From an uncultured Gammaproteobacteria bacterium (GTDB taxonomy: Bacteria; Patescibacteriota; Microgenomatia; CAZETR01; Amesbacteraceae), in assembly GCA_964356225.1 (NCBI GenBank), contig CAYHGA010000002.1, positions 14,894 to 78,893 on the forward strand: a DNA stretch of 64,000 nt. The letters are read 5' to 3'. How positions within the stretch are numbered: position 1 is the stretch's first letter; every line of letters starts with the position of its first letter. The position numbers and the translations under genes were made by a program. Positions 1 through 64,000 of this stretch are shown one piece after another. Under the pieces are notes generated by a model. It was not told the origin of the DNA and searched no databases. It was given only the letters and a program-made list of their open reading frames with translations.

Positions 1-1128
1 TAAAAAAGCGGGGATGTCCCAGTCGTCAGCCATAGGTTCGGATAAATCCGGGGGAGTAAATGTTTCCGGTTCGGGTTCCGGCTCGGCTTTGGGTTTCTCG
101 GAAACGATGCCGGCCATTCCTGATGGGGCAACGGGGCGGGAGCGGGTGACCATGCTGGCCAAACGCACCCGGGCTTCATCAAAACCGGTGGCAATGACAG
201 TGATTTTCATCTGATCGATAAGCTTTTCGTCCAGAGTAGAGCCAAAAATGATGTTGGCGTCGGCATCGGCGGCCTCGGAAATAATCCGGGCGGCTTCATC
301 TACTTCGGCCATGGTCATATCCGGACCACCGGTAATGTTGAAGAGAATGCCTTTGGCTCCTTCGATAGAAATTTCCAGAAGCGGCGACGAAACCGCGGCC
401 CGGGCTGCCATCTGGGCCCGATTGTCCCCCACTCCGGTACCGATACCCATGAGAGCCGAACCGGCATTTTTCATAATAGTTTTAACGTCGGCGAAATCGA
501 CATTAATGAGGCCGGGAACGGTGATGATATCGGAAATGCCCTGGACACCTTGAGATAAAACAGAATCTACGACCCGGAAAGCTTCCAGGAGAGTCATTTT
601 CCTATCGATTACATCCATTAACCGCTGATTGGGAATGATGATTAAAGTGTCAACTTTGTCTTTGAGCTGCTCTATTCCTTCTTCAGCATTGACCATGCGC
701 CGGGTGCCTTCAAAAGCAAAAGGTTTGGTGATAATCCCTACAGTCAAGGCGCCAATTTCGCGGGCAACCTCGGCAATTATCGGCGCAGCCCCGCTACCGG
801 TTCCACCCCCCATGCCGGCTGTAAGAAAAACCATATCTGAATCAATGAGATATTCCTTAATCTTTTCGCGAGATTCCTCTGCTGCCTGGCGGCCAATCTC
901 CGGATCCCCGCCGGCACCTAAACCCCGGGTAAGATTTTCTCCTATTTGAAGTTTGATGTTGGCTTGGTTGGTAAGAAGAACCTGGGCATCGGTATTAACG
1001 GCGATAAAATCAACACCCTTAATCGTCCCGGATGAAATCATGGAGTTTAGAGCGTTACCTCCTCCTCCGCCAATTCCACAAACTTTTATCTTGGCGTAGC
1101 GGCCAACGTCAGGTTTGACTAAAGCCAT
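1..1128 (-). CDS. ftsZ: Cell division GTPase FtsZ. The C-terminus is cut by the window edge. Start ATG is at 1128.
   Basis: Manual reverse translation from 1128 gives MALVKPDVGRYAKIKVCGIGGGGGNALNSMI..., which includes the tubulin GGGTG(S/N) signature. The frame stays open to position 1 and ends ...MADDWDIPAFL, matching the conserved FtsZ C-terminal peptide. It is absent from the ORF track because no stop codon lies inside the window. Confidence 0.9.
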   Translation of the reverse strand, partial: MALVKPDVGRYAKIKVCGIGGGGGNALNSMISSGTIKGVDFIAVNTDAQVLLTNQANIKLQIGENLTRGLGAGGDPEIGRQAAEESREKIKEYLIDSDMVFLTAGMGGGTGSGAAPIIAEVAREIGALTVGIITKPFAFEGTRRMVNAEEGIEQLKDKVDTLIIIPNQRLMDVIDRKMTLLEAFRVVDSVLSQGVQGISDIITVPGLINVDFADVKTIMKNAGSALMGIGTGVGDNRAQMAARAAVSSPLLEISIEGAKGILFNITGGPDMTMAEVDEAARIISEAADADANIIFGSTLDEKLIDQMKITVIATGFDEARVRLASMVTRSRPVAPSGMAGIVSEKPKAEPEPEPETFTPPDLSEPMADDWDIPAFL

Positions 1129-1168
1129 ACATAGCGGGCAGGAGTGGGTCTGATTGTATCAGGGCAAT

Positions 1169-2413
1169 TCAAGGTAGTAAAGACTTAAGAGCATTACTGA
1201 CTTTCCCCATTAGTCCAGTGAGAGGAAGTCTGTTCAGAAAATTCTCGGACGGAGATTCTTCTGTGTTGTCGATGGCGCATTTTAGTAATCCGACAGAGGT
1301 GGCAAAAGCTGGGCTTTCAATTTCATCAATTAAACCTGTTAACCCGGAAGGGAAACCAATTCTTACGGGCATGCTAAGAATTCTTTTAGCAGAATCAGTT
1401 AGCCCTACCGTCAGAGCTCCCCCACCGCAAATTACCAAACCGGCTGGAGTGAGTCCGGCCAAATTACTCTTTTTAATTTCAGAAGAAATCATCTGGAATA
1501 ATTCGTTAAGGCGGGGGCGAATAATTCCCTCTACTAATGTCTTGTGGGATATAGATTTCATGTCTTCGGGAAGCCCCAGTGGCGAAAGGTCTATTTCGTC
1601 TTCTTTGTCTTTGTTGCGGTTTTGACTAATAAAGATTTTTATTTTTTCGGCGCTTTCTAAAGATATACGCAGGCCGATTGCTAAATCATTAGTGACATTT
1701 CGGGCGCCTACAGGAAGAACAGATGAATAGGATAAAGCTCCGTCGACATAAATAACGATGTCCGTGGTGCCTCCGCCAATGTCCACACACACCACTCCTA
1801 ATTCTTTTTCGGTGTCGGTGAGAACCGCTAACCCCGAAGCCAATCCCCCAAAGGCCAAGCCTGAAATATCACATCCCACTTCAGAAACGCATTTGGTCAA
1901 ATTTTTAAGAGCAGTGACCGAGCCGGTGACGATATGAGTTTCGACTTCCAAACGGACTCCGGTCATACCAATGGGGTCTTTTACACCCTGCTGGCTGTCT
2001 ACTGAATAAGACCGGGGGACAACATGGATAATTTCAGACGAGGTGGGAAGAGAAATAGCCCGGGCTGCTTCTAACACCCGGCGGACATCCTCATTGGAAA
2101 TTTCTCCGTGGGGATCGGAAACGGCGACTACCCCTTGGCTGTTTTGAGAAGCAATATGAGCCCCGTCTACCGAAACCCAAGCCCGGGCGACGTTGTAGCC
2201 AGCCATGCGTTCGGCGGCTTCTACTGATTCGACAATACTTTCCACTGCTTCGTCAATATTTACTATTTGGCCTTTGCGTATGCCTTTAGAGGGAGAGGAA
2301 GAAGCACCTACAATATGAATTTTGGATGAGTCTTCTTCGCGAATCTGGGCCACTAAAGTAGTTATCTTGGTACTGCCGATGTCTATGGAGCTAATTTGTT
2401 TGCTCTTGGCCAT
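1169..2413 (-). CDS. ftsA: Cell division protein FtsA (actin-like ATPase)
   Basis: 414 aa. Starts SSIDIGSTKITTLVAQ and contains DIGGGTTDIVIY, both actin/Hsp70-fold phosphate motifs. It sits immediately upstream of ftsZ in a dcw cluster. Confidence 0.9.
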   Translation of the reverse strand: MAKSKQISSIDIGSTKITTLVAQIREEDSSKIHIVGASSSPSKGIRKGQIVNIDEAVESIVESVEAAERMAGYNVARAWVSVDGAHIASQNSQGVVAVSDPHGEISNEDVRRVLEAARAISLPTSSEIIHVVPRSYSVDSQQGVKDPIGMTGVRLEVETHIVTGSVTALKNLTKCVSEVGCDISGLAFGGLASGLAVLTDTEKELGVVCVDIGGGTTDIVIYVDGALSYSSVLPVGARNVTNDLAIGLRISLESAEKIKIFISQNRNKDKEDEIDLSPLGLPEDMKSISHKTLVEGIIRPRLNELFQMISSEIKKSNLAGLTPAGLVICGGGALTVGLTDSAKRILSMPVRIGFPSGLTGLIDEIESPAFATSVGLLKCAIDNTEESPSENFLNRLPLTGLMGKVSNALKSLLP

Positions 2414-2506
2414 TTTAATTGCGGTAATTTCCCGTCTATTCTACTTCTGGCGATGAGCTGTTGTAAAGAGGTATACCAGGAATTGGCATAAAGAGCAAAA
2501 AGGGTC

Positions 2507-3592
2507 TCATTGAAATTGCTGTTCGATTAATTGAATTATTCTTTCTGAAGCATCTGTGGGAAGCATTAATTTCTCCGGTTTTAGTCTGAATGCTTGTTTA
2601 ATTGAAGAAATTAGGGCTTGGGGAGACAACCTAGATTCCGGTAAAACGACGGCCTGGTGATTGCGTTCTAAGATTTGGGCGTTGAGGAGCTGTTCGTTGT
2701 GAGATGTCCGGGAGATGGGGATTAAAACACAGGGTAGACCTAAGTATCCTAATTCATAGACAATATGGGCCCCGGCCCGACTGACAACGACAGCCGCCTG
2801 ACTTAATGCAGAAACGGCTTGGGCCGAATCGAAAGCGAAACATTCATATCCGTCTTTTAGATAAGACTGGGCAGTAGAATAATCTAAATTCCCAGTTTGA
2901 TGAATAATTTTATAACTGGCTAATAATTTGGGGAGGGCTGCAAAAACTGCTCTATTTATTGTTTGTGAACCCTGTTTTCCGCCTGTAATATATACCAGTT
3001 TTCGGTTTTCGGTTTTCGGTTTTCGGATTTTTATGATTTCTGAACGGAGAGGTAGACCGATAACTACTGATTTGTGGAGTGGGTAGTGATGGACACTGTC
3101 CGGCCAGGTGATAGCAATCTTCTTAACAAAGAGAGATATAAATTTGTTGGCCCAGCCGGAAACGACGGTTTGTTCATGCGTGATAGAGGGAATTCCCAAC
3201 AGCCAGCCGACTAGTACAGTGGGGACAGCCAAATAACCTCCAAAGGAAACGATGCCAGCTGGTTTTAGTAATAGTAAATAGTAAAAGGTCCGAAAAAATC
3301 CGAAGGGTATTCTAATAAGTTTGAGAGGATGAAAAGTGCGGTAAAATTTACCGGCCCGAAGATCATAAAACTTAATTCCGGCAACTGTGACTTCTGTATA
3401 TTCGGCCGAATCAGATTTATCACCCCACATGGAGTGGCGGTGACCAAACCAAACTATGTCCCAGCCCTTGCCTTTCAGAGCCTTGGCTACCTCCAGCGCA
3501 CTTGTATGATGTCCCCCGGTAAAAACCAGCCTTTTCACACATTCATTATACGATAATTGCACTAGGTTCCTAGCTGGCTTGAAAACAAACAC
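2507..3592 (-). CDS. murG: UDP-GlcNAc:lipid I N-acetylglucosaminyltransferase MurG (GT28)
   Basis: 361 aa. N-terminal FTGGHHTSALEVAKAL resembles the MurG G-loop. Two Rossmann-like halves. Sits between ftsW and ftsA. Confidence 0.85.
   Translation of the reverse strand: MFVFKPARNLVQLSYNECVKRLVFTGGHHTSALEVAKALKGKGWDIVWFGHRHSMWGDKSDSAEYTEVTVAGIKFYDLRAGKFYRTFHPLKLIRIPFGFFRTFYYLLLLKPAGIVSFGGYLAVPTVLVGWLLGIPSITHEQTVVSGWANKFISLFVKKIAITWPDSVHHYPLHKSVVIGLPLRSEIIKIRKPKTENRKLVYITGGKQGSQTINRAVFAALPKLLASYKIIHQTGNLDYSTAQSYLKDGYECFAFDSAQAVSALSQAAVVVSRAGAHIVYELGYLGLPCVLIPISRTSHNEQLLNAQILERNHQAVVLPESRLSPQALISSIKQAFRLKPEKLMLPTDASERIIQLIEQQFQ
2999..3031. repeat. Heptanucleotide microsatellite (TTTTCGG)x4 plus a partial copy, inside the murG coding sequence
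   Basis: Read directly: ttttcgg ttttcgg ttttcgg ttttcgg atttt. On the minus strand it encodes KIRKPKTENRKLVY in the linker between the MurG domains. Confidence 0.8.
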
Positions 3593-3618
3593 TCAATACT
3601 GTAACATCCGGCCTTACT

Positions 3619-4401
3619 ATGTCGCTTATTGAAACCGCGGCCAAAAGATTGCTTCGGCCAAAAAAAGAGGCACTTATTCAAAAACTCCGTGCTAACAAAA
3701 TAGGTAAACGGACAATCCAAGCTTTCCAAGCCGTGGATCGTTACGATTTCACTCCTCCTTTTCTTAAGTACCAAGCATATGAAGACAAAGTACTCCTCCT
3801 TGGAAGACGAGGGTCTACTTTGTCCCAACCGTATGTAGTTGCTCTTATGACAGATCTCCTTGATCCGCAGGAAGGCGACAAAGTGCTAGAGGTGGGTACG
3901 GCGACAGGATTCCAAGCTGCAATATTAGCTGAACTTGTCGGGAATTTCGGACGAGTGATCACTACTGAGATAGATTCCAGTCTTGCCAGATCTGCCAACA
4001 GAAGGCTCAAAAGAGTTGGCGTCAATAACGCCGATGTTGTGCAGGCAGATGGTATATATCACTTCAGTGCTCATGAAGCATTTGATCGGATACTTGTAAC
4101 CGCTTCACTTGTTCCTTCTATCCACTTGCCTCTGTATTTTTCCTTGCGGGAAGGCGGAATATGTGTGGCCCCATTCGGCGGAGATGACGGAGAACCAGGC
4201 AGTTGCCTTATGGCTGTGATGAAAAAAGAGGAAGGAGAAATGAGAGTTGATGCAGTGATCAGGGGTTTTTCGTTTGTTTTAGCACAAGGAATGATGGGCT
4301 GGTCCAAATACGAGGCGGCGATGAGGCGCCTTCGTCTATCTACCTTCATTGGGGATGCAAGGGAGATTGAACTGCATCAACGTGATAAGATTGCGGCGTG
4401 A
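3619..4401 (+). CDS. pcm: Protein-L-isoaspartate O-methyltransferase (PIMT/Pcm)
   Basis: 260 aa. VLEVGTATGFQAAILAELVG is SAM motif I of PIMT, and overall collinearity with Pcm is good. It is the only plus-strand gene in the dcw region. Confidence 0.8.
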   Translation: MSLIETAAKRLLRPKKEALIQKLRANKIGKRTIQAFQAVDRYDFTPPFLKYQAYEDKVLLLGRRGSTLSQPYVVALMTDLLDPQEGDKVLEVGTATGFQAAILAELVGNFGRVITTEIDSSLARSANRRLKRVGVNNADVVQADGIYHFSAHEAFDRILVTASLVPSIHLPLYFSLREGGICVAPFGGDDGEPGSCLMAVMKKEEGEMRVDAVIRGFSFVLAQGMMGWSKYEAAMRRLRLSTFIGDAREIELHQRDKIAA

Positions 4402-4632
4402 GAGTCCATGAAGCCTTTGTGGAAACTGATGATGGTCCAAGCCACATTATTCCGGATGGCCTAATTGCAACACCCGAGTCGATAATCGCTTTAGTTTGGG
4501 CTTCCTCTGTCGTTTGGGGTCCCCTGTTGCTAATCTATATCTCAAAACCCCGAACGTTACAACATGTTATTGCAACAACTGCCCCGCGCCATTGCTATAG
4601 GTCTAGGGCTTTCTCCCCACTAATAGAAACCC

Positions 4633-4660
4633 ATCCCACCTGAAAGGTGGGATTTTTATT
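4633..4660 (+). terminator. Intrinsic terminator between the convergent pcm-side transcript and the APH-like gene
   Basis: Perfect 8-bp stem ATCCCACC-tgaaa-GGTGGGAT at 4633-4653 followed by TTTTATT. The T-run overlaps the stop codon of the convergent minus-strand gene. The minus strand has an A-tract before the same hairpin and a weaker U-tract after it. Confidence 0.7.
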
Positions 4661-5423
4661 CGAAAAGCTGGCGGTTTGTTTCTGTCCACTTAGCCCGTTT
4701 TTCAATTTCCTCTAAATCTCCGTTCGCTACCCAATCAACTTGTGGCTGTAATCCACGTTTAGCCAGATCTGCCTCGTATTGCCCGCATGTGCGCTGCATC
4801 TTGGCAACGTCCCCCACAATGTCTCCTAAATTATTCAACCCATACGCATCTGCAAAAACAGCAATGCGGTGCTTCCTGTCTGGAACTTCTGGGAAATGAT
4901 GCCACTTGAGACAAGCTTCATCATCTCTAAACGGAGCAGAGTACTCGAGGGCATAAAGGATGTCATACCTAGGTTTTGCTGGTACGACAAAATCCCAATC
5001 AACTATACCTACCGGCTCATTATCTTTCCAGACAATGTTCCACACTCCAAAATCACCATGGCACATTATTTTCCCATTTTTAATACCACTCTTGCTATAA
5101 GCCCATTCTGAATTCGGTGGAGGATGATAACCAGCTACGGCGTCATGATATTCCCGCAATAATTTTGCGTATTTACGCAGACCACCATCGCCAACAATCT
5201 TTTCCCACCCGTTTTTTCCAGATTCGCCCTCGATAAAACTAAGTATTTCTCTTCCCTGTTCGTCAAACCCCAACACTCTAGGAGAATACACAAATCCAAC
5301 GGCCTCTAAATATTTCAACAAACTATGAACGGATGGAGTCCACCAACCAGTGGGCCGATGAACAGTATTCCCAATTCGAAGAATAGGATGTTTACTATCT
5401 CCGTTTAAGTTCTCTTCAGACAT
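4656..5423 (-). CDS. Kinase of the phosphotransferase enzyme family (APH / choline-kinase fold)
   Basis: 255 aa. HGDFGVWNIVW...VGIVDWDF matches the HGDxxxxN catalytic loop and D-W-D/E metal motif of APH/ChoK-like kinases. Substrate cannot be told from sequence. Confidence 0.65.
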   Translation of the reverse strand: MSEENLNGDSKHPILRIGNTVHRPTGWWTPSVHSLLKYLEAVGFVYSPRVLGFDEQGREILSFIEGESGKNGWEKIVGDGGLRKYAKLLREYHDAVAGYHPPPNSEWAYSKSGIKNGKIMCHGDFGVWNIVWKDNEPVGIVDWDFVVPAKPRYDILYALEYSAPFRDDEACLKWHHFPEVPDRKHRIAVFADAYGLNNLGDIVGDVAKMQRTCGQYEADLAKRGLQPQVDWVANGDLEEIEKRAKWTETNRQLFE

Positions 5424-5446
5424 AGCACTATGTTATCAGAATAAAA

Positions 5447-6571
5447 TTAAGTCTGGCGGGAGATGTTGACCAGGATACCGGAGGCCAGGAGGACCAGGAC
5501 CAGGGAGGAGCCGCCGTAGGAGATGAAGGGCAGAGGGACGCCGGTGAGGGGAATAATGGCCACCATGGCCCCTAAATTGACCAGGGCCTGGAGGGAAATC
5601 CAGGAAGTGATGGCTAAGCTCAAATTGGCGCCAAATTGGTCAGGGGCAGAACGAACCACGGAAAATCCCTGGCTCATAAAAACGAGAAACGCTAAAATGA
5701 CGGCTAGTCCACCCACCAGGCCAAGCTCCTCGCCGATAACGGCAAAAATGGAATCGGTGGTAGCTTCGGGCAGAAATTCATATTTCTGTTTAGATTGACC
5801 CAGACCCACTCCAAACACGCCGCCGGAACCTAAACTTAATAAGACCTGGCGGATGTGATACGAAGACCCCAGAGGATCGCGGGAATAATCAAAAAAAGTT
5901 TTCAGGCGGTTCAGGCGGTATGGAGATAATAGAATTAACCCTCCTAAAAGCAGAATCAGCAGGGGAATAATCAAACCCAAATAGCGCAACTTTCCACCGC
6001 TGCCGAAATAGGTGAGGAGGCTGCTGCCGGTCAAAATTAAGGTGGTTCCTAAATCCGGTTCCAGCATGATTAAGAAACCTACAAAGCCGAGAATAGAAAT
6101 GAAGGGCCAAAAACGGGAGGTCTTTTTGAGGAAACTGGAAAAATAAATAGCCAAAGTCAACTTCGCCATTTCTGCGGGCTGAAAGCTAAAAAAACCCAGG
6201 TTTAACCACCGCCTGGCACCCAAAAGTTTGGAGCCAAGTCCCGGAATCAGAACTAGAATCAGAAGTAACAGAGTAACAAGCAACAGAGTGACAGAAATCT
6301 TTTCCAGTTTTTGGTAAGGGACACGGGAAACCAGAAAGAAGCCTGCTAAACCCATGAAAGCCCAGCCGGATTGGAGTTTGAGGTAATACCATTTGTCGCT
6401 AAAATCCCGAGCGGCGTCAACAACTGATGAGCTGCCGACCATTAAAAGTCCAAAAAACGTAAGTCCTAAAACCAGGAGAGTGATAGTTAGAGCTGGGCGA
6501 GCCACAGGCCAAAAACGGCTAATATAATACCGGCCAACCAGGCGCGCATGACAATTTTGGGTTCTTCCCAA
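5447..6571 (-). CDS. ftsW: SEDS-family peptidoglycan glycosyltransferase FtsW
   Basis: 374 aa, about 10 transmembrane helices. C-terminal PLPFISYGGSSLVLVLLASGIL is the SEDS signature. Sits in the dcw cluster between mraY and murG. The annotated start overlaps mraY by 85 nt. Confidence 0.85.
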   Translation of the reverse strand: MGRTQNCHARLVGRYYISRFWPVARPALTITLLVLGLTFFGLLMVGSSSVVDAARDFSDKWYYLKLQSGWAFMGLAGFFLVSRVPYQKLEKISVTLLLVTLLLLILVLIPGLGSKLLGARRWLNLGFFSFQPAEMAKLTLAIYFSSFLKKTSRFWPFISILGFVGFLIMLEPDLGTTLILTGSSLLTYFGSGGKLRYLGLIIPLLILLLGGLILLSPYRLNRLKTFFDYSRDPLGSSYHIRQVLLSLGSGGVFGVGLGQSKQKYEFLPEATTDSIFAVIGEELGLVGGLAVILAFLVFMSQGFSVVRSAPDQFGANLSLAITSWISLQALVNLGAMVAIIPLTGVPLPFISYGGSSLVLVLLASGILVNISRQT

Positions 6572-7332
6572 CCAATTTTTTGCAATCTGCGATGAGCGAA
6601 GCTGATTAATTCGATTATAAAAATCCCTCCGATGACCAGGAGAGCCAGGGTTTTCCCTAAAAGCAGGCCCACAACAGCTAGTGAAGCCCCGAAAGACAGG
6701 CTGCCGGATTGACCTAAACGCAGACGGGCCGGATAGACATTAAAATATAAAAAGGCGATCAGAGATCCGATCCAGAGGGCGATAAAAATTGACAAGGGAG
6801 TGTCTAATGAAGATAAAGCCAAAGCCCAAAAAGCCAAGAGGCAAATCAGAAGCAATCCACAGGATAAGCCATCGAGTTCATCGGCGCGTTCGAAGGCCTT
6901 GGTAAAGGCGGTGATCAAAAAGGCCGCCAAGGGAATGTACAGCCATCCTAAATTTAAGACGCCGATGTTGGGGATGTTGACGATATGAACACGCAGGTTA
7001 AAAAAAATCATGCTGGCGATAGTTGTGGAAAGAAGAATTTTGGTAATCAGTTTATAGCCGGTTTTAATGTGGCCCAGCAAGCTGAAGGATATAAAAGTGA
7101 AAAAAATAATATTGAGTTCTTCTTTAATGGGAAATGCCGAAGTGATATATACTCCCAGATGAGTGATGAGGGGAAAAAGTAAGACATAGAGAAGAGTGAC
7201 GAGAGTAACAATAAATATGCCTCCGCCAACTGGAGTGCCCCTTTTTTTACTATATAGAAAATCAATGAAGGGGACGATGGCGACACTGGCAATGATGAAG
7301 GAGAAAATAAGAATTCCTAAATAAAGAGCCAT
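6487..7332 (-). CDS. mraY: Phospho-MurNAc-pentapeptide translocase MraY (polyprenyl-phosphate HexNAc-1-P transferase family)
   Basis: 281 aa, polytopic. KKRGTPVGGGIFIV matches the MraY K-x-x-TPTMGG motif, and a DELDGL aspartate-rich motif is present. Position is between ftsI and ftsW. It appears about 40 aa short at the N-terminus, so the true start may be an upstream non-ATG codon. Confidence 0.75.
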   Translation of the reverse strand: MALYLGILIFSFIIASVAIVPFIDFLYSKKRGTPVGGGIFIVTLVTLLYVLLFPLITHLGVYITSAFPIKEELNIIFFTFISFSLLGHIKTGYKLITKILLSTTIASMIFFNLRVHIVNIPNIGVLNLGWLYIPLAAFLITAFTKAFERADELDGLSCGLLLICLLAFWALALSSLDTPLSIFIALWIGSLIAFLYFNVYPARLRLGQSGSLSFGASLAVVGLLLGKTLALLVIGGIFIIELISFAHRRLQKIGWEEPKIVMRAWLAGIILAVFGLWLAQL

Positions 7333-7685
7333 ATCTTGGGGAGGAAAATGATAGCAGCCACAACTATGGCCCCTAACGCGTAAACGAGCATGGCGGCGGC
7401 GGCGGTATCTTTGGCGATTTTGGCCAAACGGTGATAACGGCGGGTAATCAAATCGACGGTGGATTCGATGGCAGTATTAACCAATTCAATGACTAAGCCT
7501 ATAGCGATAGTCAGGGAAATAATTATCCATTCCAGGCCGGAGATTTTTAGTATAAAACCGGCAAGAATGACCAGCGTGGATAAAAAGAGATGAACCGTAA
7601 AGTTGGGTTGAGTGCTGGTGGCGTGAGACAATCCGTCCCAAGCATGACGGAAAGAAATGGAATGGGAACGAGACATGTGTTTCAT
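7317..7685 (-). CDS. dgkA: Diacylglycerol kinase family (DgkA / undecaprenol kinase-like) small membrane kinase
   Basis: 122 aa, 3 transmembrane helices. A N-terminal amphipathic segment followed by LVIELVNTAIESTVD resembles the prokaryotic DAGK catalytic region. It sits where murE-murF normally lie. Confidence 0.6.
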   Translation of the reverse strand: MKHMSRSHSISFRHAWDGLSHATSTQPNFTVHLFLSTLVILAGFILKISGLEWIIISLTIAIGLVIELVNTAIESTVDLITRRYHRLAKIAKDTAAAAMLVYALGAIVVAAIIFLPKIWLFI

Positions 7686-9319
7686 TTTAGCAAACGAAAG
7701 ATCTCTTTGGAGATATCAAACCACAAGGGAGCGGCGGTTTCACTTCCCCAGGGGGATGATTTAGGCTCGCGCAAAGTAACTAACATGGCAAATTTGGGTT
7801 GGTCGGCGGGAGCAAATCCCACGAAAGAGACAATCGTTTTGTTTGCGTCGTAATGGCCGGAAACGGGAATTTGGGCAGTCCCGGTTTTGCCGGCAATACT
7901 AAAGCCTTTAGGCTTGGCCCATTTGGCTTCTCCCCGGTCTACTGCGTTGACCATCATCAAAGTCATCTGGGCGGCAGTGGCCGGAGAGATGACTTGAGTC
8001 GGGGGAAAAGGAGAAATTATTTTGTCGTTAATTTTATCTACCACTTTTGGTTTTGGCATAAGTCCTTTATTGGCAATTGCTGATACGGCCCTCAACATTT
8101 GCAAAGGTGTGACAGCAATTCCTTGCCCGAATGAGGCAGTAGCTAAATCAATATCTACCCAGGTTGATTCGGGCCGAATTTGGGGAGAACTTTCTTCCTG
8201 TAAATCTATACCGCTTAACTGACCGAGTCCGAATTTCTTTAGATAGCTGATTAATTTGTGCTTTCCCAGGCGGCGGCTGACAAAAACCATACCCACATTG
8301 TCTGAGTGCTGGATGACTTCAGTCATGGTACTTTTGGGATAGTATTTATCATTCCAGGTTTTGATAACGTAGTCGGAAACTGCCACAGGGCCGGTACAGA
8401 TATCACAAATGGTGTCCGGCTGGACAGCCTGGGCATCTAAAGCCGCGGCCATGACTAAAGTTTTAAAAGTCGAACCTGGTTCGAAAAAATCAGAAACGAT
8501 GGGATTTTTGTAGAGTTCTGGTGGAGCTTGGGAGAAGAGGGAAGGGTCATAACTGGGCAGACTGACCATGGCCAAAATCCGACCTGTGGATGGTTCCATA
8601 ATGCTTACAGTGCCCGAAACAGCCCCATATCTGGTCAGAGCAGCCGATAGCTTTTGATAGGCAATAAACTGTAGAGTGCGATCGATTGAAGTAGTGAGAG
8701 TGCTGCCGGGTTGGGGAGATAAATAGTCCTGGATGCCGATTAAAATGGGCCGGTTGAGAGCATCTTTTTCCTGGACTAATTTGCCAGGGACGCCGATGAG
8801 TTGGCGGTTGTAGTATCCTTCCAAACCAAAATAACCTTGGGCGTGGCCGGCAGAGTCCTGGCCCACGAATCCTAAAAGTTGGGCACTAGAACTGGCATCG
8901 GGGTAGAGACGGCTGGGATCCGGCTCAAAACCGACCCCGGGCAAGCGTAAACTGTTAATTTGGTCACGGACGGATGCAGATATGTGGCGGGCGATTAAGT
9001 ACCAACCAAGATTTGGAGGAATATGGGAAAGGCGGGCGCTGGCGGAGGCGGGTAAGAGCTGGCTTAATTTTTCAGAGAGGGTAAACTGGCGGGGATTAAT
9101 ATAAAGTAAATAGGCTTCCCGGTTGGTGACCAGAGGAAAACCGTCTGAACTTAAGATAGATCCCCGGGGGCTGGGAAGCTCCAAAAAACTTTGTCTCTGC
9201 CAAGCCGCTTCAGCGGCTAAATCCGCACCCTTAACGACCTGCCAATATCCTAAACGCAGGACGATACCCAGAGTAAAAAGGATAAAAAATGCCTGGATTA
9301 CCGAAAAGCGCCAGTTCAT
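7682..9319 (-). CDS. ftsI: Class B penicillin-binding protein (FtsI/PBP transpeptidase)
   Basis: 545 aa with an N-terminal transmembrane anchor. All three transpeptidase motifs are present: STFK (EPGSTFKTLV), SDN (HSDNVGM) and KTGT (AGKTGTAQ). Confidence 0.9.
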   Translation of the reverse strand: MNWRFSVIQAFFILFTLGIVLRLGYWQVVKGADLAAEAAWQRQSFLELPSPRGSILSSDGFPLVTNREAYLLYINPRQFTLSEKLSQLLPASASARLSHIPPNLGWYLIARHISASVRDQINSLRLPGVGFEPDPSRLYPDASSSAQLLGFVGQDSAGHAQGYFGLEGYYNRQLIGVPGKLVQEKDALNRPILIGIQDYLSPQPGSTLTTSIDRTLQFIAYQKLSAALTRYGAVSGTVSIMEPSTGRILAMVSLPSYDPSLFSQAPPELYKNPIVSDFFEPGSTFKTLVMAAALDAQAVQPDTICDICTGPVAVSDYVIKTWNDKYYPKSTMTEVIQHSDNVGMVFVSRRLGKHKLISYLKKFGLGQLSGIDLQEESSPQIRPESTWVDIDLATASFGQGIAVTPLQMLRAVSAIANKGLMPKPKVVDKINDKIISPFPPTQVISPATAAQMTLMMVNAVDRGEAKWAKPKGFSIAGKTGTAQIPVSGHYDANKTIVSFVGFAPADQPKFAMLVTLREPKSSPWGSETAAPLWFDISKEIFRLLK

Positions 9320-9561
9320 GGTCGGGCGGCCGCCACGGGAAGAGAAGAGAGGAAATTTATAGAAATGTAGCTAAGGGAAGACGAAGAATAAATGGCTTCC
9401 CGCAGATGTTGATTTTCAGAGGCCAATGCCTGGGCCTGATTTTGCAAGCGGCCTAACTCACCTCCCTGGGTAGCTCTGCCGAACGACAGAACCACCTGCC
9501 CGGAGAGGAGAATAATGTTAATGATGATTAATAGTTTTAACATATGCTCTGAGCTTGGCAC
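9316..9561 (-). CDS. ftsL: FtsL-like small bitopic division protein. The true start is probably the internal Met at about 9543.
   Basis: 81 aa. MLKLLIIINIILLSGQVV is a transmembrane helix, followed by a leucine-rich coiled-coil-like segment (LGRLQNQAQALASENQHLREAIY). It lies between rsmH and ftsI, the canonical ftsL position. The 5' end overlaps rsmH by 44 nt. Confidence 0.45.
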   Translation of the reverse strand: MPSSEHMLKLLIIINIILLSGQVVLSFGRATQGGELGRLQNQAQALASENQHLREAIYSSSSLSYISINFLSSLPVAAARP

Positions 9562-10309
9562 CTTTTTCGCCTACGACCGGTTTGGGAGTTAGAGATTGCA
9601 TATTAGTAAGAGCGTGCTTGACGATTCTGTCTTCCAGGGAATGAAAACTGATAACTACCAGCCTCCCTTCGGGAGCCAGAATTTCTTGTCCTTCGGATAA
9701 AACTTGTTCCAGAGCTCCTAGTTCGTCGTTGACGGCAATGCGCAGGGCTTGGAATGCTTGACGAGACCACTTACCAGTTATGTCAGCAAGTTGATCAGTG
9801 GTAGCCAGTGGCCGGGCGGCGGCAATTTTGACAGCTAGGGTCTTGGCGACCGGTATTTCTCCGTAGTCTTTGAAAAGACTGGTCAATTGGCTAACTGATA
9901 ACTGGTTAACCAGGGTGGCTGCAGTATTAGGCAAGGCAGGATCCATGCGCATGTCTAACGGGCCTGACTCTTGAAAAGAAAAGCCACGATCGGGAGTGTT
10001 AATTTGATGTTCTGACACTCCCAGATCGAGCAGGATTCCTAAGACGGGTTGCCAGTGATGCGCAGAGACAATTTCTGCCAGATGGATAAAATTGGATTGA
10101 ACTTTGGTCAGACCGGCAAGATCAGGGCAGGCTTGCAAGGCTTCTGGATCTTGATCGAGACCTAAAACTAATCCACCCTGGCGGATAATTTCAGCTGCAT
10201 GTCCCCCACCGCCTAACGTGCAGTCAACGTAATGACCGCCTGGTTTTACGGCTAAAAAGTGACAAGCTGATTGTAAAAGTACGGGATTATGATAATGCAT
10301 GCTACGCAT
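9518..10309 (-). CDS. rsmH: 16S rRNA m4C1402 methyltransferase RsmH (MraW)
   Basis: 263 aa. YHNPVLLQSACHFLAVKPGGHYVDCTLGGGGHAAEI is the MraW N-terminal signature. Confidence 0.9.
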   Translation of the reverse strand: MRSMHYHNPVLLQSACHFLAVKPGGHYVDCTLGGGGHAAEIIRQGGLVLGLDQDPEALQACPDLAGLTKVQSNFIHLAEIVSAHHWQPVLGILLDLGVSEHQINTPDRGFSFQESGPLDMRMDPALPNTAATLVNQLSVSQLTSLFKDYGEIPVAKTLAVKIAAARPLATTDQLADITGKWSRQAFQALRIAVNDELGALEQVLSEGQEILAPEGRLVVISFHSLEDRIVKHALTNMQSLTPKPVVGEKGAKLRAYVKTINHH

Positions 10310-10312
10310 GGC

Positions 10313-10735
10313 TTACAGCTCAAGTTTTTCAGCAATTGACTCTCTTTGGGAATTAACTGAAGTCATATAGCTGTCAAACTTGGATTTATCCCAGATTTCC
10401 ACTCTCTCTACGGCTCCGGTCACTAGACAGGTATTTTTCAGGCCGGCGAAACTTTTGAGATAATCCGGAATTAGTATCCGGCCCAGGGAATCGATTTCGA
10501 CCTCTACCGCGCCGTATGACAGGCTACGGGTGAAAGACCGGGCGTCGCCCCTGGTGAGCGGCAACTGGGATAACTTGGAAATGAGCGACTCCCAGGCGGC
10601 CTGGGGATATAAAAATAAACAGCCGTCTAGTCCTTGGGACAGGACGGCGCCTTTGGCCAGTTGGGAACGGAATTTACTTGGGATGGACAGCCGGTTTTTA
10701 GCTTCAAGGTGGTGTTCATACTGACCGATAAACAT
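10313..10735 (-). CDS. mraZ: Transcriptional regulator MraZ
   Basis: 140 aa. Starts MFIGQYEHHLEAKNRLSIPSKFR and has two tandem MraZ/SpoVT-AbrB-like halves. First gene of the dcw operon. Confidence 0.9.
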   Translation of the reverse strand: MFIGQYEHHLEAKNRLSIPSKFRSQLAKGAVLSQGLDGCLFLYPQAAWESLISKLSQLPLTRGDARSFTRSLSYGAVEVEIDSLGRILIPDYLKSFAGLKNTCLVTGAVERVEIWDKSKFDSYMTSVNSQRESIAEKLEL

Positions 10736-10745
10736 GTTTATAATT

Positions 10746-10798
10746 TACCATTTCTTACCACTTTATACCACTATGAACCGATTTTCACGCCGTGTCAA
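10746..10798 (-). promoter_or_regulatory. Candidate dcw promoter (Pmra) and MraZ operator
   Basis: Minus strand reads TTGACA (10798-10793), a 17-nt spacer, CATAGT (10775-10770), then three direct repeats (G)TGGTA at exact 10-bp spacing. On the plus strand these are TACCA at 10746, 10756 and 10766. The ATG of mraZ is at 10735. Confidence 0.5.
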
Positions 10799-10829
10799 GA
10801 CTAATAAAAACCGAAGAAACCTTGTGCGT

Positions 10830-11327
10830 TTACTCTGAGGCAGTAAGTGTAACGGATTTACCAGGGGTGACGGTAAAGGGATAAGAGGCGGTGAAGATGG
10901 AGCGGCCGGAGGCGTCGCGGAGAGTTAATTCCATGACGGCGTTGGCAATTTTTTCGTGATATGTGAACTTGCCGGAGGATTCGGAGCCAAGCAGTTGTTT
11001 TTGAGAAAATGTGGATTTACCGGCAATATTGGCGGTGGAGTTAACGCCGGTCTGAAGCTTGCTGCTTTTAACCATGGCGTCATATATGAGGTTGTATTCT
11101 AATTGGTCAGCGTTTAGATTGGACAGAGATACGGTGACATAGTGGCCGTCTGAAGCGAATTTCAGTTCAACCCGGGGTTGTTTGTCGGCAGCCAGCTGGA
11201 CGGCTGCTTCGGGAGTCGGAGTCGGCGTGGGCAGAGAGGACTTGGGTTTACCTTTGAAATACAAAATTATCCCCGCGCTAATTCCTAGAGCTACAACCGC
11301 TCCTATAATGGGCAACCACTTATTCAT
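10830..11327 (-). CDS. Hypothetical membrane-anchored or secreted protein with a Pro/Thr linker
   Basis: 165 aa. N-terminal hydrophobic helix, a PTPTPTPE linker, then a beta-rich domain. I recognise no family. Confidence 0.4.
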   Translation of the reverse strand: MNKWLPIIGAVVALGISAGIILYFKGKPKSSLPTPTPTPEAAVQLAADKQPRVELKFASDGHYVTVSLSNLNADQLEYNLIYDAMVKSSKLQTGVNSTANIAGKSTFSQKQLLGSESSGKFTYHEKIANAVMELTLRDASGRSIFTASYPFTVTPGKSVTLTASE

Positions 11328-11331
11328 AGGT

Positions 11332-12570
11332 TCACTTTAGCTTTTTTTGAAAATAACTGTCAAGCTGCGAGATGTCCACTCTTTCTTGTTTGGCGGTGTC
11401 TCTGTCCCTGACGGTTGCTGAATCTGACTCGTAATCTATTGTTACGCACCAGGGGGTGCCTATTTCATCCTGGGCGTAATAGCGCTTGCCAATGTTGCCC
11501 CGGTCGTCCCAAACAGTGTTCAGTTTAAGTTTAAGTTCCAGATAAATTTCTCTGGCTTTTTTGACAATATCTTCTTTGTTGACAACGAGGGGGAAAACGG
11601 CTACTTTGTAGGGAGCAAGATGGGGATGGAGTTTAAGTATGACTCTTTTTTCATCTTCAAAATAAGCATCTAATAAAAAGAAGAGAGCGGCCCGATCGAC
11701 CCCGCCTGAAGTTTCAATCACCCAGGGGGTATATCCGTCATGGGTTAACTTGTGGCGGGACAGGTCCCAGTCACCACGATGGTGAACTCCTTCGAATTCT
11801 TTCCAGCCAAACGGGGAATTGTATTCTATGTCTTCAGCTTTCCGGGCGTAATGGGCGCGCTCATTCGGAGCATGTTCTCTAAATCTAAGGTTTTCTCTTT
11901 TTATTCCTAGGTTCAGGTACCAATCTAGACGTTGTTTTTTCCAGTACGCGAACCATTTCTCTCCTTCGGAGTCTTTGGGCTCTACAAAGAACTCTAGTTC
12001 CATTTGTTCAAATTCCCGGCTTCGGAAAGTGAAATTGCCGGGAGTAATTTCGTTTCGGAAAGCTTTGCCTATTTGGGCGATACCAAAAGGAACATCGATG
12101 CGACTTGAATCAATCACGTTTTTAAAATTTACAAAGACTCCTTGGGTAATTTCTCCCCGCAGGTAGGCTTTTTGTTTGGGTTCGGTGACCCCCAGATATA
12201 CTTCGGTGAGCAAGTTAAATTTTTTAGCCTCGGTAAACTGGCCGCCACAGTTTGGACAGCTGTCTTTTACCTGGTCGGCGCGAAAGCGATGGTGACACTT
12301 TTTGCATTCCACGAGAGGATCTGAGAAAGCTTTGGTGTGACCAGAGGCTTCCCAAACTTGGGGATTCATGACAATGGCGGCGTCCAGACCGACAATATTT
12401 TCTCTTTGATAAACCATGGATTTCCACCACTCCCGCTTGATATTATTCTTCAGCTCAACTCCCAACGGGCCGTAATCCCAAAAACCGGTTATCCCGCCAT
12501 AAATTTCTGATCCGGGAAAAACAAATCCCCTTCTCTTACACAGGCTGACAATTTTTTCCATGAGATCCAT
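11332..12570 (-). CDS. glyQS: Glycine--tRNA ligase, dimeric alpha2 type
   Basis: 412 aa. VSLCKRRGFVFPGSEIYGGITGFWDYGPLGVELKNNIKREWW is the conserved N-terminus of class II GlyRS. An anticodon-binding C-domain follows. Confidence 0.9.
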   Translation of the reverse strand: MDLMEKIVSLCKRRGFVFPGSEIYGGITGFWDYGPLGVELKNNIKREWWKSMVYQRENIVGLDAAIVMNPQVWEASGHTKAFSDPLVECKKCHHRFRADQVKDSCPNCGGQFTEAKKFNLLTEVYLGVTEPKQKAYLRGEITQGVFVNFKNVIDSSRIDVPFGIAQIGKAFRNEITPGNFTFRSREFEQMELEFFVEPKDSEGEKWFAYWKKQRLDWYLNLGIKRENLRFREHAPNERAHYARKAEDIEYNSPFGWKEFEGVHHRGDWDLSRHKLTHDGYTPWVIETSGGVDRAALFFLLDAYFEDEKRVILKLHPHLAPYKVAVFPLVVNKEDIVKKAREIYLELKLKLNTVWDDRGNIGKRYYAQDEIGTPWCVTIDYESDSATVRDRDTAKQERVDISQLDSYFQKKLK

Positions 12571-12575
12571 AGTTC

Positions 12576-13121
12576 TTATTTTAACCTATTTAGAAGTTTT
12601 GGGGAATTGAGAGGGCGGTTAATCAAGTTTTCTATAAATTCATCTACTTCCCCAATGAATTCCTTGGCTTGGGGCCAATAACCCAGCTCCACGAGAATTT
12701 TTAATTTTGAATTTTTAATTTTTAATTCCCAGTCGGATCCAAAACCACCAATTTGGGAAAGACTTTCTTTGAGAATTTTAAAGATTTCGGGGTGGGGCTG
12801 GTGGTCTGGGGTGAGTTTGTCCACCACTTCTGCCAGTTGATATGCCAGATTGACCCGGCCGAGGTGCTTCCGCCACCCGGAATGGCTTTCCAGGATCTGC
12901 ACTTCGGCTAAGGTGTCCAGTTCTCCCTTGCCCTTGATGAAAGAGGATTTGACTATATTGAATAACTCTAGAGATCCGGCACGTTTGGAAGTGGGCCTGC
13001 GCAACCCCCGGGCGATGGCAGTAACCTTACCGTGGCGCTGGGTGTAAAAAGTTACCAGTTTGTCTGCTTCGCCTAAATTTAATCTTTTGAGGACGATACC
13101 AACGTCAGAATACGAATTCAT
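12576..13121 (-). CDS. recO: DNA repair protein RecO (short form)
   Basis: 181 aa. GIVLKRLNLGEADKLVTFYTQRHGKVTAIARGLRRPTSKRAGSLE matches the RecO N-terminal OB-fold region. Confidence 0.7.
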   Translation of the reverse strand: MNSYSDVGIVLKRLNLGEADKLVTFYTQRHGKVTAIARGLRRPTSKRAGSLELFNIVKSSFIKGKGELDTLAEVQILESHSGWRKHLGRVNLAYQLAEVVDKLTPDHQPHPEIFKILKESLSQIGGFGSDWELKIKNSKLKILVELGYWPQAKEFIGEVDEFIENLINRPLNSPKLLNRLK

Positions 13122-15033
13122 GATCGGCGGACAGGAGAAATTCGGGATATGCTTTGCCGTTGATTTTGAATGTGTAGTTGAAGTTTTTAGATCCTCCCTG
13201 TTTTTGAATGAGCATTTTGTATGGAGACTTCATTTTCATGGGCAGTTTATAGCGGAGAGTAATAGTCCGGACGTTGAGAGGGGTCACGGTAAAGAAACCT
13301 TCGAAAACGGTTTTACCCAGATCTTCAGATGTTTTCTGGCCGGTTTCAAAACCCTTGGCTTCCAGCAATTCACTGCCTTTGGGCACGTATACCCGCAACC
13401 AATCGCGGAATACCCCATTGAGCTTGAGATTTGTGCCTTTTTCCAGGAAATACTCTTGAGGATTTTTGTACGTCAAAGTTAAAGTCTTGGTGACTGTGCC
13501 ATCGCTTTCAACGTCTATTTTTTGATCCGCGGAGTAGGTGACCCAAACGTTCGTCTTGGCCCCTGCAAAATTGGTGTCTACTACCATGAGATAGTCTCCA
13601 GTTGTTTCACGAACCCGCCCGGCCAGATTGAAGCTTTCGATGGCGCTTTGGATTTTTGGATCGACAAAATATAACTGAATATGCTTGCTGCTGATGGCGG
13701 AAATGGCTGTATTGAAGAGTTCAGATATTTTCTTTTTGGGCTGAGCAAAAACGTTAGTCATGACGGAATGCATCATGGGGCCGATGAAAGATTTGCGGTC
13801 ACCGTAATTTCGAGGAGCAAAAACTATTTTTCCGGAAACCGAATCCCAGACAACGGGCCCTTCTTGGTCAGCAAACTTTTCCAGCTCGTAGAAAACTTGG
13901 GGGCAGTTGCAGCGTTTGTCTATTTCGGCACTGTAATTCCCAAAACCGGAAACTCCAATTGGACCGGTAACCTTAAGCAAGTCTACCAGCAGTTGAGTGT
14001 CTACCGCTATAATGCCGTCGACGACGGGAGATTTGGTCAGGAGATAGTTGGGATAAAAAGTATCCATAGATACTTTGAAATCCGGGGATAGGTTTTGATC
14101 ACGCAGATTCCAATATGGAACATTGGGAAGATATTTCTTGATGGGTTCGGGTGCAGCTATCTTTTTGGGAAATTTGTCGTCCAGAGTGTAGATGTCGTTA
14201 GACTGGATGATGTTGATTTTGCCCTTAGAAACTTCGATTACTGCGTAGGCGGTCATGAATCCGCCGGTGGGACGAAGTTCAGCATCGTTTTGAAAAAGAA
14301 CCAGATATTTGCGGGGCTTATCTTTACCTAAGATATATGGGGCTGATTCTAACAAAGGCTTAGCGTCATTGACCAGACTGGAAGCTTGGTCGATAAGGGC
14401 GATCCCGGAAGCAAGTTGGGATTGGTATTTGGGGTAGCGGGAAGGTTTGATTTTATTTACTTCGGATTTGGCTGTGGCTAATTTTTCCCCGATTTGGGCA
14501 AGTTGGGGCCGGACTTTATCTAGGGTTTCAACCACGAAATTAACCCTATCCTGAGCTGTTTTTGTGCCATCGCCTGTGGTGGCTAAACCTTTAAGTCCAA
14601 CTAAATCGGCGTATGGGGCAATTGCATCAACCGTGATTTTGGTTGCCTCCAAAACTGCAGATCCTGCTTTCAATCCGTGTTGACCGTCGGCATAATACAA
14701 ATTGGCGATTGGGACAATTTTAAGCCAGGCCAAACGGGAGTAATCCTGGTTGAGTTGAGCCAGATCTTTTTCTACTATCTGTAATTGCTGATTGACCGTC
14801 TTGAGATCCTGGGACTTAACAGCCACTGCTACCGCGGCTCCGGAGGCCTTGAGACGGTCCACTGATGCGGTTAATTTCTTGACCGAGGGTAAAAGAATAA
14901 CGGCCAGTATGGCGGCTACCCCTACCAGAGCAACCAGGATAATTAAAATTAACTTGAGAAACGGGGGAAATTTGCGGGATGGTGTGACCAGGGGTTGACC
15001 TTCGAGGGTGTGGACCAGCGTTTCTTCGGGCAT
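13105..15033 (-). CDS. Large N-terminally anchored extracytoplasmic protein (possibly DUF4012-like)
   Basis: 642 aa. One N-terminal transmembrane helix (LKLILIILVALVGVAAILAVILL), a coiled-coil-like stretch, then a 500-aa soluble domain with no C-terminal helix. Lies immediately upstream of the initiating sugar transferase. Confidence 0.4.
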   Translation of the reverse strand: MPEETLVHTLEGQPLVTPSRKFPPFLKLILIILVALVGVAAILAVILLPSVKKLTASVDRLKASGAAVAVAVKSQDLKTVNQQLQIVEKDLAQLNQDYSRLAWLKIVPIANLYYADGQHGLKAGSAVLEATKITVDAIAPYADLVGLKGLATTGDGTKTAQDRVNFVVETLDKVRPQLAQIGEKLATAKSEVNKIKPSRYPKYQSQLASGIALIDQASSLVNDAKPLLESAPYILGKDKPRKYLVLFQNDAELRPTGGFMTAYAVIEVSKGKINIIQSNDIYTLDDKFPKKIAAPEPIKKYLPNVPYWNLRDQNLSPDFKVSMDTFYPNYLLTKSPVVDGIIAVDTQLLVDLLKVTGPIGVSGFGNYSAEIDKRCNCPQVFYELEKFADQEGPVVWDSVSGKIVFAPRNYGDRKSFIGPMMHSVMTNVFAQPKKKISELFNTAISAISSKHIQLYFVDPKIQSAIESFNLAGRVRETTGDYLMVVDTNFAGAKTNVWVTYSADQKIDVESDGTVTKTLTLTYKNPQEYFLEKGTNLKLNGVFRDWLRVYVPKGSELLEAKGFETGQKTSEDLGKTVFEGFFTVTPLNVRTITLRYKLPMKMKSPYKMLIQKQGGSKNFNYTFKINGKAYPEFLLSADHEFVF

Positions 15034-15042
15034 GGCAGGTTT

Positions 15043-15684
15043 TTAGACAGCTCCTTTGCCGGATAACATGACAAAAGGAGTTTTAAACAATATTTTTAGA
15101 TCATAACATAGATTCATGTTCTCGGCATAATGCGAATCCATTTCTATGCGCTTATCAAAATTAATATCGCTTCTGCCGGATACTTGCCATTGGCCGGTAA
15201 TCCCAGGGCGGACAGAGAGAGCTTTTTTTACCAGCTCCTTGGTGTGGGGATATTTTTTCTGCTGTTCTTCAAGTTCGTCTGAAAAATAGGGTCTAGGACC
15301 AATAAGGCTCATATCTCCCCAAAATACGTTGACTAATTGAGGTACTTCATCGAGCGAAAATTTACGGATAAATTTTCCCACTCTGGTCACCCGGGGATCG
15401 GAATTTAACTTGTAGCTGCTTTTTTTATATTCCTCGTAGAGTTTTTTGAATTTGGGATCGGTGCGAAGTTTGAGGTGAGCGTCGGGAATCATAGAACGGA
15501 ACTTGTGCAAATGAAAAAGCCTGCCATGCTTGCCTACACGGTTGGGAATATCGGCAAAAACGGGGCCTTGCGAAGACTCGAGTTTGATGGCTAGAGCGAC
15601 CAGGAGACTTATAGGGAAAAACAGGGTCCCCAAAAATATGGCAAGAAAAATGTCCATTATCCGTTTGAGGGTTTCGTATTTCAT
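15043..15684 (-). CDS. Initiating polyprenyl-phosphate sugar-1-phosphate transferase (small monotopic PglC/WbaP-C-terminal type)
   Basis: 213 aa with a single N-terminal re-entrant helix. PGITGQWQVSGRSDI is the hallmark PGITG motif of PF02397. DEVPQL and GPRP motifs are also present. Confidence 0.85.
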   Translation of the reverse strand: MKYETLKRIMDIFLAIFLGTLFFPISLLVALAIKLESSQGPVFADIPNRVGKHGRLFHLHKFRSMIPDAHLKLRTDPKFKKLYEEYKKSSYKLNSDPRVTRVGKFIRKFSLDEVPQLVNVFWGDMSLIGPRPYFSDELEEQQKKYPHTKELVKKALSVRPGITGQWQVSGRSDINFDKRIEMDSHYAENMNLCYDLKILFKTPFVMLSGKGAV

Positions 15685-15687
15685 GGA

Positions 15688-16845
15688 TTACAGGTATTTT
15701 AGCAGTTTTTGCTCTTTGAGCATTCCATGCAGCTGTTTAACAGACTGGGCGTCATTTTTGGGGCAAATGAGAATTGCATCTGGCGTATCGATTACCACCA
15801 TGTCCGAAAGGCCGACTAAGGAAATAAGCTGTTTGTCTAAAACAAAAAGATTGTTTCGGGAATTGAGACCAACTAGTTCACCTTGCCCACGACTACCAAT
15901 AACCGCATTGCCAGCGGAGTCTTTGGGTAGATTTTGCCAAACTATGTTCCAATCCCCTACGTCAGACCAAGTGAAATGGCCAAGAATACAAATAAAATTG
16001 GTAACTTTTTCGGAGACGGCATAATCTACGGAAATGCTGGGGGCCATTTGGAAAGCCAGTTGAATAGTTTCTTTTTCTTTACCAGTACCAATATCATCTA
16101 TTATTTTGGGTAGAAAAGCATACGATTTGGGAGCGAACTTTTTGAGAAGATCCAAATATAGCTTAGCTTTCCAAACGTACAAATTGGCATTCCACAGATA
16201 ATCTCCCGACGCGGTAAATTTCATGGCCAAATCCAAGGAGGGCTTTTCAACAAACTTCAGACCAATGTTACCCTTAAATTTAATGTGCCCCATTCCAGTA
16301 TGAGGAAATTTTGGTTTAATACCCACAGTGACGAATTTATTTTCCCAGGCGTAGAAAACAGCCTTTTTAATGTCACTCACAAAACCTGTGACTGGAGTGA
16401 TGAGATGGTCAGAGGCTAAATTTACAATTACGGCTTCAGGGTCCTGGAGATAAATGTAGGCGGCTCCTAAACCATGAGCAATGGCTGTATCTTTACGCTG
16501 GGGTTCAGCAATAATATTTTCGCTTTTTACTTTGGGACATTGTTTTTTTATTTCAGCCACATATTTTGCTGACGTAGAGATGTAAATCTGATTGGGAGGA
16601 GTTAATTTTAAAGCTCTATCAACTGTAAGCTGGAGGAGAGATTGTCCACTAAATAGTTTTATAAATTGTTTAGGAGAGTTTTCCCGGGAGAGAGGCCAAA
16701 GACGGGTGCCGCCGCCGCCAGCCAGAATAAGAACGTACAAGTGCTTGCTTAAATTCTCTTTGGAATCGGTCTTTGGCAAACTTTTGGGCATGTGACTTGA
16801 TGAATTCCCGGTCGAATTGAGCGGGATCAAAGTTAAGAATAGCAT
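15688..16845 (-). CDS. manC: Mannose-1-phosphate guanylyltransferase-like sugar nucleotidyltransferase. The likely start is the internal Met near 16791.
   Basis: HLYVLILAGGGGTRLWPLSRENSPKQF is the NDP-sugar pyrophosphorylase G-loop, and the ManC-type C-terminal half is present. The annotated 5' end overlaps the upstream GT4 by 176 nt. Confidence 0.75.
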   Translation of the reverse strand: MLFLTLIPLNSTGNSSSHMPKSLPKTDSKENLSKHLYVLILAGGGGTRLWPLSRENSPKQFIKLFSGQSLLQLTVDRALKLTPPNQIYISTSAKYVAEIKKQCPKVKSENIIAEPQRKDTAIAHGLGAAYIYLQDPEAVIVNLASDHLITPVTGFVSDIKKAVFYAWENKFVTVGIKPKFPHTGMGHIKFKGNIGLKFVEKPSLDLAMKFTASGDYLWNANLYVWKAKLYLDLLKKFAPKSYAFLPKIIDDIGTGKEKETIQLAFQMAPSISVDYAVSEKVTNFICILGHFTWSDVGDWNIVWQNLPKDSAGNAVIGSRGQGELVGLNSRNNLFVLDKQLISLVGLSDMVVIDTPDAILICPKNDAQSVKQLHGMLKEQKLLKYL

Positions 16846-17887
16846 TTTTTAGGTCGGCAACGCTATCTAAGAGCAATCCCGTTTGGCCATGAATTACGGT
16901 TTCTGCGACTCCCCCTTTGTTTATGCCGATAACAGGAGTGCCGGCGGCGTGGGCTTCCAACGGCACTAATCCAAAATCTTCTTCGTGGATAAATAAAACC
17001 GCCCGGGCGTGCTGATAATATGAAATTAAATCTGCTTCGGCCAAATGGCCGAGGAAATGAATGTTGGGATTGGCTGCGGCTTTAAGTTTATTTTCTAAAT
17101 TCCCCGTTCCAATTATAGCCAGGGGCAATTTTAAATCGTTAAAAATTTCTACCAAAACGTCTGCTTGTTTGTAGGCCACTAAACGGCCAACGTATAAAAA
17201 GAAGTTATTAGTTATTAGTTTATGGTTCATAGTAACCGGTTGACTGAAAGAATCCACCTCTACCGGAGGATAAATAACTTGAGAATCCTGACCGTAATAT
17301 TTTTTAATACGATCTTTGACTGTCCGGGAAATGGCAATGTAGGCATCGGGGCGATGGGAAGCGATGAGATCCCAGCGCTTTAAATAATTAAACAGGGGAT
17401 GAAATAGAGGAGACGTTTGGGATTTATAAAAATCTTCGTGACTCCATAAATAGCGGGTAGGAGTGAGACAATAACAAAGGTTAAAAGTGTGGGGCTTAGT
17501 AATAATGCCCTTGGCGTCGGCGGAAGTAACCGAAATGACAATATCGTAATCGTCAAACTTTAAGGTTTCAAAAACGATGGGAGTGAGCCAGGGGTAGAGC
17601 TCATGATTGGATTTGGCCAAGGGGAATTTTTGCAAGAAAGAAGGGATTACGGCGGGAAAAATCTGAGCCCAAGGAGCCCGCTCTTGGTCATAAACGGCGG
17701 TGTACAGCGGAGCATCGGGAAACATTTCATGCAGGACCAGAAGCACTCTCTCCGCCCCGCCCCACTTATTCACCCGGTCGTAAACTAACGCAACGCGGCT
17801 TGGTAAATCTGCCATGTTTGGCTGGCCATGAAGGCCCAGGAGTATTTGGTAACTTGCGATTGGCCTTTGACTATTAGCTTTTGGCAT
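16670..17887 (-). CDS. Glycosyltransferase family 4 (GT-B)
   Basis: 405 aa. The C-terminal domain with GLVPLEAHAAGTPVIGINKGGVAETVIHGQTGLL matches the Glycos_transf_1 E-x7-E region. Confidence 0.75.
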   Translation of the reverse strand: MPKANSQRPIASYQILLGLHGQPNMADLPSRVALVYDRVNKWGGAERVLLVLHEMFPDAPLYTAVYDQERAPWAQIFPAVIPSFLQKFPLAKSNHELYPWLTPIVFETLKFDDYDIVISVTSADAKGIITKPHTFNLCYCLTPTRYLWSHEDFYKSQTSPLFHPLFNYLKRWDLIASHRPDAYIAISRTVKDRIKKYYGQDSQVIYPPVEVDSFSQPVTMNHKLITNNFFLYVGRLVAYKQADVLVEIFNDLKLPLAIIGTGNLENKLKAAANPNIHFLGHLAEADLISYYQHARAVLFIHEEDFGLVPLEAHAAGTPVIGINKGGVAETVIHGQTGLLLDSVADLKNAILNFDPAQFDREFIKSHAQKFAKDRFQREFKQALVRSYSGWRRRHPSLASLPGKLS

Positions 17888-18846
17888 AGTTTTTTATCGA
17901 TGAGTAGGCTCTGGATTTTGTCTGCCAAATCTACTGGGTCGTGAGGATCAAAAAAAAGGGCGGCGTCGCCGTAGATTTCCGGCAGGCAGGAGGCCCGGGC
18001 GGCAATGACTGGCAAACCGGCGGCCATTGCTTCTAACCCCGGCAGGCCAAAACCTTCTATTAATGAGGGAAAAACAAAGGCAAGGGCTCTATGATATAGG
18101 TCAACCAGTTGCTCATCTGTGAGCCGGCCTAAGTATTGTACGCGGGAAGAGATGGGCAGGCGTTTCTCAAAGACTGACCTGGCGCAGACAACCTTTAGGT
18201 CTATTTTAGCCAGCTCTACTGCTCTAATTAACACGGGGATGTTTTTATGCGGGTATAGATTCCCTGTGTAAACTATGAAAGGCTTCGGGATGCTCTTAAA
18301 AGGAGACTCCTTAAAAGAGTCTCCTGTAAATGGTTTGGTTACGCCCTCGTAGGTGACGGAGATTTTAGCTGGGTTGAGATGATATTTTTTTACTAATATA
18401 CTTTTCCAGTATTTGGCAGGGACGATAATATGCCGGGCCCGATGCACAGCCAGCCAGACAATGGCTAAATAACCAAAATATTTCGGCCAATAAAAAATGG
18501 GATTATGAGTAGTGGTGTCCCGGCCTTTGGACATGTGTTTGATCAGGTCGTGGATAGTGACCACCATTTTGCCGGGCCAGAAAACGGGGATGGTAAAGTG
18601 GGGCACGTGCAGAACGTCGGGTCTGATAAAAGATAATATCCACAGCATTTCCAGTTGGGAGAGGAGTGAGTAGGGGTGGAAACGGGCGTAATATTTGGTG
18701 AACTTGGCCAGTTTGAGCTCGTTTTTGAGGTCCGGGGGGACGATTAAAACTGCTTCACCCGGCAAATTATCAATCAAATTCTCTACATATCTGCCGATTC
18801 CGGTATGCTTAATCCCCCACATTCTGGCATCAATACAAATTTTCAT
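17785..18846 (-). CDS. Glycosyltransferase family 4 (GT-B)
   Basis: 353 aa. GFGLPGLEAMAAGLPVIAARASCLPEIYGDAALFFDP is a typical GT4 C-domain. Confidence 0.75.
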   Translation of the reverse strand: MKICIDARMWGIKHTGIGRYVENLIDNLPGEAVLIVPPDLKNELKLAKFTKYYARFHPYSLLSQLEMLWILSFIRPDVLHVPHFTIPVFWPGKMVVTIHDLIKHMSKGRDTTTHNPIFYWPKYFGYLAIVWLAVHRARHIIVPAKYWKSILVKKYHLNPAKISVTYEGVTKPFTGDSFKESPFKSIPKPFIVYTGNLYPHKNIPVLIRAVELAKIDLKVVCARSVFEKRLPISSRVQYLGRLTDEQLVDLYHRALAFVFPSLIEGFGLPGLEAMAAGLPVIAARASCLPEIYGDAALFFDPHDPVDLADKIQSLLIDKKLCQKLIVKGQSQVTKYSWAFMASQTWQIYQAALR

Positions 18847-18849
18847 AAT

Positions 18850-19683
18850 TTACTTAATTGATCTAATTAATCTCATTGATCTAATTATCCAAATACCAAC
18901 GTCGACAGTCCAGTTTATGAAGAAGGGGTATTTAGCGGCCAGGTGCTTAGTGTAAAAAAGGCGCATGGCGTCTGTTGAATTGATGGCCCAGCGGCGGCGG
19001 CCGGAGGCAATGGCCCGGACTGACGACCCTTTAAAATGAGTTATTTTGACGCCGGGAATATATACAACTTTCCAACCTTTTTCTTTTAATTTGTAGCAAA
19101 AATCTATATCTTCGCCGTTAAATTTATAATCTTCGTCCAGCCAACCGACCTGGTCTCCGGCGGTTTTGCGAATCATGGCGAAAGCGCCAACGAGAGAATC
19201 TATTTCATGAATTGAATTGGGGATTTTTTGGTTTGTGTAGGCTGATAAGTGTTTTAGTCCAATGATATGCAAAAAAGAACCTACCGGATCGGGAAAATTG
19301 CGATGGCAGGAGTAATCGAGTGAACCGTCCGGCAATTCCACCCGGCAGGTAGCTGCGCCAATGTCAGGGTGATCCTGCATATATTCGAGGACTGTTTCAA
19401 TGGTTTTAGGATAAACGATGGTGTCCGGATTAAGGAGGAGAATGAATTCTCCTTGCGAGTGGCTAATACCGACGTTGTTTCCGGCCGCAAAGCCGAGATT
19501 AGTATTGTTTTGGATAGTGGCGATCTGGGCGCTGCCGTCCGTGGAGCCGTTGTCGGGAATTATTATTTCCCAATCTTTATGTTTGGGAATAGAAGCCAGA
19601 CAGTCAAGAAGCTGTTTCTTGACGTTATAGCTAAGAATGATGATGGACAAGGTCTTCATATATGCTCTCCAGTTTTTGGGCAA
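18850..19683 (-). CDS. Glycosyltransferase family 2 (GT-A)
   Basis: 277 aa. LSIIILSYNVKKQLLDCLASI...IIPDNGSTDGS is the GT2 N-terminal motif, and DxD-type aspartates follow. Confidence 0.75.
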   Translation of the reverse strand: MPKNWRAYMKTLSIIILSYNVKKQLLDCLASIPKHKDWEIIIPDNGSTDGSAQIATIQNNTNLGFAAGNNVGISHSQGEFILLLNPDTIVYPKTIETVLEYMQDHPDIGAATCRVELPDGSLDYSCHRNFPDPVGSFLHIIGLKHLSAYTNQKIPNSIHEIDSLVGAFAMIRKTAGDQVGWLDEDYKFNGEDIDFCYKLKEKGWKVVYIPGVKITHFKGSSVRAIASGRRRWAINSTDAMRLFYTKHLAAKYPFFINWTVDVGIWIIRSMRLIRSIK

Positions 19684-20830
19684 TGGGTTCCCAGGAAAAG
19701 TTGGTGTCTACCAAATGCCTGGCATTGTTGGCAATTTGGGTATACATCTTTTTGTTTTGTAAAACCCGGATAGATTTATTAGCAATGTCTTCCGGAGTGG
19801 TGCCGATAATAATTGATTCGCCGTCGACCGCCCCATACCCTTCGGCCCCAACGGGGGTAGTAACGACCGGGATCATGGTCGCCATGGCCGCCAGTATTTT
19901 CAGTCTGGTGCCCCCCGGGGCGTACATAGGAGCCACAAACAAACCTGATTCAAGATAAGCATTGACTACTCCCTGGGTGTCGGAGTCTTTGAGCTCTAAA
20001 ATCTCTACGCCTGGTGTTTTGAGAGCTTTGACTTCAGAGGTAGGGAATTGACCGGCGATAATCAGCGAGGCTGTGGGGATAGCTTTCTGTATGAGGGGAA
20101 AGACTTTCCTGGCCAAAAGCTCGGCCGCTTCCCAATTCTGGATCCATTTGTAATTACCCATATACAAAATACGGTGATTATAGTGAGGTTTTTTGGGTAA
20201 ATTGCTGACGTCCTCCCCTACTCCGTTGGGAACAACGTCAACTTTCAGGCCGGGGATTATTTTTTGAATAACCCGGGCATCTTCGGCGGAAACTGTGACT
20301 ACCCGGCTGACCCGCCTCCAGAAATATTGTTCCCAAAAGCGCATTTTGGCTACATCAATCCACATAAACGGGCGGAACCACAGCCGTTTGTCGGTGTTGG
20401 CTTGATGGCCAAAAATCCGGGACATAATGGTTTGTTCGACCAGAATAATGGGGAGGTTATGAGCCGGTAAATAGGGCAAGGTGTACGACATTTCTGCGTG
20501 AATCAAATCGTATTGGCCGCTTTGCAATTCTTCCTGGAGCACCTGTTTTATTTTGGGAGAATAATAAATGGAAACGAGAAAAGGGTAGGGAGAGAAACCG
20601 GTGCGCAGAATGTTGGCTAGAGTCCAGGTTTTCCCCCGCTCAATGACGATGACTTTGCGGCAAAACTGCTTCATATGACTGATTTGTTCCTGGGTATTAT
20701 GCTGGCGGGAGAAACAGACTAGGGTAATAGTGTGTTTTCTGGATAACAGCTTGATAAGTTTGTAGGAACGGACTTGGCCGCCCTCTGACGGAGGATAGGG
20801 CAAATACGGCAAAAGCATGAGGATGTTCAT
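19631..20830 (-). CDS. Glycosyltransferase family 4 (GT-B)
   Basis: 399 aa. MNILMLLPYLPYPPSEGGQVRSYKL is the GT4 N-domain start. The C-domain contains GTRLKILAAMATMIPVVTTPVGAEGY. Confidence 0.7.
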   Translation of the reverse strand: MNILMLLPYLPYPPSEGGQVRSYKLIKLLSRKHTITLVCFSRQHNTQEQISHMKQFCRKVIVIERGKTWTLANILRTGFSPYPFLVSIYYSPKIKQVLQEELQSGQYDLIHAEMSYTLPYLPAHNLPIILVEQTIMSRIFGHQANTDKRLWFRPFMWIDVAKMRFWEQYFWRRVSRVVTVSAEDARVIQKIIPGLKVDVVPNGVGEDVSNLPKKPHYNHRILYMGNYKWIQNWEAAELLARKVFPLIQKAIPTASLIIAGQFPTSEVKALKTPGVEILELKDSDTQGVVNAYLESGLFVAPMYAPGGTRLKILAAMATMIPVVTTPVGAEGYGAVDGESIIIGTTPEDIANKSIRVLQNKKMYTQIANNARHLVDTNFSWEPIAQKLESIYEDLVHHHS

Positions 20831-22167
20831 GGCCGGATGGGTTCAACGAGCTCAACGATGACGTATTCAGGTGTTTGCTCAAGAACGGTGTATTTTTTCA
20901 TAATGGCGTTGGTCTGGTCATCATAATTGACCGATATATAATACTGGGCATTGAAGCGGTCCCGCAGGTCTTTGATGGGTAAAGACAGGTTGGGGAAACC
21001 CCGGCGGTTGGTCTGATATAGAAATGCCGTATCTCCATTGTAGGGGGCGACAACAATAGCATCTTTGGGCAAGAGTTTATCGGCGGCAAGGCCTGCGTGG
21101 ATAATGGACCAGTTGTTGACTTGATAATCCCCTTTAAGGTCGTACCAAGCCAGGCCGATCATGAGCAGCAAACAAAAGGCAATGACGGCTTTTTTGGCCA
21201 GAGTAGTACTAAAGTGGATGGCCCCGAGAGCCACAAGAACGGAAACTATGGGGATGAGAGGAATCTGGTAATAATCGTGTTGAATATTGCCGGTGGCAAA
21301 AACAGCCAGATACAGCAACGCTCCGGCGGCCCAGGAAAGAAAGTACGAATTGGCTTGGAATAGACCCAATAGGAAAGGGAAAACCCCCCATTGCCCCAGA
21401 ATCATGTCCCCCAGCCTTTCGCCAAACAGCCAGCGAAACCAGGCCGGGCGGAAGCGAATGCCGTTGCCGTTTAAGAGCCAGAGGCTGGCGGGGATGCCCT
21501 CCGGAAAACGGTGCTCCCAAATCCGCCACAGGCCAAACGGGGCAAGCAGACTGACGAAAAGCCAAAAATCTTTGAGAAGGGGCAGGAGGAAAAAAATGGC
21601 AGTGGGTTTGACTAAGACTGCCAAGGATCCAAAGATCCAGGTCAGCGGACGCGAAGAAGATTGAGCTAAAAGTGCTGCTAAAACTAAGGTGACCATCAAC
21701 GGGTCCGGTAAAACGACCCGGGTGAAATAAATGTTGTACGGCAAAAAGAGGAAGATGGCAGTGGCCAACCACGCAACCCCCGGGGTGGAATGGCGGCGGA
21801 CGAGTAAGAAGAGAAGGACAGCAGAGACCAGAGTTGCAAGAATTGAAGTTAAACGGCCGACTAATTCCAGTGAGAAGTGAGAAGAGAGAAGAGAGAAGAG
21901 GCTGTAGTGAAGAAGGTTAAAGAGAGGGAATTCGGTAAATCGATAACCTTGAGGATTAAACAGGCCATTGCCGGAAACGTCGGAAAAATCGTCGTAGCGG
22001 GGAGTGAGAATGTTTACGCCGCTTTTTACCCAGTTACGGGTGACGGCGGAAGTATCGGCCTGACGCCAGGAGTGCCAGTCGGCAATGGGGTTACTAATTT
22101 TGTAGAGGCGAACAGCAAAACCGGCTAAAACTAGGATTCCCAAAATAAAATATTGATATTTTTTCAT
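20827..22167 (-). CDS. Polytopic membrane glycosyltransferase, GT-C fold (PMT_2/ArnT-like)
   Basis: 446 aa, about 10 transmembrane helices. A first-loop DWHSWRQADTSAVTRNW motif follows helix 1, which is the usual position of the GT-C catalytic acid. A C-terminal soluble domain follows. Confidence 0.5.
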   Translation of the reverse strand: MKKYQYFILGILVLAGFAVRLYKISNPIADWHSWRQADTSAVTRNWVKSGVNILTPRYDDFSDVSGNGLFNPQGYRFTEFPLFNLLHYSLFSLLSSHFSLELVGRLTSILATLVSAVLLFLLVRRHSTPGVAWLATAIFLFLPYNIYFTRVVLPDPLMVTLVLAALLAQSSSRPLTWIFGSLAVLVKPTAIFFLLPLLKDFWLFVSLLAPFGLWRIWEHRFPEGIPASLWLLNGNGIRFRPAWFRWLFGERLGDMILGQWGVFPFLLGLFQANSYFLSWAAGALLYLAVFATGNIQHDYYQIPLIPIVSVLVALGAIHFSTTLAKKAVIAFCLLLMIGLAWYDLKGDYQVNNWSIIHAGLAADKLLPKDAIVVAPYNGDTAFLYQTNRRGFPNLSLPIKDLRDRFNAQYYISVNYDDQTNAIMKKYTVLEQTPEYVIVELVEPIRP

Positions 22168-23399
22168 AAAGTCTTGGCTTTCTCGGCAGCTCCAAGTAAG
22201 GTCCAGGCTATTATAGCGACTTTTGAAGCTTCAAAAATGTCGATGAATACCGCGTTTAACAATAGACTGACTAACCCCAAAGTTGTGGCTACTATGAAAG
22301 CGTCTGAGGAGGAAGCGGGGGCGCGGAAATACGGTGAACTGGTTTTGAAAATACGCAAGAGAATTAGACCGAAGGCAGCCAGTCCGAAAAAGCCAGTTTC
22401 GGCCAAGACGCGCAGATAGTCATTGTCCACCGCCAAGCCTACCGATGAAAAACCGGTACCTAAAAGAGGATTTTGATAAAAGGCCCGCAGGGCCCGGGGC
22501 CATTCGGCTTTGAGGCGGATGTTTAAAGACCGATCTTCGGGAACGGCCGGGGGTTTGAGCGCATCGGGAATTTCCTCATCTGCTGCCGCCTGAACGTGAT
22601 TAATAAGCAGCTCGCGGTACCGGCCCAAAAGTTGGGGAGAGGCTAAAATGCTGAAAATACCCAAAAGGATTAAGGGGATAAGCCAGAGCTTTTTGCGGAT
22701 AAGCAGCATAAAAAGAGCGGTAGTGATGTAAAAAGCGGCAAAGGTGACCCGCGAAGCGGAGAGAAGCATGGTCCAATAAGCCAGAGAGCCAATGCCGATT
22801 AACAGCCATTTGTGACGGATTTGGGGCAGAGTCAAGAGAGCGATTACCAAAAGTAAGGGAAAGATAGAAAAGGCTGCCAGGTCGTAGTGGCCGGCAAACG
22901 TGGAGTTAATACGGGCTCCTGCACCCAAAGTAAGAGCCAACCCCTTGGAAAATTCACTATTGGTGGTAGAAATGACCGGCCAGCCCAAAAACTGCTGGCC
23001 CAATCCGAAAATAGAGGCTATTAACGCTATCAGTAAAAAGGCTCTAATTAGAAAATGCAGTTGTTGCTTGTTTTGCAGAGCGTGGAAACCCACGGCAAAC
23101 ATCGCCATATATTCTACCCGGCGCAGAGCGTGTAGCAGGCCAAGGTTTAATCCGGCGGTTTTGGTGACAAAAATAGCCGAAAATACCGAAACGAAGCCGA
23201 TTATTAAATATAGAAGTATCGCACGATGAACAGGCAGGTATTTTTGCCGCAGGGCGGTGAGCGCCCAAAAAATAATGGCCGCAGCAACTACAAAATCTTC
23301 CAGACGGACAGCCACAAACGTGCCGGATACTCCCAATAAGGGAAATTTTGGGTAGAGGGCAACAAAAAGCAAAACCAGAACCAGTAAGTATTTAGACAT
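22164..23399 (-). CDS. O-antigen ligase/polymerase-like membrane protein (Wzy_C family)
   Basis: 411 aa, about 10-12 transmembrane helices. A large loop holds conserved Arg/His residues (GHYDLAAF...SASRVTF), typical of WaaL/Wzy. Confidence 0.45.
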   Translation of the reverse strand: MSKYLLVLVLLFVALYPKFPLLGVSGTFVAVRLEDFVVAAAIIFWALTALRQKYLPVHRAILLYLIIGFVSVFSAIFVTKTAGLNLGLLHALRRVEYMAMFAVGFHALQNKQQLHFLIRAFLLIALIASIFGLGQQFLGWPVISTTNSEFSKGLALTLGAGARINSTFAGHYDLAAFSIFPLLLVIALLTLPQIRHKWLLIGIGSLAYWTMLLSASRVTFAAFYITTALFMLLIRKKLWLIPLILLGIFSILASPQLLGRYRELLINHVQAAADEEIPDALKPPAVPEDRSLNIRLKAEWPRALRAFYQNPLLGTGFSSVGLAVDNDYLRVLAETGFFGLAAFGLILLRIFKTSSPYFRAPASSSDAFIVATTLGLVSLLLNAVFIDIFEASKVAIIAWTLLGAAEKAKTL

Positions 23400-23868
23400 G
23401 GGAATATTCTTTAGCTAACCAGAGAAATAATGGACCTGATAAAGCTAGAACTGTAAGGCGGGAAATAGGGTGGGAAGACAGGTAGCGGACAGTAACTTTG
23501 TTGAGATAATGAACACCTTTAATGTTGATTTGCTCAGTAGGTTTGGTGGGCACAAAGGCGTTGACATACAATGACTCCCGCAGAGGGTGAACAATTAGCT
23601 CCAGAAAGCTGCTTTTGGTTTGATCGCGGATAACGGAGTAGGCGTCTTCGGGGGGGAGATTTAAACGATATTGGACCGGGCCACGAAAAGCTTTGTCGTA
23701 ATAATCCATTATTTCTAATCGAGAGAGATTGGTGTAATACGCCCGACGATAGATAGATTCTGTATCCGCCGGTTCTGTTGATTGAATTGAATTTGGCGGA
23801 GGCCCTGGAAATTTCGGGGAAGGCAATGCTAAATAAATACCAATAAATATAGCGATGATTAGCTTCAT
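23392..23868 (-). CDS. Hypothetical exported protein
   Basis: 158 aa. N-terminal signal or anchor (MKLIIAIFIGIYLALP) and a C-terminal hydrophobic segment. No family recognised. Confidence 0.35.
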   Translation of the reverse strand: MKLIIAIFIGIYLALPSPKFPGPPPNSIQSTEPADTESIYRRAYYTNLSRLEIMDYYDKAFRGPVQYRLNLPPEDAYSVIRDQTKSSFLELIVHPLRESLYVNAFVPTKPTEQINIKGVHYLNKVTVRYLSSHPISRLTVLALSGPLFLWLAKEYSHV

Positions 23869-24476
23869 TGAAATAATCTGGCCCGTCCTAGTCTATATTT
23901 TAAATTTTTGTTACTTCTCTCCCCTATTATCTGGGCAGGAACCCCACCAACAACGGCAAAGTCGGGAACGTCTTTGGTAACTACAGCCCCAGCAGCCACG
24001 ACCGCTCCCCGGCCAATCTTGACGCCCGGCAAGATTATCACCCGAGGACCAATAAAGACGTAGTCCTCAATTTTCACCGGCGCAAGAGTAGCTGTGAAAT
24101 CTTCTGCAGTCAGATCATGTTCGGAGTTGTAGATCATAACTTCTGAGGCGATATCTACATGACTGCCGATTTTTAATTTAGCCCGACCGTCGAGAAAAGC
24201 GTGATCTCCGATTATGGTGTCGTTTCCAATCTCGATGTTGGCTGGGTTATAAAATCTGGCCCACATGTGGACGGTGCCACTAATTTTCATTCCGCAAAGT
24301 CTATAAATTATTTTACGGAAGATATGGGAAGGAACCAGGCCTGCAAGAGTGAGGAAATACAGCTCAAGGTCCAAAAAAATATTGAAGATTCTGGCAATCC
24401 CCTTTTGCAAAACCTGGGAAGTGGTTAGTGTTTTGCCGTTGCGGTCTGTAAACATTTTAAAGTTTGGCGGGCGCAT
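23865..24476 (-). CDS. Hexapeptide-repeat (left-handed beta-helix) acyl/acetyltransferase
   Basis: 203 aa. Repeated [LIV]-G-x-x-x-x hexads: IGNDTIIGDHAFLDGRAKLKIGSHVDI ... IGPRVIILPGVKIGRGAVVAAGAVV. Confidence 0.8.
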   Translation of the reverse strand: MRPPNFKMFTDRNGKTLTTSQVLQKGIARIFNIFLDLELYFLTLAGLVPSHIFRKIIYRLCGMKISGTVHMWARFYNPANIEIGNDTIIGDHAFLDGRAKLKIGSHVDIASEVMIYNSEHDLTAEDFTATLAPVKIEDYVFIGPRVIILPGVKIGRGAVVAAGAVVTKDVPDFAVVGGVPAQIIGERSNKNLKYRLGRARLFQ

Positions 24477-25501
24477 TCGGCCCAGCTGAATAATTTTACT
24501 CTTTGTAGGCCCTTTTTAATCCTTCGGCTCCGCTCAGGACCCATGGCCTCTATTATACCTTGAGCAATAGACTTTGGGTCATGGGGATCGACGTAGATGG
24601 CGGCTCTCCCGCCAACTTCCGGCAAGCTGGCTACATTGGATATAACAACCGGCGTGCCGCAAGCCATGGCTTCCAAAACAGTAATGCCAAAACCTTCATG
24701 GAAGCTGGGCAAGACGTAGGCGAAGGCTTCCTGCATAAGGGTCACTTTAGTGGCCTCGTCTACGAAGCCGGTAAACTTAACTCTATCTTCCAGGCCTAGT
24801 TGTTTTACCAGGGTAAATATTTGGTCGTAATGCCAAGCCTTCTTACCCACAATTTTTAATTTTAAATTTTTAATTTTTAATAAATCAAATGCTTTAATTA
24901 GTCCTTCTACATTTTTACTAGGTTTTAGACTGCTTAAAAAGAGAATGTAAGGCTGGGGAGGTTTGTAGCTTGGTTTAAATAGTTTGGTGTTGTAACCCAA
25001 AAGGGTAACGACGATATCCTGCGGGTCGCGGTGATAATTTTTGATAATGTCCTGTTTCGTGTATTGAGAAATGGCGATTATTTTGGCAGCATTTTTGACA
25101 GAATAGGCTGTCCAGCTTTTTAATTGATTAAAGTCGGCGGGAGTGAACTGTTCCGGGGTTTGCAAAAAACCCAGATCCATAATGGCCACAACCGTAGGAA
25201 CGGGCGAAAAACGGGGCGCGTAGTGAGTCATGCTGAAAAATACATCCAGCCGGGGCTGGTGGGTATATAAATCCCACGGCAGACGGGTTTGGGTCCAGAA
25301 TTTGGGGAAGGGAATGACCCGATACTTCCAACCCCACCTTTCAGGTGGAAGTGTTTTTTGGGGCGGGGTTTTCAAATAGATCACAAATTTGTGATCTGAT
25401 TTCAGATTGTAAACGGCCCACAACAAATTAAAGGCATACTCATTTATACCTACTAAGTTGGGGGTTAAATTGGCTTCGTTGGCATCAATTCCGATTAGCA
25501 T
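24425..25501 (-). CDS. Glycosyltransferase family 4 (GT-B)
   Basis: 358 aa. GFGITVLEAMACGTPVVISNVASLPEVGGRAAIYVDP is the GT4 C-domain. It contains the 31-nt AT-rich element shared with recO. Confidence 0.75.
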   Translation of the reverse strand: MLIGIDANEANLTPNLVGINEYAFNLLWAVYNLKSDHKFVIYLKTPPQKTLPPERWGWKYRVIPFPKFWTQTRLPWDLYTHQPRLDVFFSMTHYAPRFSPVPTVVAIMDLGFLQTPEQFTPADFNQLKSWTAYSVKNAAKIIAISQYTKQDIIKNYHRDPQDIVVTLLGYNTKLFKPSYKPPQPYILFLSSLKPSKNVEGLIKAFDLLKIKNLKLKIVGKKAWHYDQIFTLVKQLGLEDRVKFTGFVDEATKVTLMQEAFAYVLPSFHEGFGITVLEAMACGTPVVISNVASLPEVGGRAAIYVDPHDPKSIAQGIIEAMGPERSRRIKKGLQRVKLFSWAECARQTLKCLQTATAKH

Positions 25502-26481
25502 AATGATTTATAAACTCTTAGAGTTTCCTGGGCGACGTTATCCCAACTAAATTTGGCTAACTGCTTTGTGCCGGCGGCGGTTAGCCGGTCGCGGTCTTTA
25601 ATTGCCTGGGTGATACCGGCGGCAATAGATTCGACGGACAAGGGATCAAAATAGGCGGCGGCTTCACCCGCTACTTCGGGCAGACTAGAAGTGTTTGAAC
25701 AAGCGACGGGAACATGATAATAAAAAGCCTCTAAGATCGGTAGACCGAATCCTTCATAAAGACTGGGGTATACAAAAGCCGAGGCCCCGGCCAAATAATT
25801 GACCAGAGCCTGATCGGAAACGTAACCTAAGTCGCTTCCTTCACCGACGACGATCAGTTTTTGCCCCAATTTGGCACAGGCAAGTTTGAGGCGGTCGATG
25901 TTCTTGCGGGGCTGGCGGGCGCCGATGGCAAAAACATAATTGGCGTTTTTGGTAATCTGGGGCTGAAGTGATAAATATTTACCCGGTAGGGCCTCGGGGA
26001 TAACAACCGTCCGGCCGATGGTGCTTGGAAATAATCTGTGCAAGTCAGCGGCGGTTGAATTGGAGACACAAATAATTTTGTCACATTCTTTGACCACCCA
26101 TTTCATGCGGGCGGCGTGGACGGCCACAATTTGGGGATCGGTTTCAGCCGGGTATAAAAATGGGGACAGGTCGTGAACGGTGGTAACCTTTTTGGCCTGG
26201 CTGGGTCCTTGAGTCCAGTCTGATGAATGATAAATGTTAACTTCCCCAATAAATGACTCTACGTTAACTAAATGCAGAACGTTCCATAAATAATGCATGA
26301 CGGTGGGGGGGATTGGGAGGGACACTCCTTTAAGGATTATCCTTTTTAGTTCGGCGAGGCGACGGAGAGAGTAGCCGAAAGGAACCAGAATGTCCTGCGG
26401 CAGATGTTGCAGCAGTTCCAAAGTGTAATTGGAAACTCCTGTGCCGTAAATAATTGATGAAACGTCTAAACCAACTTTCAT
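25495..26481 (-). CDS. Glycosyltransferase family 4 (GT-B)
   Basis: 328 aa. GFGLPILEAFYYHVPVACSNTSSLPEVAGEAAAYFDP. Confidence 0.75.
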   Translation of the reverse strand: MKVGLDVSSIIYGTGVSNYTLELLQHLPQDILVPFGYSLRRLAELKRIILKGVSLPIPPTVMHYLWNVLHLVNVESFIGEVNIYHSSDWTQGPSQAKKVTTVHDLSPFLYPAETDPQIVAVHAARMKWVVKECDKIICVSNSTAADLHRLFPSTIGRTVVIPEALPGKYLSLQPQITKNANYVFAIGARQPRKNIDRLKLACAKLGQKLIVVGEGSDLGYVSDQALVNYLAGASAFVYPSLYEGFGLPILEAFYYHVPVACSNTSSLPEVAGEAAAYFDPLSVESIAAGITQAIKDRDRLTAAGTKQLAKFSWDNVAQETLRVYKSLC

Positions 26482-27797
26482 TTGTGATAATAGTCTATAA
26501 AACCCACTCCTTCAAAATTATACCTTTTTTGCATGGCATAGCCGTCGGCTTGAATCCGGGCGTCAATTTTGTATTGCGGGTCAGTCAGACCGGTGAGATA
26601 TTGAAAAAGGTAAAAATCAGATAAATCTGCACGCAATGATGAGGCAGTAATCACCGGCAGGTCGGGCGCGTACCAGGTCATGGGGGCAAAGGGTCCTGGA
26701 AATTTAACTACCATGGTAGCGGGCCGGGTGCGGATAAATTCCAGAGCTTGGCGCCACTGTTCCCTTTGCAACCTTGGGCGGGTGAAATATGTGTAGTTGC
26801 CGACGATGGCGATATAAATAAGCAAAGTAAAAAATATTTTGAGAAAACGCCTGGTTGTTTCGGCCAAGAGGATGATTAAAGCCGGCAGAGTAAAAATCAG
26901 GCGGAAGGGTTGGGTTTGGGGGATAAAAAATGAAAGGATAATGCTGCCGATAATTGGAGCAAACAACCAGGTATAGAGCAGGCGGCGTTTGCCACGGGCA
27001 AGAAGTAACCCCGCAGCTGTAACGAGGAGGACGAAGGCAATATATACGGCGTATATATATCTAGGAATGAGGTCTATGCGGCCAGCTACAAATTTAAATA
27101 GAATCAAGGGCAAAGATTTGAGCGGAGAAAGGGTTAAGATACTTCGCCACCCCGGTAAATAAGTATCGATGTTGGCTCCCGATTGGAGCTGGTGCTGGAA
27201 TTGGGGAAGCCAGGGCGTGTAAAGTGCAATACTTAATGCGCAATTTATAATACTTAATTTAAGTAATTTTCTGTCGAAAATAAGCGAATATGCCAGTTGG
27301 GAGAAAATGAGAAATACCGCAGCATAGTGGGTATAAAGCATGATAGTGTTGATGAGAAAAAGGGACCAATGTTTTTTATAGAAGGCTGACATGGAGAGAG
27401 TTCCTAATAATGCCAATAAAGAATACATGCGAAATTCCTGGGAATAGTAGACGTGGAAAGGATTAATAGCGAGTAAGAAGGCCGCGGTAAGACCTAATTT
27501 GGGGTTAATGGCGTAAGCTAGATAATAAATTACTGCAATATTTAAAATGCCGAAAGAAATAGGGAGTAGCCGCAGCCAAGTTTCGGATCGGCCGAGTTGC
27601 AGCCAATAGTGAGCCAAAAAATAAAATAATGGCGGGTGGAAATCACCCGGACGATTAGACCAGATCTGGGAAAGAGACATTGAAGAGAGTTGGGCCTGGG
27701 AAGCTTCATCCAACCAGAAACTTTGATCTAATTTAATCAAGCGCAAACCCGACCCCAGAATAAGAATTAAGATCAGGAAGAACTTTTCTTTACCCAT
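26478..27797 (-). CDS. GT-C fold membrane glycosyltransferase (ArnT/PMT-like). Its stop overlaps the start of the GT2 upstream.
   Basis: 439 aa, about 11 transmembrane helices. The first extracytoplasmic loop FWLDEASQAQLSS carries the D-E motif typical of GT39/GT83 enzymes. Confidence 0.55.
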   Translation of the reverse strand: MGKEKFFLILILILGSGLRLIKLDQSFWLDEASQAQLSSMSLSQIWSNRPGDFHPPLFYFLAHYWLQLGRSETWLRLLPISFGILNIAVIYYLAYAINPKLGLTAAFLLAINPFHVYYSQEFRMYSLLALLGTLSMSAFYKKHWSLFLINTIMLYTHYAAVFLIFSQLAYSLIFDRKLLKLSIINCALSIALYTPWLPQFQHQLQSGANIDTYLPGWRSILTLSPLKSLPLILFKFVAGRIDLIPRYIYAVYIAFVLLVTAAGLLLARGKRRLLYTWLFAPIIGSIILSFFIPQTQPFRLIFTLPALIILLAETTRRFLKIFFTLLIYIAIVGNYTYFTRPRLQREQWRQALEFIRTRPATMVVKFPGPFAPMTWYAPDLPVITASSLRADLSDFYLFQYLTGLTDPQYKIDARIQADGYAMQKRYNFEGVGFIDYYHK

Positions 27798-28423
27798 GTT
27801 ACAGTATGATAAATAGCCATTAAATAACTTAAGAATAATCCGTGCCAGCCGTCCAAAAACCCCAGGTGCCAGATATATCGGCGAAAAAAATCAAAAAATG
27901 GGTTCATGCTTCTGGTTTCGCGGGAGGTGTAACCGTTCATTTTATCCATGAATTCTTCGACGGAATGATAACTGTGATGAATTTTTAGCCCCCGTAATTG
28001 GCCTACCGGTCCGGGAGTGACGATCTCTTCGTGAACCGGGTTTTCCCAATGACCGCGAGTTCTGTCGTAAAGCCAGATATGAGTGTCTGCCGGAGGTTCC
28101 CAATTGGTGTGACGCATTGCTTTGCCGAAAATAATATTTAATCTGGGAATTTTATATGCAGTGTATCGTTCCTGGTTCACGGTTCGTAGTTCATGGATAA
28201 GCTGCGGTGACAATTCTTCGTCTGAATCCAAAGACAACACCCAATTATATTTGCATTTACTGGCAGCAAAGTTTTTCTGATCGGCGAAATTTACAAACTT
28301 ATGGTCGGCATTTGTTATTATGACTACATCGTCGGATACTTGCCGAGCACTTTCTAGGCAACTTGGAAGAATAATAGATTTGTCCTTAGCAATTATGGAA
28401 ACAGAGATCATAAAGTTTAGCAA
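27773..28423 (-). CDS. Glycosyltransferase family 2 (small, GT-A)
   Basis: 216 aa. ISVSIIAKDKSIILPSCLES...VVIITNADH...LSLDSDEE carries the DxD region. Confidence 0.6.
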   Translation of the reverse strand: MLNFMISVSIIAKDKSIILPSCLESARQVSDDVVIITNADHKFVNFADQKNFAASKCKYNWVLSLDSDEELSPQLIHELRTVNQERYTAYKIPRLNIIFGKAMRHTNWEPPADTHIWLYDRTRGHWENPVHEEIVTPGPVGQLRGLKIHHSYHSVEEFMDKMNGYTSRETRSMNPFFDFFRRYIWHLGFLDGWHGLFLSYLMAIYHTVTWVKKSSS

Positions 28424-29339
28424 TTGTATCCCAAGAAAATTTTGACGCTTGTTGGCGGGGTTTATCTCCCCAGTTTGTATTCAAGGCTTTTTTTAGAGTT
28501 TGAGCGTACGCTGCGGTGTCTGTAGGATCGACGAAGAGCCCGGCTTCTCCTACTATCTCACGACGGATAGGGTCATCTGTAGCGACCACGGCCAATCCAC
28601 TGGCCATGGCCTCCAGCATGGCGATGCCGAAAGATTCTTGAGGTGACGTAGGATAAGAAAATAAATCGCATGCGGTGTAAACTCTCGGCATATCTTTGTG
28701 GTCAAAAGTCATATTCCCGCCTTTACCGACTAATAAAACCGGATAAGGGCTGGCCTTTAAAAGTAAACCCTGTCTTTTAAAAGAATCCACAACGCCTACA
28801 TTAAGAATTATGTGTTTAGATTTACTGATGGCTAAAGGTTTTACGCGTGGGTTGAATTTATCTAAATCTACGCCGTTGGGAATGGTCACTGTTTTGACCC
28901 AAGGATTAATGTATTTAGCCCACACACATTGAAAATTAGTCAGCCCTATAAATACGTCAGGAAAAACCCAAAGGTTAAGTTTGTCGTCCCAGCCAAATCC
29001 GGACTGGCCGGGAATAATTAACTTGGCTCCATAAACCGTGCACCAAAGTTTAGCTAGTATGGCGTCAAGCCTGCCGTTGGTGGAAATTATAATTTCGGTG
29101 TTGGGGTTGACATGATCCCAAATATTTTTGCGAATACTAACCTGATGCCCCAGATTCTTTAGCCGCCGGGATAACTCATCAACGTAAGTTTCGACCCCCC
29201 TGGTGTTGACCCCCTGCCATTGGCTGAGAAAGGCTATTTTCATGTTACAATTTGCGAATATGAAGCTGACTGTAATTATACCAGCGTACAATGAAGAAAA
29301 GACAGTTGCCCAGGTACTTCGAAAGGTGCAATCAAACAA
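28386..29339 (-). CDS. Glycosyltransferase family 4. The probable true start is Met33 at about 29243 (MKIAFLSQW).
   Basis: GIAMLEAMASGLAVVATDDPIRREIVGEAGLFVDP is the GT4 C-domain. The N-terminal 32 codons overlap the divergent gene. Confidence 0.7.
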   Translation of the reverse strand: MFDCTFRSTWATVFSSLYAGIITVSFIFANCNMKIAFLSQWQGVNTRGVETYVDELSRRLKNLGHQVSIRKNIWDHVNPNTEIIISTNGRLDAILAKLWCTVYGAKLIIPGQSGFGWDDKLNLWVFPDVFIGLTNFQCVWAKYINPWVKTVTIPNGVDLDKFNPRVKPLAISKSKHIILNVGVVDSFKRQGLLLKASPYPVLLVGKGGNMTFDHKDMPRVYTACDLFSYPTSPQESFGIAMLEAMASGLAVVATDDPIRREIVGEAGLFVDPTDTAAYAQTLKKALNTNWGDKPRQQASKFSWDTIAKLYDLCFHNC

Positions 29340-29949
29340 ATTAGTTAAAGAAATAATCGTGGTGAATGACGGATCGACTGACAGAACAAAAGCTCAAATC
29401 TCAAAAGTCAAAGCTCAAAAGTACAGGTTAAAACTTATAGATAAAAAGATAAACGAGGGGAAGGGGGCGGCGGTGAGGGACGCACTGAAAATTGCCACGG
29501 GCGACGTGTTTATTATTCAAGACGCGGATTTGGAATATGATCCTGATGAATACAAATTATTGCTGGAGCCGATTCTAAAGAAAAAAGCAGACGTGGTATT
29601 TGGATCCAGGTTTGTGGGTAATCAACCGCACAGAGTTTTATATTTTTGGCACTATGTGGGGAATAAATTTATCACTCTACTGTCAAATTGTCTGACAAAT
29701 TTGAATTTGACGGATATCGAGACCTGCTACAAAGCTTTTACTAAAGACGTGGCTGATAAGTTGAATTTGCAGGAAAAGAGATTTGGATTTGAACCGGAGT
29801 TTACAATTAAAGCGGCTAAAATGGGAGTACGGATTTATGAAGTGGGGATCAGCTATTCCGGTAGAAGTTACGCAGAAGGGAAAAAGATCAATTGGAAGGA
29901 TGGATTGGTGACATTATGGTGTTTGGTTAAGTATTTTGCGTTTGATTGA
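29203..29949 (+). CDS. GT2 polyprenyl-phosphate hexosyltransferase (DPM1/GtrB-like). The likely start is MKLTVII at about 29260.
   Basis: LTVIIPAYNEEKTVAQVL...VVNDGSTDRT...IIQDADLEYDP is the classic DPM1-like catalytic core. Confidence 0.75.
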   Translation: MLTPCHWLRKAIFMLQFANMKLTVIIPAYNEEKTVAQVLRKVQSNKLVKEIIVVNDGSTDRTKAQISKVKAQKYRLKLIDKKINEGKGAAVRDALKIATGDVFIIQDADLEYDPDEYKLLLEPILKKKADVVFGSRFVGNQPHRVLYFWHYVGNKFITLLSNCLTNLNLTDIETCYKAFTKDVADKLNLQEKRFGFEPEFTIKAAKMGVRIYEVGISYSGRSYAEGKKINWKDGLVTLWCLVKYFAFD

Positions 29950-30768
29950 TTTTAACGGTGTTTGCCAAGTAGCGTTAAGAATAAAAAATAGGCTACGCTG
30001 GTTCCAGGGAGTAGGTACTATTTGTGGTCTCGGAAAGTAAAAACATTTAGGGTATTCAAAGTCAGACAGAAGGGGCTTCCCCAAGTCATATTTAAATTTT
30101 GGACTGCGCCAAAATACTTCTTTATCGTGGGAGCGGGAGGATCTGGCCAGGTGCGTCATATGCAGATACGGGGCGCTTATAAAAGCGATCCCCTGTGGAT
30201 CTCTGTCCTGAATTTTGACACTCTTAGAATCGCAATAACTCTGAAGTTGGCCTGGGGGATTAGAAACTTGTAAGCCCGGGATTTTTTTTAGGTTGATGAA
30301 TCTGAGATTATAATGACCCGTCTTGCCGGCGATCGAATACCGACCTGCGCTAGGGGACGAGATGTGAAAAATATCTCCCACACAATTTAGAGTGGGGACG
30401 ACTATGGAATCGTAAAGATGACCTTGGGTTTTTATAAAATTTACCACTCTTTGAATTGAACTGTCCGGCCAAATTTCGTCTCCGTCTAAAATCATTAACC
30501 AGTCAGCTTGTGTTTCTTCTAACATATGATTACGAGCTTTAGATAGGTCGGACTCGTTTTTGGTGACTTTGATTGCTTTAAATTTAATTCTGGGATTGTT
30601 GACACTTTTTATTATATTAGCCGTCCTGTCAGTGGAGCCAGTGTCCCATATTATTATTTCATCGATATGGTTGATCACCGATGTGAGTGAATACCAAATC
30701 CAATTTTCCTCGTTTCTAACTATGGTGTGTGCGACAATTTTCATATTGCCAGAAACTAGCTGCAGCAA
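29914..30768 (-). CDS. Glycosyltransferase family 2
   Basis: 284 aa. HTIVRNEENWIWYSLTSVINHIDEIIIWDTGSTDRT...LDGDEIW (DxD). Confidence 0.7.
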   Translation of the reverse strand: MLQLVSGNMKIVAHTIVRNEENWIWYSLTSVINHIDEIIIWDTGSTDRTANIIKSVNNPRIKFKAIKVTKNESDLSKARNHMLEETQADWLMILDGDEIWPDSSIQRVVNFIKTQGHLYDSIVVPTLNCVGDIFHISSPSAGRYSIAGKTGHYNLRFINLKKIPGLQVSNPPGQLQSYCDSKSVKIQDRDPQGIAFISAPYLHMTHLARSSRSHDKEVFWRSPKFKYDLGKPLLSDFEYPKCFYFPRPQIVPTPWNQRSLFFILNATWQTPLKSIKRKILNQTP

Positions 30769-31984
30769 AGAATATATGGCTAATTAATACCGCTGCTGCG
30801 GTACCAATGATTCCGAAACGGGGAATAAGCAGTGATCCCATTGTAATAACTATAGCTGCCTGGGTTAGGTTAGCCCAAAAGAAAAATTGGGGGAGGTGAT
30901 AAAAATATAATATGCTATCACGCAGCGGATTAAGCGATGTAAAAAGTGTCAGAGATGCCAAAAGGATAAGAAAAGGGGCGAAAGCTGCAGAAAAATCACG
31001 GCCAGTAAGCCAGAGTACGATAAGGGCCGTGGGAATCATTATCAGGGCCACTATGAGACTTGTACCAAGGGAAAATAATCCGGCTTTTAATAAGTACCTG
31101 CTGGAATAGGTTGAATTGGTAAATGACGCAAATTTGGGAGCGGTAACTGCTCCCAACGCAGAAGCGAATTGGGGTAAAAAGGCTACCATGGTCACCGCCA
31201 AAGAGTAAACTCCGGTATCTGAAAGGGTGAGAAACCGTGCTGTGAGAAGGGTATCAATTCTACCGGAAAGTGATCCTGTGATGGTAAAGGCTGCTGTCCA
31301 TTTATTGAAATGCCAAAACTTCTGAATTTGCTCCCTGGTGATCTTGGCCTTAATTATATTTATTAGTGGCAACCAAATTATGGAAATTAAAAAACCAAAT
31401 AAAGGTGCCGATGCAAAAAGGATAAGACCTAAATATGAATCAATTTTAACCACTGACAACAGTAACCCAAATAGAATGAGACGGAAAAAGTTGGCTCCAA
31501 ATTGAGTACCTCCCCAAAGGATAAATTTTTGTTGACCCTGAAAAATATAGGTTGCTAGCCCAAACAAAAGAATGGCAAAGATGCCAAAACCTACTATCGG
31601 AAGTAGCGGGGCGACTTCCGGTTGATGCAGTACCAGATTTCCAATCGGGTGTGAAAAAATCCATAAAATTACACAAAAAAATGCTCCAATCGCTATTTTT
31701 GTTTGAATAGCTATTTTTGCAAACGGCCAATAGGCATTATTACGGTTATTTTCGGCTACAAATTTAACCAGCCCTTGTCCCATGCCCACATCTGCAAATG
31801 AAACTAGTAAAGTTAGAATGGAGACTGCGACAGAAAATAGTCCAAATTCATGAGAACCTATAGTTCTGGCAAGGAGAAGATAAAATACTGCTCCCAACCC
31901 TGCAGTGCCAAAGGTAGAAACAACTGTAATGACTGACTGGCGGAAAGTGTGGGTCATAATTACACTTTTGATTCGGGAGTACAT
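30716..31984 (-). CDS. Wzx-type oligosaccharide flippase (MOP superfamily, Polysacc_synt)
   Basis: 422 aa, about 12 transmembrane helices. The N-terminal region LLLARTIGSHEFGLFSVAVSILTLLVSFADVGMGQGLVKFVA is characteristic of Wzx. Confidence 0.55.
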   Translation of the reverse strand: MYSRIKSVIMTHTFRQSVITVVSTFGTAGLGAVFYLLLARTIGSHEFGLFSVAVSILTLLVSFADVGMGQGLVKFVAENNRNNAYWPFAKIAIQTKIAIGAFFCVILWIFSHPIGNLVLHQPEVAPLLPIVGFGIFAILLFGLATYIFQGQQKFILWGGTQFGANFFRLILFGLLLSVVKIDSYLGLILFASAPLFGFLISIIWLPLINIIKAKITREQIQKFWHFNKWTAAFTITGSLSGRIDTLLTARFLTLSDTGVYSLAVTMVAFLPQFASALGAVTAPKFASFTNSTYSSRYLLKAGLFSLGTSLIVALIMIPTALIVLWLTGRDFSAAFAPFLILLASLTLFTSLNPLRDSILYFYHLPQFFFWANLTQAAIVITMGSLLIPRFGIIGTAAAVLISHIFFAAASFWQYENCRTHHS

Positions 31985-31991
31985 TTCTGAA

Positions 31992-32723
31992 TTATATCCT
32001 TTTTGGAAATGGCTTCACACTTAAACAATAAACTGAAGTGCCAAATGGCAAGTTTATATGTTGGGCGAATAGGGATTCGAATTTAAGCAATATATATAAA
32101 ACGAAGTTGAATGGTTTCCATATAAGTTGAATATCCGATTTTTTTTTAAAATTTAACTTGCGAAACAAAAACGTTGGCAAGAAAAGACTTGAATTGAAAT
32201 AGGTTATTCTTAGAAGTGAAAAGTTAGCTTCTGTAATAATTTTTTTTAACTGCGGTAAACTGAACCTTCTTGTTCCGTGAACCACTTTGTCATGAGTACC
32301 TTTTAGGAACAGAAAGGCTGGCACTCGAACTAGAAAAATACCCCCGGGGCGGAGAACTCTAAATACTTCATCTACAGTCTTGTGTACATTTACAGCTCTG
32401 TGATACAAAACATCTAAGCTAACAACTAAATCAAATTTTGAGGGTGCAAAGGGGAGATGATTAGAGTCGGCTTGCCGTAAAACTTCAATGGGGTATCGGT
32501 GGGCTAACTTGATTGCTTCATGACTAATATCTATTCCTGTGACTCGACCATACTTTTGCAAGACTACGGTAGTGCCTCCTGTGCCGCAACCTAAATCTAG
32601 GATAGAAATCTGTTTTCGGGGAAGAAATTTGTCAAGAAGGTTCAGAGTGAATTCCCTATTTGCTTTATACCACCAATGATTGTTTTCAAGTCTAGATATA
32701 TTGAGGTATTCACTTTTTTGCAT
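31992..32723 (-). CDS. Class I SAM-dependent methyltransferase
   Basis: 243 aa. ILDLGCGTGGTTVVL is SAM motif I, and RPGGIFLV is the post-II motif. Confidence 0.7.
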   Translation of the reverse strand: MQKSEYLNISRLENNHWWYKANREFTLNLLDKFLPRKQISILDLGCGTGGTTVVLQKYGRVTGIDISHEAIKLAHRYPIEVLRQADSNHLPFAPSKFDLVVSLDVLYHRAVNVHKTVDEVFRVLRPGGIFLVRVPAFLFLKGTHDKVVHGTRRFSLPQLKKIITEANFSLLRITYFNSSLFLPTFLFRKLNFKKKSDIQLIWKPFNFVLYILLKFESLFAQHINLPFGTSVYCLSVKPFPKRI

Positions 32724-35244
32724 ATTTACTTCCTAACCATATTAAAACTAACAAAATGATTGTCGTCAGGGAAATAAATGATCCTGGTAACACATATTTC
32801 TGGGGTTTGTACTTGAGAAGATATTCTCCGGTATTTAACACAAAGTATCCATTCAACATATCGTAGGCTGGAACTGGAGTGATAATCTCTTTTGTTTTTA
32901 AATTTGTTAATTCCCAATTGCTGTCAAAACTTTCAGAAAAGACCAACCACTTGTTGGATTCTGTGATTTGAATTTTGTAGTATGTAGGACTTTCTTGTCG
33001 GTATGAAACTGGCTTAAGACTGGAAACTATAGAATTGGTCTTGAGTTGATTTAATTGGTTTAATACTCTGGTACGAATATTGGCCATTTCGCCGCTGGGC
33101 ACGATGGCGAATGCGTTAAGTATATTAATTTGACCATCGGTTATGATTTTAAACTTGGTTCCTGCTGTATATGGACCAACTCGCACCCAGGCAAAATTAT
33201 TTCTTTGGAGTTGGGTGGGGATACTTGTATTTAAAATTTGGACGTAATTTCCTGAATCGCTTAATAATAAACGGACATATAAATCTCCTGACTTGTCTAG
33301 AGTGATTTCGTTTGACTCCTGGCGTCCTTCTGCTATGGAGTAACCTAATCCTAAATCTACGTCACTAAATTTGACTTGGTGCTGATCAAATAAATAATTT
33401 CTGACGAACAGGAAATCTTCCGTGGTTCTGTTCCACCACTCAGCCCCACTAATTATTGATTTTGCGGGCTTGAGATATTGTTTAGGAACCTGGGTCATGA
33501 TCAAATCTAAAACATTTGCGTCATTAAACATAACTTCGTCCCCATTTTGAGGCGCAAAAGGAATACCGTTTTCTAAGTGAACAACCATTTGCGACCGCAA
33601 GGAAGCGCTTGGGGAAGCAAAGAGTTTTTCATAGGTATTGTGGCTACCCACCACCCATTTTGCATTGTTTACTTCGTATAGCCGGGGGGCATGATTGAGA
33701 GTTTTAAATACTGCTAATTTGTCTGACCAAGAAAGGTCTTTCAGCCAAGTTGATTTGGCAAACCAGTCTCTATACCAGTAATAGTATTCTTTTTCGTCCG
33801 GTTTTAGGACTTTTTTCCTTTCGTCTGGATAAGGATAGACTAGATATTCAACTCCGCTAACATCTAATAGTTGGCTGGCGGCTGGGGCTCGTAGATAATT
33901 GAGCACCTCATAACTGCCATCAACAAGATTTAAAAGGGGAAATTTATTCAGAAAGGACATCGATTCTGTCCAAATTTTTTTGTCGGAAATTGGTCCTAAT
34001 GGGGGTTTGGCGGGTAACCACAACAATCGTCCAAAGCCAGAGTCTGTTTCAAGAAGACTGGTTAATTTCTCATAGTCTTTTTGGAAAGGCTGGGGGGTAA
34101 ATGACCCAGACATTTTTCCTAAAAAGGCTGGGCTGGCAACAATCAAGAAATAAAGGGATAGAATTATACTTATTATCTTTTTTGATCCTACTGCTTGAGC
34201 TATGAGTCCGGCATAGCCGATACTTACTAAAATTAAGAATTTGGAGGGATCTCGAAATACGGCAAATCCCGGGATAGATTTGTACAGCCACTCGTATATT
34301 TGCCCAAAAGGAGGAAGGCTACCTTTGGCCAGAAACAGTCCAATTAGTGTTGAGGCAATGAAAAATTTAGATGGTTTTTTTGCAAAAAGTGAAACTGTCG
34401 CAATTGCGGGGATCAACCACAAATACCAACGCACAGGTTGAACGTCCCCAAACAGATTATTAAACCAATGAGGTTGGGAAAAAGCCAGTAAGTGACCAGT
34501 TGTTGCAAAGCTAAATTGAGATAGCTGGGAAAAGTTGGAGTAACTAAAATTTATAGGTACTTGGCTTTTGACTGCCGGCCAGATCCAAAACATATTCCAC
34601 CCAATCAAGATAATTGATAGTAGTGGTATTACTGCTACTGACCGCTTTAGATTCATTAACGCCAAACAACCAAAAAACAGTGGAATTACTCTAATATCAA
34701 ATGATTGGGAGATGATTAAAAGTAAACTTAGTTTGGCAATATTTTCAAGTTTGAAATTGGCAAGCGTTTCGTATCCTAAATAGAGAAGTAATGGAAATAA
34801 GGAATAGATTCCAGCTACAAATATTAATCCCCCATCAATTAGGGTCAGAAAATAAGTGTTGGAAAAATAAAATAGAGTGGCAACAGTAGTGGCCATTTGA
34901 GACATGCCTAGACGCTTCAGAAACTTATCGAGCCCGATTATTCCGATGATCAGTTCCAAAGCGATAATTATTTTCAGTATTAGGGAAAAAGTAAGTCCCA
35001 ATCTGGCTACTTGGGACAATGTAATTAATAAAGGCTGCATCCACATATTGACAATTTGGTTGTGGCCCAAATCTACTCCCCCTAAGTAACTTTCCCAAGT
35101 TTGGGGAAATAAGGAAATTGATCTTAAAGCCGAGTCGGTTAAATAGTTAGTATCGTTACCCGCATTAACAAACCCTAAAAAAAGTATGGAGTGGAATACT
35201 GCAAATAGTAATAGTAATCTAATGATCATCGAATTAACCTCCAA
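32710..35244 (-). CDS. Large polytopic membrane protein, putative GT-C glycosyltransferase (YfhO/AftD-like). The likely true start is ATG at 35229 (MIIRLL), which overlaps the stop of the small upstream ORF as ATGA.
   Basis: 844 aa. About 12 N-terminal transmembrane helices, a soluble extracytoplasmic domain of about 450 aa, and one C-terminal helix (SFISLTTIILLVLIWLG). The first loop has the motif W-x-S-Y-L-G-x-V-D-L-G-H-N-Q, resembling that of the 1174- and 1031-aa proteins. Confidence 0.5.
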   Translation of the reverse strand: MEVNSMIIRLLLLFAVFHSILFLGFVNAGNDTNYLTDSALRSISLFPQTWESYLGGVDLGHNQIVNMWMQPLLITLSQVARLGLTFSLILKIIIALELIIGIIGLDKFLKRLGMSQMATTVATLFYFSNTYFLTLIDGGLIFVAGIYSLFPLLLYLGYETLANFKLENIAKLSLLLIISQSFDIRVIPLFFGCLALMNLKRSVAVIPLLSIILIGWNMFWIWPAVKSQVPINFSYSNFSQLSQFSFATTGHLLAFSQPHWFNNLFGDVQPVRWYLWLIPAIATVSLFAKKPSKFFIASTLIGLFLAKGSLPPFGQIYEWLYKSIPGFAVFRDPSKFLILVSIGYAGLIAQAVGSKKIISIILSLYFLIVASPAFLGKMSGSFTPQPFQKDYEKLTSLLETDSGFGRLLWLPAKPPLGPISDKKIWTESMSFLNKFPLLNLVDGSYEVLNYLRAPAASQLLDVSGVEYLVYPYPDERKKVLKPDEKEYYYWYRDWFAKSTWLKDLSWSDKLAVFKTLNHAPRLYEVNNAKWVVGSHNTYEKLFASPSASLRSQMVVHLENGIPFAPQNGDEVMFNDANVLDLIMTQVPKQYLKPAKSIISGAEWWNRTTEDFLFVRNYLFDQHQVKFSDVDLGLGYSIAEGRQESNEITLDKSGDLYVRLLLSDSGNYVQILNTSIPTQLQRNNFAWVRVGPYTAGTKFKIITDGQINILNAFAIVPSGEMANIRTRVLNQLNQLKTNSIVSSLKPVSYRQESPTYYKIQITESNKWLVFSESFDSNWELTNLKTKEIITPVPAYDMLNGYFVLNTGEYLLKYKPQKYVLPGSFISLTTIILLVLIWLGSKYAKK

Positions 35245-35381
35245 ACTCCAATTACAAAAAGGACTATGAATATATAGTTAGCTAGCTGATCAGCTCGGCT
35301 GTAATGGCCGGTTAAAAGCAGCCCCGCTTCGATGAGCATGGCGACCCAAAGTACGATTAATAATGCATTTTTACTTGGCAT
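35226..35381 (-). CDS. Small two-helix membrane ORF (51 aa) coupled to the 844-aa GT-C gene. It is not in the ORF track.
   Basis: Manual translation gives MPSKNALLIVLWVAMLIEAGLLLTGHYSRADQLANYIFIVLFVIGVWRLIR. The start overlaps the stop of the upstream gene, and its TGA overlaps the ATG of the 844-aa gene. It resembles the 44-aa ORF at 46396-46530. Confidence 0.4.
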   Translation of the reverse strand: MPSKNALLIVLWVAMLIEAGLLLTGHYSRADQLANYIFIVLFVIGVWRLIR

Positions 35382-36696
35382 ACCACACCTCTACTCCATT
35401 GGTTAAGCTTACTCTTTTACTAAAGTTGTTTTGAAGATATGTGTAAATTAAAGGAGTAAATTCCTGTATTTTTTGACCGTCAATTGAAGCCTGGAGGTCA
35501 ACAAGTACAAATTGGGGCGGATCTGATTTTAATGTAGAAATAATGGTGTCTTCAACACCGGGAACGATATTTCCTCTCAAAAGTTCTATCCATGTTTTTT
35601 GAGGAGGTAGGGTTTGTGTTAAATGGTAAATATTATCGTTTACCCCATAAACGTAGATGGGTCTGCCAAATTTGGCATTTTCCTTTACATAATTAACTGT
35701 ATTTTGGGTACTTTGATCGTAAAAATATATTTTCCCCGGGGTGTCTTTAACCAATACCCTGAATGTAAAGAAAACTCCTAGGGTTAAAAGAACAATTGCT
35801 ACAGACGGAGACAATTTACGTGAGATTGTGTAAATTAGAATTGGAAGAGTAATTTGAGCGTGAATTAGGCCAAATCGGGGAAAAACATAGAAAAGCGAAG
35901 CGAACAGGTAAAAATAATGAAATACATTTTTACTTTTTTGTAATAAAAGCGCCGGAATCACCAGAGACAGAAACCTGGCTAACTCGCCAAAAACCGGCCA
36001 CCGGCCTTCCAGTCTGGTATACCCCTGAAGATTGTGACTGACAGTCCAGAACCAAAAATCTTTAAATACTCCAATTTTATATAACCAAAATAGAATGGTT
36101 GCCATTGGCAATCCTCCACCAATGACAAACCAGGCTAAACGCTGAAGTGATGGTCTCCGGTTTAAGACCCATACCCCCGCGGCCAAACAAAGAAAGATCC
36201 CGTGTTGTTTGAATGTTAATAAAACTCCGAAGATGAGTCCACTAAAGAAGTACGTCAAGTTGTTTTTAAATGTCCATCCAGATTCTAGTACGTAAAATCC
36301 CAAGAGTGAAAGAGTGGCGATAAAGGAATCCACCCACAAAGTATTTCCTTCCCAGGAATATAGAAATAACGAATACAATAATAGACTGGCAAATCTGACG
36401 ACTGAGTTAAAATTTTTTAGTATTTTTGACAAGAGCATGAAATTGGCGATTATCAGGAAAATATGAATAATGCGGAGAATTTCAACTGAGTTTAATGGCA
36501 AGAGCATAAATCCGGGGAAATGCTGGTCGTTGATCTGCGTATATGGGAGCATTCCTGATTTTAGAAAATATATTTCTGTGAGAATTTCAGGATAAGGGAA
36601 GAAGGATGACCGCAAAAGAAGAATTAAAAGTAATGAAAGTGGAATAACAAAGGATATTAGGCTAGATACTCTTGTTTGATGATGAGTTTCCACCAT
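35371..36696 (-). CDS. Polytopic membrane protein, putative GT-C glycosyltransferase
   Basis: 441 aa, about 11 transmembrane helices and a C-terminal soluble domain of about 130 aa. Its start overlaps the stop of an upstream DPM1-like GT2. Confidence 0.4.
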   Translation of the reverse strand: MVETHHQTRVSSLISFVIPLSLLLILLLRSSFFPYPEILTEIYFLKSGMLPYTQINDQHFPGFMLLPLNSVEILRIIHIFLIIANFMLLSKILKNFNSVVRFASLLLYSLFLYSWEGNTLWVDSFIATLSLLGFYVLESGWTFKNNLTYFFSGLIFGVLLTFKQHGIFLCLAAGVWVLNRRPSLQRLAWFVIGGGLPMATILFWLYKIGVFKDFWFWTVSHNLQGYTRLEGRWPVFGELARFLSLVIPALLLQKSKNVFHYFYLFASLFYVFPRFGLIHAQITLPILIYTISRKLSPSVAIVLLTLGVFFTFRVLVKDTPGKIYFYDQSTQNTVNYVKENAKFGRPIYVYGVNDNIYHLTQTLPPQKTWIELLRGNIVPGVEDTIISTLKSDPPQFVLVDLQASIDGQKIQEFTPLIYTYLQNNFSKRVSLTNGVEVWYAK

Positions 36697-37373
36697 AGTT
36701 TTATGATCCCGGTTCCGGTCCGGTATAGCCGAGGCAGGTTAAAGAACTGGCTAAACCCACTCGGCCGGTCATAATGGCTGACCGGGACTTCTTTAATTTT
36801 ATAGCCAAAATGGGATATTTTCTTGACTAGTTCTACACAAATAGTCCCCGACGATTCAAATAATTTAACCTTGTCAAAGACTCTTTTTTCAATTAATCTG
36901 AAGTCACAATCGGTGTCGCGGATTGTTAAGCCAAACATCATTTTAACCGTGTGATGGTAAATTCCTCCCAAAACGGTTCTATACCACGGGTCATGGCGGA
37001 CTTTTTTGTATCCGTTTACTAAGCCGGTACCAGGTCTGTATACTGCGAAAAGTTTAGACAATTCGCGCACGTCGTATTGAGCGTCACCGTCGGTATAAAA
37101 AATTAGCTTGCCCTGTGATTTTTTAAATCCAGACCGTAAAGCACCTCCATAGCCCGTGTTTTTGTTGTGGTGAACGACTCGTAAATTTGGAACCAGTCTT
37201 TTCATTGTTTCCAATGCATCTTTGGACATTTTGTTGCTACCGTCATCAACTACCAGAACTTCGAAACTCTTTTTCAATTTTTTGGCAGTTGATACAGACA
37301 AAAGAATCATACTCCCAACTGTCCCCCAATCATTCAGATATGGAAAGAAAATTGTTAGATCAATTTTTTTCAT
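36657..37373 (-). CDS. GT2 polyprenyl-phosphate glycosyltransferase (DPM1/GtrB-like)
   Basis: 238 aa. EVLVVDDGSNKMSKD...FYTDGDAQYD...GYKKVRHDP...RDTDCDFRL is the DPM1-like core. Confidence 0.75.
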   Translation of the reverse strand: MKKIDLTIFFPYLNDWGTVGSMILLSVSTAKKLKKSFEVLVVDDGSNKMSKDALETMKRLVPNLRVVHHNKNTGYGGALRSGFKKSQGKLIFYTDGDAQYDVRELSKLFAVYRPGTGLVNGYKKVRHDPWYRTVLGGIYHHTVKMMFGLTIRDTDCDFRLIEKRVFDKVKLFESSGTICVELVKKISHFGYKIKEVPVSHYDRPSGFSQFFNLPRLYRTGTGIIKLWWKLIIKQEYLA

Positions 37374-37388
37374 CGGGTTGATTCTACC

Positions 37389-38168
37389 ATGATTCTGTGT
37401 GAGAATAACGCCATGTTGAATAAGGGCAGCGGTTTACACATTAATCCCTGGGAAGGACCTGTTTTAAAAGGAGCTGTCAAGGAAATATTTGAAGTTGCCA
37501 AAAGATATTTAAATAAACCAATTAAGTCCATTTCGGTGTTAGATGTTGGCTCAGGACATGGAGAATATTCAGCCGAAATGGCTAAATTATTTGGGCAAGT
37601 AACTGGGGTTGAGCCTATCCGGGATGTCTATAAAGTGGCCACCCAAAAAAGAATTAGAAAGAATCTGAAATTTTTCAATTCCAAAATTGAAGACTTTAAA
37701 ACTCGCAAAAAATATGACCTCGTCACTCATCTCACCGTGTTTGAACACATGTCGAACCCTAAAGCCGGTTTTGACCGAATTTTTTCTCTCCTTAACAAAA
37801 ACGGAGTTGTTTACTTAACAGCCCCGAACAAATATTGGCTTTTTGAGCAACACTACGGTCTGCCATTTTTGTCCTGGTTACCTTTACCCATTGCGAATAA
37901 ATACCTTGAGCTAACAAGAGGAGCAAAATCCTACGAAGACTGTTCCTATTCTCGGGGATATGGTGGCATGAAAAAGTTTTTCGATCAGTACGATTGCCAT
38001 TATGAATTTATTTTACCTTTTGATGAAAACAGTGCATATATTGGGTGCGGAAGAAGCCAATTGGGATTTACTCTTGTAAAGAAGTTGGGATTAAAACTAA
38101 TTCGTCTTAATCCCTTCTTTTGGAATTTTTCTAAGGGGTTCATAATGATAATTAGAAAAAATACTTAA
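37389..38168 (+). CDS. Class I SAM-dependent methyltransferase
   Basis: 259 aa. ISVLDVGSGHGEYSAEM is SAM motif I. Confidence 0.65.
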   Translation: MILCENNAMLNKGSGLHINPWEGPVLKGAVKEIFEVAKRYLNKPIKSISVLDVGSGHGEYSAEMAKLFGQVTGVEPIRDVYKVATQKRIRKNLKFFNSKIEDFKTRKKYDLVTHLTVFEHMSNPKAGFDRIFSLLNKNGVVYLTAPNKYWLFEQHYGLPFLSWLPLPIANKYLELTRGAKSYEDCSYSRGYGGMKKFFDQYDCHYEFILPFDENSAYIGCGRSQLGFTLVKKLGLKLIRLNPFFWNFSKGFIMIIRKNT

Positions 38169-38169
38169 G

Positions 38170-39114
38170 ATGTCCGTTTGTATTGTTTGTGGAGAAAAAA
38201 GATTTTCCTTCCTTTTTAGGACAAAAGACAGAATGTTTGATATTTCGGGGTCATTTGGTGTCAGAAAATGTCGCCGGTGTGGTCTAGTTTTTTTAGATCC
38301 TCAACCATCACAAAAAATATTAGAAAAACACTATCCTCGTCAACAATATTATTCATACAAAGGAAGTATTAAAGGATTGAGTGGCCTGATAAGACGTTTT
38401 CGTTCATATCTTATTAAAAACTATTACGAACCAACGATTTTAAGTGGCACGTTTTCACTTCTTATTCATGATGTTCCCGGAATACCCAAAAAACCTGATA
38501 AAAAGCCGTGGAAAGTCCTTGATGTGGGTTGCGGATCCGGTGATACATTGATGGCTTTGAAAGAATTAGGATGGGATGTGTACGGACTCGAAATAGACAG
38601 AAATGCAATCAGACTTGCGAAGGAGAGAGGGCTTGTGAATATTAAATTGGGTGGGTATGAAAAAATAGAAAATTTTCCCAATAATTACTTTAACTGCATT
38701 AGGTTATATCATGTGATCGAACATCTACCCAATCCATATCGTTGTCTGCAGCTTATTTACAAAAAACTAAAACCAGGAGGAGAAGTTGTATTAGGAACAC
38801 CAAACGCTGGAAGCATGGTGAGTAAAATCTTTGGCAAATACTGGTATAACCTTGATATACCAAGACATCTTTTTGTTTTTTCTCCTAAAACACTTTCGAG
38901 TCTTATTAAAAAGGCAGGTTTCTCTCAAGTTTCAGCCTCTTTTTGTTCTGGCGACGGTTTAGGTAGAAGTGTTATTTATACAATAAATGAGCTCTTTAAG
39001 AAAAAGATGAATACTAACAAATTTACTTTGCTTTTTTTCATTCTCTATCCAATAGAGTGGATTTTGGATAAATTAAGAGTTGGGGACATTGTGATTCTAC
39101 GGGGAATACGATAA
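38170..39114 (+). CDS. Class I SAM-dependent methyltransferase with an N-terminal Cys4 zinc-ribbon
   Basis: 314 aa. CIVCGEK...CRRCGLVF, then VLDVGCGSGDTLMALKELG (motif I) and KPGGEVVLGTP. Confidence 0.7.
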   Translation: MSVCIVCGEKRFSFLFRTKDRMFDISGSFGVRKCRRCGLVFLDPQPSQKILEKHYPRQQYYSYKGSIKGLSGLIRRFRSYLIKNYYEPTILSGTFSLLIHDVPGIPKKPDKKPWKVLDVGCGSGDTLMALKELGWDVYGLEIDRNAIRLAKERGLVNIKLGGYEKIENFPNNYFNCIRLYHVIEHLPNPYRCLQLIYKKLKPGGEVVLGTPNAGSMVSKIFGKYWYNLDIPRHLFVFSPKTLSSLIKKAGFSQVSASFCSGDGLGRSVIYTINELFKKKMNTNKFTLLFFILYPIEWILDKLRVGDIVILRGIR

Positions 39115-39127
39115 AATAATAGCACAA

Positions 39128-39805
39128 TTGCAAAAAATGAAAAAGTTTTTGAGTGTACTAAAAAAAACTTTTCCGCGTTTTGTCCTAGCCACTTTTGTTG
39201 TGGAGGTTGAAAAACACTTAAAAGGTTGCCAGTCGATCTTGGACGTTGGATGTGGCAATAATTCCCCTATTAGTTTTTTAGAAGAAAAATATACTACTGT
39301 TGGTGTGGATGCATATAAACCTGCAATTGAAGATAGCAAAAAAAGAAAAATACATGATGCTTATATACTTGGAGACATAAAAAAGTTGAACTCATTGGTG
39401 AAAAAAAAATCATTTGATGCCGTGCTAGCACTAGACGTGATAGAACATCTAAAAAAAGATGATGGATATAAACTGCTTGATAGTATGGAGAAAGCCGCAC
39501 GAAAAAAAGTAATTTTGGTCACACCTAATGGTTTTATTCCTCAGTTTGATAAAGACAACAAACTCCAGGCACACCTTTCAGGATGGACTGTTGAAGATTT
39601 TAAAAAAAGAGGATACCATGTAGAGGGTATATATGGCACCAAACTTTGCAATATATTGAGGACTGATGAAGCTGAACTAAGGTGGAAACCTAAATTTTTC
39701 TGGGCATTAGTTTGGGGAGTGTTGGTAGAAATAACTCACCATTTGTATACCAAGAAGAACCCGAAATACTCTATTGGTTTACTTGCAGTTAAAAAAATTA
39801 AGTGA
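39128..39805 (+). CDS. Class I SAM-dependent methyltransferase
   Basis: 225 aa. ILDVGCGNNSPISFL (motif I) ... AVLALDVIEHL (motif II/III). Confidence 0.65.
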   Translation: MQKMKKFLSVLKKTFPRFVLATFVVEVEKHLKGCQSILDVGCGNNSPISFLEEKYTTVGVDAYKPAIEDSKKRKIHDAYILGDIKKLNSLVKKKSFDAVLALDVIEHLKKDDGYKLLDSMEKAARKKVILVTPNGFIPQFDKDNKLQAHLSGWTVEDFKKRGYHVEGIYGTKLCNILRTDEAELRWKPKFFWALVWGVLVEITHHLYTKKNPKYSIGLLAVKKIK

Positions 39806-39807
39806 TC

Positions 39808-40827
39808 TCATTTTTTTAAATTTTCCCTCACTAGTGATAAATGATGTAAATAAAAAGATAAAGGAGGGTTTTTCATTACCCGTTTAAAAATCTCGTTGTC
39901 ATCTAGTTTGCGTCTTTTTTGAATAAAACTTCGTTTTTCTAATGTATCATTTATATTTAATATATTCCACCATATTGCCTTAAGTATCGCTACCGACCCA
40001 TCAGTCTGTCCTGATAAGAAAAAATAAGTTGACAACACTACACAAATTACAATATGAATAGGAAACATCCAAAGCAATGTTGTTAAAGATGTGTTCTTGA
40101 TAATTGTTCTTATTCTGTTTTTAAATGAATGGTAATGGATGAAAGCACTTCTCATGGTTGTGCTTGTTGCTCCCATTTTGTGATATATTATTGATTCAGG
40201 TTCGAAGGCAACGTGATACCCCGTGACCCAAGCACGCCAACACAAATCCGATTCCTCAAAATAACACCAATATTTCTCATCAAAAGCACCTAACTCTAAA
40301 ACCGCTTTCTTAACCATCATACATGCTCCTTTGGCCGCAAATGTTTCTCTAAATTTCTTATATTCAGTTTTATCAGTATCCAAATATCCTATATGAAATA
40401 AGAAACCCATATTCGTCAAATAAGAAACTACATTATCAAGTTGTTCTGGATTGTCCATAATAAATATCTTACTTTGAACTATCCCCAAACTGGGGTCTTT
40501 TTCAAGATCAACTACTAGAGGTTCAATAAAACCAGGAGTTACTAAAGTATCATTGTTCAAAATCAACAAATATTTTCCTTTTGCATGTCTGATCCCAGCA
40601 TTGTTGCCACCAACATAACCAGAATTGTTATTGTTTAAAACTTGTCTGACTTTGGGAAACATCTTTTTAATTACCTCTACGGATTCGTCTTGAGAATTGT
40701 TATCGACAACAATTACCTCATAATTAGGGTAAGTTATTTTCTTCAGCGACTTCAAACAATTTAAAGTAAACTGCTTCTGGTTAAAATTTACAATAATTAT
40801 CGAAACTTTTGGATAAATCATTTCCAA
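39808..40827 (-). CDS. Glycosyltransferase family 2 with C-terminal transmembrane helices
   Basis: 339 aa. VSIIIVNFNQKQFTLNCLKSL...YEVIVVDNNSQDES; hydrophobic C-terminus. Confidence 0.75.
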   Translation of the reverse strand: MEMIYPKVSIIIVNFNQKQFTLNCLKSLKKITYPNYEVIVVDNNSQDESVEVIKKMFPKVRQVLNNNNSGYVGGNNAGIRHAKGKYLLILNNDTLVTPGFIEPLVVDLEKDPSLGIVQSKIFIMDNPEQLDNVVSYLTNMGFLFHIGYLDTDKTEYKKFRETFAAKGACMMVKKAVLELGAFDEKYWCYFEESDLCWRAWVTGYHVAFEPESIIYHKMGATSTTMRSAFIHYHSFKNRIRTIIKNTSLTTLLWMFPIHIVICVVLSTYFFLSGQTDGSVAILKAIWWNILNINDTLEKRSFIQKRRKLDDNEIFKRVMKNPPLSFYLHHLSLVRENLKK

Positions 40828-42554
40828 ATACCGATTTTAATGTCTTCCTTAACAGATAAAAACTTTGTGGAAAACATTCCCGAAAGCCCGGCCAGCGTTT
40901 CCAAAGATTTAACCAAGAAAACACCAATTGTTAAAATAGGGTGAGATAGAAGTTTTCTCCAATTTCTAAAAAATGCAGGTCTAAAAATAATATTTCCGTA
41001 CTTTAATGCGAATGCCGGATTTGCCAACATGAGTATACTTGCTGTTCTTCCGTAAAAAAACTTCTTTTTCATGGAGTTGAATATACTAAAATTTCCTTCA
41101 TTATGATAGATTGGTCCACTTATTCTTCCAATCCTAAAGCCCGACCTCCTTACTCTCAAATCTAAGTCTTTATCTTCAGATAAAACCATTTTTTCGTTAT
41201 GACCCCCGACTAATTTGTAAACGGATGTCTTGAAAAAACGGGCAGATTCTATGGTATCATCTCCAACATACATACTTCTCTCGAATATTTTCACTTTTGC
41301 CCAAAAGCCCCTTCCGTATGAAATTTCAGGAATAACGAGAGCGTCATAATTTTTTATCTTTTTTATGCACTGCTCTAGTACTGAAGAAGCAAGTTTCATG
41401 TCAGCGTCCAAATGCAGTAGATACTCACCCCTGGCTAATTCAGACGCGGATTTTCTTCCTTGGGCCATACTAATATTTTTTTGTAGATGTCTTATCTTAA
41501 TTTTTTTGCTAAATCGTTTTAAAAGATATTTTGTGTCGTCCATTGTTTTTACGTCATCATTAATAATGACTTCAAATTTTTTATTTGTTTGTTTCACAAG
41601 CGAAGGAAGCAAATTTTTCAGATGTTCACCTGCATTTAAAGTGGGGACAATGATCGAGATCAAACCTTCTTCTGTCTTACTTTTTTTCATCGGTTCATAA
41701 TTTTTAAGATTTTCCAGTGTCTTGTCTGTAAATATCACTTGAATTGTATTTATAAAACCCCAAAGAGCGGCAAATGTTTCTAGTGTTTTCATCAAAAACA
41801 TTCCTAGCGATAAAGTAGGGTTTGCCAGTATTTTCTTCCAATGCCTAAAATACGCGGTTCTGAAAATTAAGTTGGCTTGATTGAGAGCCTGTTTGGGGTT
41901 TTCTGCTATATAAACGTGTGCTGTTTTACCGTAGAAAAACTTTTTCTGTAAATTTTTTTTAAGACTCAAATTGCCTTCATTGTGATAAATGGGGGCGTTA
42001 ATTCTTCCTATTTTAAAGCCGGCTTTTCGGATTCTTAAGTCTAAATCTTTATCCTCTGATAACACCATTTTTTCATTATGGCCTCCAATTTTGTTGTAGA
42101 CATCCGTCTTGACAAATCGAGCAGATTCTATAGTTTCGTCACCGATATACATGCTTCTTTCAAACGTTTTTACCTTAGCCCAATATCCTTCCCCATATGA
42201 AATTTCAGGAATAATTAAAGCGTCGTACCCTTTGTTAACCTCTTTGATACATGACTCTAACACCTTTGATGATAAAGACATGTCTGCGTCAAGATGTAAA
42301 AGATATTCTCCCGAAGCTTGCTTAGCTCCTCTTTTCCTCCCTTGAGCCATACTAATGTTCTCCCGTAAATATTTTACTTTAAGCTTTTTGCTAAATTTCC
42401 TTAGCACCACTTTTGTATTATCCGTGGTCATTTTGTCATCATTAATAATCACTTCAAAATTTTTGTACGTTTGATTAACTAGAGATGGCAAAAGATCGTT
42501 TAAATAGCCCGCGGCATTTTTTGTAGGAATTATAATTGAGATTAATTTATTCAT
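40818..42554 (-). CDS. Tandem-duplicated two-domain GT2 glycosyltransferase
   Basis: 578 aa. Residues 1-290 and 291-578 are collinear paralogous GT2 modules about 70% identical, for example ISIIIPTKNAAGYLNDLLPSLVNQT versus ISIIVPTLNAGEHLKNLLPSLVKQT. Each half ends in a hydrophobic segment. Confidence 0.75.
   Translation of the reverse strand: MNKLISIIIPTKNAAGYLNDLLPSLVNQTYKNFEVIINDDKMTTDNTKVVLRKFSKKLKVKYLRENISMAQGRKRGAKQASGEYLLHLDADMSLSSKVLESCIKEVNKGYDALIIPEISYGEGYWAKVKTFERSMYIGDETIESARFVKTDVYNKIGGHNEKMVLSEDKDLDLRIRKAGFKIGRINAPIYHNEGNLSLKKNLQKKFFYGKTAHVYIAENPKQALNQANLIFRTAYFRHWKKILANPTLSLGMFLMKTLETFAALWGFINTIQVIFTDKTLENLKNYEPMKKSKTEEGLISIIVPTLNAGEHLKNLLPSLVKQTNKKFEVIINDDVKTMDDTKYLLKRFSKKIKIRHLQKNISMAQGRKSASELARGEYLLHLDADMKLASSVLEQCIKKIKNYDALVIPEISYGRGFWAKVKIFERSMYVGDDTIESARFFKTSVYKLVGGHNEKMVLSEDKDLDLRVRRSGFRIGRISGPIYHNEGNFSIFNSMKKKFFYGRTASILMLANPAFALKYGNIIFRPAFFRNWRKLLSHPILTIGVFLVKSLETLAGLSGMFSTKFLSVKEDIKIGIWK
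40818..42554. repeat. Intragenic tandem direct repeat, two units of about 870 bp each (about 75-80% nucleotide identity)
   Basis: The duplication is seen both in the protein and in DNA. Compare 41170-41350 with 42040-42220. Confidence 0.7.
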
Positions 42555-42870
42555 TTGGGGGTTTAGTCGCTACTTTTAACAGTCTTAAAAAAGAATAAAA
42601 GACAAATGTGTAAATCATGAATCCGGTTTGTATTCCAAACAGGCTTAGTGGCAGAAGAAATAGAATGCTAAAAATGACTAAAGTTTCCGGGACTTTATAC
42701 ATCGTTACTATTGCCAATGAAAATAAGAGCAACTTAAGCTCCAGGCTTTGTTCTAAAATATAAACTTCGGCTCCGGTCTTTATAAGCTCAGAAAAAATAA
42801 TATAGAAAATCAAAAGTAACATAATTTTTGGCTTTTCCAGATGTATATGCGTAATTATATTAATTTTCAT
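42547..42870 (-). CDS. Small polytopic membrane protein, possible GtrA-like lipid-linked sugar translocase
   Basis: 107 aa with 3-4 predicted transmembrane helices. It lies between a GT2 and a giant GT-C gene with 4-8 nt overlaps. Assignment rests on size, topology and context only. Confidence 0.35.
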   Translation of the reverse strand: MKINIITHIHLEKPKIMLLLIFYIIFSELIKTGAEVYILEQSLELKLLLFSLAIVTMYKVPETLVIFSILFLLPLSLFGIQTGFMIYTFVFYSFLRLLKVATKPPNE

Positions 42871-45800
42871 TTTTTTGAATAAAATAATACTAAATATATT
42901 AACCCCAAACTAAACAACGATATTATACTAACTAAAGAAGTTTTATAGAGAATATTTTGGGGCCGATACTCGATAAGAAATGCCAATTCCTTTTCACTAC
43001 CACTGTCTATTAACCAACCGTTGCCATAAGCATTTAACTTAATATCCGGACTTTTAGCCCCCTCTCCCTTAAACACCAAATCTGATAATAAATGCCTGTC
43101 CTGTCTTTCATATTCGACCACTTTTCCGCCCAAGTATTTTTTCTCTCTGCCTTTAAAATAGGAGTTGGCAAGACTTGTTTCTACTTCCCGCACACTCCAC
43201 TGTTGATCAAACCTAGAATTAAAACCTAAAATAAACGAGTCGCTGATACCGGACACTTTGACAAGATAAGCGGTCTGATTAAGCGCTACAAATTGTAAGT
43301 TGTAGTTTTCTGGCGGAATTAATGGATTTTCTTTTGTTACAAAAGCCAAATAATCGGAATAATTTTCAGTGACTTTTATACCTTTTAATTCAAAGGCAGC
43401 AGGAAAGTCATAAGTACCCTCTACACATATTCTTAAGAGGGCCGTTTCTGCATAAATACTTGGTTTATATTTAATATTTAACCTATAGGAAAATGGGGCA
43501 GAAGAATTTTTATCCGTCTGGGGATAAATAGTTTTTTTATTGCCTTTGGGAAATTGTTGATTTGTCTCCAGAAGTTCAATATCCACTAATCTATCGGAAA
43601 GTGTCAAATATTCCAAGTTGAGATTATAGTCTATTTCAGGATCTACCTCACCAAGATTTATTGATTTGCATTCAGAAGATCTAGCGGTTGCGTTGATTTT
43701 GAAACCGGGATAGGATTTCTCTTTGCGAATTAATTCTGGCAAAACTATTGATTGTCCGCCCTGGTCAAGTCTAATTGATTCTCCAAAATACCATTTATTA
43801 CTTGAGGACGACTTTGCAAGGATGTGAGGGGTATTGTTTACGAATCCAGAAAGAGCTTGTCTATCATTGGGCTTGTAATTATAAACAGCCAGTTTGTAGT
43901 TGCCTGCGTATGGTACGTTTATAGTATATTGTTTTGTGCGTACATCGTAATTAGAAATAGGAACCTCGGGAGAAATGTCCAATTCCTGAACGCTCATGGT
44001 TAACATGTCCTCAAATTTGCCTAGTTGTGCCCGAGTTGATTCTGTAAGTCCAGTCTCCCTCCACTTTTGGATACTGACCAAAAAATTCCAGTAGTAAAAA
44101 TATATTCTGCGAGCGTATTCGTCTTTTTGACTTTGTTGGTCAATATCCTTGAAGAACTGATCAACTAGATAGATATTGTTACTCCACTTTCGAAAAAGAT
44201 ACGAAATCGTATTACTATTTTTGGGATTTATTATTATTCTGTCCATGGCTGATATCTCCTTACTCATTGTTCCCATAGTAAAGTCTATTTTTTCTGTTGG
44301 CAGTTCATACTTTTCACTTTTTTGTTGGTCTATAAATTCAATAAGAAAATAAAATGGATTGCTTGGAAAGATCGGAGGAGGGTTTGATCTCACGACGTCT
44401 ATGTATTTTTTTTCTTGACAATTTAAACACTGTGCTTGAATTGTAATGTTTTGAATATCCTTCTGGTATATGATAGGGTCTATATTGCTTCCCTCGCTAA
44501 TGTGCTTGAATATAAACGCGTCTGCCAAAGAAGGCATCCCTGGCGTTTGACTGATTCGAGAAAGTTGTGAAGTTTCTGCCAAAATATATGAAAAATTTTG
44601 TGGGATATAAATGAGAGGTTTTGTCTCGGGGTCGTTAATAGTAAAAAACTTCCACTTACCAACTTCTTTATATAAAGATGAATTAGGCGCGCGGTAGAGT
44701 GCCTTTTTGATTGAACCCGTAAGATAGTCCATGTCCTCGTCAACTTTAAAATCTTCTTGCACGATAGCTCTATCTACTCCCACGTATTTCAGAAGCGATG
44801 ACTGAGAAGATTTTTCAAGTTGTTGATAAATTGCATTAACTAACCCGGGCTCGTCCCCACTCAAGACGGCGTCATTAAGTAGAACCGGTTTTCTGCTCAA
44901 TATGCTGGGTATACTCGATAGGCTGAAGTATTTCCAATCATAAGCAATATATTTATTGCCGTCGTGAAGTTGGGGTAGCATGAGTGTTCTGGCGGAAAAA
45001 CTATTACTATCAAGCTCCTTCTTTGCCTCTAGGATATAGTCTGGAACTTTAACTCTGGTGGAGTATTTATTAGACCAATTGAAAAACACTCCTGTAAAAA
45101 CCGGGTAGTTATATATGCCCAATAAGACGACAAAGGCAGTGAGGCTAAAAAAAGGCGCTCTCTTTACGGTCAGCTGTTTTAAACCGACCGCTACTAGATA
45201 AGAATAAGCAAACCAAAGGGCCATACCAAATTTATAAAAGGGGGTTCGGAAAATCGGAAAACCGGGGATATATTTTAAGGCCAGGTCATATAAGACACCT
45301 GTTGGAGGGTGGGAACCTGCCGTAAAAGGTATTGCTACCAGCAAAATCGCCAGAAATACGACTTTGTAAACTATGTCAGAGTTGGCTTGACCCTTTTTGT
45401 TAAGCAAGCTGAAAAAGGCTATGGCAGGAAAAACGCTGGCAAGCAGTAAAAAGAAATAATTTGTTAGAAGTGTATTGGCATACGGATGGTTGGGATTATC
45501 ATACCAATCGGGTATGCCTTGGAGTTTAATAAGGTTGGTGAAACTGGCATTTTTACTTATCTCGCGACTCCAGGCGATTGCTCCTTCGCTACCACCTGCG
45601 GCACCGATTCTATGTGTATAGTTATATTGATATGAAGCTATGTAGGGATATATCCAGTAGAAGTTGAGTAGGAGGACAAAAATTAAAGATAAAAGAGAGA
45701 AACTTAAAGTTCTTTTGAATTTATCTACAAATGGTTGTGAAGAAATTAGAAAAGTTATTATCGTTGTAGTTAGAGCAACAATGAATAACCCTCCCCATAA

Positions 45801-46391
45801 CGGAATCCCGGCTCCACCGTTTAGGAAAAAAAGTGTTACTCCTACCAGGATGGCATTTTTAAAAACTGACCCTTCTCTTAAATTAACATTGATTATTGCG
45901 AGAGTTATCAAAGGAAGCGCTGAGACAATAGAAAACTTGGACATCTCGGCAATAATCCAGGCCTGGAGAAGATAATGGTTCAGCATGTAAAACAAAGATC
46001 CGGAAATTCTTAAGACGGAATTTTCTTTTTCTGGGTGAAGCGATTTTAAAAGAACGTACATAGTTATCCCGGGAAGGGTAAACCAGAAAATGAAGTCAAA
46101 CTTTTGAGCAAGCTGTAATGAGCCTGTTAGCGCGTAAAAAAACGCCTGTAGGCCGTGTATAAAAATACCGGGGATGGCATCGGTTTGATTAGAACCAAAA
46201 CTGCCAACTCTATCAGTCCAAACAAATAACCTGTCTAACCAAAAGTCTATTGGGGCTAAAGGATAACTCATATCGTGGCCAGCGGCTAAATAACCACCCT
46301 TAAACCACAAAAGCGGTACTAACCCTACTAGGAGAAGGAATATTATTTCCAACCAATACCGATTAAATTTAGGTAGTTTCAACGGTCCCAT
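42867..46391 (-). CDS. Giant polytopic membrane protein, putative GT-C glycosyltransferase (AftD/YfhO-like)
   Basis: 1174 aa. About 13 N-terminal transmembrane helices, first loop GHDMSYPLAP...WTDRVGSFGSNQ, a soluble domain of about 650 aa, and one C-terminal helix. It is a paralog of the 1031-aa neighbour. Confidence 0.5.
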   Translation of the reverse strand: MGPLKLPKFNRYWLEIIFLLLVGLVPLLWFKGGYLAAGHDMSYPLAPIDFWLDRLFVWTDRVGSFGSNQTDAIPGIFIHGLQAFFYALTGSLQLAQKFDFIFWFTLPGITMYVLLKSLHPEKENSVLRISGSLFYMLNHYLLQAWIIAEMSKFSIVSALPLITLAIINVNLREGSVFKNAILVGVTLFFLNGGAGIPLWGGLFIVALTTTIITFLISSQPFVDKFKRTLSFSLLSLIFVLLLNFYWIYPYIASYQYNYTHRIGAAGGSEGAIAWSREISKNASFTNLIKLQGIPDWYDNPNHPYANTLLTNYFFLLLASVFPAIAFFSLLNKKGQANSDIVYKVVFLAILLVAIPFTAGSHPPTGVLYDLALKYIPGFPIFRTPFYKFGMALWFAYSYLVAVGLKQLTVKRAPFFSLTAFVVLLGIYNYPVFTGVFFNWSNKYSTRVKVPDYILEAKKELDSNSFSARTLMLPQLHDGNKYIAYDWKYFSLSSIPSILSRKPVLLNDAVLSGDEPGLVNAIYQQLEKSSQSSLLKYVGVDRAIVQEDFKVDEDMDYLTGSIKKALYRAPNSSLYKEVGKWKFFTINDPETKPLIYIPQNFSYILAETSQLSRISQTPGMPSLADAFIFKHISEGSNIDPIIYQKDIQNITIQAQCLNCQEKKYIDVVRSNPPPIFPSNPFYFLIEFIDQQKSEKYELPTEKIDFTMGTMSKEISAMDRIIINPKNSNTISYLFRKWSNNIYLVDQFFKDIDQQSQKDEYARRIYFYYWNFLVSIQKWRETGLTESTRAQLGKFEDMLTMSVQELDISPEVPISNYDVRTKQYTINVPYAGNYKLAVYNYKPNDRQALSGFVNNTPHILAKSSSSNKWYFGESIRLDQGGQSIVLPELIRKEKSYPGFKINATARSSECKSINLGEVDPEIDYNLNLEYLTLSDRLVDIELLETNQQFPKGNKKTIYPQTDKNSSAPFSYRLNIKYKPSIYAETALLRICVEGTYDFPAAFELKGIKVTENYSDYLAFVTKENPLIPPENYNLQFVALNQTAYLVKVSGISDSFILGFNSRFDQQWSVREVETSLANSYFKGREKKYLGGKVVEYERQDRHLLSDLVFKGEGAKSPDIKLNAYGNGWLIDSGSEKELAFLIEYRPQNILYKTSLVSIISLFSLGLIYLVLFYSKK

Positions 46392-46395
46392 TTTA

Positions 46396-46530
46396 TCATC
46401 TACTTCTTTCTTTTAGTGAGCTGATTAATATGAGGAATAGAAAACTGTAAACTAAAACCCCAGTTATTTCCCCCAGTTTGTCAAAAAGCAGGAGTAAAAT
46501 AGATGTAAGGATTAAAAATTTACTTGCCAT
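46396..46530 (-). CDS. Small two-helix membrane ORF (44 aa) coupled to the 1174-aa gene. It is not in the ORF track.
   Basis: Manual translation gives MASKFLILTSILLLLFDKLGEITGVLVYSFLFLILISSLKERSR. It starts 2 nt after the stop of the 1031-aa gene and ends 5 nt before the ATG of the 1174-aa gene. It has the same M-x-S-K N-terminus and two-helix layout as the ORF at 35226-35381. Confidence 0.4.
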   Translation of the reverse strand: MASKFLILTSILLLLFDKLGEITGVLVYSFLFLILISSLKERSR

Positions 46531-46532
46531 AT

Positions 46533-49500
46533 CTATAAAAGTAAAAAAAATAAAATAATCAATAAAGAGGCTGTACTTACTCCTACTGCTTTGTAAAAAT
46601 CGTTTTGGTTATTATATTCCAAAAGATAAACATGTTCATTATCCTGGTTACTTTTTTCGGAATTTAAAATCCACCCGGGAGAGAAACCATTTAGTTCAAG
46701 AGTCGGATAAAGTTTTTTGCCGTTGTTTGGGAAAACGATGTCTGATAGCACGTGGGTATCTTGTCTTTCGTACTCAACCACTTTGCCGTTTTGAAAACTT
46801 CTCTTGTCTCCTCTAAAGTATTTGTTTACATCTTGCTCTATTTCTCTTAAACTCCAATTCGGATCAAAACGCGAGTTAAAGCCTAGCAAGAAGCGTTCGC
46901 TGCCTTTAGCTTTGAGTAAATATTTGGTTTGATTTAGGGCTACAAATTCAATATTTGGTGAAACAAACTCGGGAGCATTTTTCATCAATTCTGCAAAAAT
47001 TTTAGGTCTTGTTTCTGAATTTTTCGGTTTTTGTAACTCTAATAAAATCCGTACGTTTTCAAGCGGCACATTGGTAATTTGGTACCAATTTGTGCCGATT
47101 CTTTGAGCGCTAAACGTGCGATTGTTAACCGTCAATTGTATTTGATCACTTAATGTTGACTTATTGTAAAGATAAAGATTATAGCTTCCTGTTTCCGGAA
47201 CTTCGAGGCCGTATTTATATAATTTGTCGTCTACCTTCACCACAGGCTGTCCAAACTGTTCATCAATTTCTGTAATAGCTTTTCTTAATTCAATTTCAAG
47301 ATTAATCAGGTCTGATTTTATCGGGCCTAGTTGAGCAGAAGTTGCCCACTGAGATTCATAAGAAATGAAAAATGACAAGTAAAAACGAAGTTTTCTAAGG
47401 ATTTCTTGTTTTATTTTTGAATCCGAAATTTGATCCAGGTTAAGTTTCATTTCTTTCAAGTTTTTGATTAAATCCATTACTGCTACCCCGATCCCCTTTT
47501 CATCTTTCTTGGCTTGAAGCAAACCCAGGTCTGAAATTAAAGTTGTAGAAGCCGATAAATTGATTTCAATTCTCGCGTTTGGACTACCGGAAAAGTATTT
47601 TCTCGCGTCAGTTATAAACTTACCCAGCTTATAAAACGCTGTTCCGGGTATTAACGCCTTTGATGTGGAGAAATATATTTGATAGTTATCGGCTGAAGGA
47701 CAATCAGTACAATTAGCCTGGATAATAAGTTTAGAAAAAATGTCTACTTTTTTGTTATCTTCTGGAAAATCAGACCACAAAAACGCAGCGCTATCTAAGG
47801 CCCCTGGCAGATTTGCGACTATATCTAAATCTTTTTGATCAGATGAAATGAATGTAACTGCCGGTGGAGAGTAAATTCGAGGAAGGATTTCCCCATTATA
47901 ACCGTAGAAATCCCATCTTCCTATACTTTTCTTAAAAGTAAAATCTTTAGATTTTTTAAATGACTCTTTTATCCCACTTAAGACGTTGCCTTCATAATCT
48001 GGCGAAATAAAGTCATTTTGCACTACGGCTCTGTCAGCCCCTGTAAATTTAACCAAATTAGAATTTCCAAATTTAATATACTCTGATAAAGTGCTGATTA
48101 TCAAATTTGTCTCATTGGGCCTTGCTAACACTCCGTTTACTGTTAAGGATTTTCTTCCCATCATATGTGACAAATCATTTAAGCTAAAATAACCCCAATC
48201 GTAATCAATATACTCAGTTCTTATATCAGCGTTGGGTAAAGATAAAGTTCTGGTAGAGAATTTACTACTATCAAGTTCCTTCTTTGCTTCAAAGATATAA
48301 TCAGGCACTTTTACCATCGTGGATTTCCCTTTAGAATAGTTAAAAAAACTTCCTGTTAAAAATGGATAATTGTATATAAAGAGCGAAACTATAAATGCGC
48401 CAAGTAAAACCTTTGGTTTAATTTTTAACCAGTCTATTACATCTTTGACTCCCACTGCGATTAAATAGGCATAAGCAAACCAAATAATCATCCCAAATTT
48501 AAAAAACCCGGAACGAAACATGCCAAAACCGGGGGCGTTAACCAACAAGTAATCGTAAAATATTCCCAAAGGAGAATGGCTTCCTGCAGAGAGCGGAACT
48601 GCAATAAGTAATAAACTTAAGAAGTAAATTCTCGTTTTAAATAATAAGCCCGATAGTTTTTTAAGATTTAAAAGACCAAACAGAGCTAAAGTCGGAAAAA
48701 GAAGGTTTAGAAATAATAATATGGGATTTTTAAAAAATTCATTTGCAAAAGGATGATTTGGGCTGGCATACCAATCAGGTATTCCCCTAAGTTTAAACAG
48801 GTTTATCCAACTGGTATTTACGCTTATCCCCTGGCTCCAGGAAAGAGTCCCCGCTATTCCCCACGCTTGTTCGAATCTTTGCCCAAAGGTTTGGTTATAA
48901 GACTTAAAATAAGGGTAAAACCAATAACTACTAAGCAGTGTCCAGAATAAAGCAGATAAAAAAGAAAAGATGAGTAATCTTTTTATCTTAGGCCAAAAAC
49001 TTTCGTTTGACAAAAAGAAGAATATTATTGCTGTCGATGCAACTACTACAAACAAGCTAATCAAAAGTGGAATACCCTCTCCACCATTTAAGAAAAATAA
49101 GGTCAGGGCAAAGAGTAGAGAATTTTTTACGGGAGATTCTTTTTTATGTAATGTCTTAATTATTAAAAGTACAACTATAGGTAGAGCTGCGACGATTGAA
49201 AACTTAGTTCTTTCCGCGATAGTCCAGGCCTGAAGAAGATAGTGGTTCATCATGTAAAATAGGCTTCCGAAAATTCTAACCGGATAATCATTTTTCTTAG
49301 GATGTAGATAACAAAGAAGTGCGTACATCATAATTCCCGGAAGAACAAACCAAAAAATGTAAGTTATCTTTTGAACTGCGGATAGCGAGAACCCTATGAA
49401 GGACAGCAAAGCTTCAAGTCCATGTATAAACACGCCCGGCAGAACTTGAACTGAATTAGAGCCAAATGGGCCCAGTCTGTCGGTCCATGTATATAGTCTA

Positions 49501-49628
49501 TCTAAAAAATGAGCTACTGGGGCCAGGGAGAAACCCATATCGTGACCCAATCCTATGTATCCAGGCTTATACCAAAGAAGTGGTGCTAAACCAACGATTA
49601 ACAATAAAAGGATCTCAATTTTTTTCAT
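46533..49628 (-). CDS. Giant polytopic membrane protein, putative GT-C glycosyltransferase (paralog of 42867-46391)
   Basis: 1031 aa. N-terminus LIVGLAPLLWYKPGYIGLGHDMGFSLAPVAHFLDRLYTWTDRLGPFGSNS aligns with the 1174-aa protein. Same topology, ending in a C-terminal helix. Confidence 0.5.
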   Translation of the reverse strand: MKKIEILLLLIVGLAPLLWYKPGYIGLGHDMGFSLAPVAHFLDRLYTWTDRLGPFGSNSVQVLPGVFIHGLEALLSFIGFSLSAVQKITYIFWFVLPGIMMYALLCYLHPKKNDYPVRIFGSLFYMMNHYLLQAWTIAERTKFSIVAALPIVVLLIIKTLHKKESPVKNSLLFALTLFFLNGGEGIPLLISLFVVVASTAIIFFFLSNESFWPKIKRLLIFSFLSALFWTLLSSYWFYPYFKSYNQTFGQRFEQAWGIAGTLSWSQGISVNTSWINLFKLRGIPDWYASPNHPFANEFFKNPILLFLNLLFPTLALFGLLNLKKLSGLLFKTRIYFLSLLLIAVPLSAGSHSPLGIFYDYLLVNAPGFGMFRSGFFKFGMIIWFAYAYLIAVGVKDVIDWLKIKPKVLLGAFIVSLFIYNYPFLTGSFFNYSKGKSTMVKVPDYIFEAKKELDSSKFSTRTLSLPNADIRTEYIDYDWGYFSLNDLSHMMGRKSLTVNGVLARPNETNLIISTLSEYIKFGNSNLVKFTGADRAVVQNDFISPDYEGNVLSGIKESFKKSKDFTFKKSIGRWDFYGYNGEILPRIYSPPAVTFISSDQKDLDIVANLPGALDSAAFLWSDFPEDNKKVDIFSKLIIQANCTDCPSADNYQIYFSTSKALIPGTAFYKLGKFITDARKYFSGSPNARIEINLSASTTLISDLGLLQAKKDEKGIGVAVMDLIKNLKEMKLNLDQISDSKIKQEILRKLRFYLSFFISYESQWATSAQLGPIKSDLINLEIELRKAITEIDEQFGQPVVKVDDKLYKYGLEVPETGSYNLYLYNKSTLSDQIQLTVNNRTFSAQRIGTNWYQITNVPLENVRILLELQKPKNSETRPKIFAELMKNAPEFVSPNIEFVALNQTKYLLKAKGSERFLLGFNSRFDPNWSLREIEQDVNKYFRGDKRSFQNGKVVEYERQDTHVLSDIVFPNNGKKLYPTLELNGFSPGWILNSEKSNQDNEHVYLLEYNNQNDFYKAVGVSTASLLIILFFLLL

Positions 49629-51246
49629 TTGTGATATCCTTTTTTAATTTCTCTCTTATGTTTCCAGAAACGTTTTTAACAGAGTGTTTTTGATAGTCCC
49701 AATAATACGCATGCACATTGTCAGAAGATACGTCTGGATTCTCTTTGAGCGCACTTAATAGTTTGCTATAAGTCATGAAATATCCGTATTTGCCAGTTTT
49801 ATATTGTTTAAGCCCTTCATGGGAGAGGTCCCAAAAATCTGGATCGGTTAAAGCTTCATTTGGAACCTTGCCGGTGTTGTATAACCAAACAGCTAATGTT
49901 TGTCCAAATCCTGACTGAAATTCCCAAAACCCATTATTGTCCGTAAAAAAATAAAAGACATTGTTTCTTTCCAAGTTTGGTTTAATTTGTGATACAGTCT
50001 CAAGCATGGCTTTGCGGTATGCTCCTGTTTTGATATCTAATGCCAAGTCTCGTTTGATATTTGTTACATAATAACCCAAGAGGGGTAACAATATTATTAT
50101 GGATAATGGCAGTTTAATTTTAGGCAAAATTGACATATAAGTGTCGACTGTGAGAGCCAAAATCAGCCCTGCCCAAAGAGCGGGAAAAATATAAAAGCGG
50201 TGCTCTAATGTTGCCGGTTGGTTGGGGAACAAGACAAAAGGCGCACAGGAAAAACCAAAAGTTACTAGCGAGAACAATATTGTTTTTTTTGACCTTTTGG
50301 CTAAAGCTACGGCCCCAAGTACTATTGATAAGACTGTAATTGAACCAATTACTGAAACGGCGTCTCCAATAATGCTTTCTATTACATAACCGTTAGTCAA
50401 ATCTCCATAATGGATCTTGTTAGCTTTGTAAAATAAACTATAAAGTTGTTTTTGGGGGATGAAGACTTGGAAAAGGGTACGGGAAGGAATTAAAAGTGTG
50501 TTGTAGACAATATTTCCGCTCTGGGTAATTTTAGCCGCTTCAGGAACACTAGATGAAACCTCAATATTTTTGAAAAGTAGTTTTGGAAGTGCAATTGTTA
50601 AAAGAATTGGAATTATTAATATACTCCAACTCCATCTAATGCCTTTGGAAAAGACTAGTAATGGAAAAGTAAGTATGTAATATATTCCAGATTCTTTAAA
50701 AAGCAGTGAGATCAACATAAAGAGTGAGCAAAGTAATAAATTTTTTATCCTGCGATTTTTTCGGAAGGTTAATAGATTCCAAAAAGACATCATGAAGAAT
50801 GTAAACGAAAACTGAGACGGCACAATCGAGCTAATCCACGTGATGGCTTGTTGTGAGTATCCGTTTGTTAACCAAAATAGCGTAGTTACGATGGAAATTA
50901 CCCTGGATTCAGTAAGCTTCTCGATGCAAAAGTAAATTAGCAGAGAATTGGCCACTGCCATAAAAAATGCCAAATAACCGTACCATGAAAAATTTAGGCC
51001 GAAGGTGTTGAAAACCACATAATTGGCCAAAGATGTAAGGGGAAGGAATCTGAACAAGCCTCCGGCTGGATGAAATATGTCTATAACGGCTCGGGTTATG
51101 CCACCATTATCCCTTCTACTCATGGCCCCACCCAATCCCAACCACTCATCCTGCTGAAAAAAGATGTTATTTATTCCCCAAAAGGCTAGTAGAGCAACTA
51201 AAATAATTATTGACAAACTAAGAATGTGGGGCCGTATCTTACGCAT
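49615..51246 (-). CDS. Polytopic membrane protein, putative GT-C glycosyltransferase
   Basis: 543 aa, about 13 transmembrane helices. First loop FFQQDEWLGLGGAMS has a D-E motif. A soluble C-terminal domain of about 130 aa follows. Confidence 0.45.
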   Translation of the reverse strand: MRKIRPHILSLSIIILVALLAFWGINNIFFQQDEWLGLGGAMSRRDNGGITRAVIDIFHPAGGLFRFLPLTSLANYVVFNTFGLNFSWYGYLAFFMAVANSLLIYFCIEKLTESRVISIVTTLFWLTNGYSQQAITWISSIVPSQFSFTFFMMSFWNLLTFRKNRRIKNLLLCSLFMLISLLFKESGIYYILTFPLLVFSKGIRWSWSILIIPILLTIALPKLLFKNIEVSSSVPEAAKITQSGNIVYNTLLIPSRTLFQVFIPQKQLYSLFYKANKIHYGDLTNGYVIESIIGDAVSVIGSITVLSIVLGAVALAKRSKKTILFSLVTFGFSCAPFVLFPNQPATLEHRFYIFPALWAGLILALTVDTYMSILPKIKLPLSIIILLPLLGYYVTNIKRDLALDIKTGAYRKAMLETVSQIKPNLERNNVFYFFTDNNGFWEFQSGFGQTLAVWLYNTGKVPNEALTDPDFWDLSHEGLKQYKTGKYGYFMTYSKLLSALKENPDVSSDNVHAYYWDYQKHSVKNVSGNIREKLKKDITNEKN

Positions 51247-51266
51247 GCAGGTTTGATTTTAACTCT

Positions 51267-51959
51267 TTATCTGGTTTTTGAACACTTTAAAAAAGCCGTT
51301 GATAGTCCGGGGGACTGATATTCTATGTCTAGCTGGTGGTTAAAAAAATTCTGAAATAGCGGGCGGCGGCGAAGTACCCATTTGGAAAGATACATGTTCA
51401 AAGCGTATAGAACCTCCCACAACTTTCCCTTAATAAAAAGCTTGTTGACAGTTAGACCTGCCTGTTGGCTAAACTGCCTTAATTTTTCTAATGAGTAATG
51501 TCTGTGTTTAATTAACCACCAGGCGGGATCGAATAACTTTGACGGCCAAGAGGCAAAAGGTGTAGACAAGTAAAAATGGCCACCAGGTTTCAGAACACGG
51601 TAAACTTCACGAAACATTCTTTTTTCAGTCCGGGGCGGGATATGCTCTAAAACCTCCCAACAAACGACTGTGTTAAAACTATTGTTGGCAAACGGCAGTT
51701 TAGTGGCGTCAGCTACCCGAAATTTTACCCGTGAGTTTTTAATGTTAGATTTAATGGTTTCTAGGTCACCTTCGGTAACCTCACTAGCAACAATCGACCC
51801 CGCTCCCCTAGTTAGAAAATTTAATTCGCACCACCCGTAACCGCTGCCAATATCAAGAATAGTTTTATTTTTTACGTCAGAATTGTCGACAAAATCCATG
51901 CTAAACTTAAGCCGGCCATGGATATCGGTTGAGGGCCTTTCTGAAAGAATATTTTTCAT
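51267..51959 (-). CDS. Class I SAM-dependent methyltransferase
   Basis: 230 aa. ILDIGSGYGWCELNFL (motif I) ... VVCWEVLEHI ... KPGGHFYLSTP. Confidence 0.7.
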   Translation of the reverse strand: MKNILSERPSTDIHGRLKFSMDFVDNSDVKNKTILDIGSGYGWCELNFLTRGAGSIVASEVTEGDLETIKSNIKNSRVKFRVADATKLPFANNSFNTVVCWEVLEHIPPRTEKRMFREVYRVLKPGGHFYLSTPFASWPSKLFDPAWWLIKHRHYSLEKLRQFSQQAGLTVNKLFIKGKLWEVLYALNMYLSKWVLRRRPLFQNFFNHQLDIEYQSPGLSTAFLKCSKTR

Positions 51960-53501
51960 TTAAATTTTACGGGCATATATTTCAAGAGAATCAAAAAAAT
52001 TTATGGTTAAAAACGGTTTTCCCTTAAGCGCGGATAACAATTTATATATTGGTGGAAATATATTTTTTAGACGGGTTATCCAGTAATTTAAGCTAAAAGT
52101 CCAACTGTATTTCCCGAGCTTTTCAATTTTATACCCTAAAGACAAAAGAAGTAAAGATAATGTTTCTTCTGTAAAATAATAAATATGATCTGGACGAATG
52201 TGCCACCAATTTTCACCCAATAATTTTGAAATTAGGCTCCCTATATCGGGCGTCACTAGACATAACACCCCGTCTTTATTCAGAATTTTGTGAATGTCTG
52301 CTAAAAGTTTTCTGGGGGAAGATACGTGTTCAATCACGTCCAGGCAAGTTACGGCATCAAATGGCTTCCCCTTGAGCTTAACAGTTTCAAGTGTACCTTG
52401 AATAATATTTAGTCCGAATTTTTCCCTCCCAATTCTAGAAGCCCATTTTGATGGCTCAATTCCGATTGACTCCCACTTATGTCTGTGCGCAATTTCTAAA
52501 AGTGTTCCTGTAGCGCATCCAATATCCAAAAGCTTTCCAGAAAATTTATGTAGATTTTCTATCTTCTTAAATATTCTTTCATGCGTCATTAACCTTGCCG
52601 TTCTTTCATTTTCATAATCAGGGTCTACAAAGCCTGAATATCTTTCTACTAGTTTTTTATCTTTCTCTCTGGGAGAACAGTAAAGTAAATTACAATCCAA
52701 GCATTTAACTATTTGAGAATGGTCACCATATGAATTGTCGGTTATGTAGTACTTATCTTTGGCAATTCCCCTTTTTTGGTAAACAACTCTTGCTTTATCG
52801 TTACTACAAATATCGCAAATATGATTTGATAAACTGTTTATTTGAAATGTTTTTTTCATGAATCTATGATATTTTGTTAAAAGAAAAACCCAGGGAATTA
52901 CCAATGATTTTTTGAATTGTGCTTGAGAAAGATTTTCTAAAAACTCACTTCGACTCGAAAAATTATCCATGCAGATGTAATTTCTACCAAGCTCGTATTT
53001 AGTGTGAGCGTCACTGCCGATACACACAATTTTCCCTATTTTCTTTGCAAACTTTTCTGCTTTTAAATTGTCCCATGGCTTAATTGTTCTACCATTAAAG
53101 ACTTCAATTATGTCTATGTCATCAATATTCAAGGTTAAAGAATTTTCGTTAATGGCGGTTTTCCTTGTGGTGGTGTCAAACGGATGCGGTAAATACACAA
53201 GCCCTCCTTGGTGTTTAATTTCTTTAATTGTTTGCCTCATTGAAAGACCTGAAGGAATGAATTTTTTTAAAAATAAGCCTATTATCTCTCCTTCTTTACT
53301 CAAGATCTCCTCACCCACAATTACTTTAAATGGGGCAATTCTTTGAAGCCGTAGGGCGCCTTCAATTTGATTGTGGTCGGTAACAGCTAAAACATCAATC
53401 TTTTTCTGGATGCATTTATCTATTAAATCTTTGTAAGAGATCGAACAGTCGTACGAATACTTTGTATGAACATGTAATTCAACTTTAATTTTGGCAGACA
53501 T
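51960..53501 (-). CDS. Fusion protein: N-terminal PHP-family phosphoesterase, Cys4 zinc-ribbon, C-terminal class I SAM methyltransferase
   Basis: 513 aa. ELHVHTKYSYDCS...AVTDHN...GSDAHT are the His/Asp metal motifs of a PHP domain. The middle has CDICSND...CLDCNLLYC. The C-terminus has LLDIGCATGTLLEIA...AVTCLDVIEHV...KDGVLCLVTP. Confidence 0.65.
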   Translation of the reverse strand: MSAKIKVELHVHTKYSYDCSISYKDLIDKCIQKKIDVLAVTDHNQIEGALRLQRIAPFKVIVGEEILSKEGEIIGLFLKKFIPSGLSMRQTIKEIKHQGGLVYLPHPFDTTTRKTAINENSLTLNIDDIDIIEVFNGRTIKPWDNLKAEKFAKKIGKIVCIGSDAHTKYELGRNYICMDNFSSRSEFLENLSQAQFKKSLVIPWVFLLTKYHRFMKKTFQINSLSNHICDICSNDKARVVYQKRGIAKDKYYITDNSYGDHSQIVKCLDCNLLYCSPREKDKKLVERYSGFVDPDYENERTARLMTHERIFKKIENLHKFSGKLLDIGCATGTLLEIAHRHKWESIGIEPSKWASRIGREKFGLNIIQGTLETVKLKGKPFDAVTCLDVIEHVSSPRKLLADIHKILNKDGVLCLVTPDIGSLISKLLGENWWHIRPDHIYYFTEETLSLLLLSLGYKIEKLGKYSWTFSLNYWITRLKNIFPPIYKLLSALKGKPFLTINFFDSLEIYARKI

Positions 53502-53504
53502 TGA

Positions 53505-54383
53505 CTATAAGTAGAAAAGTATAAATAAAAGAATAATGACGATGGTATTTAAGATAAACTTATAACTAAAAACGAATGATTCAATATTTCTTGATTTGGC
53601 TTCACCGGATTTTACTTTTTTTACTATCCAAAGAAAATATAACACTATAAACGGAATTCCCATTAAAAATGACCGCTGATATTTATAAATTTCTCTAGCA
53701 ATAAAAATTGTTGATAGAGCTATATAAAAATACATCATGATCAACAGGCTTTTCAGAGAATAGGTATCAAATGTGTTTCTGTATGGAACTAGTTTTTTAC
53801 CATAAAACTTGAGCTCACCGTATCTTTTTGCGGTCATTAAAACTGCTCCTATAGACCAGGTTGATAATAAAATTAAAAGAGGGGGGAATTCTGATTTAAC
53901 TATCACAAACCAACCCAGGAGAAATCTGATAGGATTATTTAATGATTCTGAAATTACGTCTAAATAAGGTATATTTTTTAGTCTTATAGGTCTAATGTTA
54001 TACAAAATTCCGGCGATCCAGAGGGATCCAAGGACGTAAAGGAAATTGACATTATAAAAAATGTTAGCTACGAGCAAACTTCCAAATAATAGAATAAAGG
54101 CTAGTATTTCTGCTCTAAAAATTGTTATTTTGCCTGAAGGAATTGGTCTTGTTTTTTTGTCCGGGTGTCTTTTATCGAATTCTACATCTGCGATCTGGTT
54201 GACAATGTAATTAACCGAAGAAATTAGAGACGCCAGGATAAAAGCTCCAACTGCTTGTATCACAACTTGCGATCCAATGGATTTGCTTTGACTAAGAAAA
54301 ATTGCCGATATTATTCCAGCGATAATAAACAAGTTTTTGAACCAGTGATCAACCCGCATCAGCCTGATGTAACTATAGAACAT
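53505..54383 (-). CDS. UbiA-family polyprenyl-phosphate prenyl/phosphoribosyl-transferase (resembles decaprenyl-phosphate 5-phosphoribosyltransferase)
   Basis: 292 aa, 8-9 transmembrane helices. NQIADVEFDKRHPDKKTRPIPSGKI matches the N-x-x-x-D-x-x-x-D ... R-P-[IL]-[PA]-S-G UbiA active-site motif. N-terminal RVDHWFKNLFIIAG resembles the RPxQWxKN start of DPPR synthases. Confidence 0.7.
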   Translation of the reverse strand: MFYSYIRLMRVDHWFKNLFIIAGIISAIFLSQSKSIGSQVVIQAVGAFILASLISSVNYIVNQIADVEFDKRHPDKKTRPIPSGKITIFRAEILAFILLFGSLLVANIFYNVNFLYVLGSLWIAGILYNIRPIRLKNIPYLDVISESLNNPIRFLLGWFVIVKSEFPPLLILLSTWSIGAVLMTAKRYGELKFYGKKLVPYRNTFDTYSLKSLLIMMYFYIALSTIFIAREIYKYQRSFLMGIPFIVLYFLWIVKKVKSGEAKSRNIESFVFSYKFILNTIVIILLFILFYL

Positions 54384-55668
54384 TACTTTGGCTCAAAAAT
54401 TTCTTAACTTCTTTAAATACTGCATTTTGATCTTGATTTGCGTCAATTATTTGAAGTTTGATAAGTCTAGGCAAGCTTTGATATATTTTTTGCTGCTCAT
54501 AGTAATAATCGGGGGTAAATTCCTGTTCGCGTTTAAAAATAGTTGTTGGTCCTGCTGACATCATAAAGGCTATGTCTGATTTGGGTAATAATTTTACAAA
54601 AAATTTAAATGCCCACACCGGACAGTACCCGTAGTAAAAAAGATTGGCCCAAATGTCAGTGTAAAACCTGTCTGCGATGACAAAATCATTACTGGTAACA
54701 ATTGGGTATATTTTAAAAATATATGCTGCCCAAATATCAATAAAGGCAGGTATGAACCATAATTTAAAAAGAGGGTTTTTATTACGCCTAACTGGACCAG
54801 ACGGTGAACTACCCGTTGTTAATCTCAAAAATCCAATCAATGGCTTAAACAAAAAATACGTAAACATTGATTCGCCTGCGTTGACTCTTTTTCCATGGCT
54901 AATTAAATAATCAGTTAGAAGTTTTACTTGAGTGCTTTTCCCGGTACCATCAATCCCTGTAAACGATATCAAAAATCCCCTTCTTTCATAGGGTAAAGTT
55001 TTATTAACCAGATATCTAACACGGAAAAAGAGATAATAAGCTAAACTCACAAAATCGAACTTCTCTAGGTAAGAATATAGTATTAATTTCACTGGTAAAA
55101 ATAGGGGAAATTTTGGCTTTGGTTGCTGGTTTTTCATCCACTTTATGAAATTTATAAATGTGTTGTTCCAATTATACTGAACGGTCTGTTGTATGAGTTC
55201 TTGAGAATTCTTTATTTTTCTCCATTGGGGGAAAAACATTTCAAAGTCATCCTGTGTGAAATAGGTCTTTTCGAAAATAACGTTTATCATAACTAAAAAG
55301 GCATCCCATGTGGCGTCCACACAGTTTTTGGTTGAATTTAGCCAGATTTTTTTAACATCCAAATATTTTTCCTTGCGCCATGTAAAATCCTGGTGTAAAT
55401 CGATTTTTATTCTCCCGGGCCTGTTTAAATTAACCTGTATTCCCGCAATCCGTCCTCCTAATGCTTGATCGTGTGAAGATTGTTTGTAGCCTAATCTCTC
55501 AAGACTGTAAATCGATCCTTCAAAATCTTTAGACCGAACCAGAATATCAAGATCATCAGGAGCCCCTGTATTGGGATTATACCGCGTTAACAAATAATTT
55601 ATTCCTCGTAAATCCTGTAAAGTCTGCCTCATTTTTTTAATCATATCTTCTTTTTCATGAACAACCAA
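54373..55668 (-). CDS. Two-domain protein: N-terminal nucleotidyltransferase-fold (NTase/LicD-like) domain fused to a thymidylate-kinase-like P-loop kinase domain
   Basis: 431 aa. N-terminus GINYLLTRYNPNTGAPDDLDILV has a Gly...D-x-D NTase-fold signature. C-terminus FLISFTGIDGTGKSTQVKLLTDYL is a Tmk-type Walker A. Confidence 0.5.
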   Translation of the reverse strand: MVVHEKEDMIKKMRQTLQDLRGINYLLTRYNPNTGAPDDLDILVRSKDFEGSIYSLERLGYKQSSHDQALGGRIAGIQVNLNRPGRIKIDLHQDFTWRKEKYLDVKKIWLNSTKNCVDATWDAFLVMINVIFEKTYFTQDDFEMFFPQWRKIKNSQELIQQTVQYNWNNTFINFIKWMKNQQPKPKFPLFLPVKLILYSYLEKFDFVSLAYYLFFRVRYLVNKTLPYERRGFLISFTGIDGTGKSTQVKLLTDYLISHGKRVNAGESMFTYFLFKPLIGFLRLTTGSSPSGPVRRNKNPLFKLWFIPAFIDIWAAYIFKIYPIVTSNDFVIADRFYTDIWANLFYYGYCPVWAFKFFVKLLPKSDIAFMMSAGPTTIFKREQEFTPDYYYEQQKIYQSLPRLIKLQIIDANQDQNAVFKEVKKFLSQSNVL

Positions 55669-57173
55669 CCTTCTGGAGTCTCTTCTACGATTTTGAATTT
55701 TTCAAAGAGGTATCGATCAATTGTTTGATTATAGTTTTGCATTTTCGGTGTTCTCATTTTAGGGCCGTTGTTGGGATCATAAACAACGACTTTGACATTG
55801 TTTTTTTCGATCTTGTCAATAAATTCTAGTTGTTCTTCTTCTGTGGTAATAAACCCGGCCAGGAGATTATTAAACTGGGTAGGACTGGACCTGTGTGACA
55901 GAAAATAAAGACCTGCCATGTAAGGTAAAACCAGCACAGATTCGGTTGAAGTGGAATTTTCTCGTAAGAAAGTTGCTGATCTTTTCAAACTTTCTGCTGA
56001 AGGCTTTGTTGAGTTTGCAGGGTATTTGGAATTGAGATTAAACGTCTGATCAACTATTTGTATCTTATGGTCATTAAAGTGTATCCACCAGACCGATTGG
56101 GATATAGCGGCAACAAACAAGCCAATAATTAAACCATGCAATATAATCCTGGTTTTAAAATTCCGGGTATTTTTAAGAAGAAACACTCCCAAAACAAGAA
56201 ATGGCATTCCCCCTTTTACGAAATGTCCCATATCGCTCCGGCCAAAAACGTAAGGCAGAGCGAGTATTCCTGCAAGAGTAAGAATCGGAATTTCTATATT
56301 GTTTTTGATTATGACAGCTGTTTTTTTTAGAACCAGGAGGATACTAACCAAATATGTAGCTATGATGGCATATCCGTAATAGGCCGTGAATGTGTTACTC
56401 ACAGTGGCTAAATCAAACCGCAAAGGAATTAAATCTAATATGGATGGGAAAGATAAATGGTGAAGTCGGGTAATGGTTATTGCGCCCATAAAGACTTGGT
56501 TTATGAAAGCGCCAAAAATTCCCAAGTTGACCGTCCATAAGACTATAGCCAAAAGCGGTAATCCAAAACCGATTCCCATAAACAGTGAATACACGAACCA
56601 CCTTCTAATCCAGTCTTGGCGGGAAACCAAAAAAAGATGGATCGGCAAAACAACTATGGCAGCTACCCCAAAAGTACCAGGGATGTCTAAACGGAAAAGG
56701 CTAGACAATCCCAGCACCGAACCCGAACAACTAAAGAGCCACTTATTTTTTTGGTCAACGGCTTGAAGAAAAAGATACAAACCCAAAAAAATGAAGGTCA
56801 TCAAAAAAAGACGTTCGATGTTGACATCTAAAAATGTAATCAAAGTAGCTGGAATAGTAGATAATTTCGTTGACGCAAACCTTTTGCAGATGAGGAAAAT
56901 TAAAACTGGCGTAAATGAAAAAATGACGCTGGAAATAATTCTAGGTACTTGTACTGACTCACCGAAAAATTTGAATATTAAAGCATAAAAATAGTTATCC
57001 ATAGGAGGAAATATGGCAAAAAAATCACGATACGGGATGTCTCCAGTTAAAATTCTCCGAGCATTGTGCAGACTCTCCCCTTCGTCCACTAATCCAAAAC
57101 CATAGAACGAGAAAAGAGTAGTTTTAGAAAGAGCTACAAGAAAAATTAGAATTATGATCAGGTTACTTTTCAT
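55641..57173 (-). CDS. GT-C fold membrane glycosyltransferase (ArnT/PMT-like). Its start overlaps the stop of a GtrB-like GT2.
   Basis: 510 aa, about 13 transmembrane helices. First loop LVDEGESLHNARRILTGDIPYRDFF has the D-E-x-x-x-x-x-A motif of GT39/GT83 enzymes. Confidence 0.55.
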   Translation of the reverse strand: MKSNLIIILIFLVALSKTTLFSFYGFGLVDEGESLHNARRILTGDIPYRDFFAIFPPMDNYFYALIFKFFGESVQVPRIISSVIFSFTPVLIFLICKRFASTKLSTIPATLITFLDVNIERLFLMTFIFLGLYLFLQAVDQKNKWLFSCSGSVLGLSSLFRLDIPGTFGVAAIVVLPIHLFLVSRQDWIRRWFVYSLFMGIGFGLPLLAIVLWTVNLGIFGAFINQVFMGAITITRLHHLSFPSILDLIPLRFDLATVSNTFTAYYGYAIIATYLVSILLVLKKTAVIIKNNIEIPILTLAGILALPYVFGRSDMGHFVKGGMPFLVLGVFLLKNTRNFKTRIILHGLIIGLFVAAISQSVWWIHFNDHKIQIVDQTFNLNSKYPANSTKPSAESLKRSATFLRENSTSTESVLVLPYMAGLYFLSHRSSPTQFNNLLAGFITTEEEQLEFIDKIEKNNVKVVVYDPNNGPKMRTPKMQNYNQTIDRYLFEKFKIVEETPEGWLFMKKKI

Positions 57174-58215
57174 GAGCGATCAATGTTGATAATTTGCTCG
57201 GATTGAACAACAGAAGAATAATCAGTAGATCGGTAATCAAAAGGTTAACCACCGGCTCATATAAACCCACCCAGTCTCTGTGTTTGACTGATTTATATAT
57301 GCCCACAAATACGGAAGGGATTATCAAATTGACGTAGACTATCCATATGAATATTTTGAACAGATTTCTTTTGAGATCAATCCAAGTATAGAGATTATTT
57401 TGAAGATGAGAAAAATATACTTTAGTGAGATTATATTTTCGTTTACGGAGTAACTCTTTTAAGCTTGTTACGTGATGGTGATACAGGACGGCTTGAGGAA
57501 CAAAGGCAAATTGTTGATGACCATGAAGCACTAAAAGCTTTAAAAAATCCAATTCTAGAAACATCTCAAAGTTTTTGGTTAACTCCCATAATTGTTTACG
57601 TCTATATAGGCACCGCCCGGATGGCGGGATTCTATCGGTTTCATATTTGCATAAAAAATAACTAGTAAGAGATTTAATAATCGTTGATTCAACTGATGGA
57701 GTAAGCCATTGATATAATCCGTCCCGTTGGAGAACGTCAAAAGATAAATATCGTTCGATAGGAGCAGAATTCGGACCAGCTCCTTCTTTGGTAAAGCTAG
57801 CAACTATTCTAATATCTTGTTCCAAAGGAGTAACTAGTTGTTTAAAAAAATCTTTACTTATTAGTTCTACGTCTGCATCCAGATACATGAAGTACTTACC
57901 CGTTGCCGCCCTAAATCCGATCATTTTACCGATTTCACCGTGTTTTTGGCCGTTTCGTAAAAGCAGTACTGGATATTTTTTGGCAATTTTTAAGGTGTGA
58001 TCTGTAGAATCATCATCTACTACCAATACTTCTAATTTGTCTTTAGGATAATCCTGACCAAAAATTGAGTCTAAACATTTCTTGATATTTTTTCCCTCGT
58101 TAAAGGTTGGGGCAACGACTGAGATTTTTGGCCAGATCATTTTTCTAAATATTTTGTAAACAACAGTCCTTTTGCAAAGGTGTAAGCATAACTTAAATGT
58201 GATAAATAAATGCAC
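57163..58215 (-). CDS. GT2 glycosyltransferase with C-terminal transmembrane helices (GtrB/DPM1-like)
   Basis: 350 aa. ISVVAPTFNEGKNIKKCLDSI...LEVLVVDDDSTDHT...YLDADVEL, plus two C-terminal helices. Confidence 0.7.
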   Translation of the reverse strand: MHLFITFKLCLHLCKRTVVYKIFRKMIWPKISVVAPTFNEGKNIKKCLDSIFGQDYPKDKLEVLVVDDDSTDHTLKIAKKYPVLLLRNGQKHGEIGKMIGFRAATGKYFMYLDADVELISKDFFKQLVTPLEQDIRIVASFTKEGAGPNSAPIERYLSFDVLQRDGLYQWLTPSVESTIIKSLTSYFLCKYETDRIPPSGRCLYRRKQLWELTKNFEMFLELDFLKLLVLHGHQQFAFVPQAVLYHHHVTSLKELLRKRKYNLTKVYFSHLQNNLYTWIDLKRNLFKIFIWIVYVNLIIPSVFVGIYKSVKHRDWVGLYEPVVNLLITDLLIILLLFNPSKLSTLIAHEK

Positions 58216-59144
58216 AAAGGTAGAATTAGGGCGACTTTCCAGTCAGCTATTCTTAAGGCATCGATCATGCCAATTATGTATAAAATGATTCCCAACATTA
58301 ATACCTGCGGAAAAACGATTGAGGTTAACATTAAAATTATGGTTATAATAATGCCAAGTAAGGGCATGAAGTAACTGGGACGAAGTGATGTTTGGGGATA
58401 TTTTTTAACAAAATATCCTCTGTGCAGACCCACATTGCCAACTTGGGCTAGATATCCTTCTGGAAAATGTCTCCGGTGGTGGTAAACCACTATTTCGGGA
58501 TGGTATAAAATTTTTTTCCCGGAATTAATTAGTTTGAGACATAAAGCAGTATCTTCACCTCCGTAAAATTTATTGCCGAAGCCGCCGATGGAGAGTAAGT
58601 CTTTACGTTTAGCTATTAAGTTATATGCGGGGTAGTCGTCTACCAGCCGGGGTGACTTCTGAATAAATCTGTAGGCATATGGACCCGTGCCCCAAAAGGT
58701 GGAGAGAATGGCTCCAGTGATTTGCTGGCGGAATCCGTCCATGGGGGGAGTTAAACCAGGACCGCCAATGGCGGAAATATCGGGGTGTTGATTAAATATT
58801 TTTATTGCTTGCTTGAGCCAATCCCGCCGGGGGTAAGAATCATCGTCTAAAAAGGCTATATATTCAGCTTTTGATTTAATGATACCAATGTCTCTTTTTT
58901 CAGCCGGACCAGTGCGCGACTGTCCCGTTTCCAAAACACGTATCCGAGGGTTTTTGAAATTTAGCTTCACTCCCTTATCTACTCCTATTAGAATTTCAAA
59001 ATTAGGATATTCCAATTGTAAAGATTGAGCTACTGCTTCATAAAAATATGCTGTTTCTTTATAGAGAGCAATGATAATTGAAATTTTGGGGTATTTTTTC
59101 ATATGTGTGTTATTTTTTTTGAACTTGATAAAATTTGTTTCCAA
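58137..59144 (-). CDS. GT2 glycosyltransferase with C-terminal transmembrane helices
   Basis: 335 aa. ISIIIALYKETAYFYEAVAQSL...FLDDDSYP (DxD); hydrophobic C-terminal 90 aa. Confidence 0.7.
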   Translation of the reverse strand: METNFIKFKKNNTHMKKYPKISIIIALYKETAYFYEAVAQSLQLEYPNFEILIGVDKGVKLNFKNPRIRVLETGQSRTGPAEKRDIGIIKSKAEYIAFLDDDSYPRRDWLKQAIKIFNQHPDISAIGGPGLTPPMDGFRQQITGAILSTFWGTGPYAYRFIQKSPRLVDDYPAYNLIAKRKDLLSIGGFGNKFYGGEDTALCLKLINSGKKILYHPEIVVYHHRRHFPEGYLAQVGNVGLHRGYFVKKYPQTSLRPSYFMPLLGIIITIILMLTSIVFPQVLMLGIILYIIGMIDALRIADWKVALILPLCIYLSHLSYAYTFAKGLLFTKYLEK

Positions 59145-60220
59145 TTGTATCTTCGACTCATTCTCGATGTGTTGCCAGCTAATATCATATATTCTTTATT
59201 ACCAAAATATTTTAAGAAAAGCGTGGCAATTTGTCTGTCATCGTCAAATAATAATCCTGTCTCATCATTTACTATCAGTTCGTCCATACTACTCCCCTTT
59301 TTGGCAATCGTTGGAGTACCAGAAGCGGCTGCTTCCAAAACTGTTAATCCAAATCCTTCCTTAAATGACGAGTGAATTAAAAAATGAGATTTGGCATATA
59401 GAGTGTTTCGTTGTTGATCAGAAACTTTCCCAAGAAACTCTACATTTTTTTGTAAATGGTTTGAGTTCACATAATCTTTAAGTTCCTGAACATAGCCTAA
59501 ATCTCCATCTCCAACTACAAATAATTTAAATTTTGGAAGATTTTTTGATATCTCTCTGGCGGCTCTAAGTGCAGACTCAATACCCTTCATTTTAACAAGC
59601 CTGGCTACGAATAAGGCTGATGGGAAATTAAACTTTGTGGCGGGCTTAAATTTTGATATATCAATTCCCAAAGGAATAATTTTTATTTTCAAATTTGGGT
59701 TTATTTTGAGGATGTCTCTTTTTGTACTTTCTGATATCGCCCAAATTTCGCAGTTTCGATAAACAAGATATACGATTCTTTCTAGAAATTTTCCTATGTG
59801 GTTAATTGGAAAGGGATACATTTTGTCCCAAATTGTACCCGCGACCTCACATACCCATAATACTTTTCGGCCTCTTGCGTAGAGAGGTGAAAATAAAGGT
59901 AGTCCATGAATTGCGTCCACAACTAAGTCGATTTTTTTGTTTCTGATAATTCCCCAACCGATCCAGATGTTATTTAATAAAAATATTGGGTAGGTAAGAA
60001 GCATGGTTAATGTGTTGTAAAACTTCAATTCTGGGCCAACTCTATGAATGGTTAATCCGTGCGTACTTTCGTCTATAGGTAAGTTTCCATAACGGCTCCC
60101 TAACCAAAAAACTTTGTGTCCGGCATCAGTCCAATGTGTGACATATTTCAACATCACTTGCTCTGCTCCTCCACTCCTGGGATTGGACGGATCCCGCCAC
60201 GACAAAATCAAAATGTTCAT
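59099..60220 (-). CDS. Glycosyltransferase family 4 (GT-B)
   Basis: 373 aa. MNILILSWRDPSNPRSGGAEQV (N-domain) ... GFGLTVLEAAASGTPTIAKKGSSMDELIVNDETGLLFDD. Confidence 0.75.
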   Translation of the reverse strand: MNILILSWRDPSNPRSGGAEQVMLKYVTHWTDAGHKVFWLGSRYGNLPIDESTHGLTIHRVGPELKFYNTLTMLLTYPIFLLNNIWIGWGIIRNKKIDLVVDAIHGLPLFSPLYARGRKVLWVCEVAGTIWDKMYPFPINHIGKFLERIVYLVYRNCEIWAISESTKRDILKINPNLKIKIIPLGIDISKFKPATKFNFPSALFVARLVKMKGIESALRAAREISKNLPKFKLFVVGDGDLGYVQELKDYVNSNHLQKNVEFLGKVSDQQRNTLYAKSHFLIHSSFKEGFGLTVLEAAASGTPTIAKKGSSMDELIVNDETGLLFDDDRQIATLFLKYFGNKEYMILAGNTSRMSRRYNWKQILSSSKKITHI

Positions 60221-60224
60221 GAAG

Positions 60225-61994
60225 CTATTTTACTACTTTCCAAATTTGAACGACAGCGTTCTCAAATATTTTCTCGATACCATAATCGCCGGGAGAAAAT
60301 CTCAACAGTTCGGCTGTATGCGCGTATTTACTTACATAAATATAACCGGCACCTGTAGATTTTACTTTGGCTTTCAGCCCGTCCTGGGATTTTGCGGCAA
60401 AAACCCCGCTGTTATAAATTATGGCTTTTCCGGAATATTTCTGAACATAGTTTCTGGCGTTGGCAAAGGCTGCCGGACGGTATTTGCCAAAATACTCGCA
60501 CTGCAAACATTCGCTGTCATAGACCAGCACTTTACCTGGCGGTAATTGCCTCAACTTATCTAATCCAATAATTTCTTCCGGAGAAATCCAATATTTTTCT
60601 TTTTTGAATTTATCCCAATCGAAAGAAATAACAGCCCTGATGAGACTTTTGGGGGCCTTGAGTAAGTGTTTTGTGGTCAGGCCCCAGTCGCTAAAAACGA
60701 TCCCGTCTTGTAAATTTTCTGTTCCAGTATTTAATTCTATCCGCCAATTATTGTTAATTTTGGTGATTTTAATTAATTTTGACTTGAAAAATTCTTTAGG
60801 AGGTTTGTTTATTGATTCAAAATACTTGGGCATGGTTTTGATATTTAGATCAGTGATTTTCCAAACTTCAGAAGGATTTTGGATAGAATCAATTAAAGAC
60901 GGAATGTTGATGCGCAAGTCTTTTTCCCGGTTTGGCCAGAGATAATATGGCTCACGCAAATTCGGCGGATAGACTCTGAAATCAATAATTTTACCGTTTG
61001 TCTGGTCTATGCCCAATCGGTAAAAAGGCGATTGATACCAAATCATGCCGTCAAAATTAATCTTTTGTTCAGGCGATATATTAGAAAATTTATCTGTGTA
61101 CCATTTGGCAAAGTCTTTCATGGTCATTTTGGCTGCGGTTTTTTGGGCTATAGTCTGCATTTGTTTAGCATATTCGCCTTGGTAAGCGTCAGGGCTAAAA
61201 TCGCTTTCCAAGCCTACAGTAACTTGAGAAAATAGATCGGTAAGCTGGGAGAAATAATTGATAGCAAGCTTTGGAGTGGTGAAATAGTCCTGGGTGCTGT
61301 ATAGACTGTTGTAGTAACCCCGGCGGGGCTCGCGCGGAGCCCACTGGAAAGTGATTACTCCTATTTTATTGTCTGGGCTGGCCGCCGGAATACCGGCATG
61401 AAGTTTACTGGGGTAATACGGGGTAGACCAATAAGTACCCCATACCTGATAATTATCAGTCGAGTACTGATCCGCCACTCCCAAATTGGCAATGATCCCG
61501 TATTTGTCGCGCATATACTGCAGCGAGAAACTCTCCACCCACCAGGCCCCAACGGAAACCGGGTAGTAATCAAACTGCTCTTTAAACTTAGCAAACACCG
61601 TATCTATAAACTTGATTCTTTCTTCTTGGGTGTAACCCGATAAAAAAACGGCGTTGGCAAAATGCCAAGAACCGGTGTTGTGATACGAGACTCCCGCAGC
61701 TTTACTAAATTCAGGAGTAATCTCCAAGAAAATTCCGAGTTCTTGACTGGATGAAAATTTTTTAAATTCGGTGACTATTTCTGGTTGATTCAGTACATCG
61801 TAAGTCAGTAACCAAGTTGCTGGTAACTGATATTGGGAAATGATGCTGTGCTGAGCCCGAAGGCTAGCTAAATGGTTGATATTGTATTGAGAAATCCGAA
61901 CTGGATTAACAACTGTAATAAATTGATCGGAGGCCAGGACTGGTGAAGTTATAGAAAAAAAAGCAAGAACTAATAACAAGATTAATTTATCCAT
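60225..61994 (-). CDS. Secreted hypothetical protein (possible glycan-processing enzyme)
   Basis: 589 aa with a cleavable-looking signal peptide (MDKLILLLVLAFFSITSPVLA). Rich in aromatic residues. No family recognised. Confidence 0.4.
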   Translation of the reverse strand: MDKLILLLVLAFFSITSPVLASDQFITVVNPVRISQYNINHLASLRAQHSIISQYQLPATWLLTYDVLNQPEIVTEFKKFSSSQELGIFLEITPEFSKAAGVSYHNTGSWHFANAVFLSGYTQEERIKFIDTVFAKFKEQFDYYPVSVGAWWVESFSLQYMRDKYGIIANLGVADQYSTDNYQVWGTYWSTPYYPSKLHAGIPAASPDNKIGVITFQWAPREPRRGYYNSLYSTQDYFTTPKLAINYFSQLTDLFSQVTVGLESDFSPDAYQGEYAKQMQTIAQKTAAKMTMKDFAKWYTDKFSNISPEQKINFDGMIWYQSPFYRLGIDQTNGKIIDFRVYPPNLREPYYLWPNREKDLRINIPSLIDSIQNPSEVWKITDLNIKTMPKYFESINKPPKEFFKSKLIKITKINNNWRIELNTGTENLQDGIVFSDWGLTTKHLLKAPKSLIRAVISFDWDKFKKEKYWISPEEIIGLDKLRQLPPGKVLVYDSECLQCEYFGKYRPAAFANARNYVQKYSGKAIIYNSGVFAAKSQDGLKAKVKSTGAGYIYVSKYAHTAELLRFSPGDYGIEKIFENAVVQIWKVVK

Positions 61995-62787
61995 CTAGGT
62001 ATGTGTCGGGGAGCCAGTTTTTGCGATTGGAGTCGTCGTAATAGTGAAGAATTTTTAGTCTGTAGAAAACGGCAGCTGAATCCCAAGCCATGTTGAAAGC
62101 GGTTTTGATAAAACCCGTGTTGAATATGGAAGAGGTATGTAGAAATTTCATGGAAAGTTTAACAGGGGCTTCGTATATCTTTGTGAAACCCAAACAATGG
62201 GCTACTGCAAGAATTTCTATATCAAAAGCAAACTTTTTTACGAGAAGCCGAGGAAGAACTGCTTTAATCAGTTCTTTTCTGTAGAGCTTCATGCCTACCT
62301 GAGTATCTCGAACATTTAATCCAAATAACAATTTAACGCCTATCTGGTACCCCCACGACAAAATCTTTCTTTGCCAAGGATAAGTAACCTGGGAAACTGG
62401 ATGGCGCTTTGAAGCTATAATGGCATCTGCTTTGTACCAGTTAAAATGTTCCAGCATCATGGGAATCATGCCGTAATCCAACTCTCCTGAGTCTACAAAG
62501 CCGATTATACGTCCAGTGGAATGAGCCATGCCGTATCGGACGGCAAATCCCTTGCCAGAATTATTTGGGTATCCTATTACTTTAATATTGTTAGTGGAAA
62601 TGGATTTAGTTTTTTCAAAAGTTTTGTCTAAAAATCCATCAACTACACAAATAATTTCATATGGTTTATTGAGACTTTTAAGCACTGTTTCAAGCCGGTG
62701 AAGGGTTTTGATTATGGTTTTTTCCTGCTTATATGCCGGGACAATAATAGAAATATAGGGGTCATTCAAAGTTTTGGCGGGTGGCAT
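61987..62787 (-). CDS. GT2 polyprenyl-phosphate glycosyltransferase (DPM1-like)
   Basis: 266 aa. ISIIVPAYKQEKTIIKTLHRLETVL...IICVVDGFLDKT...GKGFAVRYGMAHSTGRIIGFVDSGELDY. Confidence 0.7.
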   Translation of the reverse strand: MPPAKTLNDPYISIIVPAYKQEKTIIKTLHRLETVLKSLNKPYEIICVVDGFLDKTFEKTKSISTNNIKVIGYPNNSGKGFAVRYGMAHSTGRIIGFVDSGELDYGMIPMMLEHFNWYKADAIIASKRHPVSQVTYPWQRKILSWGYQIGVKLLFGLNVRDTQVGMKLYRKELIKAVLPRLLVKKFAFDIEILAVAHCLGFTKIYEAPVKLSMKFLHTSSIFNTGFIKTAFNMAWDSAAVFYRLKILHYYDDSNRKNWLPDTYLDG

Positions 62788-63988
62788 AGAAACTATAAAT
62801 TATTAAAACTGCCGCAAGTATACCAAAAACAACACTTAAAGAGAAAACCACTTGAGTCAAATTGGCATGAAAGAAATAAATCCCTGCAGCTTCTAACCCC
62901 AGTCCTATAAGTGAAATCCAAGCTGCCTTAATTTTGTTTAAGGCTAATAGAAATCCTGCGCAGGTATTGGCTAACGAATAGCCTAAAATAGCTAACCCCA
63001 TCCAGGCTATTAAAGGAGCAGCCGCTATAAATTTGCTTGAAAAAACGGATGTTATTAATACCTGGGCAGTCAAATGATAGAAACCCACTATTAAAGCCCC
63101 TATTGTTCCCGACACTCCTAATAGTAACCATAAATCACTTCTGGCGCGTCCGGGGTGATGAGATTTTCGAGCCACAACTGGAACCATCGCCGACCCGAGA
63201 GGTGCTTGGGCAAAATATACTACTTTGCCAGCAGTAACAAGAACCGCATAAATTCCTGTCCAATAATCATTAAAGAAATGTTTAACCAGCAAAATATCTA
63301 TCGAGTACATTAGAGTATAGGAAAGCGACAATAACAACCCCCCAAGCCCTAAAGATTTAATAGGCCATTTATGGTGCTCAAATTTGCTGGTTGGCACTTT
63401 AAATATCTCGCGGGCTTGAAATAAATTAATGAACAGAACAACTATTGAGGCTAAAATGACTCCAACCAGCCCCCATCCATACCACTGCGAAATTGAATAA
63501 ACCAGGACTACTGAAAAAATAAGCCTAATTGCCATTTCCACTATTTGATTTGAGACAAGAGCTGTAAACCTAAACCATGCTTTCAGAACTGAACGTAAAA
63601 CTGTAATTATCAATGACAAATAAATAAATACCCAGATTGTGACTACTGGTCCTACTTCCGGGAGATTTAAAAAATGCTGCACGGATTTGGAAAAGAGCAA
63701 TAAGACCGGCAGCATAAACAACGATATTAAGCCTACGCGTTGACCCAGATAAACCAGCAAGCCACGGGTATGAGAAATCATCTTGCCAGGTTCAAAGCTA
63801 GATATTAGTTTCGTTACCAGGAAGTCTAAGGCATTCATCGGCACTCCTACTACATACAGCAAACCGAAGAGTGCTGCTAGAATGCCATATTGTTGTGGCC
63901 CTAATAGCCGAGCCAAAACGAAGTGATAGGCAAAGGCTAGGCCACTAACTACGACGTTTCCAATTAAAAAAATAGAGGTACCTCTCAA
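62762..63988 (-). CDS. Wzx/MurJ-like polysaccharide flippase (MOP superfamily)
   Basis: 408 aa, about 12 transmembrane helices. N-terminus VVVSGLAFAYHFVLARLLGPQQYGILAALFGLLYVVGVPMNALDFLVTKLIS is typical of Polysacc_synt. Confidence 0.55.
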   Translation of the reverse strand: MRGTSIFLIGNVVVSGLAFAYHFVLARLLGPQQYGILAALFGLLYVVGVPMNALDFLVTKLISSFEPGKMISHTRGLLVYLGQRVGLISLFMLPVLLLFSKSVQHFLNLPEVGPVVTIWVFIYLSLIITVLRSVLKAWFRFTALVSNQIVEMAIRLIFSVVLVYSISQWYGWGLVGVILASIVVLFINLFQAREIFKVPTSKFEHHKWPIKSLGLGGLLLSLSYTLMYSIDILLVKHFFNDYWTGIYAVLVTAGKVVYFAQAPLGSAMVPVVARKSHHPGRARSDLWLLLGVSGTIGALIVGFYHLTAQVLITSVFSSKFIAAAPLIAWMGLAILGYSLANTCAGFLLALNKIKAAWISLIGLGLEAAGIYFFHANLTQVVFSLSVVFGILAAVLIIYSFYATRQNFE

Positions 63989-64000
63989 TATCTGGTTACC

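Follow-up and report, generated by a model that had tools for sequence, protein, structure and literature searches.

Between two genes for giant membrane proteins, a Patescibacteria genome carries an ORF of 44 codons that nearly fills the gap. Is this mini-ORF a gene and, if so, where does it come from and what could so small a product contribute to the enzymes encoded on either side? We addressed these questions in a window of 64,000 nucleotides, the whole stretch of DNA analysed here, and in related loci. Three ORFs are at the centre of the analysis:

46533..49628, minus strand: AftD-like GT-C paralog 1, 1031 aa, directly upstream of the mini-ORF, with synteny conserved in relatives.
46396..46530, minus strand: mini-ORF, 44 aa, encoding a two-helix hairpin (evidence from orthologs, a frame test and a profile match to helices TM3-TM4 of a larger family).
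42867..46391, minus strand: AftD-like GT-C paralog 2, 1174 aa, directly downstream of the mini-ORF, with a fold match to AftD.

Translation of the minus-strand ORF 46396..46530 yields MASKFLILTSILLLLFDKLGEITGVLVYSFLFLILISSLKERSR, which confirms the coordinates and the peptide proposed in an earlier, sequence-only reading of this DNA. The ATG lies 2 nt past the TAG of the 1031-aa gene, as that reading had it, whereas the distance from the TGA to the ATG of the 1174-aa gene is 4 nt and not 5 nt. The predicted protein has two hydrophobic segments, the first of about 13 residues, and charged residues at both ends (K4 at one end; K40, R42 and R44 at the other). No Shine-Dalgarno-like sequence was found ahead of the ORF, and no Rfam family, tRNA or terminator was found in or near the gap. 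A promoter-like site is located just upstream, at 46638..46611. With the 44-aa sequence as query, only the query itself was retrieved, both from 5.8e9 proteins by a word-indexed search and from 1.8e9 representatives by exhaustive phmmer. This protein and two other small proteins of the window, of 51 and 107 aa, had no meaningful match in Pfam or NCBIfam.

The two giant proteins are paralogs, with 41% identity over about 830 residues. Neither matches Pfam at E ≤ 0.01, and a PDB search with their sequence profile returned nothing; PF11847 (GT-C_AftD) is matched by 8 of 14 aligned relatives, with a best E-value of 7.4e-9. The link to AftD comes from a fold search. With the AlphaFold2 model of the 1174-aa protein (pLDDT 75.5), the top Foldseek matches were the mycobacterial AftD structures 6WBY, 6WBX and 6W98 (E 3e-12 to 8e-12), followed by STT3, PglB, DPY19, ArnT and AftA, the STT3 complexes 8AGC and 8PN9 included. 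According to this model the giants have the AftD fold, and their previous description as AftD-type GT-C enzymes is borne out by the family and fold matches. They belong to a larger cluster in which the following features were identified:

30716..31984: MOP-family flippase gene, in the same cluster.
32710..35229, minus strand: distant AftD-like/GT-C-like membrane protein, 839 aa (844 aa from a TTG), downstream of the 51-aa ORF.
35226..35381, minus strand: second mini-ORF, 51 aa, probably a family member that was truncated separately (evidence from an L132 ortholog, hhalign and an HMM score of 14.0 bits).
35371..36696, minus strand: multi-pass membrane protein, 441 aa, without a family match, immediately preceding the 51-aa ORF.
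36657..37373, minus strand: GT2 protein, 238 aa, with best resemblance to polyprenyl-phosphate glycosyltransferases, all below curated cut-offs.
49615..51246, minus strand: conserved membrane protein, 543 aa, without a family match, upstream of the 1031-aa gene in conserved synteny.
53505..54383, minus strand: UbiA-family protein, with best resemblance to decaprenyl-phosphate phosphoribosyltransferase.

The 839-aa protein displays a local similarity to the 1174-aa protein (E 3e-8), and orthologs of the 441-aa membrane protein are present in three related loci (L022, L025 and L132). The GT2 protein resembles ArnC, PgfS and Dol-P-hexose transferase, each below the curated cut-off. The match of the UbiA protein to decaprenyl-phosphate phosphoribosyltransferase, the enzyme that synthesizes a lipid-linked pentofuranose donor, covers the whole length with an E-value of 8.4e-28 and also remains below the curated cut-off. 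The cluster further encodes a fused PHP-phosphatase/methyltransferase, a Wzy_C protein and a PMT_2 protein. By analogy, the locus resembles multi-component extracytoplasmic glycosylation systems (PMC8035078, PMC11127046).

We then compared the junction between the two giant genes in relatives, that is in fetched loci (designated by L-numbers) encoding homologs of the 1174-aa protein. Eight distinct orthologous junctions carry the mini-ORF: the window, L012, L013, L014/L133, L015, L017, L076/L132 and L086. An ORF of 43-57 codons starting with ATG is present at the 1031-type/1174-type junction of all eight loci, in the same relative frame, at identities of the 1174-type protein to the window protein that range from 83% down to 50% (six of the eight loci compared). 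Over the eight junctions the frame of the ORF contains no stop codon, against 53, 25, 53, 7 and 35 in the other five frames. In a mononucleotide shuffle, the chance of an open frame is P = 0.006-0.04 per locus. For one 44-codon open frame in shuffled AT-rich window DNA the chance is about 3%, so that the comparison with relatives is decisive. The antisense frame -2 was also considered as a possible gene, and was rejected as being open in only four of the eight loci and as the usual mirror of NTN codons.

The pattern of substitutions is that of a coding sequence. Pairwise differences summed over 39 ungapped codons amount to 534, 298 and 645 at codon positions 1, 2 and 3, respectively. For nearly all pairs compared, the Nei-Gojobori dS of the mini-ORF is above 1 or undefined (saturated), and its dN lies between 0.28 and 0.86, the corresponding dN being 0.13-0.48 in the giants and 0.24-0.50 in the 543-aa neighbour. 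The first six orthologs to be aligned do not vary at M1, E21, G24, Y28, L31 and L35, and all eight copies retain hydrophobic second-codon positions and a motif shared with the family described below. On sequence comparison, the mini-ORF is a genuine protein-coding gene under purifying selection, presumably translated, and the selection acting on it is about twofold more relaxed than on the adjoining genes. The sequence-only reading had proposed a real, conserved small-protein gene between the GT-C enzymes, to be given up if the frame proved unconserved in orthologous loci; an open frame with its ATG at all eight junctions upholds this proposal.

In seven of the eight loci the gene in the gap has not been called. 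In relatives, the mini-ORF shares up to 20 nt with the end of the upstream gene and up to 8 nt with the beginning of the downstream one, and this overlap with both neighbours explains why gene callers skip such mini-proteins and, in turn, why protein databases contain the window copy only. The case is thus a concrete example of conserved mini-proteins missed by gene callers (one of eight orthologs called). The mini-ORF had been described as unannotated, which is true for relatives but wrong for the genome of the window: exact-sequence look-ups retrieved both the 44-aa and the 51-aa ORFs as gene calls without names in the NCBI and ENA assemblies. The organism carrying both small ORFs is a Hainich groundwater Patescibacteria MAG.

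A Hidden Markov Model of the mini-ORFs gave weak matches to the C-terminal part of ORFs of about 107-130 aa that directly follow AftD-like genes, and an iterative search of the fetched loci recovered this small family in most of them. The window also contains one full-length copy:

42547..42870, minus strand: full-length family member, 107 aa, with four predicted TM helices and a 4-nt overlap with the stop of the 1174-aa gene.

Members of the family have about 105-135 aa, with a motif PY[LVI]N between TM1 and TM2, lacking from the 107-aa copy of the window, and a motif [G/A/S]-E-x-x-G-x-x-x-[Y/F] where TM4 begins. No Pfam or NCBIfam model matches the four-helix family, and the 12 close homologs of the 107-aa protein are all without a name. 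Its AlphaFold2 model contains the four predicted helices with low confidence (pLDDT 61), and a PDB fold search with this model produced no match.

To compare the mini-ORF with the family we used an alignment of mini-ORFs (A2) and one of 30 family members (A3). Aligned with hhalign, A2 and A3 match on TM3-TM4 (C-terminal helix) with a probability of 76.6% and an E-value of 2e-5. The score of 28.5 was reached in none of 100 column-shuffled controls (9.1 ± 1.9, maximum 14.4), and an alignment reversed as a control scored 12.5. An HMM built from A3 only, with no mini sequences, was also run on 36,015 six-frame fragments from 134 sources, including hundreds of multi-pass membrane ORFs. Most mini-ORFs scored 13.9-21.1 bits and ranked straight after the full-length members; noise begins at about 12 bits, a single false positive on the reverse strand reaches 14.2, and the copies of L012 (10.8 bits) and L014 (9.5 bits) fall within the noise. 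The window mini-ORF scored 23.6 bits on its own and 19.4 bits when taken from stop to stop. The homology extends over about 30 aligned membrane-helix columns. The profile match and the position downstream of an AftD-like gene both place the mini-ORF in the family, of which it has TM3-TM4 only, being devoid of the full four-helix architecture and of PY[LVI]N. As judged from these profiles, it derives by truncation from a four-helix family not described before, of which it represents the TM3-TM4 hairpin at the C-terminus. The idea that the Glu retained in the mini-ORF compensates for the loss of this residue in the 107-aa copies of the clade was discarded, lineages devoid of the mini-ORF also lacking that Glu.

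The second small ORF, at 35226..35381, encodes the 51-aa peptide previously predicted and is, as predicted, ATGA-coupled before the 844-aa gene, overlapping the first ATG (35229) of this 839/844-aa gene. In L132, a 46-aa ortholog occupies the same position and is 78% identical. It does not have the M-x-S-K start that had been noticed in both small ORFs of the window; this start is not kept in orthologs of either ORF and cannot be considered as a family feature. No counterpart was found in the more distant L022, where a gap of about 200 nt contains no comparable ORF. In L133, the syntenic region continues in frame, with no stop codon, into an 844-like GT-C; homology to the enzyme starts at residue 81 of this ORF, and the extension weakly resembles the 51-aa peptide (BLASTP E 0.053). 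One family copy may be fused in frame to a GT-C in L133.

The homology proposed between the two small ORFs of the window stands only in an indirect form. No direct similarity was detected between the 44-aa and 51-aa peptides (BLASTP E 1.1), and the profile of the mini-ORFs (A2) aligns with that of the 51-aa ORF (A4, three sequences) with a probability of 1%. Each of them nevertheless matches the family hairpin above shuffled controls, the A4-A3 alignment falling on the same C-terminal hairpin with a score of 23.1, as compared to 9.8 ± 1.9 (maximum 17.5) for the null, next to the 28.5 obtained for the 44-aa form. With the A3 HMM the 51-aa ORF scored 14.0 bits, at the edge of noise. The two ORFs are thus probably distant paralogs through the four-helix family, with weaker support for the 51-aa ORF. 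In L062, a 54-aa ORF containing SASELLGIITF starts 4 nt after an AftD-like stop and is ATGA-coupled to an 844-like gene. From their sequences, the 51-aa ORF and this 54-aa ORF look like separate truncations of the four-helix family, so that the C-terminal hairpin appears to have been kept alone three times, in the 44-aa, 51-aa and 54-aa ORFs.

The association of the family with AftD-like genes was determined in loci that had been fetched with AftD-like queries, and the counts cover such loci. Among 77 distinct full-length members, 75 are located directly downstream of an AftD-like ORF. Conversely, for the 99 distinct AftD-like ORFs with available downstream sequence, the next ORF is a full-length member in 78 cases and a mini-ORF in 8 (plus 2 low-scoring ones), with none in about 11. 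Genomes with several AftD-like genes have one small-family copy per gene. A full-length member also lies between AftD-like and 844-like genes in 25 other loci. A position upstream of a GT-C gene had been taken as the defining feature of the small ORFs; across these loci the family is instead located immediately downstream of an AftD-like gene.

The mini-ORF is absent from the junction in L016/L020/L078, L077, L018/L081 and L022/L079, the giant genes of these loci being directly adjacent or overlapping. In a neighbour-joining tree of 1174-type proteins, L016 and L077 are nested within the group bearing the mini-ORF, which indicates a secondary loss, and L018 and L022 branch below this group. 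On this phylogeny the mini-ORF has been lost in at least two lineages and is dispensable. In L119, the same 1031-type/1174-type junction harbours a full-length family member of 106 aa whose C-terminus, LMFYQLGEISGVFIFISLL, resembles the window peptide LLFDKLGEITGVLVYSFLF (BLASTP E 2e-4). As read from the sequences, the junction presents a series from full-length to hairpin-only to lost.

We tentatively favour, as the leading explanation and still short of a firm conclusion, that the mini-ORF is a genuine gene that was truncated following the duplication of an enzyme plus small-protein unit, and that its product is an accessory subunit of the GT-C machine. A two-gene unit, composed of an AftD-like GT-C gene and a gene for a four-helix protein of about 110 aa, would have been duplicated in tandem, leaving a small copy between the enzyme paralogs. 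This intervening copy would then have been cut down to the TM3-TM4 hairpin in the clade of the window. The hairpin keeps [G/A/S]-E-x-x-G-x-x-x-Y at the start of its last helix, that is a putative small-xxx-small packing motif and a conserved glutamate. The charged residues at both ends suggest an N-in/C-in topology; the acidic loop and the motif would then be located at the outer membrane face, where GT-C enzymes use polyprenyl-phosphate sugars. The 44-aa peptide would be co-produced with both enzymes and dock helix-to-helix, either on the GT-C transmembrane domain or on an enzyme-bound 107-aa paralog, and would serve as a small subunit, accessory or stabilising, in a machine that builds glycans outside the cytoplasm. 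The accessory role, the physical binding, the topology and any effect on the enzyme are what we infer from this arrangement. The part of subunit or translocase helper, suggested in the sequence-only reading, is likewise putative.

The mini-ORF could alternatively be a decaying relic, a functionless leftover of a duplicated small-protein gene on its way to deletion. The graded series at a single junction, from the full-length L119 copy to truncation and absence, would be expected of such a relic, as would at least one secondary loss within the mini-bearing clade, an evolutionary rate about twice that of the neighbours and the lack of a Shine-Dalgarno-like sequence. We consider this unlikely, since all eight copies keep the ATG, the open frame, the hydrophobic second positions and the family motif despite saturated synonymous sites, since the chance of staying open is 0.006-0.04 per locus, and since the same half of the protein was apparently kept in three separate cases.

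Another possibility is that the four-helix family is a flippase component that moves the polyprenyl-phosphate donor, by analogy with GtrA, GtcA and Rv3789, the mini-protein being a half-size paralog in a hetero-oligomer with the 107-aa protein. The other parts of such a system may be present in the locus, with the phosphoribosyltransferase-like UbiA protein, the ArnC-like GT2 and the AftD-fold GT-Cs, and the third part of known systems is often a small protein of 3-4 TM helices thought to be dimeric (PMC8035078, PMC11127046), compatible with the four helices predicted in the 107-aa protein. However, no member of the family has a GtrA or SMR Pfam match, even at E ≤ 1, a fragment with two TM helices has no precedent as a transporter part, and the cluster contains a separate MOP-family flippase gene (30716..31984). 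Moreover, flippase activity is unproven even for GtrA-type proteins (PMC11127046), which are typically common to several GT-Cs (PMC8035078), whereas one copy per GT-C gene is observed here. We regard a flippase component as unlikely. An accessory subunit is preferred on account of this one-to-one stoichiometry of genes, of the tight or overlapping junctions that suggest stoichiometric co-production, of the apparent retention of the same two-helix half alone in three cases, and of the copy that is maybe fused in frame to a GT-C.

The very tight junctions, with spacings of 2 nt and 4 nt in the window and 8-20 nt of overlap in relatives, could also fit a translated spacer that hands ribosomes from the 1031-aa to the 1174-aa gene, the peptide itself being irrelevant. 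We give this very little credit, as the conserved E21, G24 and Y28 coincide with the motif of the full-length family, and as lineages devoid of the mini-ORF couple both genes directly, so that no spacer is needed. Finally, the frame could be open by chance in AT-rich intergenic DNA, or the gap could contain a regulatory element or a non-coding RNA. These readings can draw on the 3% chance of a single 44-codon frame in shuffled sequence and on the promoter-like site at 46638..46611, but are refuted, as far as comparative data allow, by a frame conserved in eight diverged loci and by the lack of any Rfam match or terminator, and their likelihood is negligible.

The accessory-subunit explanation can be extended further, in a form that we put forward as speculative and rather doubtful. 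The AftD-type GT-Cs of Microgenomates might be obligate two-part machines, in which the hairpin core of the small subunit handles or presents the polyprenyl-phosphate pentofuranose donor. If true, this would define a subunit family unrelated to GtrA or SMR, whose core is a hairpin with a Glu/small-xxx-small motif at the outer leaflet. In this case the hairpin, at 44-57 aa and in most cases overlooked by gene callers, would suffice by itself, which would explain its three apparent solo retentions as well as the one in-frame run into an enzyme.

The family is a small-protein family devoid of any Pfam or NCBIfam model and, in the fetched Patescibacteria loci, associated one-to-one with AftD-like enzymes. 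Its natural minimal versions suggest that the C-terminal hairpin is the functional module. These observations bear on the delivery of lipid-linked sugars to GT-Cs and on the role of the small membrane proteins that adjoin them, GtrA, GtcA and Rv3789 included. They also extend the little that is known of how Patescibacteria assemble cell-envelope glycans; their practical significance is moderate, the organisms being uncultured.

Several known systems can be compared with this arrangement. GtrA-type proteins are small proteins with 3-4 TM helices whose genes accompany those of a polyprenyl-phosphate sugar synthase and a GT-C in three-component extracytoplasmic glycosylation systems, and for which a flippase function is proposed but unproven (PMC8035078, PMC11127046). 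The 107-aa parent family resembles GtrA/GtcA in its length, in the number of helices predicted and in the types of genes nearby, and the locus likewise combines synthase-like genes (below curated cut-offs) with GT-C enzymes. In contrast, there is one copy per GT-C here instead of one common copy, the motifs are PY[LVI]N and [GAS]-E-x-x-G-x-x-x-[YF], and the 44-aa protein is half-size, with two hydrophobic segments in place of the 3-4 TM helices typical of GtrA. PF04138, the GtrA/GtcA-type family to which Rv3789 of M. tuberculosis belongs, matched neither the 44-aa and 51-aa peptides at E ≤ 10 nor the 30 full-length members at E ≤ 1.

ArnE and ArnF form an SMR-like heterodimer, a paralogous pair of small 4-TM proteins encoded directly downstream of the GT-C ArnT, which uses a polyprenyl-phosphate pentose-type donor. 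The family described here resembles them as a set of small 4-TM proteins directly downstream of a GT-C. However, none of the 30 full-length members has an SMR or EamA Pfam match, and the conserved Glu is located at the start of the last helix, whereas SMR and ArnE/ArnF proteins have it in TM1. We know of no 2-TM form of the ArnE/ArnF family.

In Streptococcus pyogenes, GacJ is a small 3-TM activator of the GT-A enzyme GacI (PMC8035078). It is likewise a small membrane protein that assists a glycosyltransferase within a multi-component glycosylation system, but its partner is a cytoplasmic GT-A and not a GT-C. The closest parallel for the proposed action comes from the oligosaccharyltransferase subunits Ost4 and Ost5 (TMEM258), proteins of 36-80 aa with 1-2 helices that pack against the GT-C catalytic subunit and stabilise the complex. 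Packing against a GT-C is the action that we propose for the 44-aa peptide and that has been demonstrated for Ost4/Ost5, which are, in contrast to the mini-ORF product, eukaryotic, unrelated in sequence and not truncations of a larger partner. The mini-ORF would thus represent a new, truncated variant of a known theme, the small membrane partner of a GT-C glycosyltransferase.

The small protein encoded after the 1174-aa AftD-like GT-C gene is the founder of an undescribed family of about 105-135 aa, with PY[LVI]N and [GAS]-E-x-x-G-x-x-x-[YF] as its motifs, for which neither Pfam nor NCBIfam holds a model:

42547..42870, minus strand: 107-aa protein with four predicted helices, its gene overlapping the stop of the 1174-aa gene.

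Among the fetched Patescibacteria loci, a full-length family member follows the AftD-like gene in 78 of 99 cases. In one locus (L018, 7323..7826, plus strand), the stop-to-stop frame of a 104-aa member begins further upstream, within the 3′ end of the preceding giant gene, and this upstream part matches positions 44-93 of the family HMM a second time, as a remnant or an internal repeat might do.

The 44-aa and 51-aa mini-ORFs of the window, probable hairpin-only members of the family, have a third counterpart in a distant relative, in the slot held in other genomes by the full-length small gene:

L062 6188..6352, plus strand: 54-aa hairpin-only version with the motif SASELLGIITF.

This ORF starts 4 nt past the AftD-like stop and is ATGA-coupled to a homolog of the window's 839/844-aa GT-C-like protein. 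The region syntenic to the 51-aa ORF takes another form in locus L133:

L133 17596..20324, plus strand: stop-free region that runs on in frame into the GT-C gene of 844 type, whose called product has 1002 aa.

The extension is weakly similar to the 51-aa peptide, and the continuous frame may be a natural fusion of small protein and enzyme, or it may reflect an assembly error.

Candidate expression signals were located near both mini-ORFs of the window:

46638..46611, minus strand: promoter-like site, a consensus match only (TGAACA, 16 nt, TATAAT; 10/12).
35382..35400, minus strand: Shine-Dalgarno-like GGAGTAGAGGTG, before the 51-aa ORF.

The 1031-aa gene contains the promoter-like site in its 3′ end, about 80 nt ahead of the ATG that opens the 44-aa mini-ORF; no Shine-Dalgarno-like motif precedes this ORF or its orthologs.

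The window also encodes two conserved multi-pass membrane proteins that had no match in Pfam, NCBIfam or PDB sequence searches:

49615..51246, minus strand: 543 aa, syntenic with the 1031-aa gene.
35371..36696, minus strand: 441 aa, syntenic with the 51-aa/844-aa genes.

G+C content is about 0.44-0.49 in positions 1..30000 of the window versus about 0.33-0.41 in ~30000..64000, the low-G+C stretch being that part of the glycan cluster in which the GT-C genes lie. Many GTDB records with these Microgenomates-type loci (L020, L022, L025, L028 and many others) are TPA assemblies titled 'uncultured Gammaproteobacteria bacterium', a title that looks wrong given their gene content and closest relatives.

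Two further genes sit upstream of the AftD-like genes:

53505..54383, minus strand: UbiA-family protein, closest to decaprenyl-phosphate phosphoribosyltransferase.
51960..53501, minus strand: fused PHP-phosphatase/methyltransferase, next after the UbiA-family gene.

These two genes suggest a lipid-linked pentofuranose donor pathway, which would resemble the mycobacterial DPA route.

Follow-up and report, generated by a model that had tools for sequence, protein, structure and literature searches.

Until 2024, pentofuranose addition from lipid-linked donors had not been generalised beyond mycobacteria. The mycobacterial decaprenyl-phospho-arabinose pathway comprises Rv3806c, Rv3807c, the DprE1/E2 pair, Rv3789 and the Emb/Aft GT-C enzymes. 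Kelly et al. 2024 showed that ribofuranose addition needs no more than a PPPRS with its HAD phosphatase, a flippase of MATE or GtrA/SMR type and a GT-C enzyme (PMC11127046); the Citrobacter youngae O1 system, for example, consists of ORF15 (PPPRS-PRP), ORF14 (MATE) and ORF12 (GT136) (PMC11127046). Epimerase-free systems yielding ribofuranose were already described in that year (PMC11127046), which lowers the novelty of the locus considered here. We see the locus as a probable new form of the three-component pentofuranose system that Kelly et al. described, with polyprenyl-P-ribofuranose, possibly methylated, as its probable product; the host probably belongs to the CPR and is Microgenomates-like.

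Organisation of the locus

The window, that is, the whole 64-kb stretch of DNA analysed, contains the following features, with the type of support in brackets:

42867..46391, minus strand: paralogous large GT-C-like protein, 1174 aa (family alignment)
46533..49628, minus strand: large GT-C-like protein, 1031 aa (GT-C_AftD in its family)
49615..51246, minus strand: GT-C-like polytopic membrane protein, 543 aa (PMT_2)
51267..51959, minus strand: second, stand-alone class I methyltransferase (Pfam Methyltransf_25/11)
51960..52856, minus strand: Zn-ribbon class I SAM methyltransferase domain (Methyltransf_23)
52857..53501, minus strand: PHP metal-dependent phosphoesterase domain, TrpH/RNase AM-like (PHP and PHP_C)
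53505..54383, minus strand: UbiA-superfamily enzyme, PPPRS/DPPRS-like, NQxxDxxxD subfamily, 292 aa (PF01040 and NCBIfam)
54373..54999, minus strand: Tmk-like P-loop kinase domain (Thymidylate_kin)
55000..55644, minus strand: NTase domain, PF14907-type, Pol-beta fold (NTP_transf_5; the ORF could reach a TTG at 55668)
55641..57173, minus strand: GT-C glycosyltransferase of PMT_2 type, 510 aa (PMT_2, 30.7 bits)
57163..62787, minus strand: cytoplasmic glycosyltransferase set of GT2, GT2, GT4, a 589-aa exported protein and GT2 (domains and synteny)
62762..63988, minus strand: MOP-family transporter, candidate flippase (Polysacc_synt_3 and Polysacc_synt)

The three consecutive genes proposed by the first-pass annotation are found as co-directional ORFs on the minus strand (55668..54373, 54383..53505 and 53501..51960). 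The NTase::kinase and UbiA frames overlap by 11 nt and only 3 nt separate the latter from the PHP::methyltransferase frame; because of this overlap and abutment, and because the gene order is kept in seven related loci from independent metagenome samples, these are real genes of one operon. The first ORF encodes 431 aa from the TTG, but translation probably begins at the ATG at 55644, which gives 423 aa, identical to P0118.

Four GT-C-like membrane proteins flank the operon, the same annotation having indicated adjacent GT-C genes. The 510-aa protein exceeds the PMT_2 cutoff (30.7 against 26.1 bits), possesses eight hydrophobic segments with a VDEGE motif after TM1, and every locus of the clade keeps its gene upstream of the NTase gene. 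The 543-aa protein has nine hydrophobic segments and an invariant FFQQDEW after TM1, and its family matches PMT_2 weakly (three of five members, best E 3.4e-4). The 1031-aa protein, comprising an N-terminal polytopic domain, an outer domain of ~580 aa and a C-terminal anchor, found no match in a PDB sequence search; it is 41% identical to the 1174-aa protein, with which it falls into one family alignment, where GT-C_AftD is matched, again weakly, by three of eight members (best E 3.5e-7). G28 and D30 are invariant after TM1 in this family (GHD in the window protein).

The cytoplasmic glycosyltransferase set lies upstream in the same block and is syntenic in L002, L004 and L008, as is the block containing the transporter gene, with a Polysacc_synt-family gene at the equivalent position in L004; alternatively, this transporter may act as Wzx for the main glycan. 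The stand-alone methyltransferase recurs in L008 (69% identity) and was found in neither the L002 nor the L004 locus. No GtrA is present in the window, nor is there a DprE1/DprE2 pair, so that the claimed lack of the latter is borne out for these 64 kb.

Properties of the encoded enzymes

The UbiA protein matches PF01040 (83.5 bits), and its best NCBIfam model is that of DPPR synthase, NF008977 (97.6 bits), with the HAD-UbiA model NF006088 at 88 bits and the two other DPPRS models at 76.5 and 64.6 bits. These scores remain below all three NCBIfam DPPRS cutoffs (234 for NF008977), whereas the UbiA, MenA, ChlG and other UbiA-subfamily models reach at most 46 bits, against 64-98 bits. The sole PDB match is Rv3806c (8j8j, E 7e-12), and the same sequence search returned no aromatic prenyltransferase. 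On sequence grounds the protein groups with the polyprenyl-phosphate phosphoribosyltransferases (Rv3806c, PPPRS) and not with MenA, UbiA or the chlorophyll synthases, which upholds its earlier description as DPPR-synthase-like. The motif match assumed in that description is imperfect. The canonical N-D-x-x-D-x-x-x-D (N73, D74, D77 and D81 in Rv3806c; N247, D248, D251 and D255 in ORF15) reads here N62-Q63-x-x-D66-x-x-x-D70: N62, D66 and D70 do not vary, and position 63 is occupied by Q throughout the 37 close homologs. N-Q or N-E stands in place of N-D in 97 of 117 homologs, and the N-Q-x-x-D-x-x-x-D motif marks an uncharacterised subfamily. In the Rv3806c structure D74 makes no ligand contact; in ORF15 the matching substitution, D248A, leaves activity barely detectable (PMC11127046).

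Among the Rv3806c contacts, R22, K28, Y70, N73, D77, K87, R90, K143 and K191 are kept and mostly invariant in the family. The diphosphate K/R cluster and lipid-phosphate contacts R22, K87, R90, K143, K28 and K191 correspond to R10, K76, R79, K136, K16 and K186, which are invariant (R10 being at least 90% conserved), and Y70, a ribose/5'-phosphate contact, corresponds to the conserved Y59. Of the other contacts of that kind, in the HMMER alignment Q135 aligns with I126, Y138 with N129 (Y128 being adjacent) and Y157 with N150, none of them conserved; Q135 and Y157 are ribose O3 and 5'-phosphate contacts, the main 5'-phosphate contacts being K28 and Y70. The predicted active-site correspondence with DPPR synthases extends to most residues for PRPP and lipid phosphate but, as aligned, not to two sugar-side positions.

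The 513-aa product of ORF 53501..51960 carries N-terminal PHP and PHP_C and, at its C-terminus, Methyltransf_23 (Pfam, 88.7 bits), confirming the phosphoesterase-methyltransferase fusion. The PHP metal site is complete (H10, H12, H43, E65, H106, D164 and H166 conserved in 37/37 sequences, D18 in 36/37), and the domain model (AF2 pLDDT 90.8) has TM0559 and RNase AM as its nearest folds. The fusion occurs in five of the eight loci of the window's clade; no PHP was found in the other three (L043, L044, L046), so that it is not obligatory in the system. Across 28 loci of a sister subfamily with the N-E motif, a HAD phosphatase lies beside UbiA in 12, a homologous methyltransferase in nine and GtrA in two, while no HAD phosphatase was found in the eight clade loci. 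This comparison supports the proposed role of PHP as 5'-phosphatase, if not an indispensable one. Conserved features of the methyltransferase domain are four Cys and the SAM motif; its closest folds are MtmC, KijD1 and TcaB9, all NDP-sugar C3-methyltransferases, and it also has a weak UbiG match in NCBIfam. TcaB9, KijD1 and MtmC depend on a 4-keto sugar as substrate, and since the locus shows no oxidoreductase, O-methylation is more likely.

The NTase domain matches Pfam NTP_transf_5 weakly (E 5e-5, below cutoff), PF14907 being carried by ~50 homolog clusters of ~240 aa; D31, D33 and D82 are conserved, the AF2 pLDDT exceeds 84, and in fold it comes closest to ANT(2'')-Ia, MenT1 and LnuA. With PF14907 the only match and these folds the nearest, a LicD/fukutin type finds no support. 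The kinase domain scores 24.2 bits against Thymidylate_kin (cutoff 27), and its family profile matches Aquifex Tmk (E 4e-11) at profile positions 7-37 and 94-201 and nowhere else; a full Tmk domain with its dTMP-binding segment is not seen, positions 38-93 having no Tmk counterpart. The P-loop and DRF motif are kept, but the acceptor-binding segment is new: a conserved hydrophobic segment replaces the NMP-binding one, although nothing in the kinase domain scores as high as the TM threshold. In L002, L004 and L006 the NTase and the kinase are two overlapping genes, which a small indel has joined in frame in the window, and the fusion is specific to the window's lineage, separate genes being found in relatives. 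What persists of the NTase/LicD-like::Tmk assignment is a pair of weak domain matches and a lineage-specific fusion, and not the LicD likeness. The fusions comprise MTase::Tmk (P0120; L044), NTase::Tmk (window, P0171), Tmk::NTase (P0318) and PHP::MTase, and relatives of both the Tmk-like and the PHP proteins are fused to GT4 enzymes. In L047 an NTase::Tmk gene lies within a glycan cluster, one gene away from methyltransferase genes, and no UbiA gene is in view there. Synteny and gene fusions are all that ties the NTase and Tmk-like proteins to the lipid-donor module; they form a conserved accessory pair that would probably add a further phosphate- or nucleotide-based modification.

A proposed mechanism and its rivals

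On wholly computational evidence, we consider it moderately probable that these genes form the core that makes the donor, in the cytoplasm, for a three-component (PPPRS, flippase, GT-C) pentofuranose glycosylation system, operating as follows. Judging from residue conservation, the UbiA enzyme would move 5-phosphoribose from PRPP to polyprenyl phosphate; the PHP domain, which by gene neighbourhood appears to have displaced HAD/PAP2, would remove the 5-phosphate; and the fused sugar-type methyltransferase would act either on ribose while it is lipid-linked or on the finished glycan. The donor would then be flipped by the MOP transporter, and the four flanking GT-C-like enzymes would add the sugar to a glycan presumably assembled by the GT2 and GT4 enzymes encoded alongside. 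The lack of a nearby epimerase makes ribofuranose the most likely sugar. The original proposal of a polyprenyl-P-ribofuranose donor made by a non-canonical enzyme set survives in its PPPRS-like UbiA, its GT-C enzymes and the lack of an epimerase in the window, and is amended as regards the dispensable PHP and the LicD domain.

The same observations allow another donor. Tmk and PhnN phosphorylate a phosphate, and it is conceivable, if unlikely, that UbiA uses not PRPP but another sugar-1-diphosphate made or tailored by the Tmk-like kinase, the NTase and the methyltransferase, the product being a modified pentose. The replacement of N-D in most homologs, the lack of conservation at Q135 and Y157, which contact ribose O3 and the 5'-phosphate, the kinase's novel acceptor segment beside an intact P-loop and DRF motif, and the four activities linked by fusions would all fit; however, conservation extends to the diphosphate-binding cluster and to K28 and Y70, the methyltransferase occurs in the sister subfamily with neither kinase nor NTase, and L047 has the NTase::Tmk pair with no UbiA in view. 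That last locus, together with the MTase::Tmk fusion, the GT4 fusions and the precedent of WbdD (cited in PMC11127046), would also suit a WbdD-type terminator, in which kinase and methyltransferase cap the glycan with methyl phosphate or similar, PHP edits or recycles phosphorylated intermediates, and UbiA alone serves the lipid-donor pathway. We regard this as improbable, given that the methyltransferase adjoins UbiA across many phyla without a kinase, that the kinase fold is unlike that of WbdD, and that the block has neither a coiled-coil ruler nor an ABC transporter carrying a carbohydrate-binding module.

Two further readings fare much worse. Homologs are named '4-hydroxybenzoate polyprenyltransferase' or 'UbiG-like' in some sources, and the weak UbiG match might likewise suggest an aromatic/quinone prenyltransferase (MenA, UbiA or chlorophyll-synthase type) with a quinone methylase; this very improbable reading is effectively refuted by the PDB and NCBIfam results, by a methyltransferase fold closest to sugar methyltransferases and by the glycan-cluster context. 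A PHP fold within a polysaccharide cluster also recalls the CpsB/Wzh-type tyrosine phosphatases that regulate a BY-kinase, an identity that is scarcely credible here: NCBIfam, PDB sequence and fold searches gave no CpsB/YwqE match, the nearest relatives being TM0559, RNase AM and CehA/McbA, and the P-loop protein matched Tmk rather than Wzc/CapB and has no C-terminal Tyr cluster.

Extending the pentofuranose reading, we offer the doubtful conjecture that N-Q/N-E UbiA enzymes and TcaB9-like methyltransferases (with PHP, NTase and the Tmk-like protein in this clade) make an undescribed lipid-linked modified pentose, for example methylated or methyl-phosphorylated ribofuranose, which AftD-like GT-Cs in CPR bacteria would join into an envelope polymer of pentofuranan type. 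The locus would extend pentofuranose systems to uncultured, reduced-genome bacteria, and the analysis identifies a large uncharacterised UbiA subfamily (N-E/N-Q motif) across many phyla. PHP suggests a third, unrelated type of phosphatase for the dephosphorylation step, and the conserved methyltransferase partner implies methylated pentofuranose donors, chemically not yet seen. To our knowledge the cell-envelope glycans of CPR bacteria are essentially unknown, and the locus provides a concrete handle on them.

Relation to known systems

At the level of single domains, the PHP domain has its fold and metal-binding residues in common with TrpH/RNase AM and TM0559; the substrates of these enzymes are nucleotides or the 5' ends of RNA, whereas the domain here belongs to a glycan operon and shares its polypeptide with a sugar-type methyltransferase. 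The methyltransferase, in turn, combines a Zn-ribbon with a class I domain as do TcaB9, KijD1 and MtmC, its top fold matches, but is only 12-15% identical to them.

The sister N-E modules of Saccharibacteria, Buchananbacteria, Ruegeria, cyanobacteria, Desulfobulbaceae and others, which appear uncharacterised, consist of methyltransferase, UbiA and HAD with or without GtrA. They have the UbiA subfamily lineage (NE-type homologs being 35-48% identical to the window protein) and the Zn-ribbon methyltransferase partner in common with the window, but use HAD instead of PHP and lack the NTase/kinase pair. The mycobacterial pathway supplies the closest solved homolog of the UbiA enzyme, Rv3806c, and likewise includes large AftD-like GT-C proteins, near the window genes in our case; the several GT-Cs suggest polymer building rather than addition of a single side chain. 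It differs in that the window has no DprE1/DprE2, and so no arabinose would be made, no GtrA, and PHP in place of the PAP2 phosphatase. Like the system of Kelly et al., the window combines a UbiA-type phosphoribosyltransferase and a phosphatase with GT-C enzymes and, as candidate flippase, a MOP-superfamily transporter (all predicted here), inside a glycan cluster and without an epimerase. The differences are a PHP phosphatase fused to a methyltransferase rather than a HAD fused to the UbiA enzyme, N-Q rather than N-D, four PMT_2/AftD-type GT-C proteins rather than one GT136, an added NTase and Tmk-like kinase, and a probable CPR host.

Gene layout and genomic setting

Three consecutive genes had been read in the first-pass annotation as a candidate lipid-linked phospho-pentose donor module, and their presence is borne out by ORF calls together with Pfam and NCBIfam domains.

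Features of the proposed module and a transporter in the same block (window positions)
55668..54373, minus strand: first gene, NTase::kinase ORF, with weak matches to NTP_transf_5 (E 5e-5) and to a thymidylate-kinase P-loop (24.2 bits, cutoff 27)
54383..53505, minus strand: second gene, UbiA homolog, with a clear UbiA domain (83.5 bits)
53501..51960, minus strand: third gene, PHP::methyltransferase, with PHP and PHP_C followed by Methyltransf_23 (88.7 bits)
62762-63988: MOP-family transporter, at the distal edge of the block that shares synteny with the related loci L002, L004 and L008

The three genes run in one direction, with an 11-nt overlap between the first two and a 3-nt gap before the third, and the flanking genes on both sides likewise overlap or abut, the exceptions being gaps of 20 nt and 141 nt further downstream; module and neighbours appear to form a single, translationally coupled operon. 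The NTase::kinase gene probably starts at the ATG at 55644, which yields a 423-aa product identical to P0118, a protein found on contigs of up to 192 kb.

The module is flanked by GT-C-like membrane proteins of 510, 543, 1031 and 1174 aa. The 510-aa protein scores above the PMT_2 threshold. PMT_2 matches occur in three of five members of the 543-aa family (best E 3.4e-4), which has an invariant FFQQDEW after the first helix, and GT-C_AftD matches in three of eight members of the 1031/1174-aa family (best E 3.5e-7), in which G28 and D30 are invariant (the window protein reads GHD) and the chain runs from a polytopic N-terminal domain through a large outer domain to a C-terminal anchor. Because PDB searches with the single 543-, 1031- and 1174-aa sequences and with the 1031/1174 family profile gave no match, the GT-C status of these three proteins is drawn from the weak Pfam matches of their family members. 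The presence of four GT-C-like enzymes per module suggests the building of a polymer rather than the addition of a single side chain; a literature search for GT-C systems of CPR bacteria returned nothing relevant.

More widely, glycan-biosynthesis genes extend unbroken over some 50 kb (15043-64000) and include a Bac_transf initiating transferase, ManC, many GT2 and GT4 enzymes, Wzy_C, an acetyltransferase, two MOP flippases, at least five methyltransferases and at least six GT-C-like membrane proteins, the last group including two without Pfam match (844 aa, 32710-35244; 441 aa, 35371-36696). A 578-aa protein (40818-42554, minus strand) consists of two near-identical tandem GT2 modules, an internal gene duplication, and a 589-aa protein (60225-61994, minus strand) that has a single hydrophobic segment at its N-terminus and lacks a Pfam match keeps its position in L002, L004 and L008. 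The G+C content falls from 0.44-0.49 in the dcw and housekeeping part (1-28000) to 0.33-0.40 across the glycan cluster (32000-60000), a possible sign of a variable or acquired stretch. Within the dcw cluster, beside MraY, a DgkA-type (DAGK_prokar) kinase (7317-7685, minus strand) is a candidate for the polyprenol kinase that provides the lipid carrier. The window contains no tRNA or Rfam elements.

Placement and active site of the UbiA homolog

In a search of all PDB sequences, the sole matches of the UbiA homolog were two depositions of Rv3806c (E 7e-12), the mycobacterial decaprenyl-phosphate phosphoribosyltransferase, and aromatic prenyltransferases were absent at E up to 1. Among NCBIfam models, the three for DPPRS gave 97.6, 76.5 and 64.6 bits and a HAD-UbiA fusion model, which has the architecture of Citrobacter ORF15, gave 88 bits; other prenyltransferase, chlorophyll synthase, UbiA, heme O synthase and EboC models reached at most 46 bits, and the identity as an aromatic prenyltransferase was accordingly rejected. 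Since all DPPRS scores lie under the equivalog cutoffs, the protein is, by the NCBI standard, a relative of DPPRS and not an ortholog.

Rv3806c residues and their window counterparts, from a HMMER alignment onto the published Rv3806c structure, from which the roles are taken (PMC10994848), and a 23-sequence family alignment
N73, D77; Mg ligands; window N62, D66; invariant
R22, K87, R90, K143; diphosphate cluster; window R10, K76, R79, K136; conserved
K28, Y70; 5'-phosphate / lipid-phosphate contacts; window K16, Y59; invariant
K191; lipid-phosphate contact; window K186; invariant
D74; non-ligand; window Q63; changed
Q135; ribose O3 contact; window I126; not conserved as aligned
Y138; diphosphate (α-phosphate) contact; window N129; not conserved as aligned
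Y157; 5'-phosphate / lipid-phosphate contact; window N150; not conserved as aligned

When 117 homologs were sorted by the second residue of the N-x-x-x-D-x-x-x-D motif, 37 shared the glutamine of the window protein (N-Q), all but one with at least 43% identity; 60 carried glutamate (N-E; 31-48% identity), 19 the canonical aspartate (N-D; at most 36% identity in nearly all) and a single one alanine. As the window protein is N-Q, whereas the characterised Rv3806c and ORF15 are both N-D, it falls within a branch of phosphoribosyltransferase-like UbiA enzymes that is as yet uncharacterised.

The partner enzymes

The AF2 model of the PHP::methyltransferase is confident (mean pLDDT 90.8), and the closest solved folds of its PHP half are TM0559 and the PHP domain of RNase AM (TrpH). 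CpsB and YwqE appeared neither among the top fold matches nor in sequence searches, and the identity of this half as a CpsB phosphatase was rejected. The metal ligands H10, H12, H43, E65, H106, D164 and H166 are kept in all 37 sequences compared, and D18 in 36 of them. PHP relatives of 43-45% identity carry GT4 glycosyltransferase fusions, which is consistent with a PHP domain that would act on phosphorylated glyco-intermediates. One such GT4::PHP fusion, from a Capillimicrobium MAG (L048, 8001-9884; 44% identity to the window PHP domain), directly follows genes for inositol-1-phosphate synthase, a CDP-alcohol phosphotransferase and PAP2, an arrangement hinting that it acts on phosphorylated intermediates of inositol lipids.

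The methyltransferase half, with four conserved Cys and a conserved SAM motif, is closest in its modelled fold to MtmC, KijD1 and TcaB9, NDP-sugar C3-methyltransferases that share the same Zn-ribbon. These matches suggest a sugar on a phosphate carrier as the substrate, and since no oxidoreductase lies nearby, O-methylation would be more plausible than C-methylation.

The kinase half could be modelled only poorly (pLDDT 30-50). The profile of its family aligns with Aquifex thymidylate kinase only at the P-loop and in the C-terminal two-thirds, and a conserved hydrophobic, non-transmembrane segment replaces the dTMP-binding segment, on account of which genuine thymidylate kinase identity was rejected; a LicD-type transferase was likewise rejected for the NTase domain. 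An exhaustive search placed 101 representative clusters in the kinase family at E up to 1e-10. Pfam scans of ten longer members found a GT4-type fusion in three and a PF14907 fusion in one, inspection of P0171 revealed a further NTase::kinase fusion, and at L047 a distant NTase::kinase fusion belongs to a glycan cluster in whose visible part there is no UbiA gene. All that a literature search for PF14907 turned up was a Tmk and PF14907 pair noted beside PEP mutase in a single family of phosphonate gene clusters. Given these fusions, the L047 locus and the PEP mutase context, the NTase/kinase pair looks like a reusable cassette for glycan or phosph(on)ate tailoring. Across the relatives P0312, P0320, P0322, P0318 and P0171 and the L047 protein, we observed both GT4 fusions and PF14907 NTase fusions, the latter in both orders.

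Related loci and comparison with known pentofuranose systems

Besides the window, seven loci of the N-Q clade were obtained from independent metagenome samples. Their shared gene order is GT2, GT2, GT-C (~510 aa), NTase, Tmk-like kinase, UbiA, methyltransferase, GT-C-like (~550 aa) and one or two large proteins (~1000 to 1180 aa); L008 and L044 hold all these genes in slightly changed order. NTase and kinase are two genes in L002, L004 and L006, overlapping in L002, and in the window a small indel at the junction fuses them in frame. The PHP::methyltransferase fusion is found in the window, L002, L004, L006 and L008. L043, L044 and L046 contain no PHP in their visible parts, the methyltransferase standing alone in L043 and L046 and being fused to the kinase in L044 (P0120); in consequence, either PHP is dispensable or those genomes encode the phosphatase at another site.

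For the N-E sister subfamily, every ORF neighbouring the UbiA gene was clustered across 28 loci from many phyla. A HAD-family phosphatase (PF12710 or PF00702) adjoins the UbiA gene in 12 loci, a Zn-ribbon Methyltransf_23 enzyme (29-36% identity to the window methyltransferase domain) occurs in nine, both together in six and a GtrA-family protein in two, and many loci encode polytopic membrane proteins without Pfam match. By motif, these loci (L009-L040) fall into two groups: 11 of the 13 with NE[WFY]LD have methyltransferase and/or HAD neighbours, and 11 of the remaining 15 (mostly NE[IV]LDAP-type) have neither, often lying beside other large membrane proteins. HAD phosphatases thus accompany UbiA in 12 of the 28 N-E loci but are absent from every N-Q locus, a pattern that supports the earlier proposal that PHP takes the place of the usual phosphatase.

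The host is probably a CPR bacterium, as judged from gene content, a PHP::methyltransferase homolog of 53% identity named Candidatus Daviesbacteria (P0213) and a relative from groundwater sampled on a 0.1-µm filter. In view of the latter two, the label 'uncultured Gammaproteobacteria' borne by the closest MAGs (L007, L008) looks doubtful.

Kelly et al. (2024, PMC11127046) demonstrated that alpha-ribofuranose is placed on O antigens in the periplasm by a polyprenyl phosphoribose synthase of the UbiA type, which has a HAD phosphatase domain, acting with a GT-C enzyme and a MATE flippase; that the epimerases DprE1/E2 or ORF13 convert the donor to arabinose or xylose; and that such pentofuranose systems are widespread. 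The window genes fit this scheme, without the epimerases. Neither a DprE1-like FAD oxidase nor a DprE2-like reductase was found among the window ORFs of at least 120 aa, of which most (48) were scanned and the remainder were visibly methyltransferase- or GT2-like in translation, and an arabinose pathway was therefore rejected. The originally proposed module for a polyprenyl-phosphate pentose donor, which has a non-canonical phosphatase and lacks an epimerase, is the explanation with the best support, and we would give it somewhat better than an even chance. The module is a variation on a type of system already published in 2024; what it adds are the N-Q/N-E subfamily, the exchange of PHP for HAD, a conserved sugar-type methyltransferase partner, the NTase/kinase cassette and a probable CPR host.

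Follow-up and report, generated by a model that had tools for sequence, protein, structure and literature searches.

Lipid-linked pentofuranose donors are the basis of the mycobacterial arabinan, a drug target, and also decorate bacterial surface glycans; the pathway that forms them was generalized only in 2024. In Citrobacter youngae O1/O2, ORF15, ORF14 and ORF12 constitute a three-component pentofuranose glycosylation system (Kelly et al., 2024; PMC11127046). In the published systems the polyprenyl-phosphate 5-phosphoribosyltransferase (PPPRS) is followed by a phosphatase that comes from more than one structural family: the 5-phosphate is removed by Rv3807c in mycobacteria and by HAD-type PRP domains in Enterobacteria, which belong to different structural families (PMC11127046). 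A PHP enzyme for the dephosphorylation of polyprenyl-phosphoribose is not mentioned in the published pathway description, and a literature search for a link between PHP proteins and a DPPR/PPPR or PIP phosphatase returned nothing. As reported in the structure paper on Rv3806c, the PRPP site of this enzyme faces the cytosol and its phosphoribose-binding sites are not conserved among other UbiA enzymes.

The locus described here lies in a window, the whole stretch of 64,000 nucleotides that was analysed, which contains an extensive polysaccharide cluster that encodes Wzx-like flippases as well as a protein with a Wzy_C domain. Within this cluster, a gene that fuses a PHP domain to a zinc ribbon and a methyltransferase is found directly downstream of a UbiA-family gene (Table 1). 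Most likely, the fusion protein completes a ribose donor, carried on a lipid, that serves a polysaccharide of the cell surface.

Table 1. Features of the fusion gene and of the surrounding gene module, in window coordinates.
Feature	Position	Strand	Basis
Whole fusion gene: PHP, Cys4 zinc ribbon and class I SAM methyltransferase	51960..53501	-	ORF, Pfam, family alignment, AlphaFold2 model
PHP domain, about residues 1-200	52902..53501	-	Pfam PHP and PHP_C, invariant ligands, profile matches, Foldseek 2anu/7ug9
Hydrophobic/basic linker helix, residues 203-218, PWVFLLTKYHRFMKK	52848..52895	-	Conserved; helix 204-218 in model
Cys4 zinc ribbon, residues 227-277, C229/C232/C267/C270	52671..52823	-	Invariant Cys; short beta strands in model
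Class I SAM methyltransferase and C-terminal lid, residues 278-513	51963..52670	-	Methyltransf_23, PDB, Foldseek
UbiA family, predicted polyprenyl-phosphate 5-phosphoribosyltransferase (PPPRS/DPPRS-like)	53505..54383	-	Pfam UbiA, PDB, residues
NTP_transf_5-like domain fused to dTMP-kinase-like P-loop domain	54373..55668	-	Weak Pfam matches; conserved module member
GT-C glycosyltransferase (PMT_2 family)	55641..57173	-	PF13231 30.7 bits (cut-off 26.1); about 10 hydrophobic segments
Second, plain class I methyltransferase, 230 aa	51267..51959	-	Methyltransf_25/11; abuts fusion stop codon
Polytopic membrane protein, 543 aa, GT-C-like candidate	49615..51246	-	Invariant FFQQDEW near N-terminus; hydrophobic segments
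Giant membrane protein, 1031 aa	46533..49628	-	Paralogue of the 42867-46391 protein (alignment A2); synteny
Giant membrane protein, 1174 aa, AftD-like GT-C by homology	42867..46391	-	L001 ortholog
Small ORF with about 3 TM segments, 107 aa	42547..42870	-	Overlaps both neighbours

Architecture of the PHP-methyltransferase fusion

The fusion is read from a single open reading frame of 513 residues, which runs from ATG to stop over exactly the interval given in Table 1. All three of its Pfam domains exceed their gathering scores: PHP (PF02811) at residues 8-52 (E 5.6e-10; 40.2 bits, cut-off 26.4), PHP_C (PF13263) at residues 143-194 (E 2.4e-8; 33.8 bits, cut-off 21.3) and Methyltransf_23 at residues 312-461 (E 4.6e-25), and the Methyltransf_13/14 families are absent from the Pfam matches at E <= 0.01. 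In the AlphaFold2 model the protein is a single continuous chain (mean pLDDT 89.3, pTM 0.87), and neither a signal peptide nor a transmembrane segment is predicted. The three-part architecture proposed in the earlier note is thus confirmed by the reading frame, Pfam, the family alignment and the model.

The chance that a frameshift or misassembly has joined two genes is negligible. Separate PHP and methyltransferase genes do exist in two relatives (L014 and L095), but the fusion was found again in 31 full-length clusters at 90% identity from independent samples, assemblies and assemblers, and in an alignment of 29 family members with 48-88% identity to the window protein (alignment A1) the frame is kept across the junction, where F206, T209, K210 and R213 are invariant. 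Since the PHP motifs and the four ribbon cysteines are also invariant across these relatives, and since the single-chain model is confident, an artefact can be excluded, and the protein is a genuine fusion of two enzymes that is conserved among uncultivated Patescibacteria-type bacteria. It is a rare combination found in a narrow clade: the best 150 matches from 1.84 billion representatives at 50% identity include one full-length fusion (P0010) and one truncated copy (P0032), and the remaining matches correspond to one half of the fusion only. The earlier note did not recognize the combination from characterized proteins, and our literature search, which found no paper on PHP combined with a methyltransferase, agrees with this; one fusion member carries merely the NCBI name 'methyltransferase domain-containing protein'.

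The PHP half contains the motifs HVHT (residues 10-13), TDHN (41-44) and SDAHT (163-167), which had been noted as the His/Asp metal sites of a PHP domain. In the 29-member alignment H10, H12, D18, D42, H43, E65, E72, H106, D164 and H166 are invariant; all of these except D42 are putative metal ligands, which are invariant also among 18 sequences, and the ligands cited earlier are therefore intact. The ligand set of the PHP superfamily (HxH, D/H, DH, E, H, DxH) is present, and with the isolated PHP half both PHP and PHP_C again score above the cut-off. The confident model and the Foldseek matches to TM0559 (2anu; TM-score 0.64-0.67 on the target) and to the PHP domain of RNase AM (7ug9) together indicate a distorted (beta/alpha)7 barrel, the closest solved relatives of which are PHPs of the TrpH/RNase AM/Cv1693 type and of the TM0559 type. 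The helix that links the two halves has only a moderate hydrophobic moment (0.47-0.58), and its placement at the membrane interface as an amphipathic anchor is therefore conjecture.

The four cysteines of the ribbon are invariant in all 29 aligned members, in line with the Cys4 ribbon described before, and the methyltransferase half carries the invariant motif WWHxRxDHxxYF. The resemblance that had been seen to the standalone zinc-ribbon methyltransferase at 38170-39114 is that of a paralogue, with 25% identity and a pairwise E of 4e-24 in an alignment that begins at the CxxC...CxxC ribbon. In the PDB, the methyltransferase half matches 3cc8, KijD1 and TcaB9 by sequence; the phmmer matches of the KijD1/TcaB9 type are weak (E 7e-5 to 7e-3) and confined to the Rossmann region. 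In structure, the ribbon and methyltransferase together superpose on KijD1, MtmC and TcaB9 (Foldseek E 1e-13, about 300 columns, 12-14% identity), which have the same layout of an N-terminal Cys4 zinc domain, a Rossmann SAM domain and a C-terminal lid. These are sugar C-3-methyltransferases acting on dTDP-4-keto sugars, and such a substrate is not implied for the fusion.

The UbiA gene and the surrounding module

The best NCBIfam models of the UbiA protein encoded directly upstream are those of DPPRS (E 8e-28), with a score far below the equivalog cut-off (NF008977, 97.6 bits versus 234). Its sole PDB matches at E <= 0.01 are the M. tuberculosis DPPRS entries 8j8j (6.9e-12) and 8j8k (0.0056), and by this measure it is nearer to DPPRS than to the other solved UbiA enzymes. 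Eight of the 12 residues for PRPP, 5'-phosphate and Mg in Rv3806c are identical in the window protein (R22, K28, Y70, N73, D77, K87, R90 and K143), including the 5'-phosphate binders K28 and Y70; in the phmmer alignment the other four (Q135, Y138, Y157 and K208) differ.

In the fusion loci the genes follow the order GT-C (PMT_2), NTP_transf_5, kinase-like, UbiA, PHP-methyltransferase, membrane protein of about 550 residues and giant GT-C. The fusion comes directly after UbiA in every one of them (the window, L001/L002, L003/L004, L010 and L011; 47-68% identity), and the PMT_2 gene, the product of which we take to use a polyprenyl-phosphate-sugar donor, is likewise always kept. The NTP_transf_5-like and kinase-like parts are separate genes in L001, L003, L006, L010 and L011. 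The NCBIfam models do not support PRPP formation by the kinase-like protein in the manner of PhnN. The membrane protein of 543 residues is conserved across all module loci and has neither a Pfam nor a PDB match. For the giant membrane proteins of the window there is no Pfam match at E <= 1 and no PDB match with ortholog profiles; the L001 ortholog of the larger one matches Pfam GT-C_AftD (PF11847) with 32.3 bits (cut-off 26) over about 500 residues. The plain methyltransferase has a counterpart in L011 and is absent from L001, L003 and L010.

A clear dedicated flippase of the MATE, GtrA or SMR type was not identified in the module; present are small unclassified 3-TM ORFs, conserved at its end, and Wzx-like MOP flippases elsewhere in the cluster. 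In L010 and L011 a homologue of the 107-residue ORF, possibly a flippase or an accessory subunit, occupies the corresponding place, which in L001 and L003 is taken by a different small 3-TM ORF; no family match was found for these small ORFs. DprE1/E2-like epimerases were not found among the window ORFs scanned, which comprised those of at least 250 residues in 1-28 kb and at least 120 residues beyond, so that a short gene could escape.

The methyltransferase adjoins UbiA in every close relative examined, whether it is fused to PHP, fused to HAD, split from the phosphatase or accompanied by none, and PHP adjoins UbiA in the window and in L001-L004, L010, L011, L014, L095, L040 and L045. In L014 and L095, UbiA, PHP and methyltransferase are three separate consecutive genes. 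In a Bacillota MAG (L040) and a Vulcanimicrobiota MAG (L045), a standalone PHP of the same clade abuts UbiA and the methyltransferase is absent; the UbiA protein passes the NCBIfam DPPRS equivalog cut-off there (264 bits versus 234), and in L045 membrane proteins of the DUF2298 and PMT_2 families lie on either side of the pair. In P0185 and P0175 a HAD phosphatase is fused to the zinc-ribbon methyltransferase (35-37% identity to the methyltransferase half), and each adjoins a UbiA gene whose product has Mtb DPPRS as its sole PDB match. Two unrelated phosphatases, PHP and HAD, have thus been fused independently to one methyltransferase family beside a DPPRS-like UbiA. The split genes, the PHP-DPPRS pairs in two other phyla and the HAD replacements link phosphatase, methyltransferase and UbiA to one another, and the two independent fusions to a methyltransferase that stays beside UbiA are accounted for most simply if the enzymes act one after the other on a common substrate. 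In three otherwise identical modules (L006, L090 and L091) the methyltransferase is present and PHP is not visible, so the phosphatase is not obligatory; this accords with the partial phenotype of the 6245 phosphatase mutant of P. aeruginosa, yet fits an accessory role too.

Within the wider PHP clade most genes lie away from UbiA, and the substrate can therefore not be read from clade membership alone. Standalone PHPs of Chloroflexota have housekeeping neighbours (M24 peptidase, EF-P, exonuclease VII and a formyltransferase-like gene), CoaE-PHP fusions adjoin DHH phosphoesterases and the copies of Solirubrobacterales are located in an inositol-lipid operon. The proposal that the whole clade acts on lipid headgroups was rejected because of the Chloroflexota neighbours and the position of the CoaE-PHP fusions. 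In a neighbour-joining tree of the PHP domains, which is weakly resolved and was used only for the sister group, UbiA-linked PHPs appear in at least three places. In a sister clade, PHP is found beside a PRT-domain protein and LicD.

Proposed reaction and alternative readings

We consider it moderately probable that the fusion works in the cytoplasm as a bifunctional enzyme and brings a lipid-linked pentofuranose donor to completion. From its context, the PHP domain would hydrolyse the 5-phosphate of polyprenyl-phospho-ribose-5-phosphate to give polyprenyl-P-ribofuranose. The fused zinc-ribbon methyltransferase, for which the case is weaker, may then methylate the lipid-linked ribose on the cytoplasmic face, possibly at the newly freed 5-OH, and the donor would be flipped and, by analogy with known systems, used by the PMT_2-like and AftD-like GT-C neighbours on an envelope glycan. 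The need of the pathway for removal of the 5-phosphate argues for PHP as that phosphatase, and the lipid-ribose reading is further supported by the module GT-C enzymes that use polyprenyl-P-sugar donors and by a fusion protein whose predicted cytoplasmic location fits the cytosol-facing PRPP site of Rv3806c. The chemistry is plausible because the closest PHP relatives, the TrpH/Cv1693/RNase AM group, have as substrates phosphate esters on the ribose ring of nucleotides.

The sugar is probably ribofuranose and not arabinofuranose, because no DprE1/E2-type epimerase was found in the module. GT-C enzymes transfer sugars outside the cytoplasm, whereas the fusion appears cytoplasmic, and methylation of the pentose would therefore fall on the lipid-linked donor and not on the finished glycan; the description 'glycan O-methyltransferase' given earlier is close, but for this reason probably not exact. 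The methyl acceptor, which we infer entirely, is probably the lipid-linked ribose; the closest structural relatives of the methyltransferase act on dTDP-sugars and not on lipid-linked sugars. As a tentative extension, which we regard as rather doubtful, the tethered methyltransferase might O-methylate the ribose as soon as PHP has freed the 5-OH, and the resulting polyprenyl-P-(O-methyl)ribofuranose might be exported and added by both the AftD-like and the PMT_2-like GT-C enzymes to cap the envelope glycan against further extension. The sister PHPs, namely GT4-PHP beside PIP synthase and PHP beside a PRT-domain protein and LicD, might then belong to a broader and so far unrecognized class of phosphatases for phosphorylated headgroups.

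It is unlikely, although several observations would suit it, that PHP is the phosphoribose 5-phosphatase while the methyltransferase acts on some other cytoplasmic substrate, for example a nucleotide sugar or a repeat unit of the acceptor glycan on its lipid carrier, so that the fusion merely co-localizes two enzymes of one glycan pathway. The dTDP-sugar methyltransferases KijD1, MtmC and TcaB9 are the closest structures to the ribbon plus methyltransferase, the window contains at least five further methyltransferases along with numerous GT2/GT4 genes, and the paralogue at 38170-39114 does not adjoin UbiA; however, the constant position of the methyltransferase beside UbiA and its independent fusion to two unrelated phosphatases speak for a shared substrate. 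Less probable still is a soluble by-product or cofactor as the substrate of PHP (pyrophosphate from PRPP transfer, a nucleoside bisphosphate or the product of the kinase-like neighbour), with PHP driving or cleaning up the pathway. Such a role is consistent with the action of the closest characterized PHP subfamily on soluble nucleotides, with the pyrophosphatase activity of some DNA polymerase PHP domains, with the conservation of the P-loop kinase-like gene in the module and its fusion to the methyltransferase in P0035, and with the modules in which PHP is not visible. The pairing of PHP with DPPRS (L040 and L045) and of HAD-methyltransferase with UbiA (L092 and L094) where the kinase-like gene is not seen argues against it, as does the HAD domain of the characterized system, which acts on lipid-linked ribose-5-phosphate (PMC11127046).

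The alternative offered in the earlier note, a PHP tyrosine phosphatase of the CpsB/Wzh kind that would control the assembly of polysaccharide and is fused to a glycan O-methyltransferase, is very improbable. The location of the gene in a large polysaccharide cluster would agree with it, and CpsB enzymes are PHP-fold proteins, but the conserved partner of the fusion is a DPPRS-like UbiA. No CpsB-type Pfam family matches the PHP half at E <= 10, a level at which the HMMER filters drop many weak matches, no CpsB-type entry occurs among the PDB profile matches or the top 50 Foldseek matches, and no tyrosine kinase (CpsC/CpsD or Wzc-like) is encoded among the window ORFs scanned with the size limits given above. 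With neither family support nor a kinase partner, the tyrosine phosphatase was rejected.

Comparison with known enzymes and pathways

The best sequence and profile matches of the PHP half belong to the TrpH/Cv1693/RNase AM (YciV) subfamily (9etk, 3e0f, 7ug9 and 2yb1), with which it shares the HxH, D, DH, E, H, DxH ligand pattern. However, the window PHP comprises just about 220 residues and scores far under all NCBIfam cut-offs, the strand His of 'H-I-V-G-L' in the TrpH subfamily is an invariant Glu (E72) in its family, and its context is lipid-linked glycan synthesis, whereas that of the TrpH subfamily is nucleotide metabolism. The closest relatives outside the CPR bacteria are the GT4-PHP fusions of Solirubrobacterales (about 42-45% identity to the PHP half), which are encoded in a PAP2 - PIP synthase - Ino1 operon. 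They share the logic of a membrane transferase that makes a lipid-P-headgroup-phosphate and of a PHP phosphatase fused to the next modifying enzyme, although in their case inositol phosphate would form the headgroup and an N-terminal GT4 glycosyltransferase is the partner; they are likewise uncharacterized. The actinobacterial phosphatidylinositol-phosphate phosphatase was described as unidentified in a 2019 paper, and the GT4-PHP fusions are candidates for this enzyme.

If the lipid-ribose reading is true, PHP would be yet another unrelated phosphatase fold that fills the dephosphorylation step, as well as a new bioinformatic marker of such pathways, and the pathway would reach Patescibacteria/CPR bacteria, the envelope glycans of which are essentially uncharted. 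The donor itself could then be methylated before export, which would make it a novel type of activated sugar. The repeated fusion of PHP or HAD to one methyltransferase family beside the synthase points to a concrete two-step reaction.

The C. youngae system and the window module have in common a PRPP-using UbiA synthase (predicted here), a phosphatase, GT-C enzymes and a location in a surface-glycan gene cluster. In C. youngae the 5-phosphate is removed by a HAD-family PRP domain that forms one protein with the synthase, whereas the putative phosphatase of the window has the PHP fold and is joined to a methyltransferase, and the published core system contains no methyltransferase. Neither a MATE flippase nor a GT136-type GT-C was recognized in the window module, and its host is apparently of the Patescibacteria type, whereas C. 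youngae is a Gram-negative pathogen. The mycobacterial decaprenyl-phospho-arabinose pathway (Rv3806c, Rv3807c, DprE1/DprE2 and Emb/Aft) provides in its DPPRS the closest solved relative of the window UbiA, and shares with the module a phosphatase step and an AftD-family GT-C, the latter by homology in the window. The mycobacterial DprE1/E2 have no counterpart in the module, where the sugar probably stays ribose, and the window methyltransferase in turn has no counterpart in the mycobacterial pathway. PHP would here be an analogue and not a homologue of the known polyprenyl-phosphoribose phosphatases, since its fold is that of PHP and Rv3807c and the HAD-type PRP domains come from other families. 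A PHP-type phosphatase for this step is previously unreported, and the module is most likely a variant of the known pathway.

Domain organization and distribution of the fusion

The gene at 51960-53501 encodes a PHP domain, a Cys4 zinc ribbon and a SAM-dependent methyltransferase (MT) in one ATG-to-stop reading frame, and the PHP motifs quoted in the earlier note are present (HVHT, residues 10-13; TDHN, 41-44; SDAHT, 163-167). Across 29 aligned family members, which share 48-88% identity with the window protein, none of the putative metal ligands of the PHP domain (H10, H12, D18, D42-H43, E65, E72, H106, D164 and H166) varies, nor do C229, C232, C267 and C270. The MT half is indeed a paralogue of the zinc-ribbon MT to which it had been likened (25% identity, pairwise E value 4e-24), with the alignment starting at the CxxC...CxxC ribbon. 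The AlphaFold2 model from the family alignment is a single well packed chain (mean pLDDT 89.3, pTM 0.87), in which helix 204-218 bridges the halves and the sole low-confidence stretch is a loop within the ribbon. A frameshift joining two genes, which the earlier note had named as the refuting case, is excluded because 31 full-length fusion clusters at 90% identity come from independent assemblies and the PHP/MT junction carries invariant residues; an artefact is given practically no weight.

The fusion belongs to the PHP superfamily: the top PDB profile matches of its PHP half are phosphoesterases of the TrpH/RNase AM/Cv1693 type (9etk, E value 7e-13; 3e0f; 7ug9; 2yb1), with TM0559 (2anu) and YcdX also matched, and the Foldseek matches concur (2anu and 7ug9). 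Whereas TrpH-type PHPs have the His of 'H-I-V-G-L' at one ligand position, the fusion family has the invariant Glu E72. The ribbon and MT together superpose on the zinc-ribbon sugar C-3-methyltransferases KijD1, MtmC and TcaB9 over ~300 columns (Foldseek E value ~1e-13, 12-14% identity), a likeness of fold; by sequence they are not members of the families of these enzymes.

When the fusion protein was scored against 1.84 billion 50%-identity representatives, the best 150 matches included one full-length PHP+MT protein (P0010) and one partial copy (P0032), and the others covered one half (residues ~1-217 or ~225-512); each half is thus part of a large family, and the fusion forms one narrow clade. 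The named members and relatives come from Candidatus Daviesbacteria (P0012, locus L001) and a 'Patescibacteria group bacterium' (locus L014), and some contigs that carry a Gammaproteobacteria or Nanoarchaeota label are probably mis-binned. In view of these relatives, the labels of the close homologues L010 and L011 ('uncultured Gammaproteobacteria') and of L012 (a 1-kb contig labelled 'Nanoarchaeota archaeon', 85% identity) look like binning or labelling errors.

Positions of the fusion, its neighbours and related loci (window positions unless a locus or residues are named)
Feature	Position	Remark
Fusion gene	51960-53501 (-)	513 aa
PHP	residues 8-52	Pfam, over gathering score
PHP_C	residues 143-194	Pfam, over gathering score
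Methyltransf_23	residues 312-461	Pfam, over gathering score
UbiA-family gene	53505-54383	directly upstream of fusion
NTP_transf_5/kinase-like gene	54373-55668	
Giant membrane proteins	42867-49628	
Small ORF	42547-42870	107 aa
Tandem GT2 protein	40818-42554	578 aa
Paralogous zinc-ribbon MT	38170-39114	
HAD-MT fusions beside DPPRS-like UbiA	L092 5619-8070; L094 400-2732	
Split genes and downstream genes	L014 11492-16206	
Sister PHP loci	L046 10001-12120; also L049, L050, L052, L056, L057, L069	
GT4-PHP fusions	L005 8001-9884; L059-L089, e.g. L066 8828-10708	
Distant PHP relative P0058	L007 6694-9403	

Gene neighbourhood and module variants

A bacterial dcw cluster (FtsA, MurG, FtsW, MraY, PBP, MraW) opens the window, and a glycan cluster of ~45 kb with GT2, GT4, Wzx-like and Wzy-like genes follows it. 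The G+C content is 0.44-0.49 in 1-30000 (the dcw cluster and first GT4 block) and goes down to 0.33-0.39 in 32000-60000, the second glycan block, which holds the fusion; this drop points to an island of distinct composition that may have been acquired. Around the fusion the order is GT-C(PMT_2), a membrane glycosyltransferase using polyprenyl-phosphate-sugar donors, then NTP_transf_5, dTMP-kinase-like, UbiA, PHP-MT, (extra MT), a ~550-residue membrane protein, one or two giant membrane proteins and a small ORF with three transmembrane (TM) segments, and all other fusion loci (L001/L002, L003/L004, L010 and L011) repeat the block, at 47-68% identity. The L001 orthologue of the 1174-residue giant protein exceeds the Pfam threshold for the AftD arabinofuranosyltransferase GT-C (32.3 versus 26 bits).

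The two giant proteins are adjacent paralogues (1174 and 1031 residues, 40% identical), each polytopic at the N-terminus, with large parts outside the cytoplasm and a TM segment at the C-terminus, and are AftD-like solely via the L001 orthologue. The module-conserved NTP_transf_5-like and dTMP-kinase-like P-loop domains, fused in the window, are separate genes in L001, L003, L006, L010 and L011; in P0035 of L090 it is the MT that the kinase-like part is joined to. The small ORF, which has ~3 hydrophobic segments, overlaps both neighbours and matched no family, might encode a flippase or an accessory subunit; in L010 and L011 its homologues come after the genes for the giant GT-C proteins, and a different ~125-residue 3-TM ORF takes its place in L001 and L003. 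Two closely similar GT2 domains stand in tandem, as an internal duplication, in a further window protein.

The best NCBIfam models for the window UbiA are decaprenyl-phosphate phosphoribosyltransferases (DPPRS), under cut-off, and its PDB matches at E <= 0.01 are only to M. tuberculosis DPPRS (8j8j, E value 6.9e-12; 8j8k, 0.0056). In the alignment to this enzyme, eight of the 12 PRPP/Mg2+/5'-phosphate residues of Rv3806c are identical (R22, K28, Y70, N73, D77, K87, R90 and K143, with K28 and Y70 being 5'-phosphate binders); according to the Rv3806c structure paper, the phosphoribose-binding sites are not conserved across other UbiA enzymes. Homology thus supports a predicted PRPP-dependent polyprenyl-phosphate phosphoribosyltransferase, and likewise predicts that a lipid-linked sugar serves the module's GT-C enzymes.

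Genomic context was treated as the decisive evidence for the link between phosphatase, MT and UbiA. In L014 and L095 the UbiA, PHP (222 and 227 residues) and MT (291 and 299 residues) are three consecutive genes. A standalone PHP of the clade abuts UbiA, without an MT, in L040 (a Bacillota MAG) and L045 (a Vulcanimicrobiota MAG), where the UbiA exceeds the NCBIfam DPPRS equivalog cut-off (264 versus 234 bits); in L045 the genes on either side of the pair encode a DUF2298 membrane protein and a GT-C of the PMT_2 type. In P0185 and P0175 an MT of the same zinc-ribbon family is preceded, within one chain, by a HAD phosphatase (motifs DxDGT and DxDxT; Pfam matches Hydrolase/HAD_2 and HAD). Only 2-3 nt separate each of these genes from a UbiA gene whose sole PDB match is the M. 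tuberculosis DPPRS, and the two fusions are an independent, non-homologous version of the trio.

The L014 trio is followed by a membrane protein of the DUF2079 family, a B12-binding radical SAM enzyme and one more MT, a hint that the same glycan undergoes additional modification.

Other PHP relatives

The neighbour-joining tree places seven Firmicutes/Synergistota loci as sister to the fusion PHPs, each with a PHP, then a phosphoribosyltransferase-domain protein, then LicD. In L046-type loci the standalone PHP is followed at once by a 216-residue protein of this kind and a LicD-family gene, with GT4/PBP genes near, and they may represent PRPP-dependent glycan ribosylation with PHP-type dephosphorylation. 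The next-closest PHPs, 42-45% identical to the window PHP half, are the C-terminal domains of GT4-PHP fusions of Solirubrobacterales/Thermoleophilia (at least 20 species). Because their conserved operon runs PAP2_3, CDP-alcohol phosphatidyltransferase, inositol-1-phosphate synthase and GT4-PHP, they are candidates for a PIP phosphatase fused to a PimA-like PI glycosyltransferase. For actinobacteria, the PIP phosphatase was 'yet-unidentified' in 2019 (PMC6506517); the earliest report of a bacterial one dates from 2021 and concerns Bacteroides. The more distant P0058, with an N-terminal extension of ~95 residues, has a phospholipid context (CDP-alcohol phosphatidyltransferase-like ORF, DAG-kinase-like and CarS/CDP-diglyceride-synthase-like genes).

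Proposed pathway and comparison with known systems

In mycobacteria, Rv3806c makes decaprenyl-P-ribose-5-P from PRPP, Rv3807c takes off the 5-phosphate, and epimerisation by DprE1/E2 then yields the arabinose donor used by GT-C enzymes. Beyond domain identity, the role of the fusion is one that we infer from the patterns of fusion, fission and displacement: the PHP domain would be the 5-phosphatase for polyprenyl-P-ribose-5-P and the MT would then act on the same lipid-linked ribose, with the freshly exposed 5-OH as the natural guess for the methyl site. The fusion protein has no hydrophobic segment long enough to span a membrane. Since the fusion and SAM are cytoplasmic and GT-C transfer is extracytoplasmic, pentose methylation would have to occur at the lipid-donor stage. 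No DprE1/E2-type gene was found among the scanned window ORFs or in the orthologous modules, and therefore the sugar is probably ribofuranose. The putative phosphatase assignment, taken jointly with an MT working in the same donor pathway, is considered reasonably probable; direct methylation of the lipid-linked ribose is put forward only tentatively.

Several observations weigh against this lipid-donor pathway. PHP-less modules exist (UbiA then MT, with no PHP in view, in L006, L090 and L091, the L090 MT being joined to a kinase-like protein instead), the window UbiA is under its curated cut-off, and the wider PHP clade is heterogeneous, with housekeeping neighbours for the Chloroflexota copies and DHH phosphoesterases adjoining the CoaE-PHP fusions. 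The MT might work on something else in the cytoplasm, for instance a nucleotide sugar, the kind of substrate on which its structural relatives act, and we hold this to be possible but improbable; that the PHP domain cleaves a soluble by-product, for example PPi or a nucleotide, is less likely still. The CpsB/Wzh-like tyrosine phosphatase offered in the earlier note as another reading finds no footing: CpsB-type families were missing from the Pfam matches of the PHP half, also with the cut-off relaxed to E <= 10, and CpsB-type structures from its PDB profile matches and top 50 Foldseek matches. By these searches the fusion is not a CpsB member, and such an activity is very improbable.

In conclusion, the repeated PHP/HAD-MT-UbiA trio is a clear, testable lead for glycobiologists, with the fusion as a putative PHP-type phosphoribose phosphatase coupled physically to an MT in Patescibacteria. 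The mycobacterial scheme has been generalized to 'three-component' systems adding alpha-pentofuranoses to glycans (Kelly et al., 2024; PMC11127046), in which the synthase and a HAD-type phosphoribose phosphatase (PRP) form one protein and the phosphatase is drawn from different structural families in different organisms; the P. aeruginosa Rv3807c homologue 6245 is only partly required. The literature found on the pathway mentions neither a PHP-fold enzyme nor an MT at the lipid-phosphoribose dephosphorylation step, and no link of a PHP enzyme to the step of Rv3807c was found in it. The fusion is not homologous to the PRP domain and is outside every characterised enzyme family for the DPA and three-component pentofuranose steps, and by analogy the putative fusion system may work like these two pathways.
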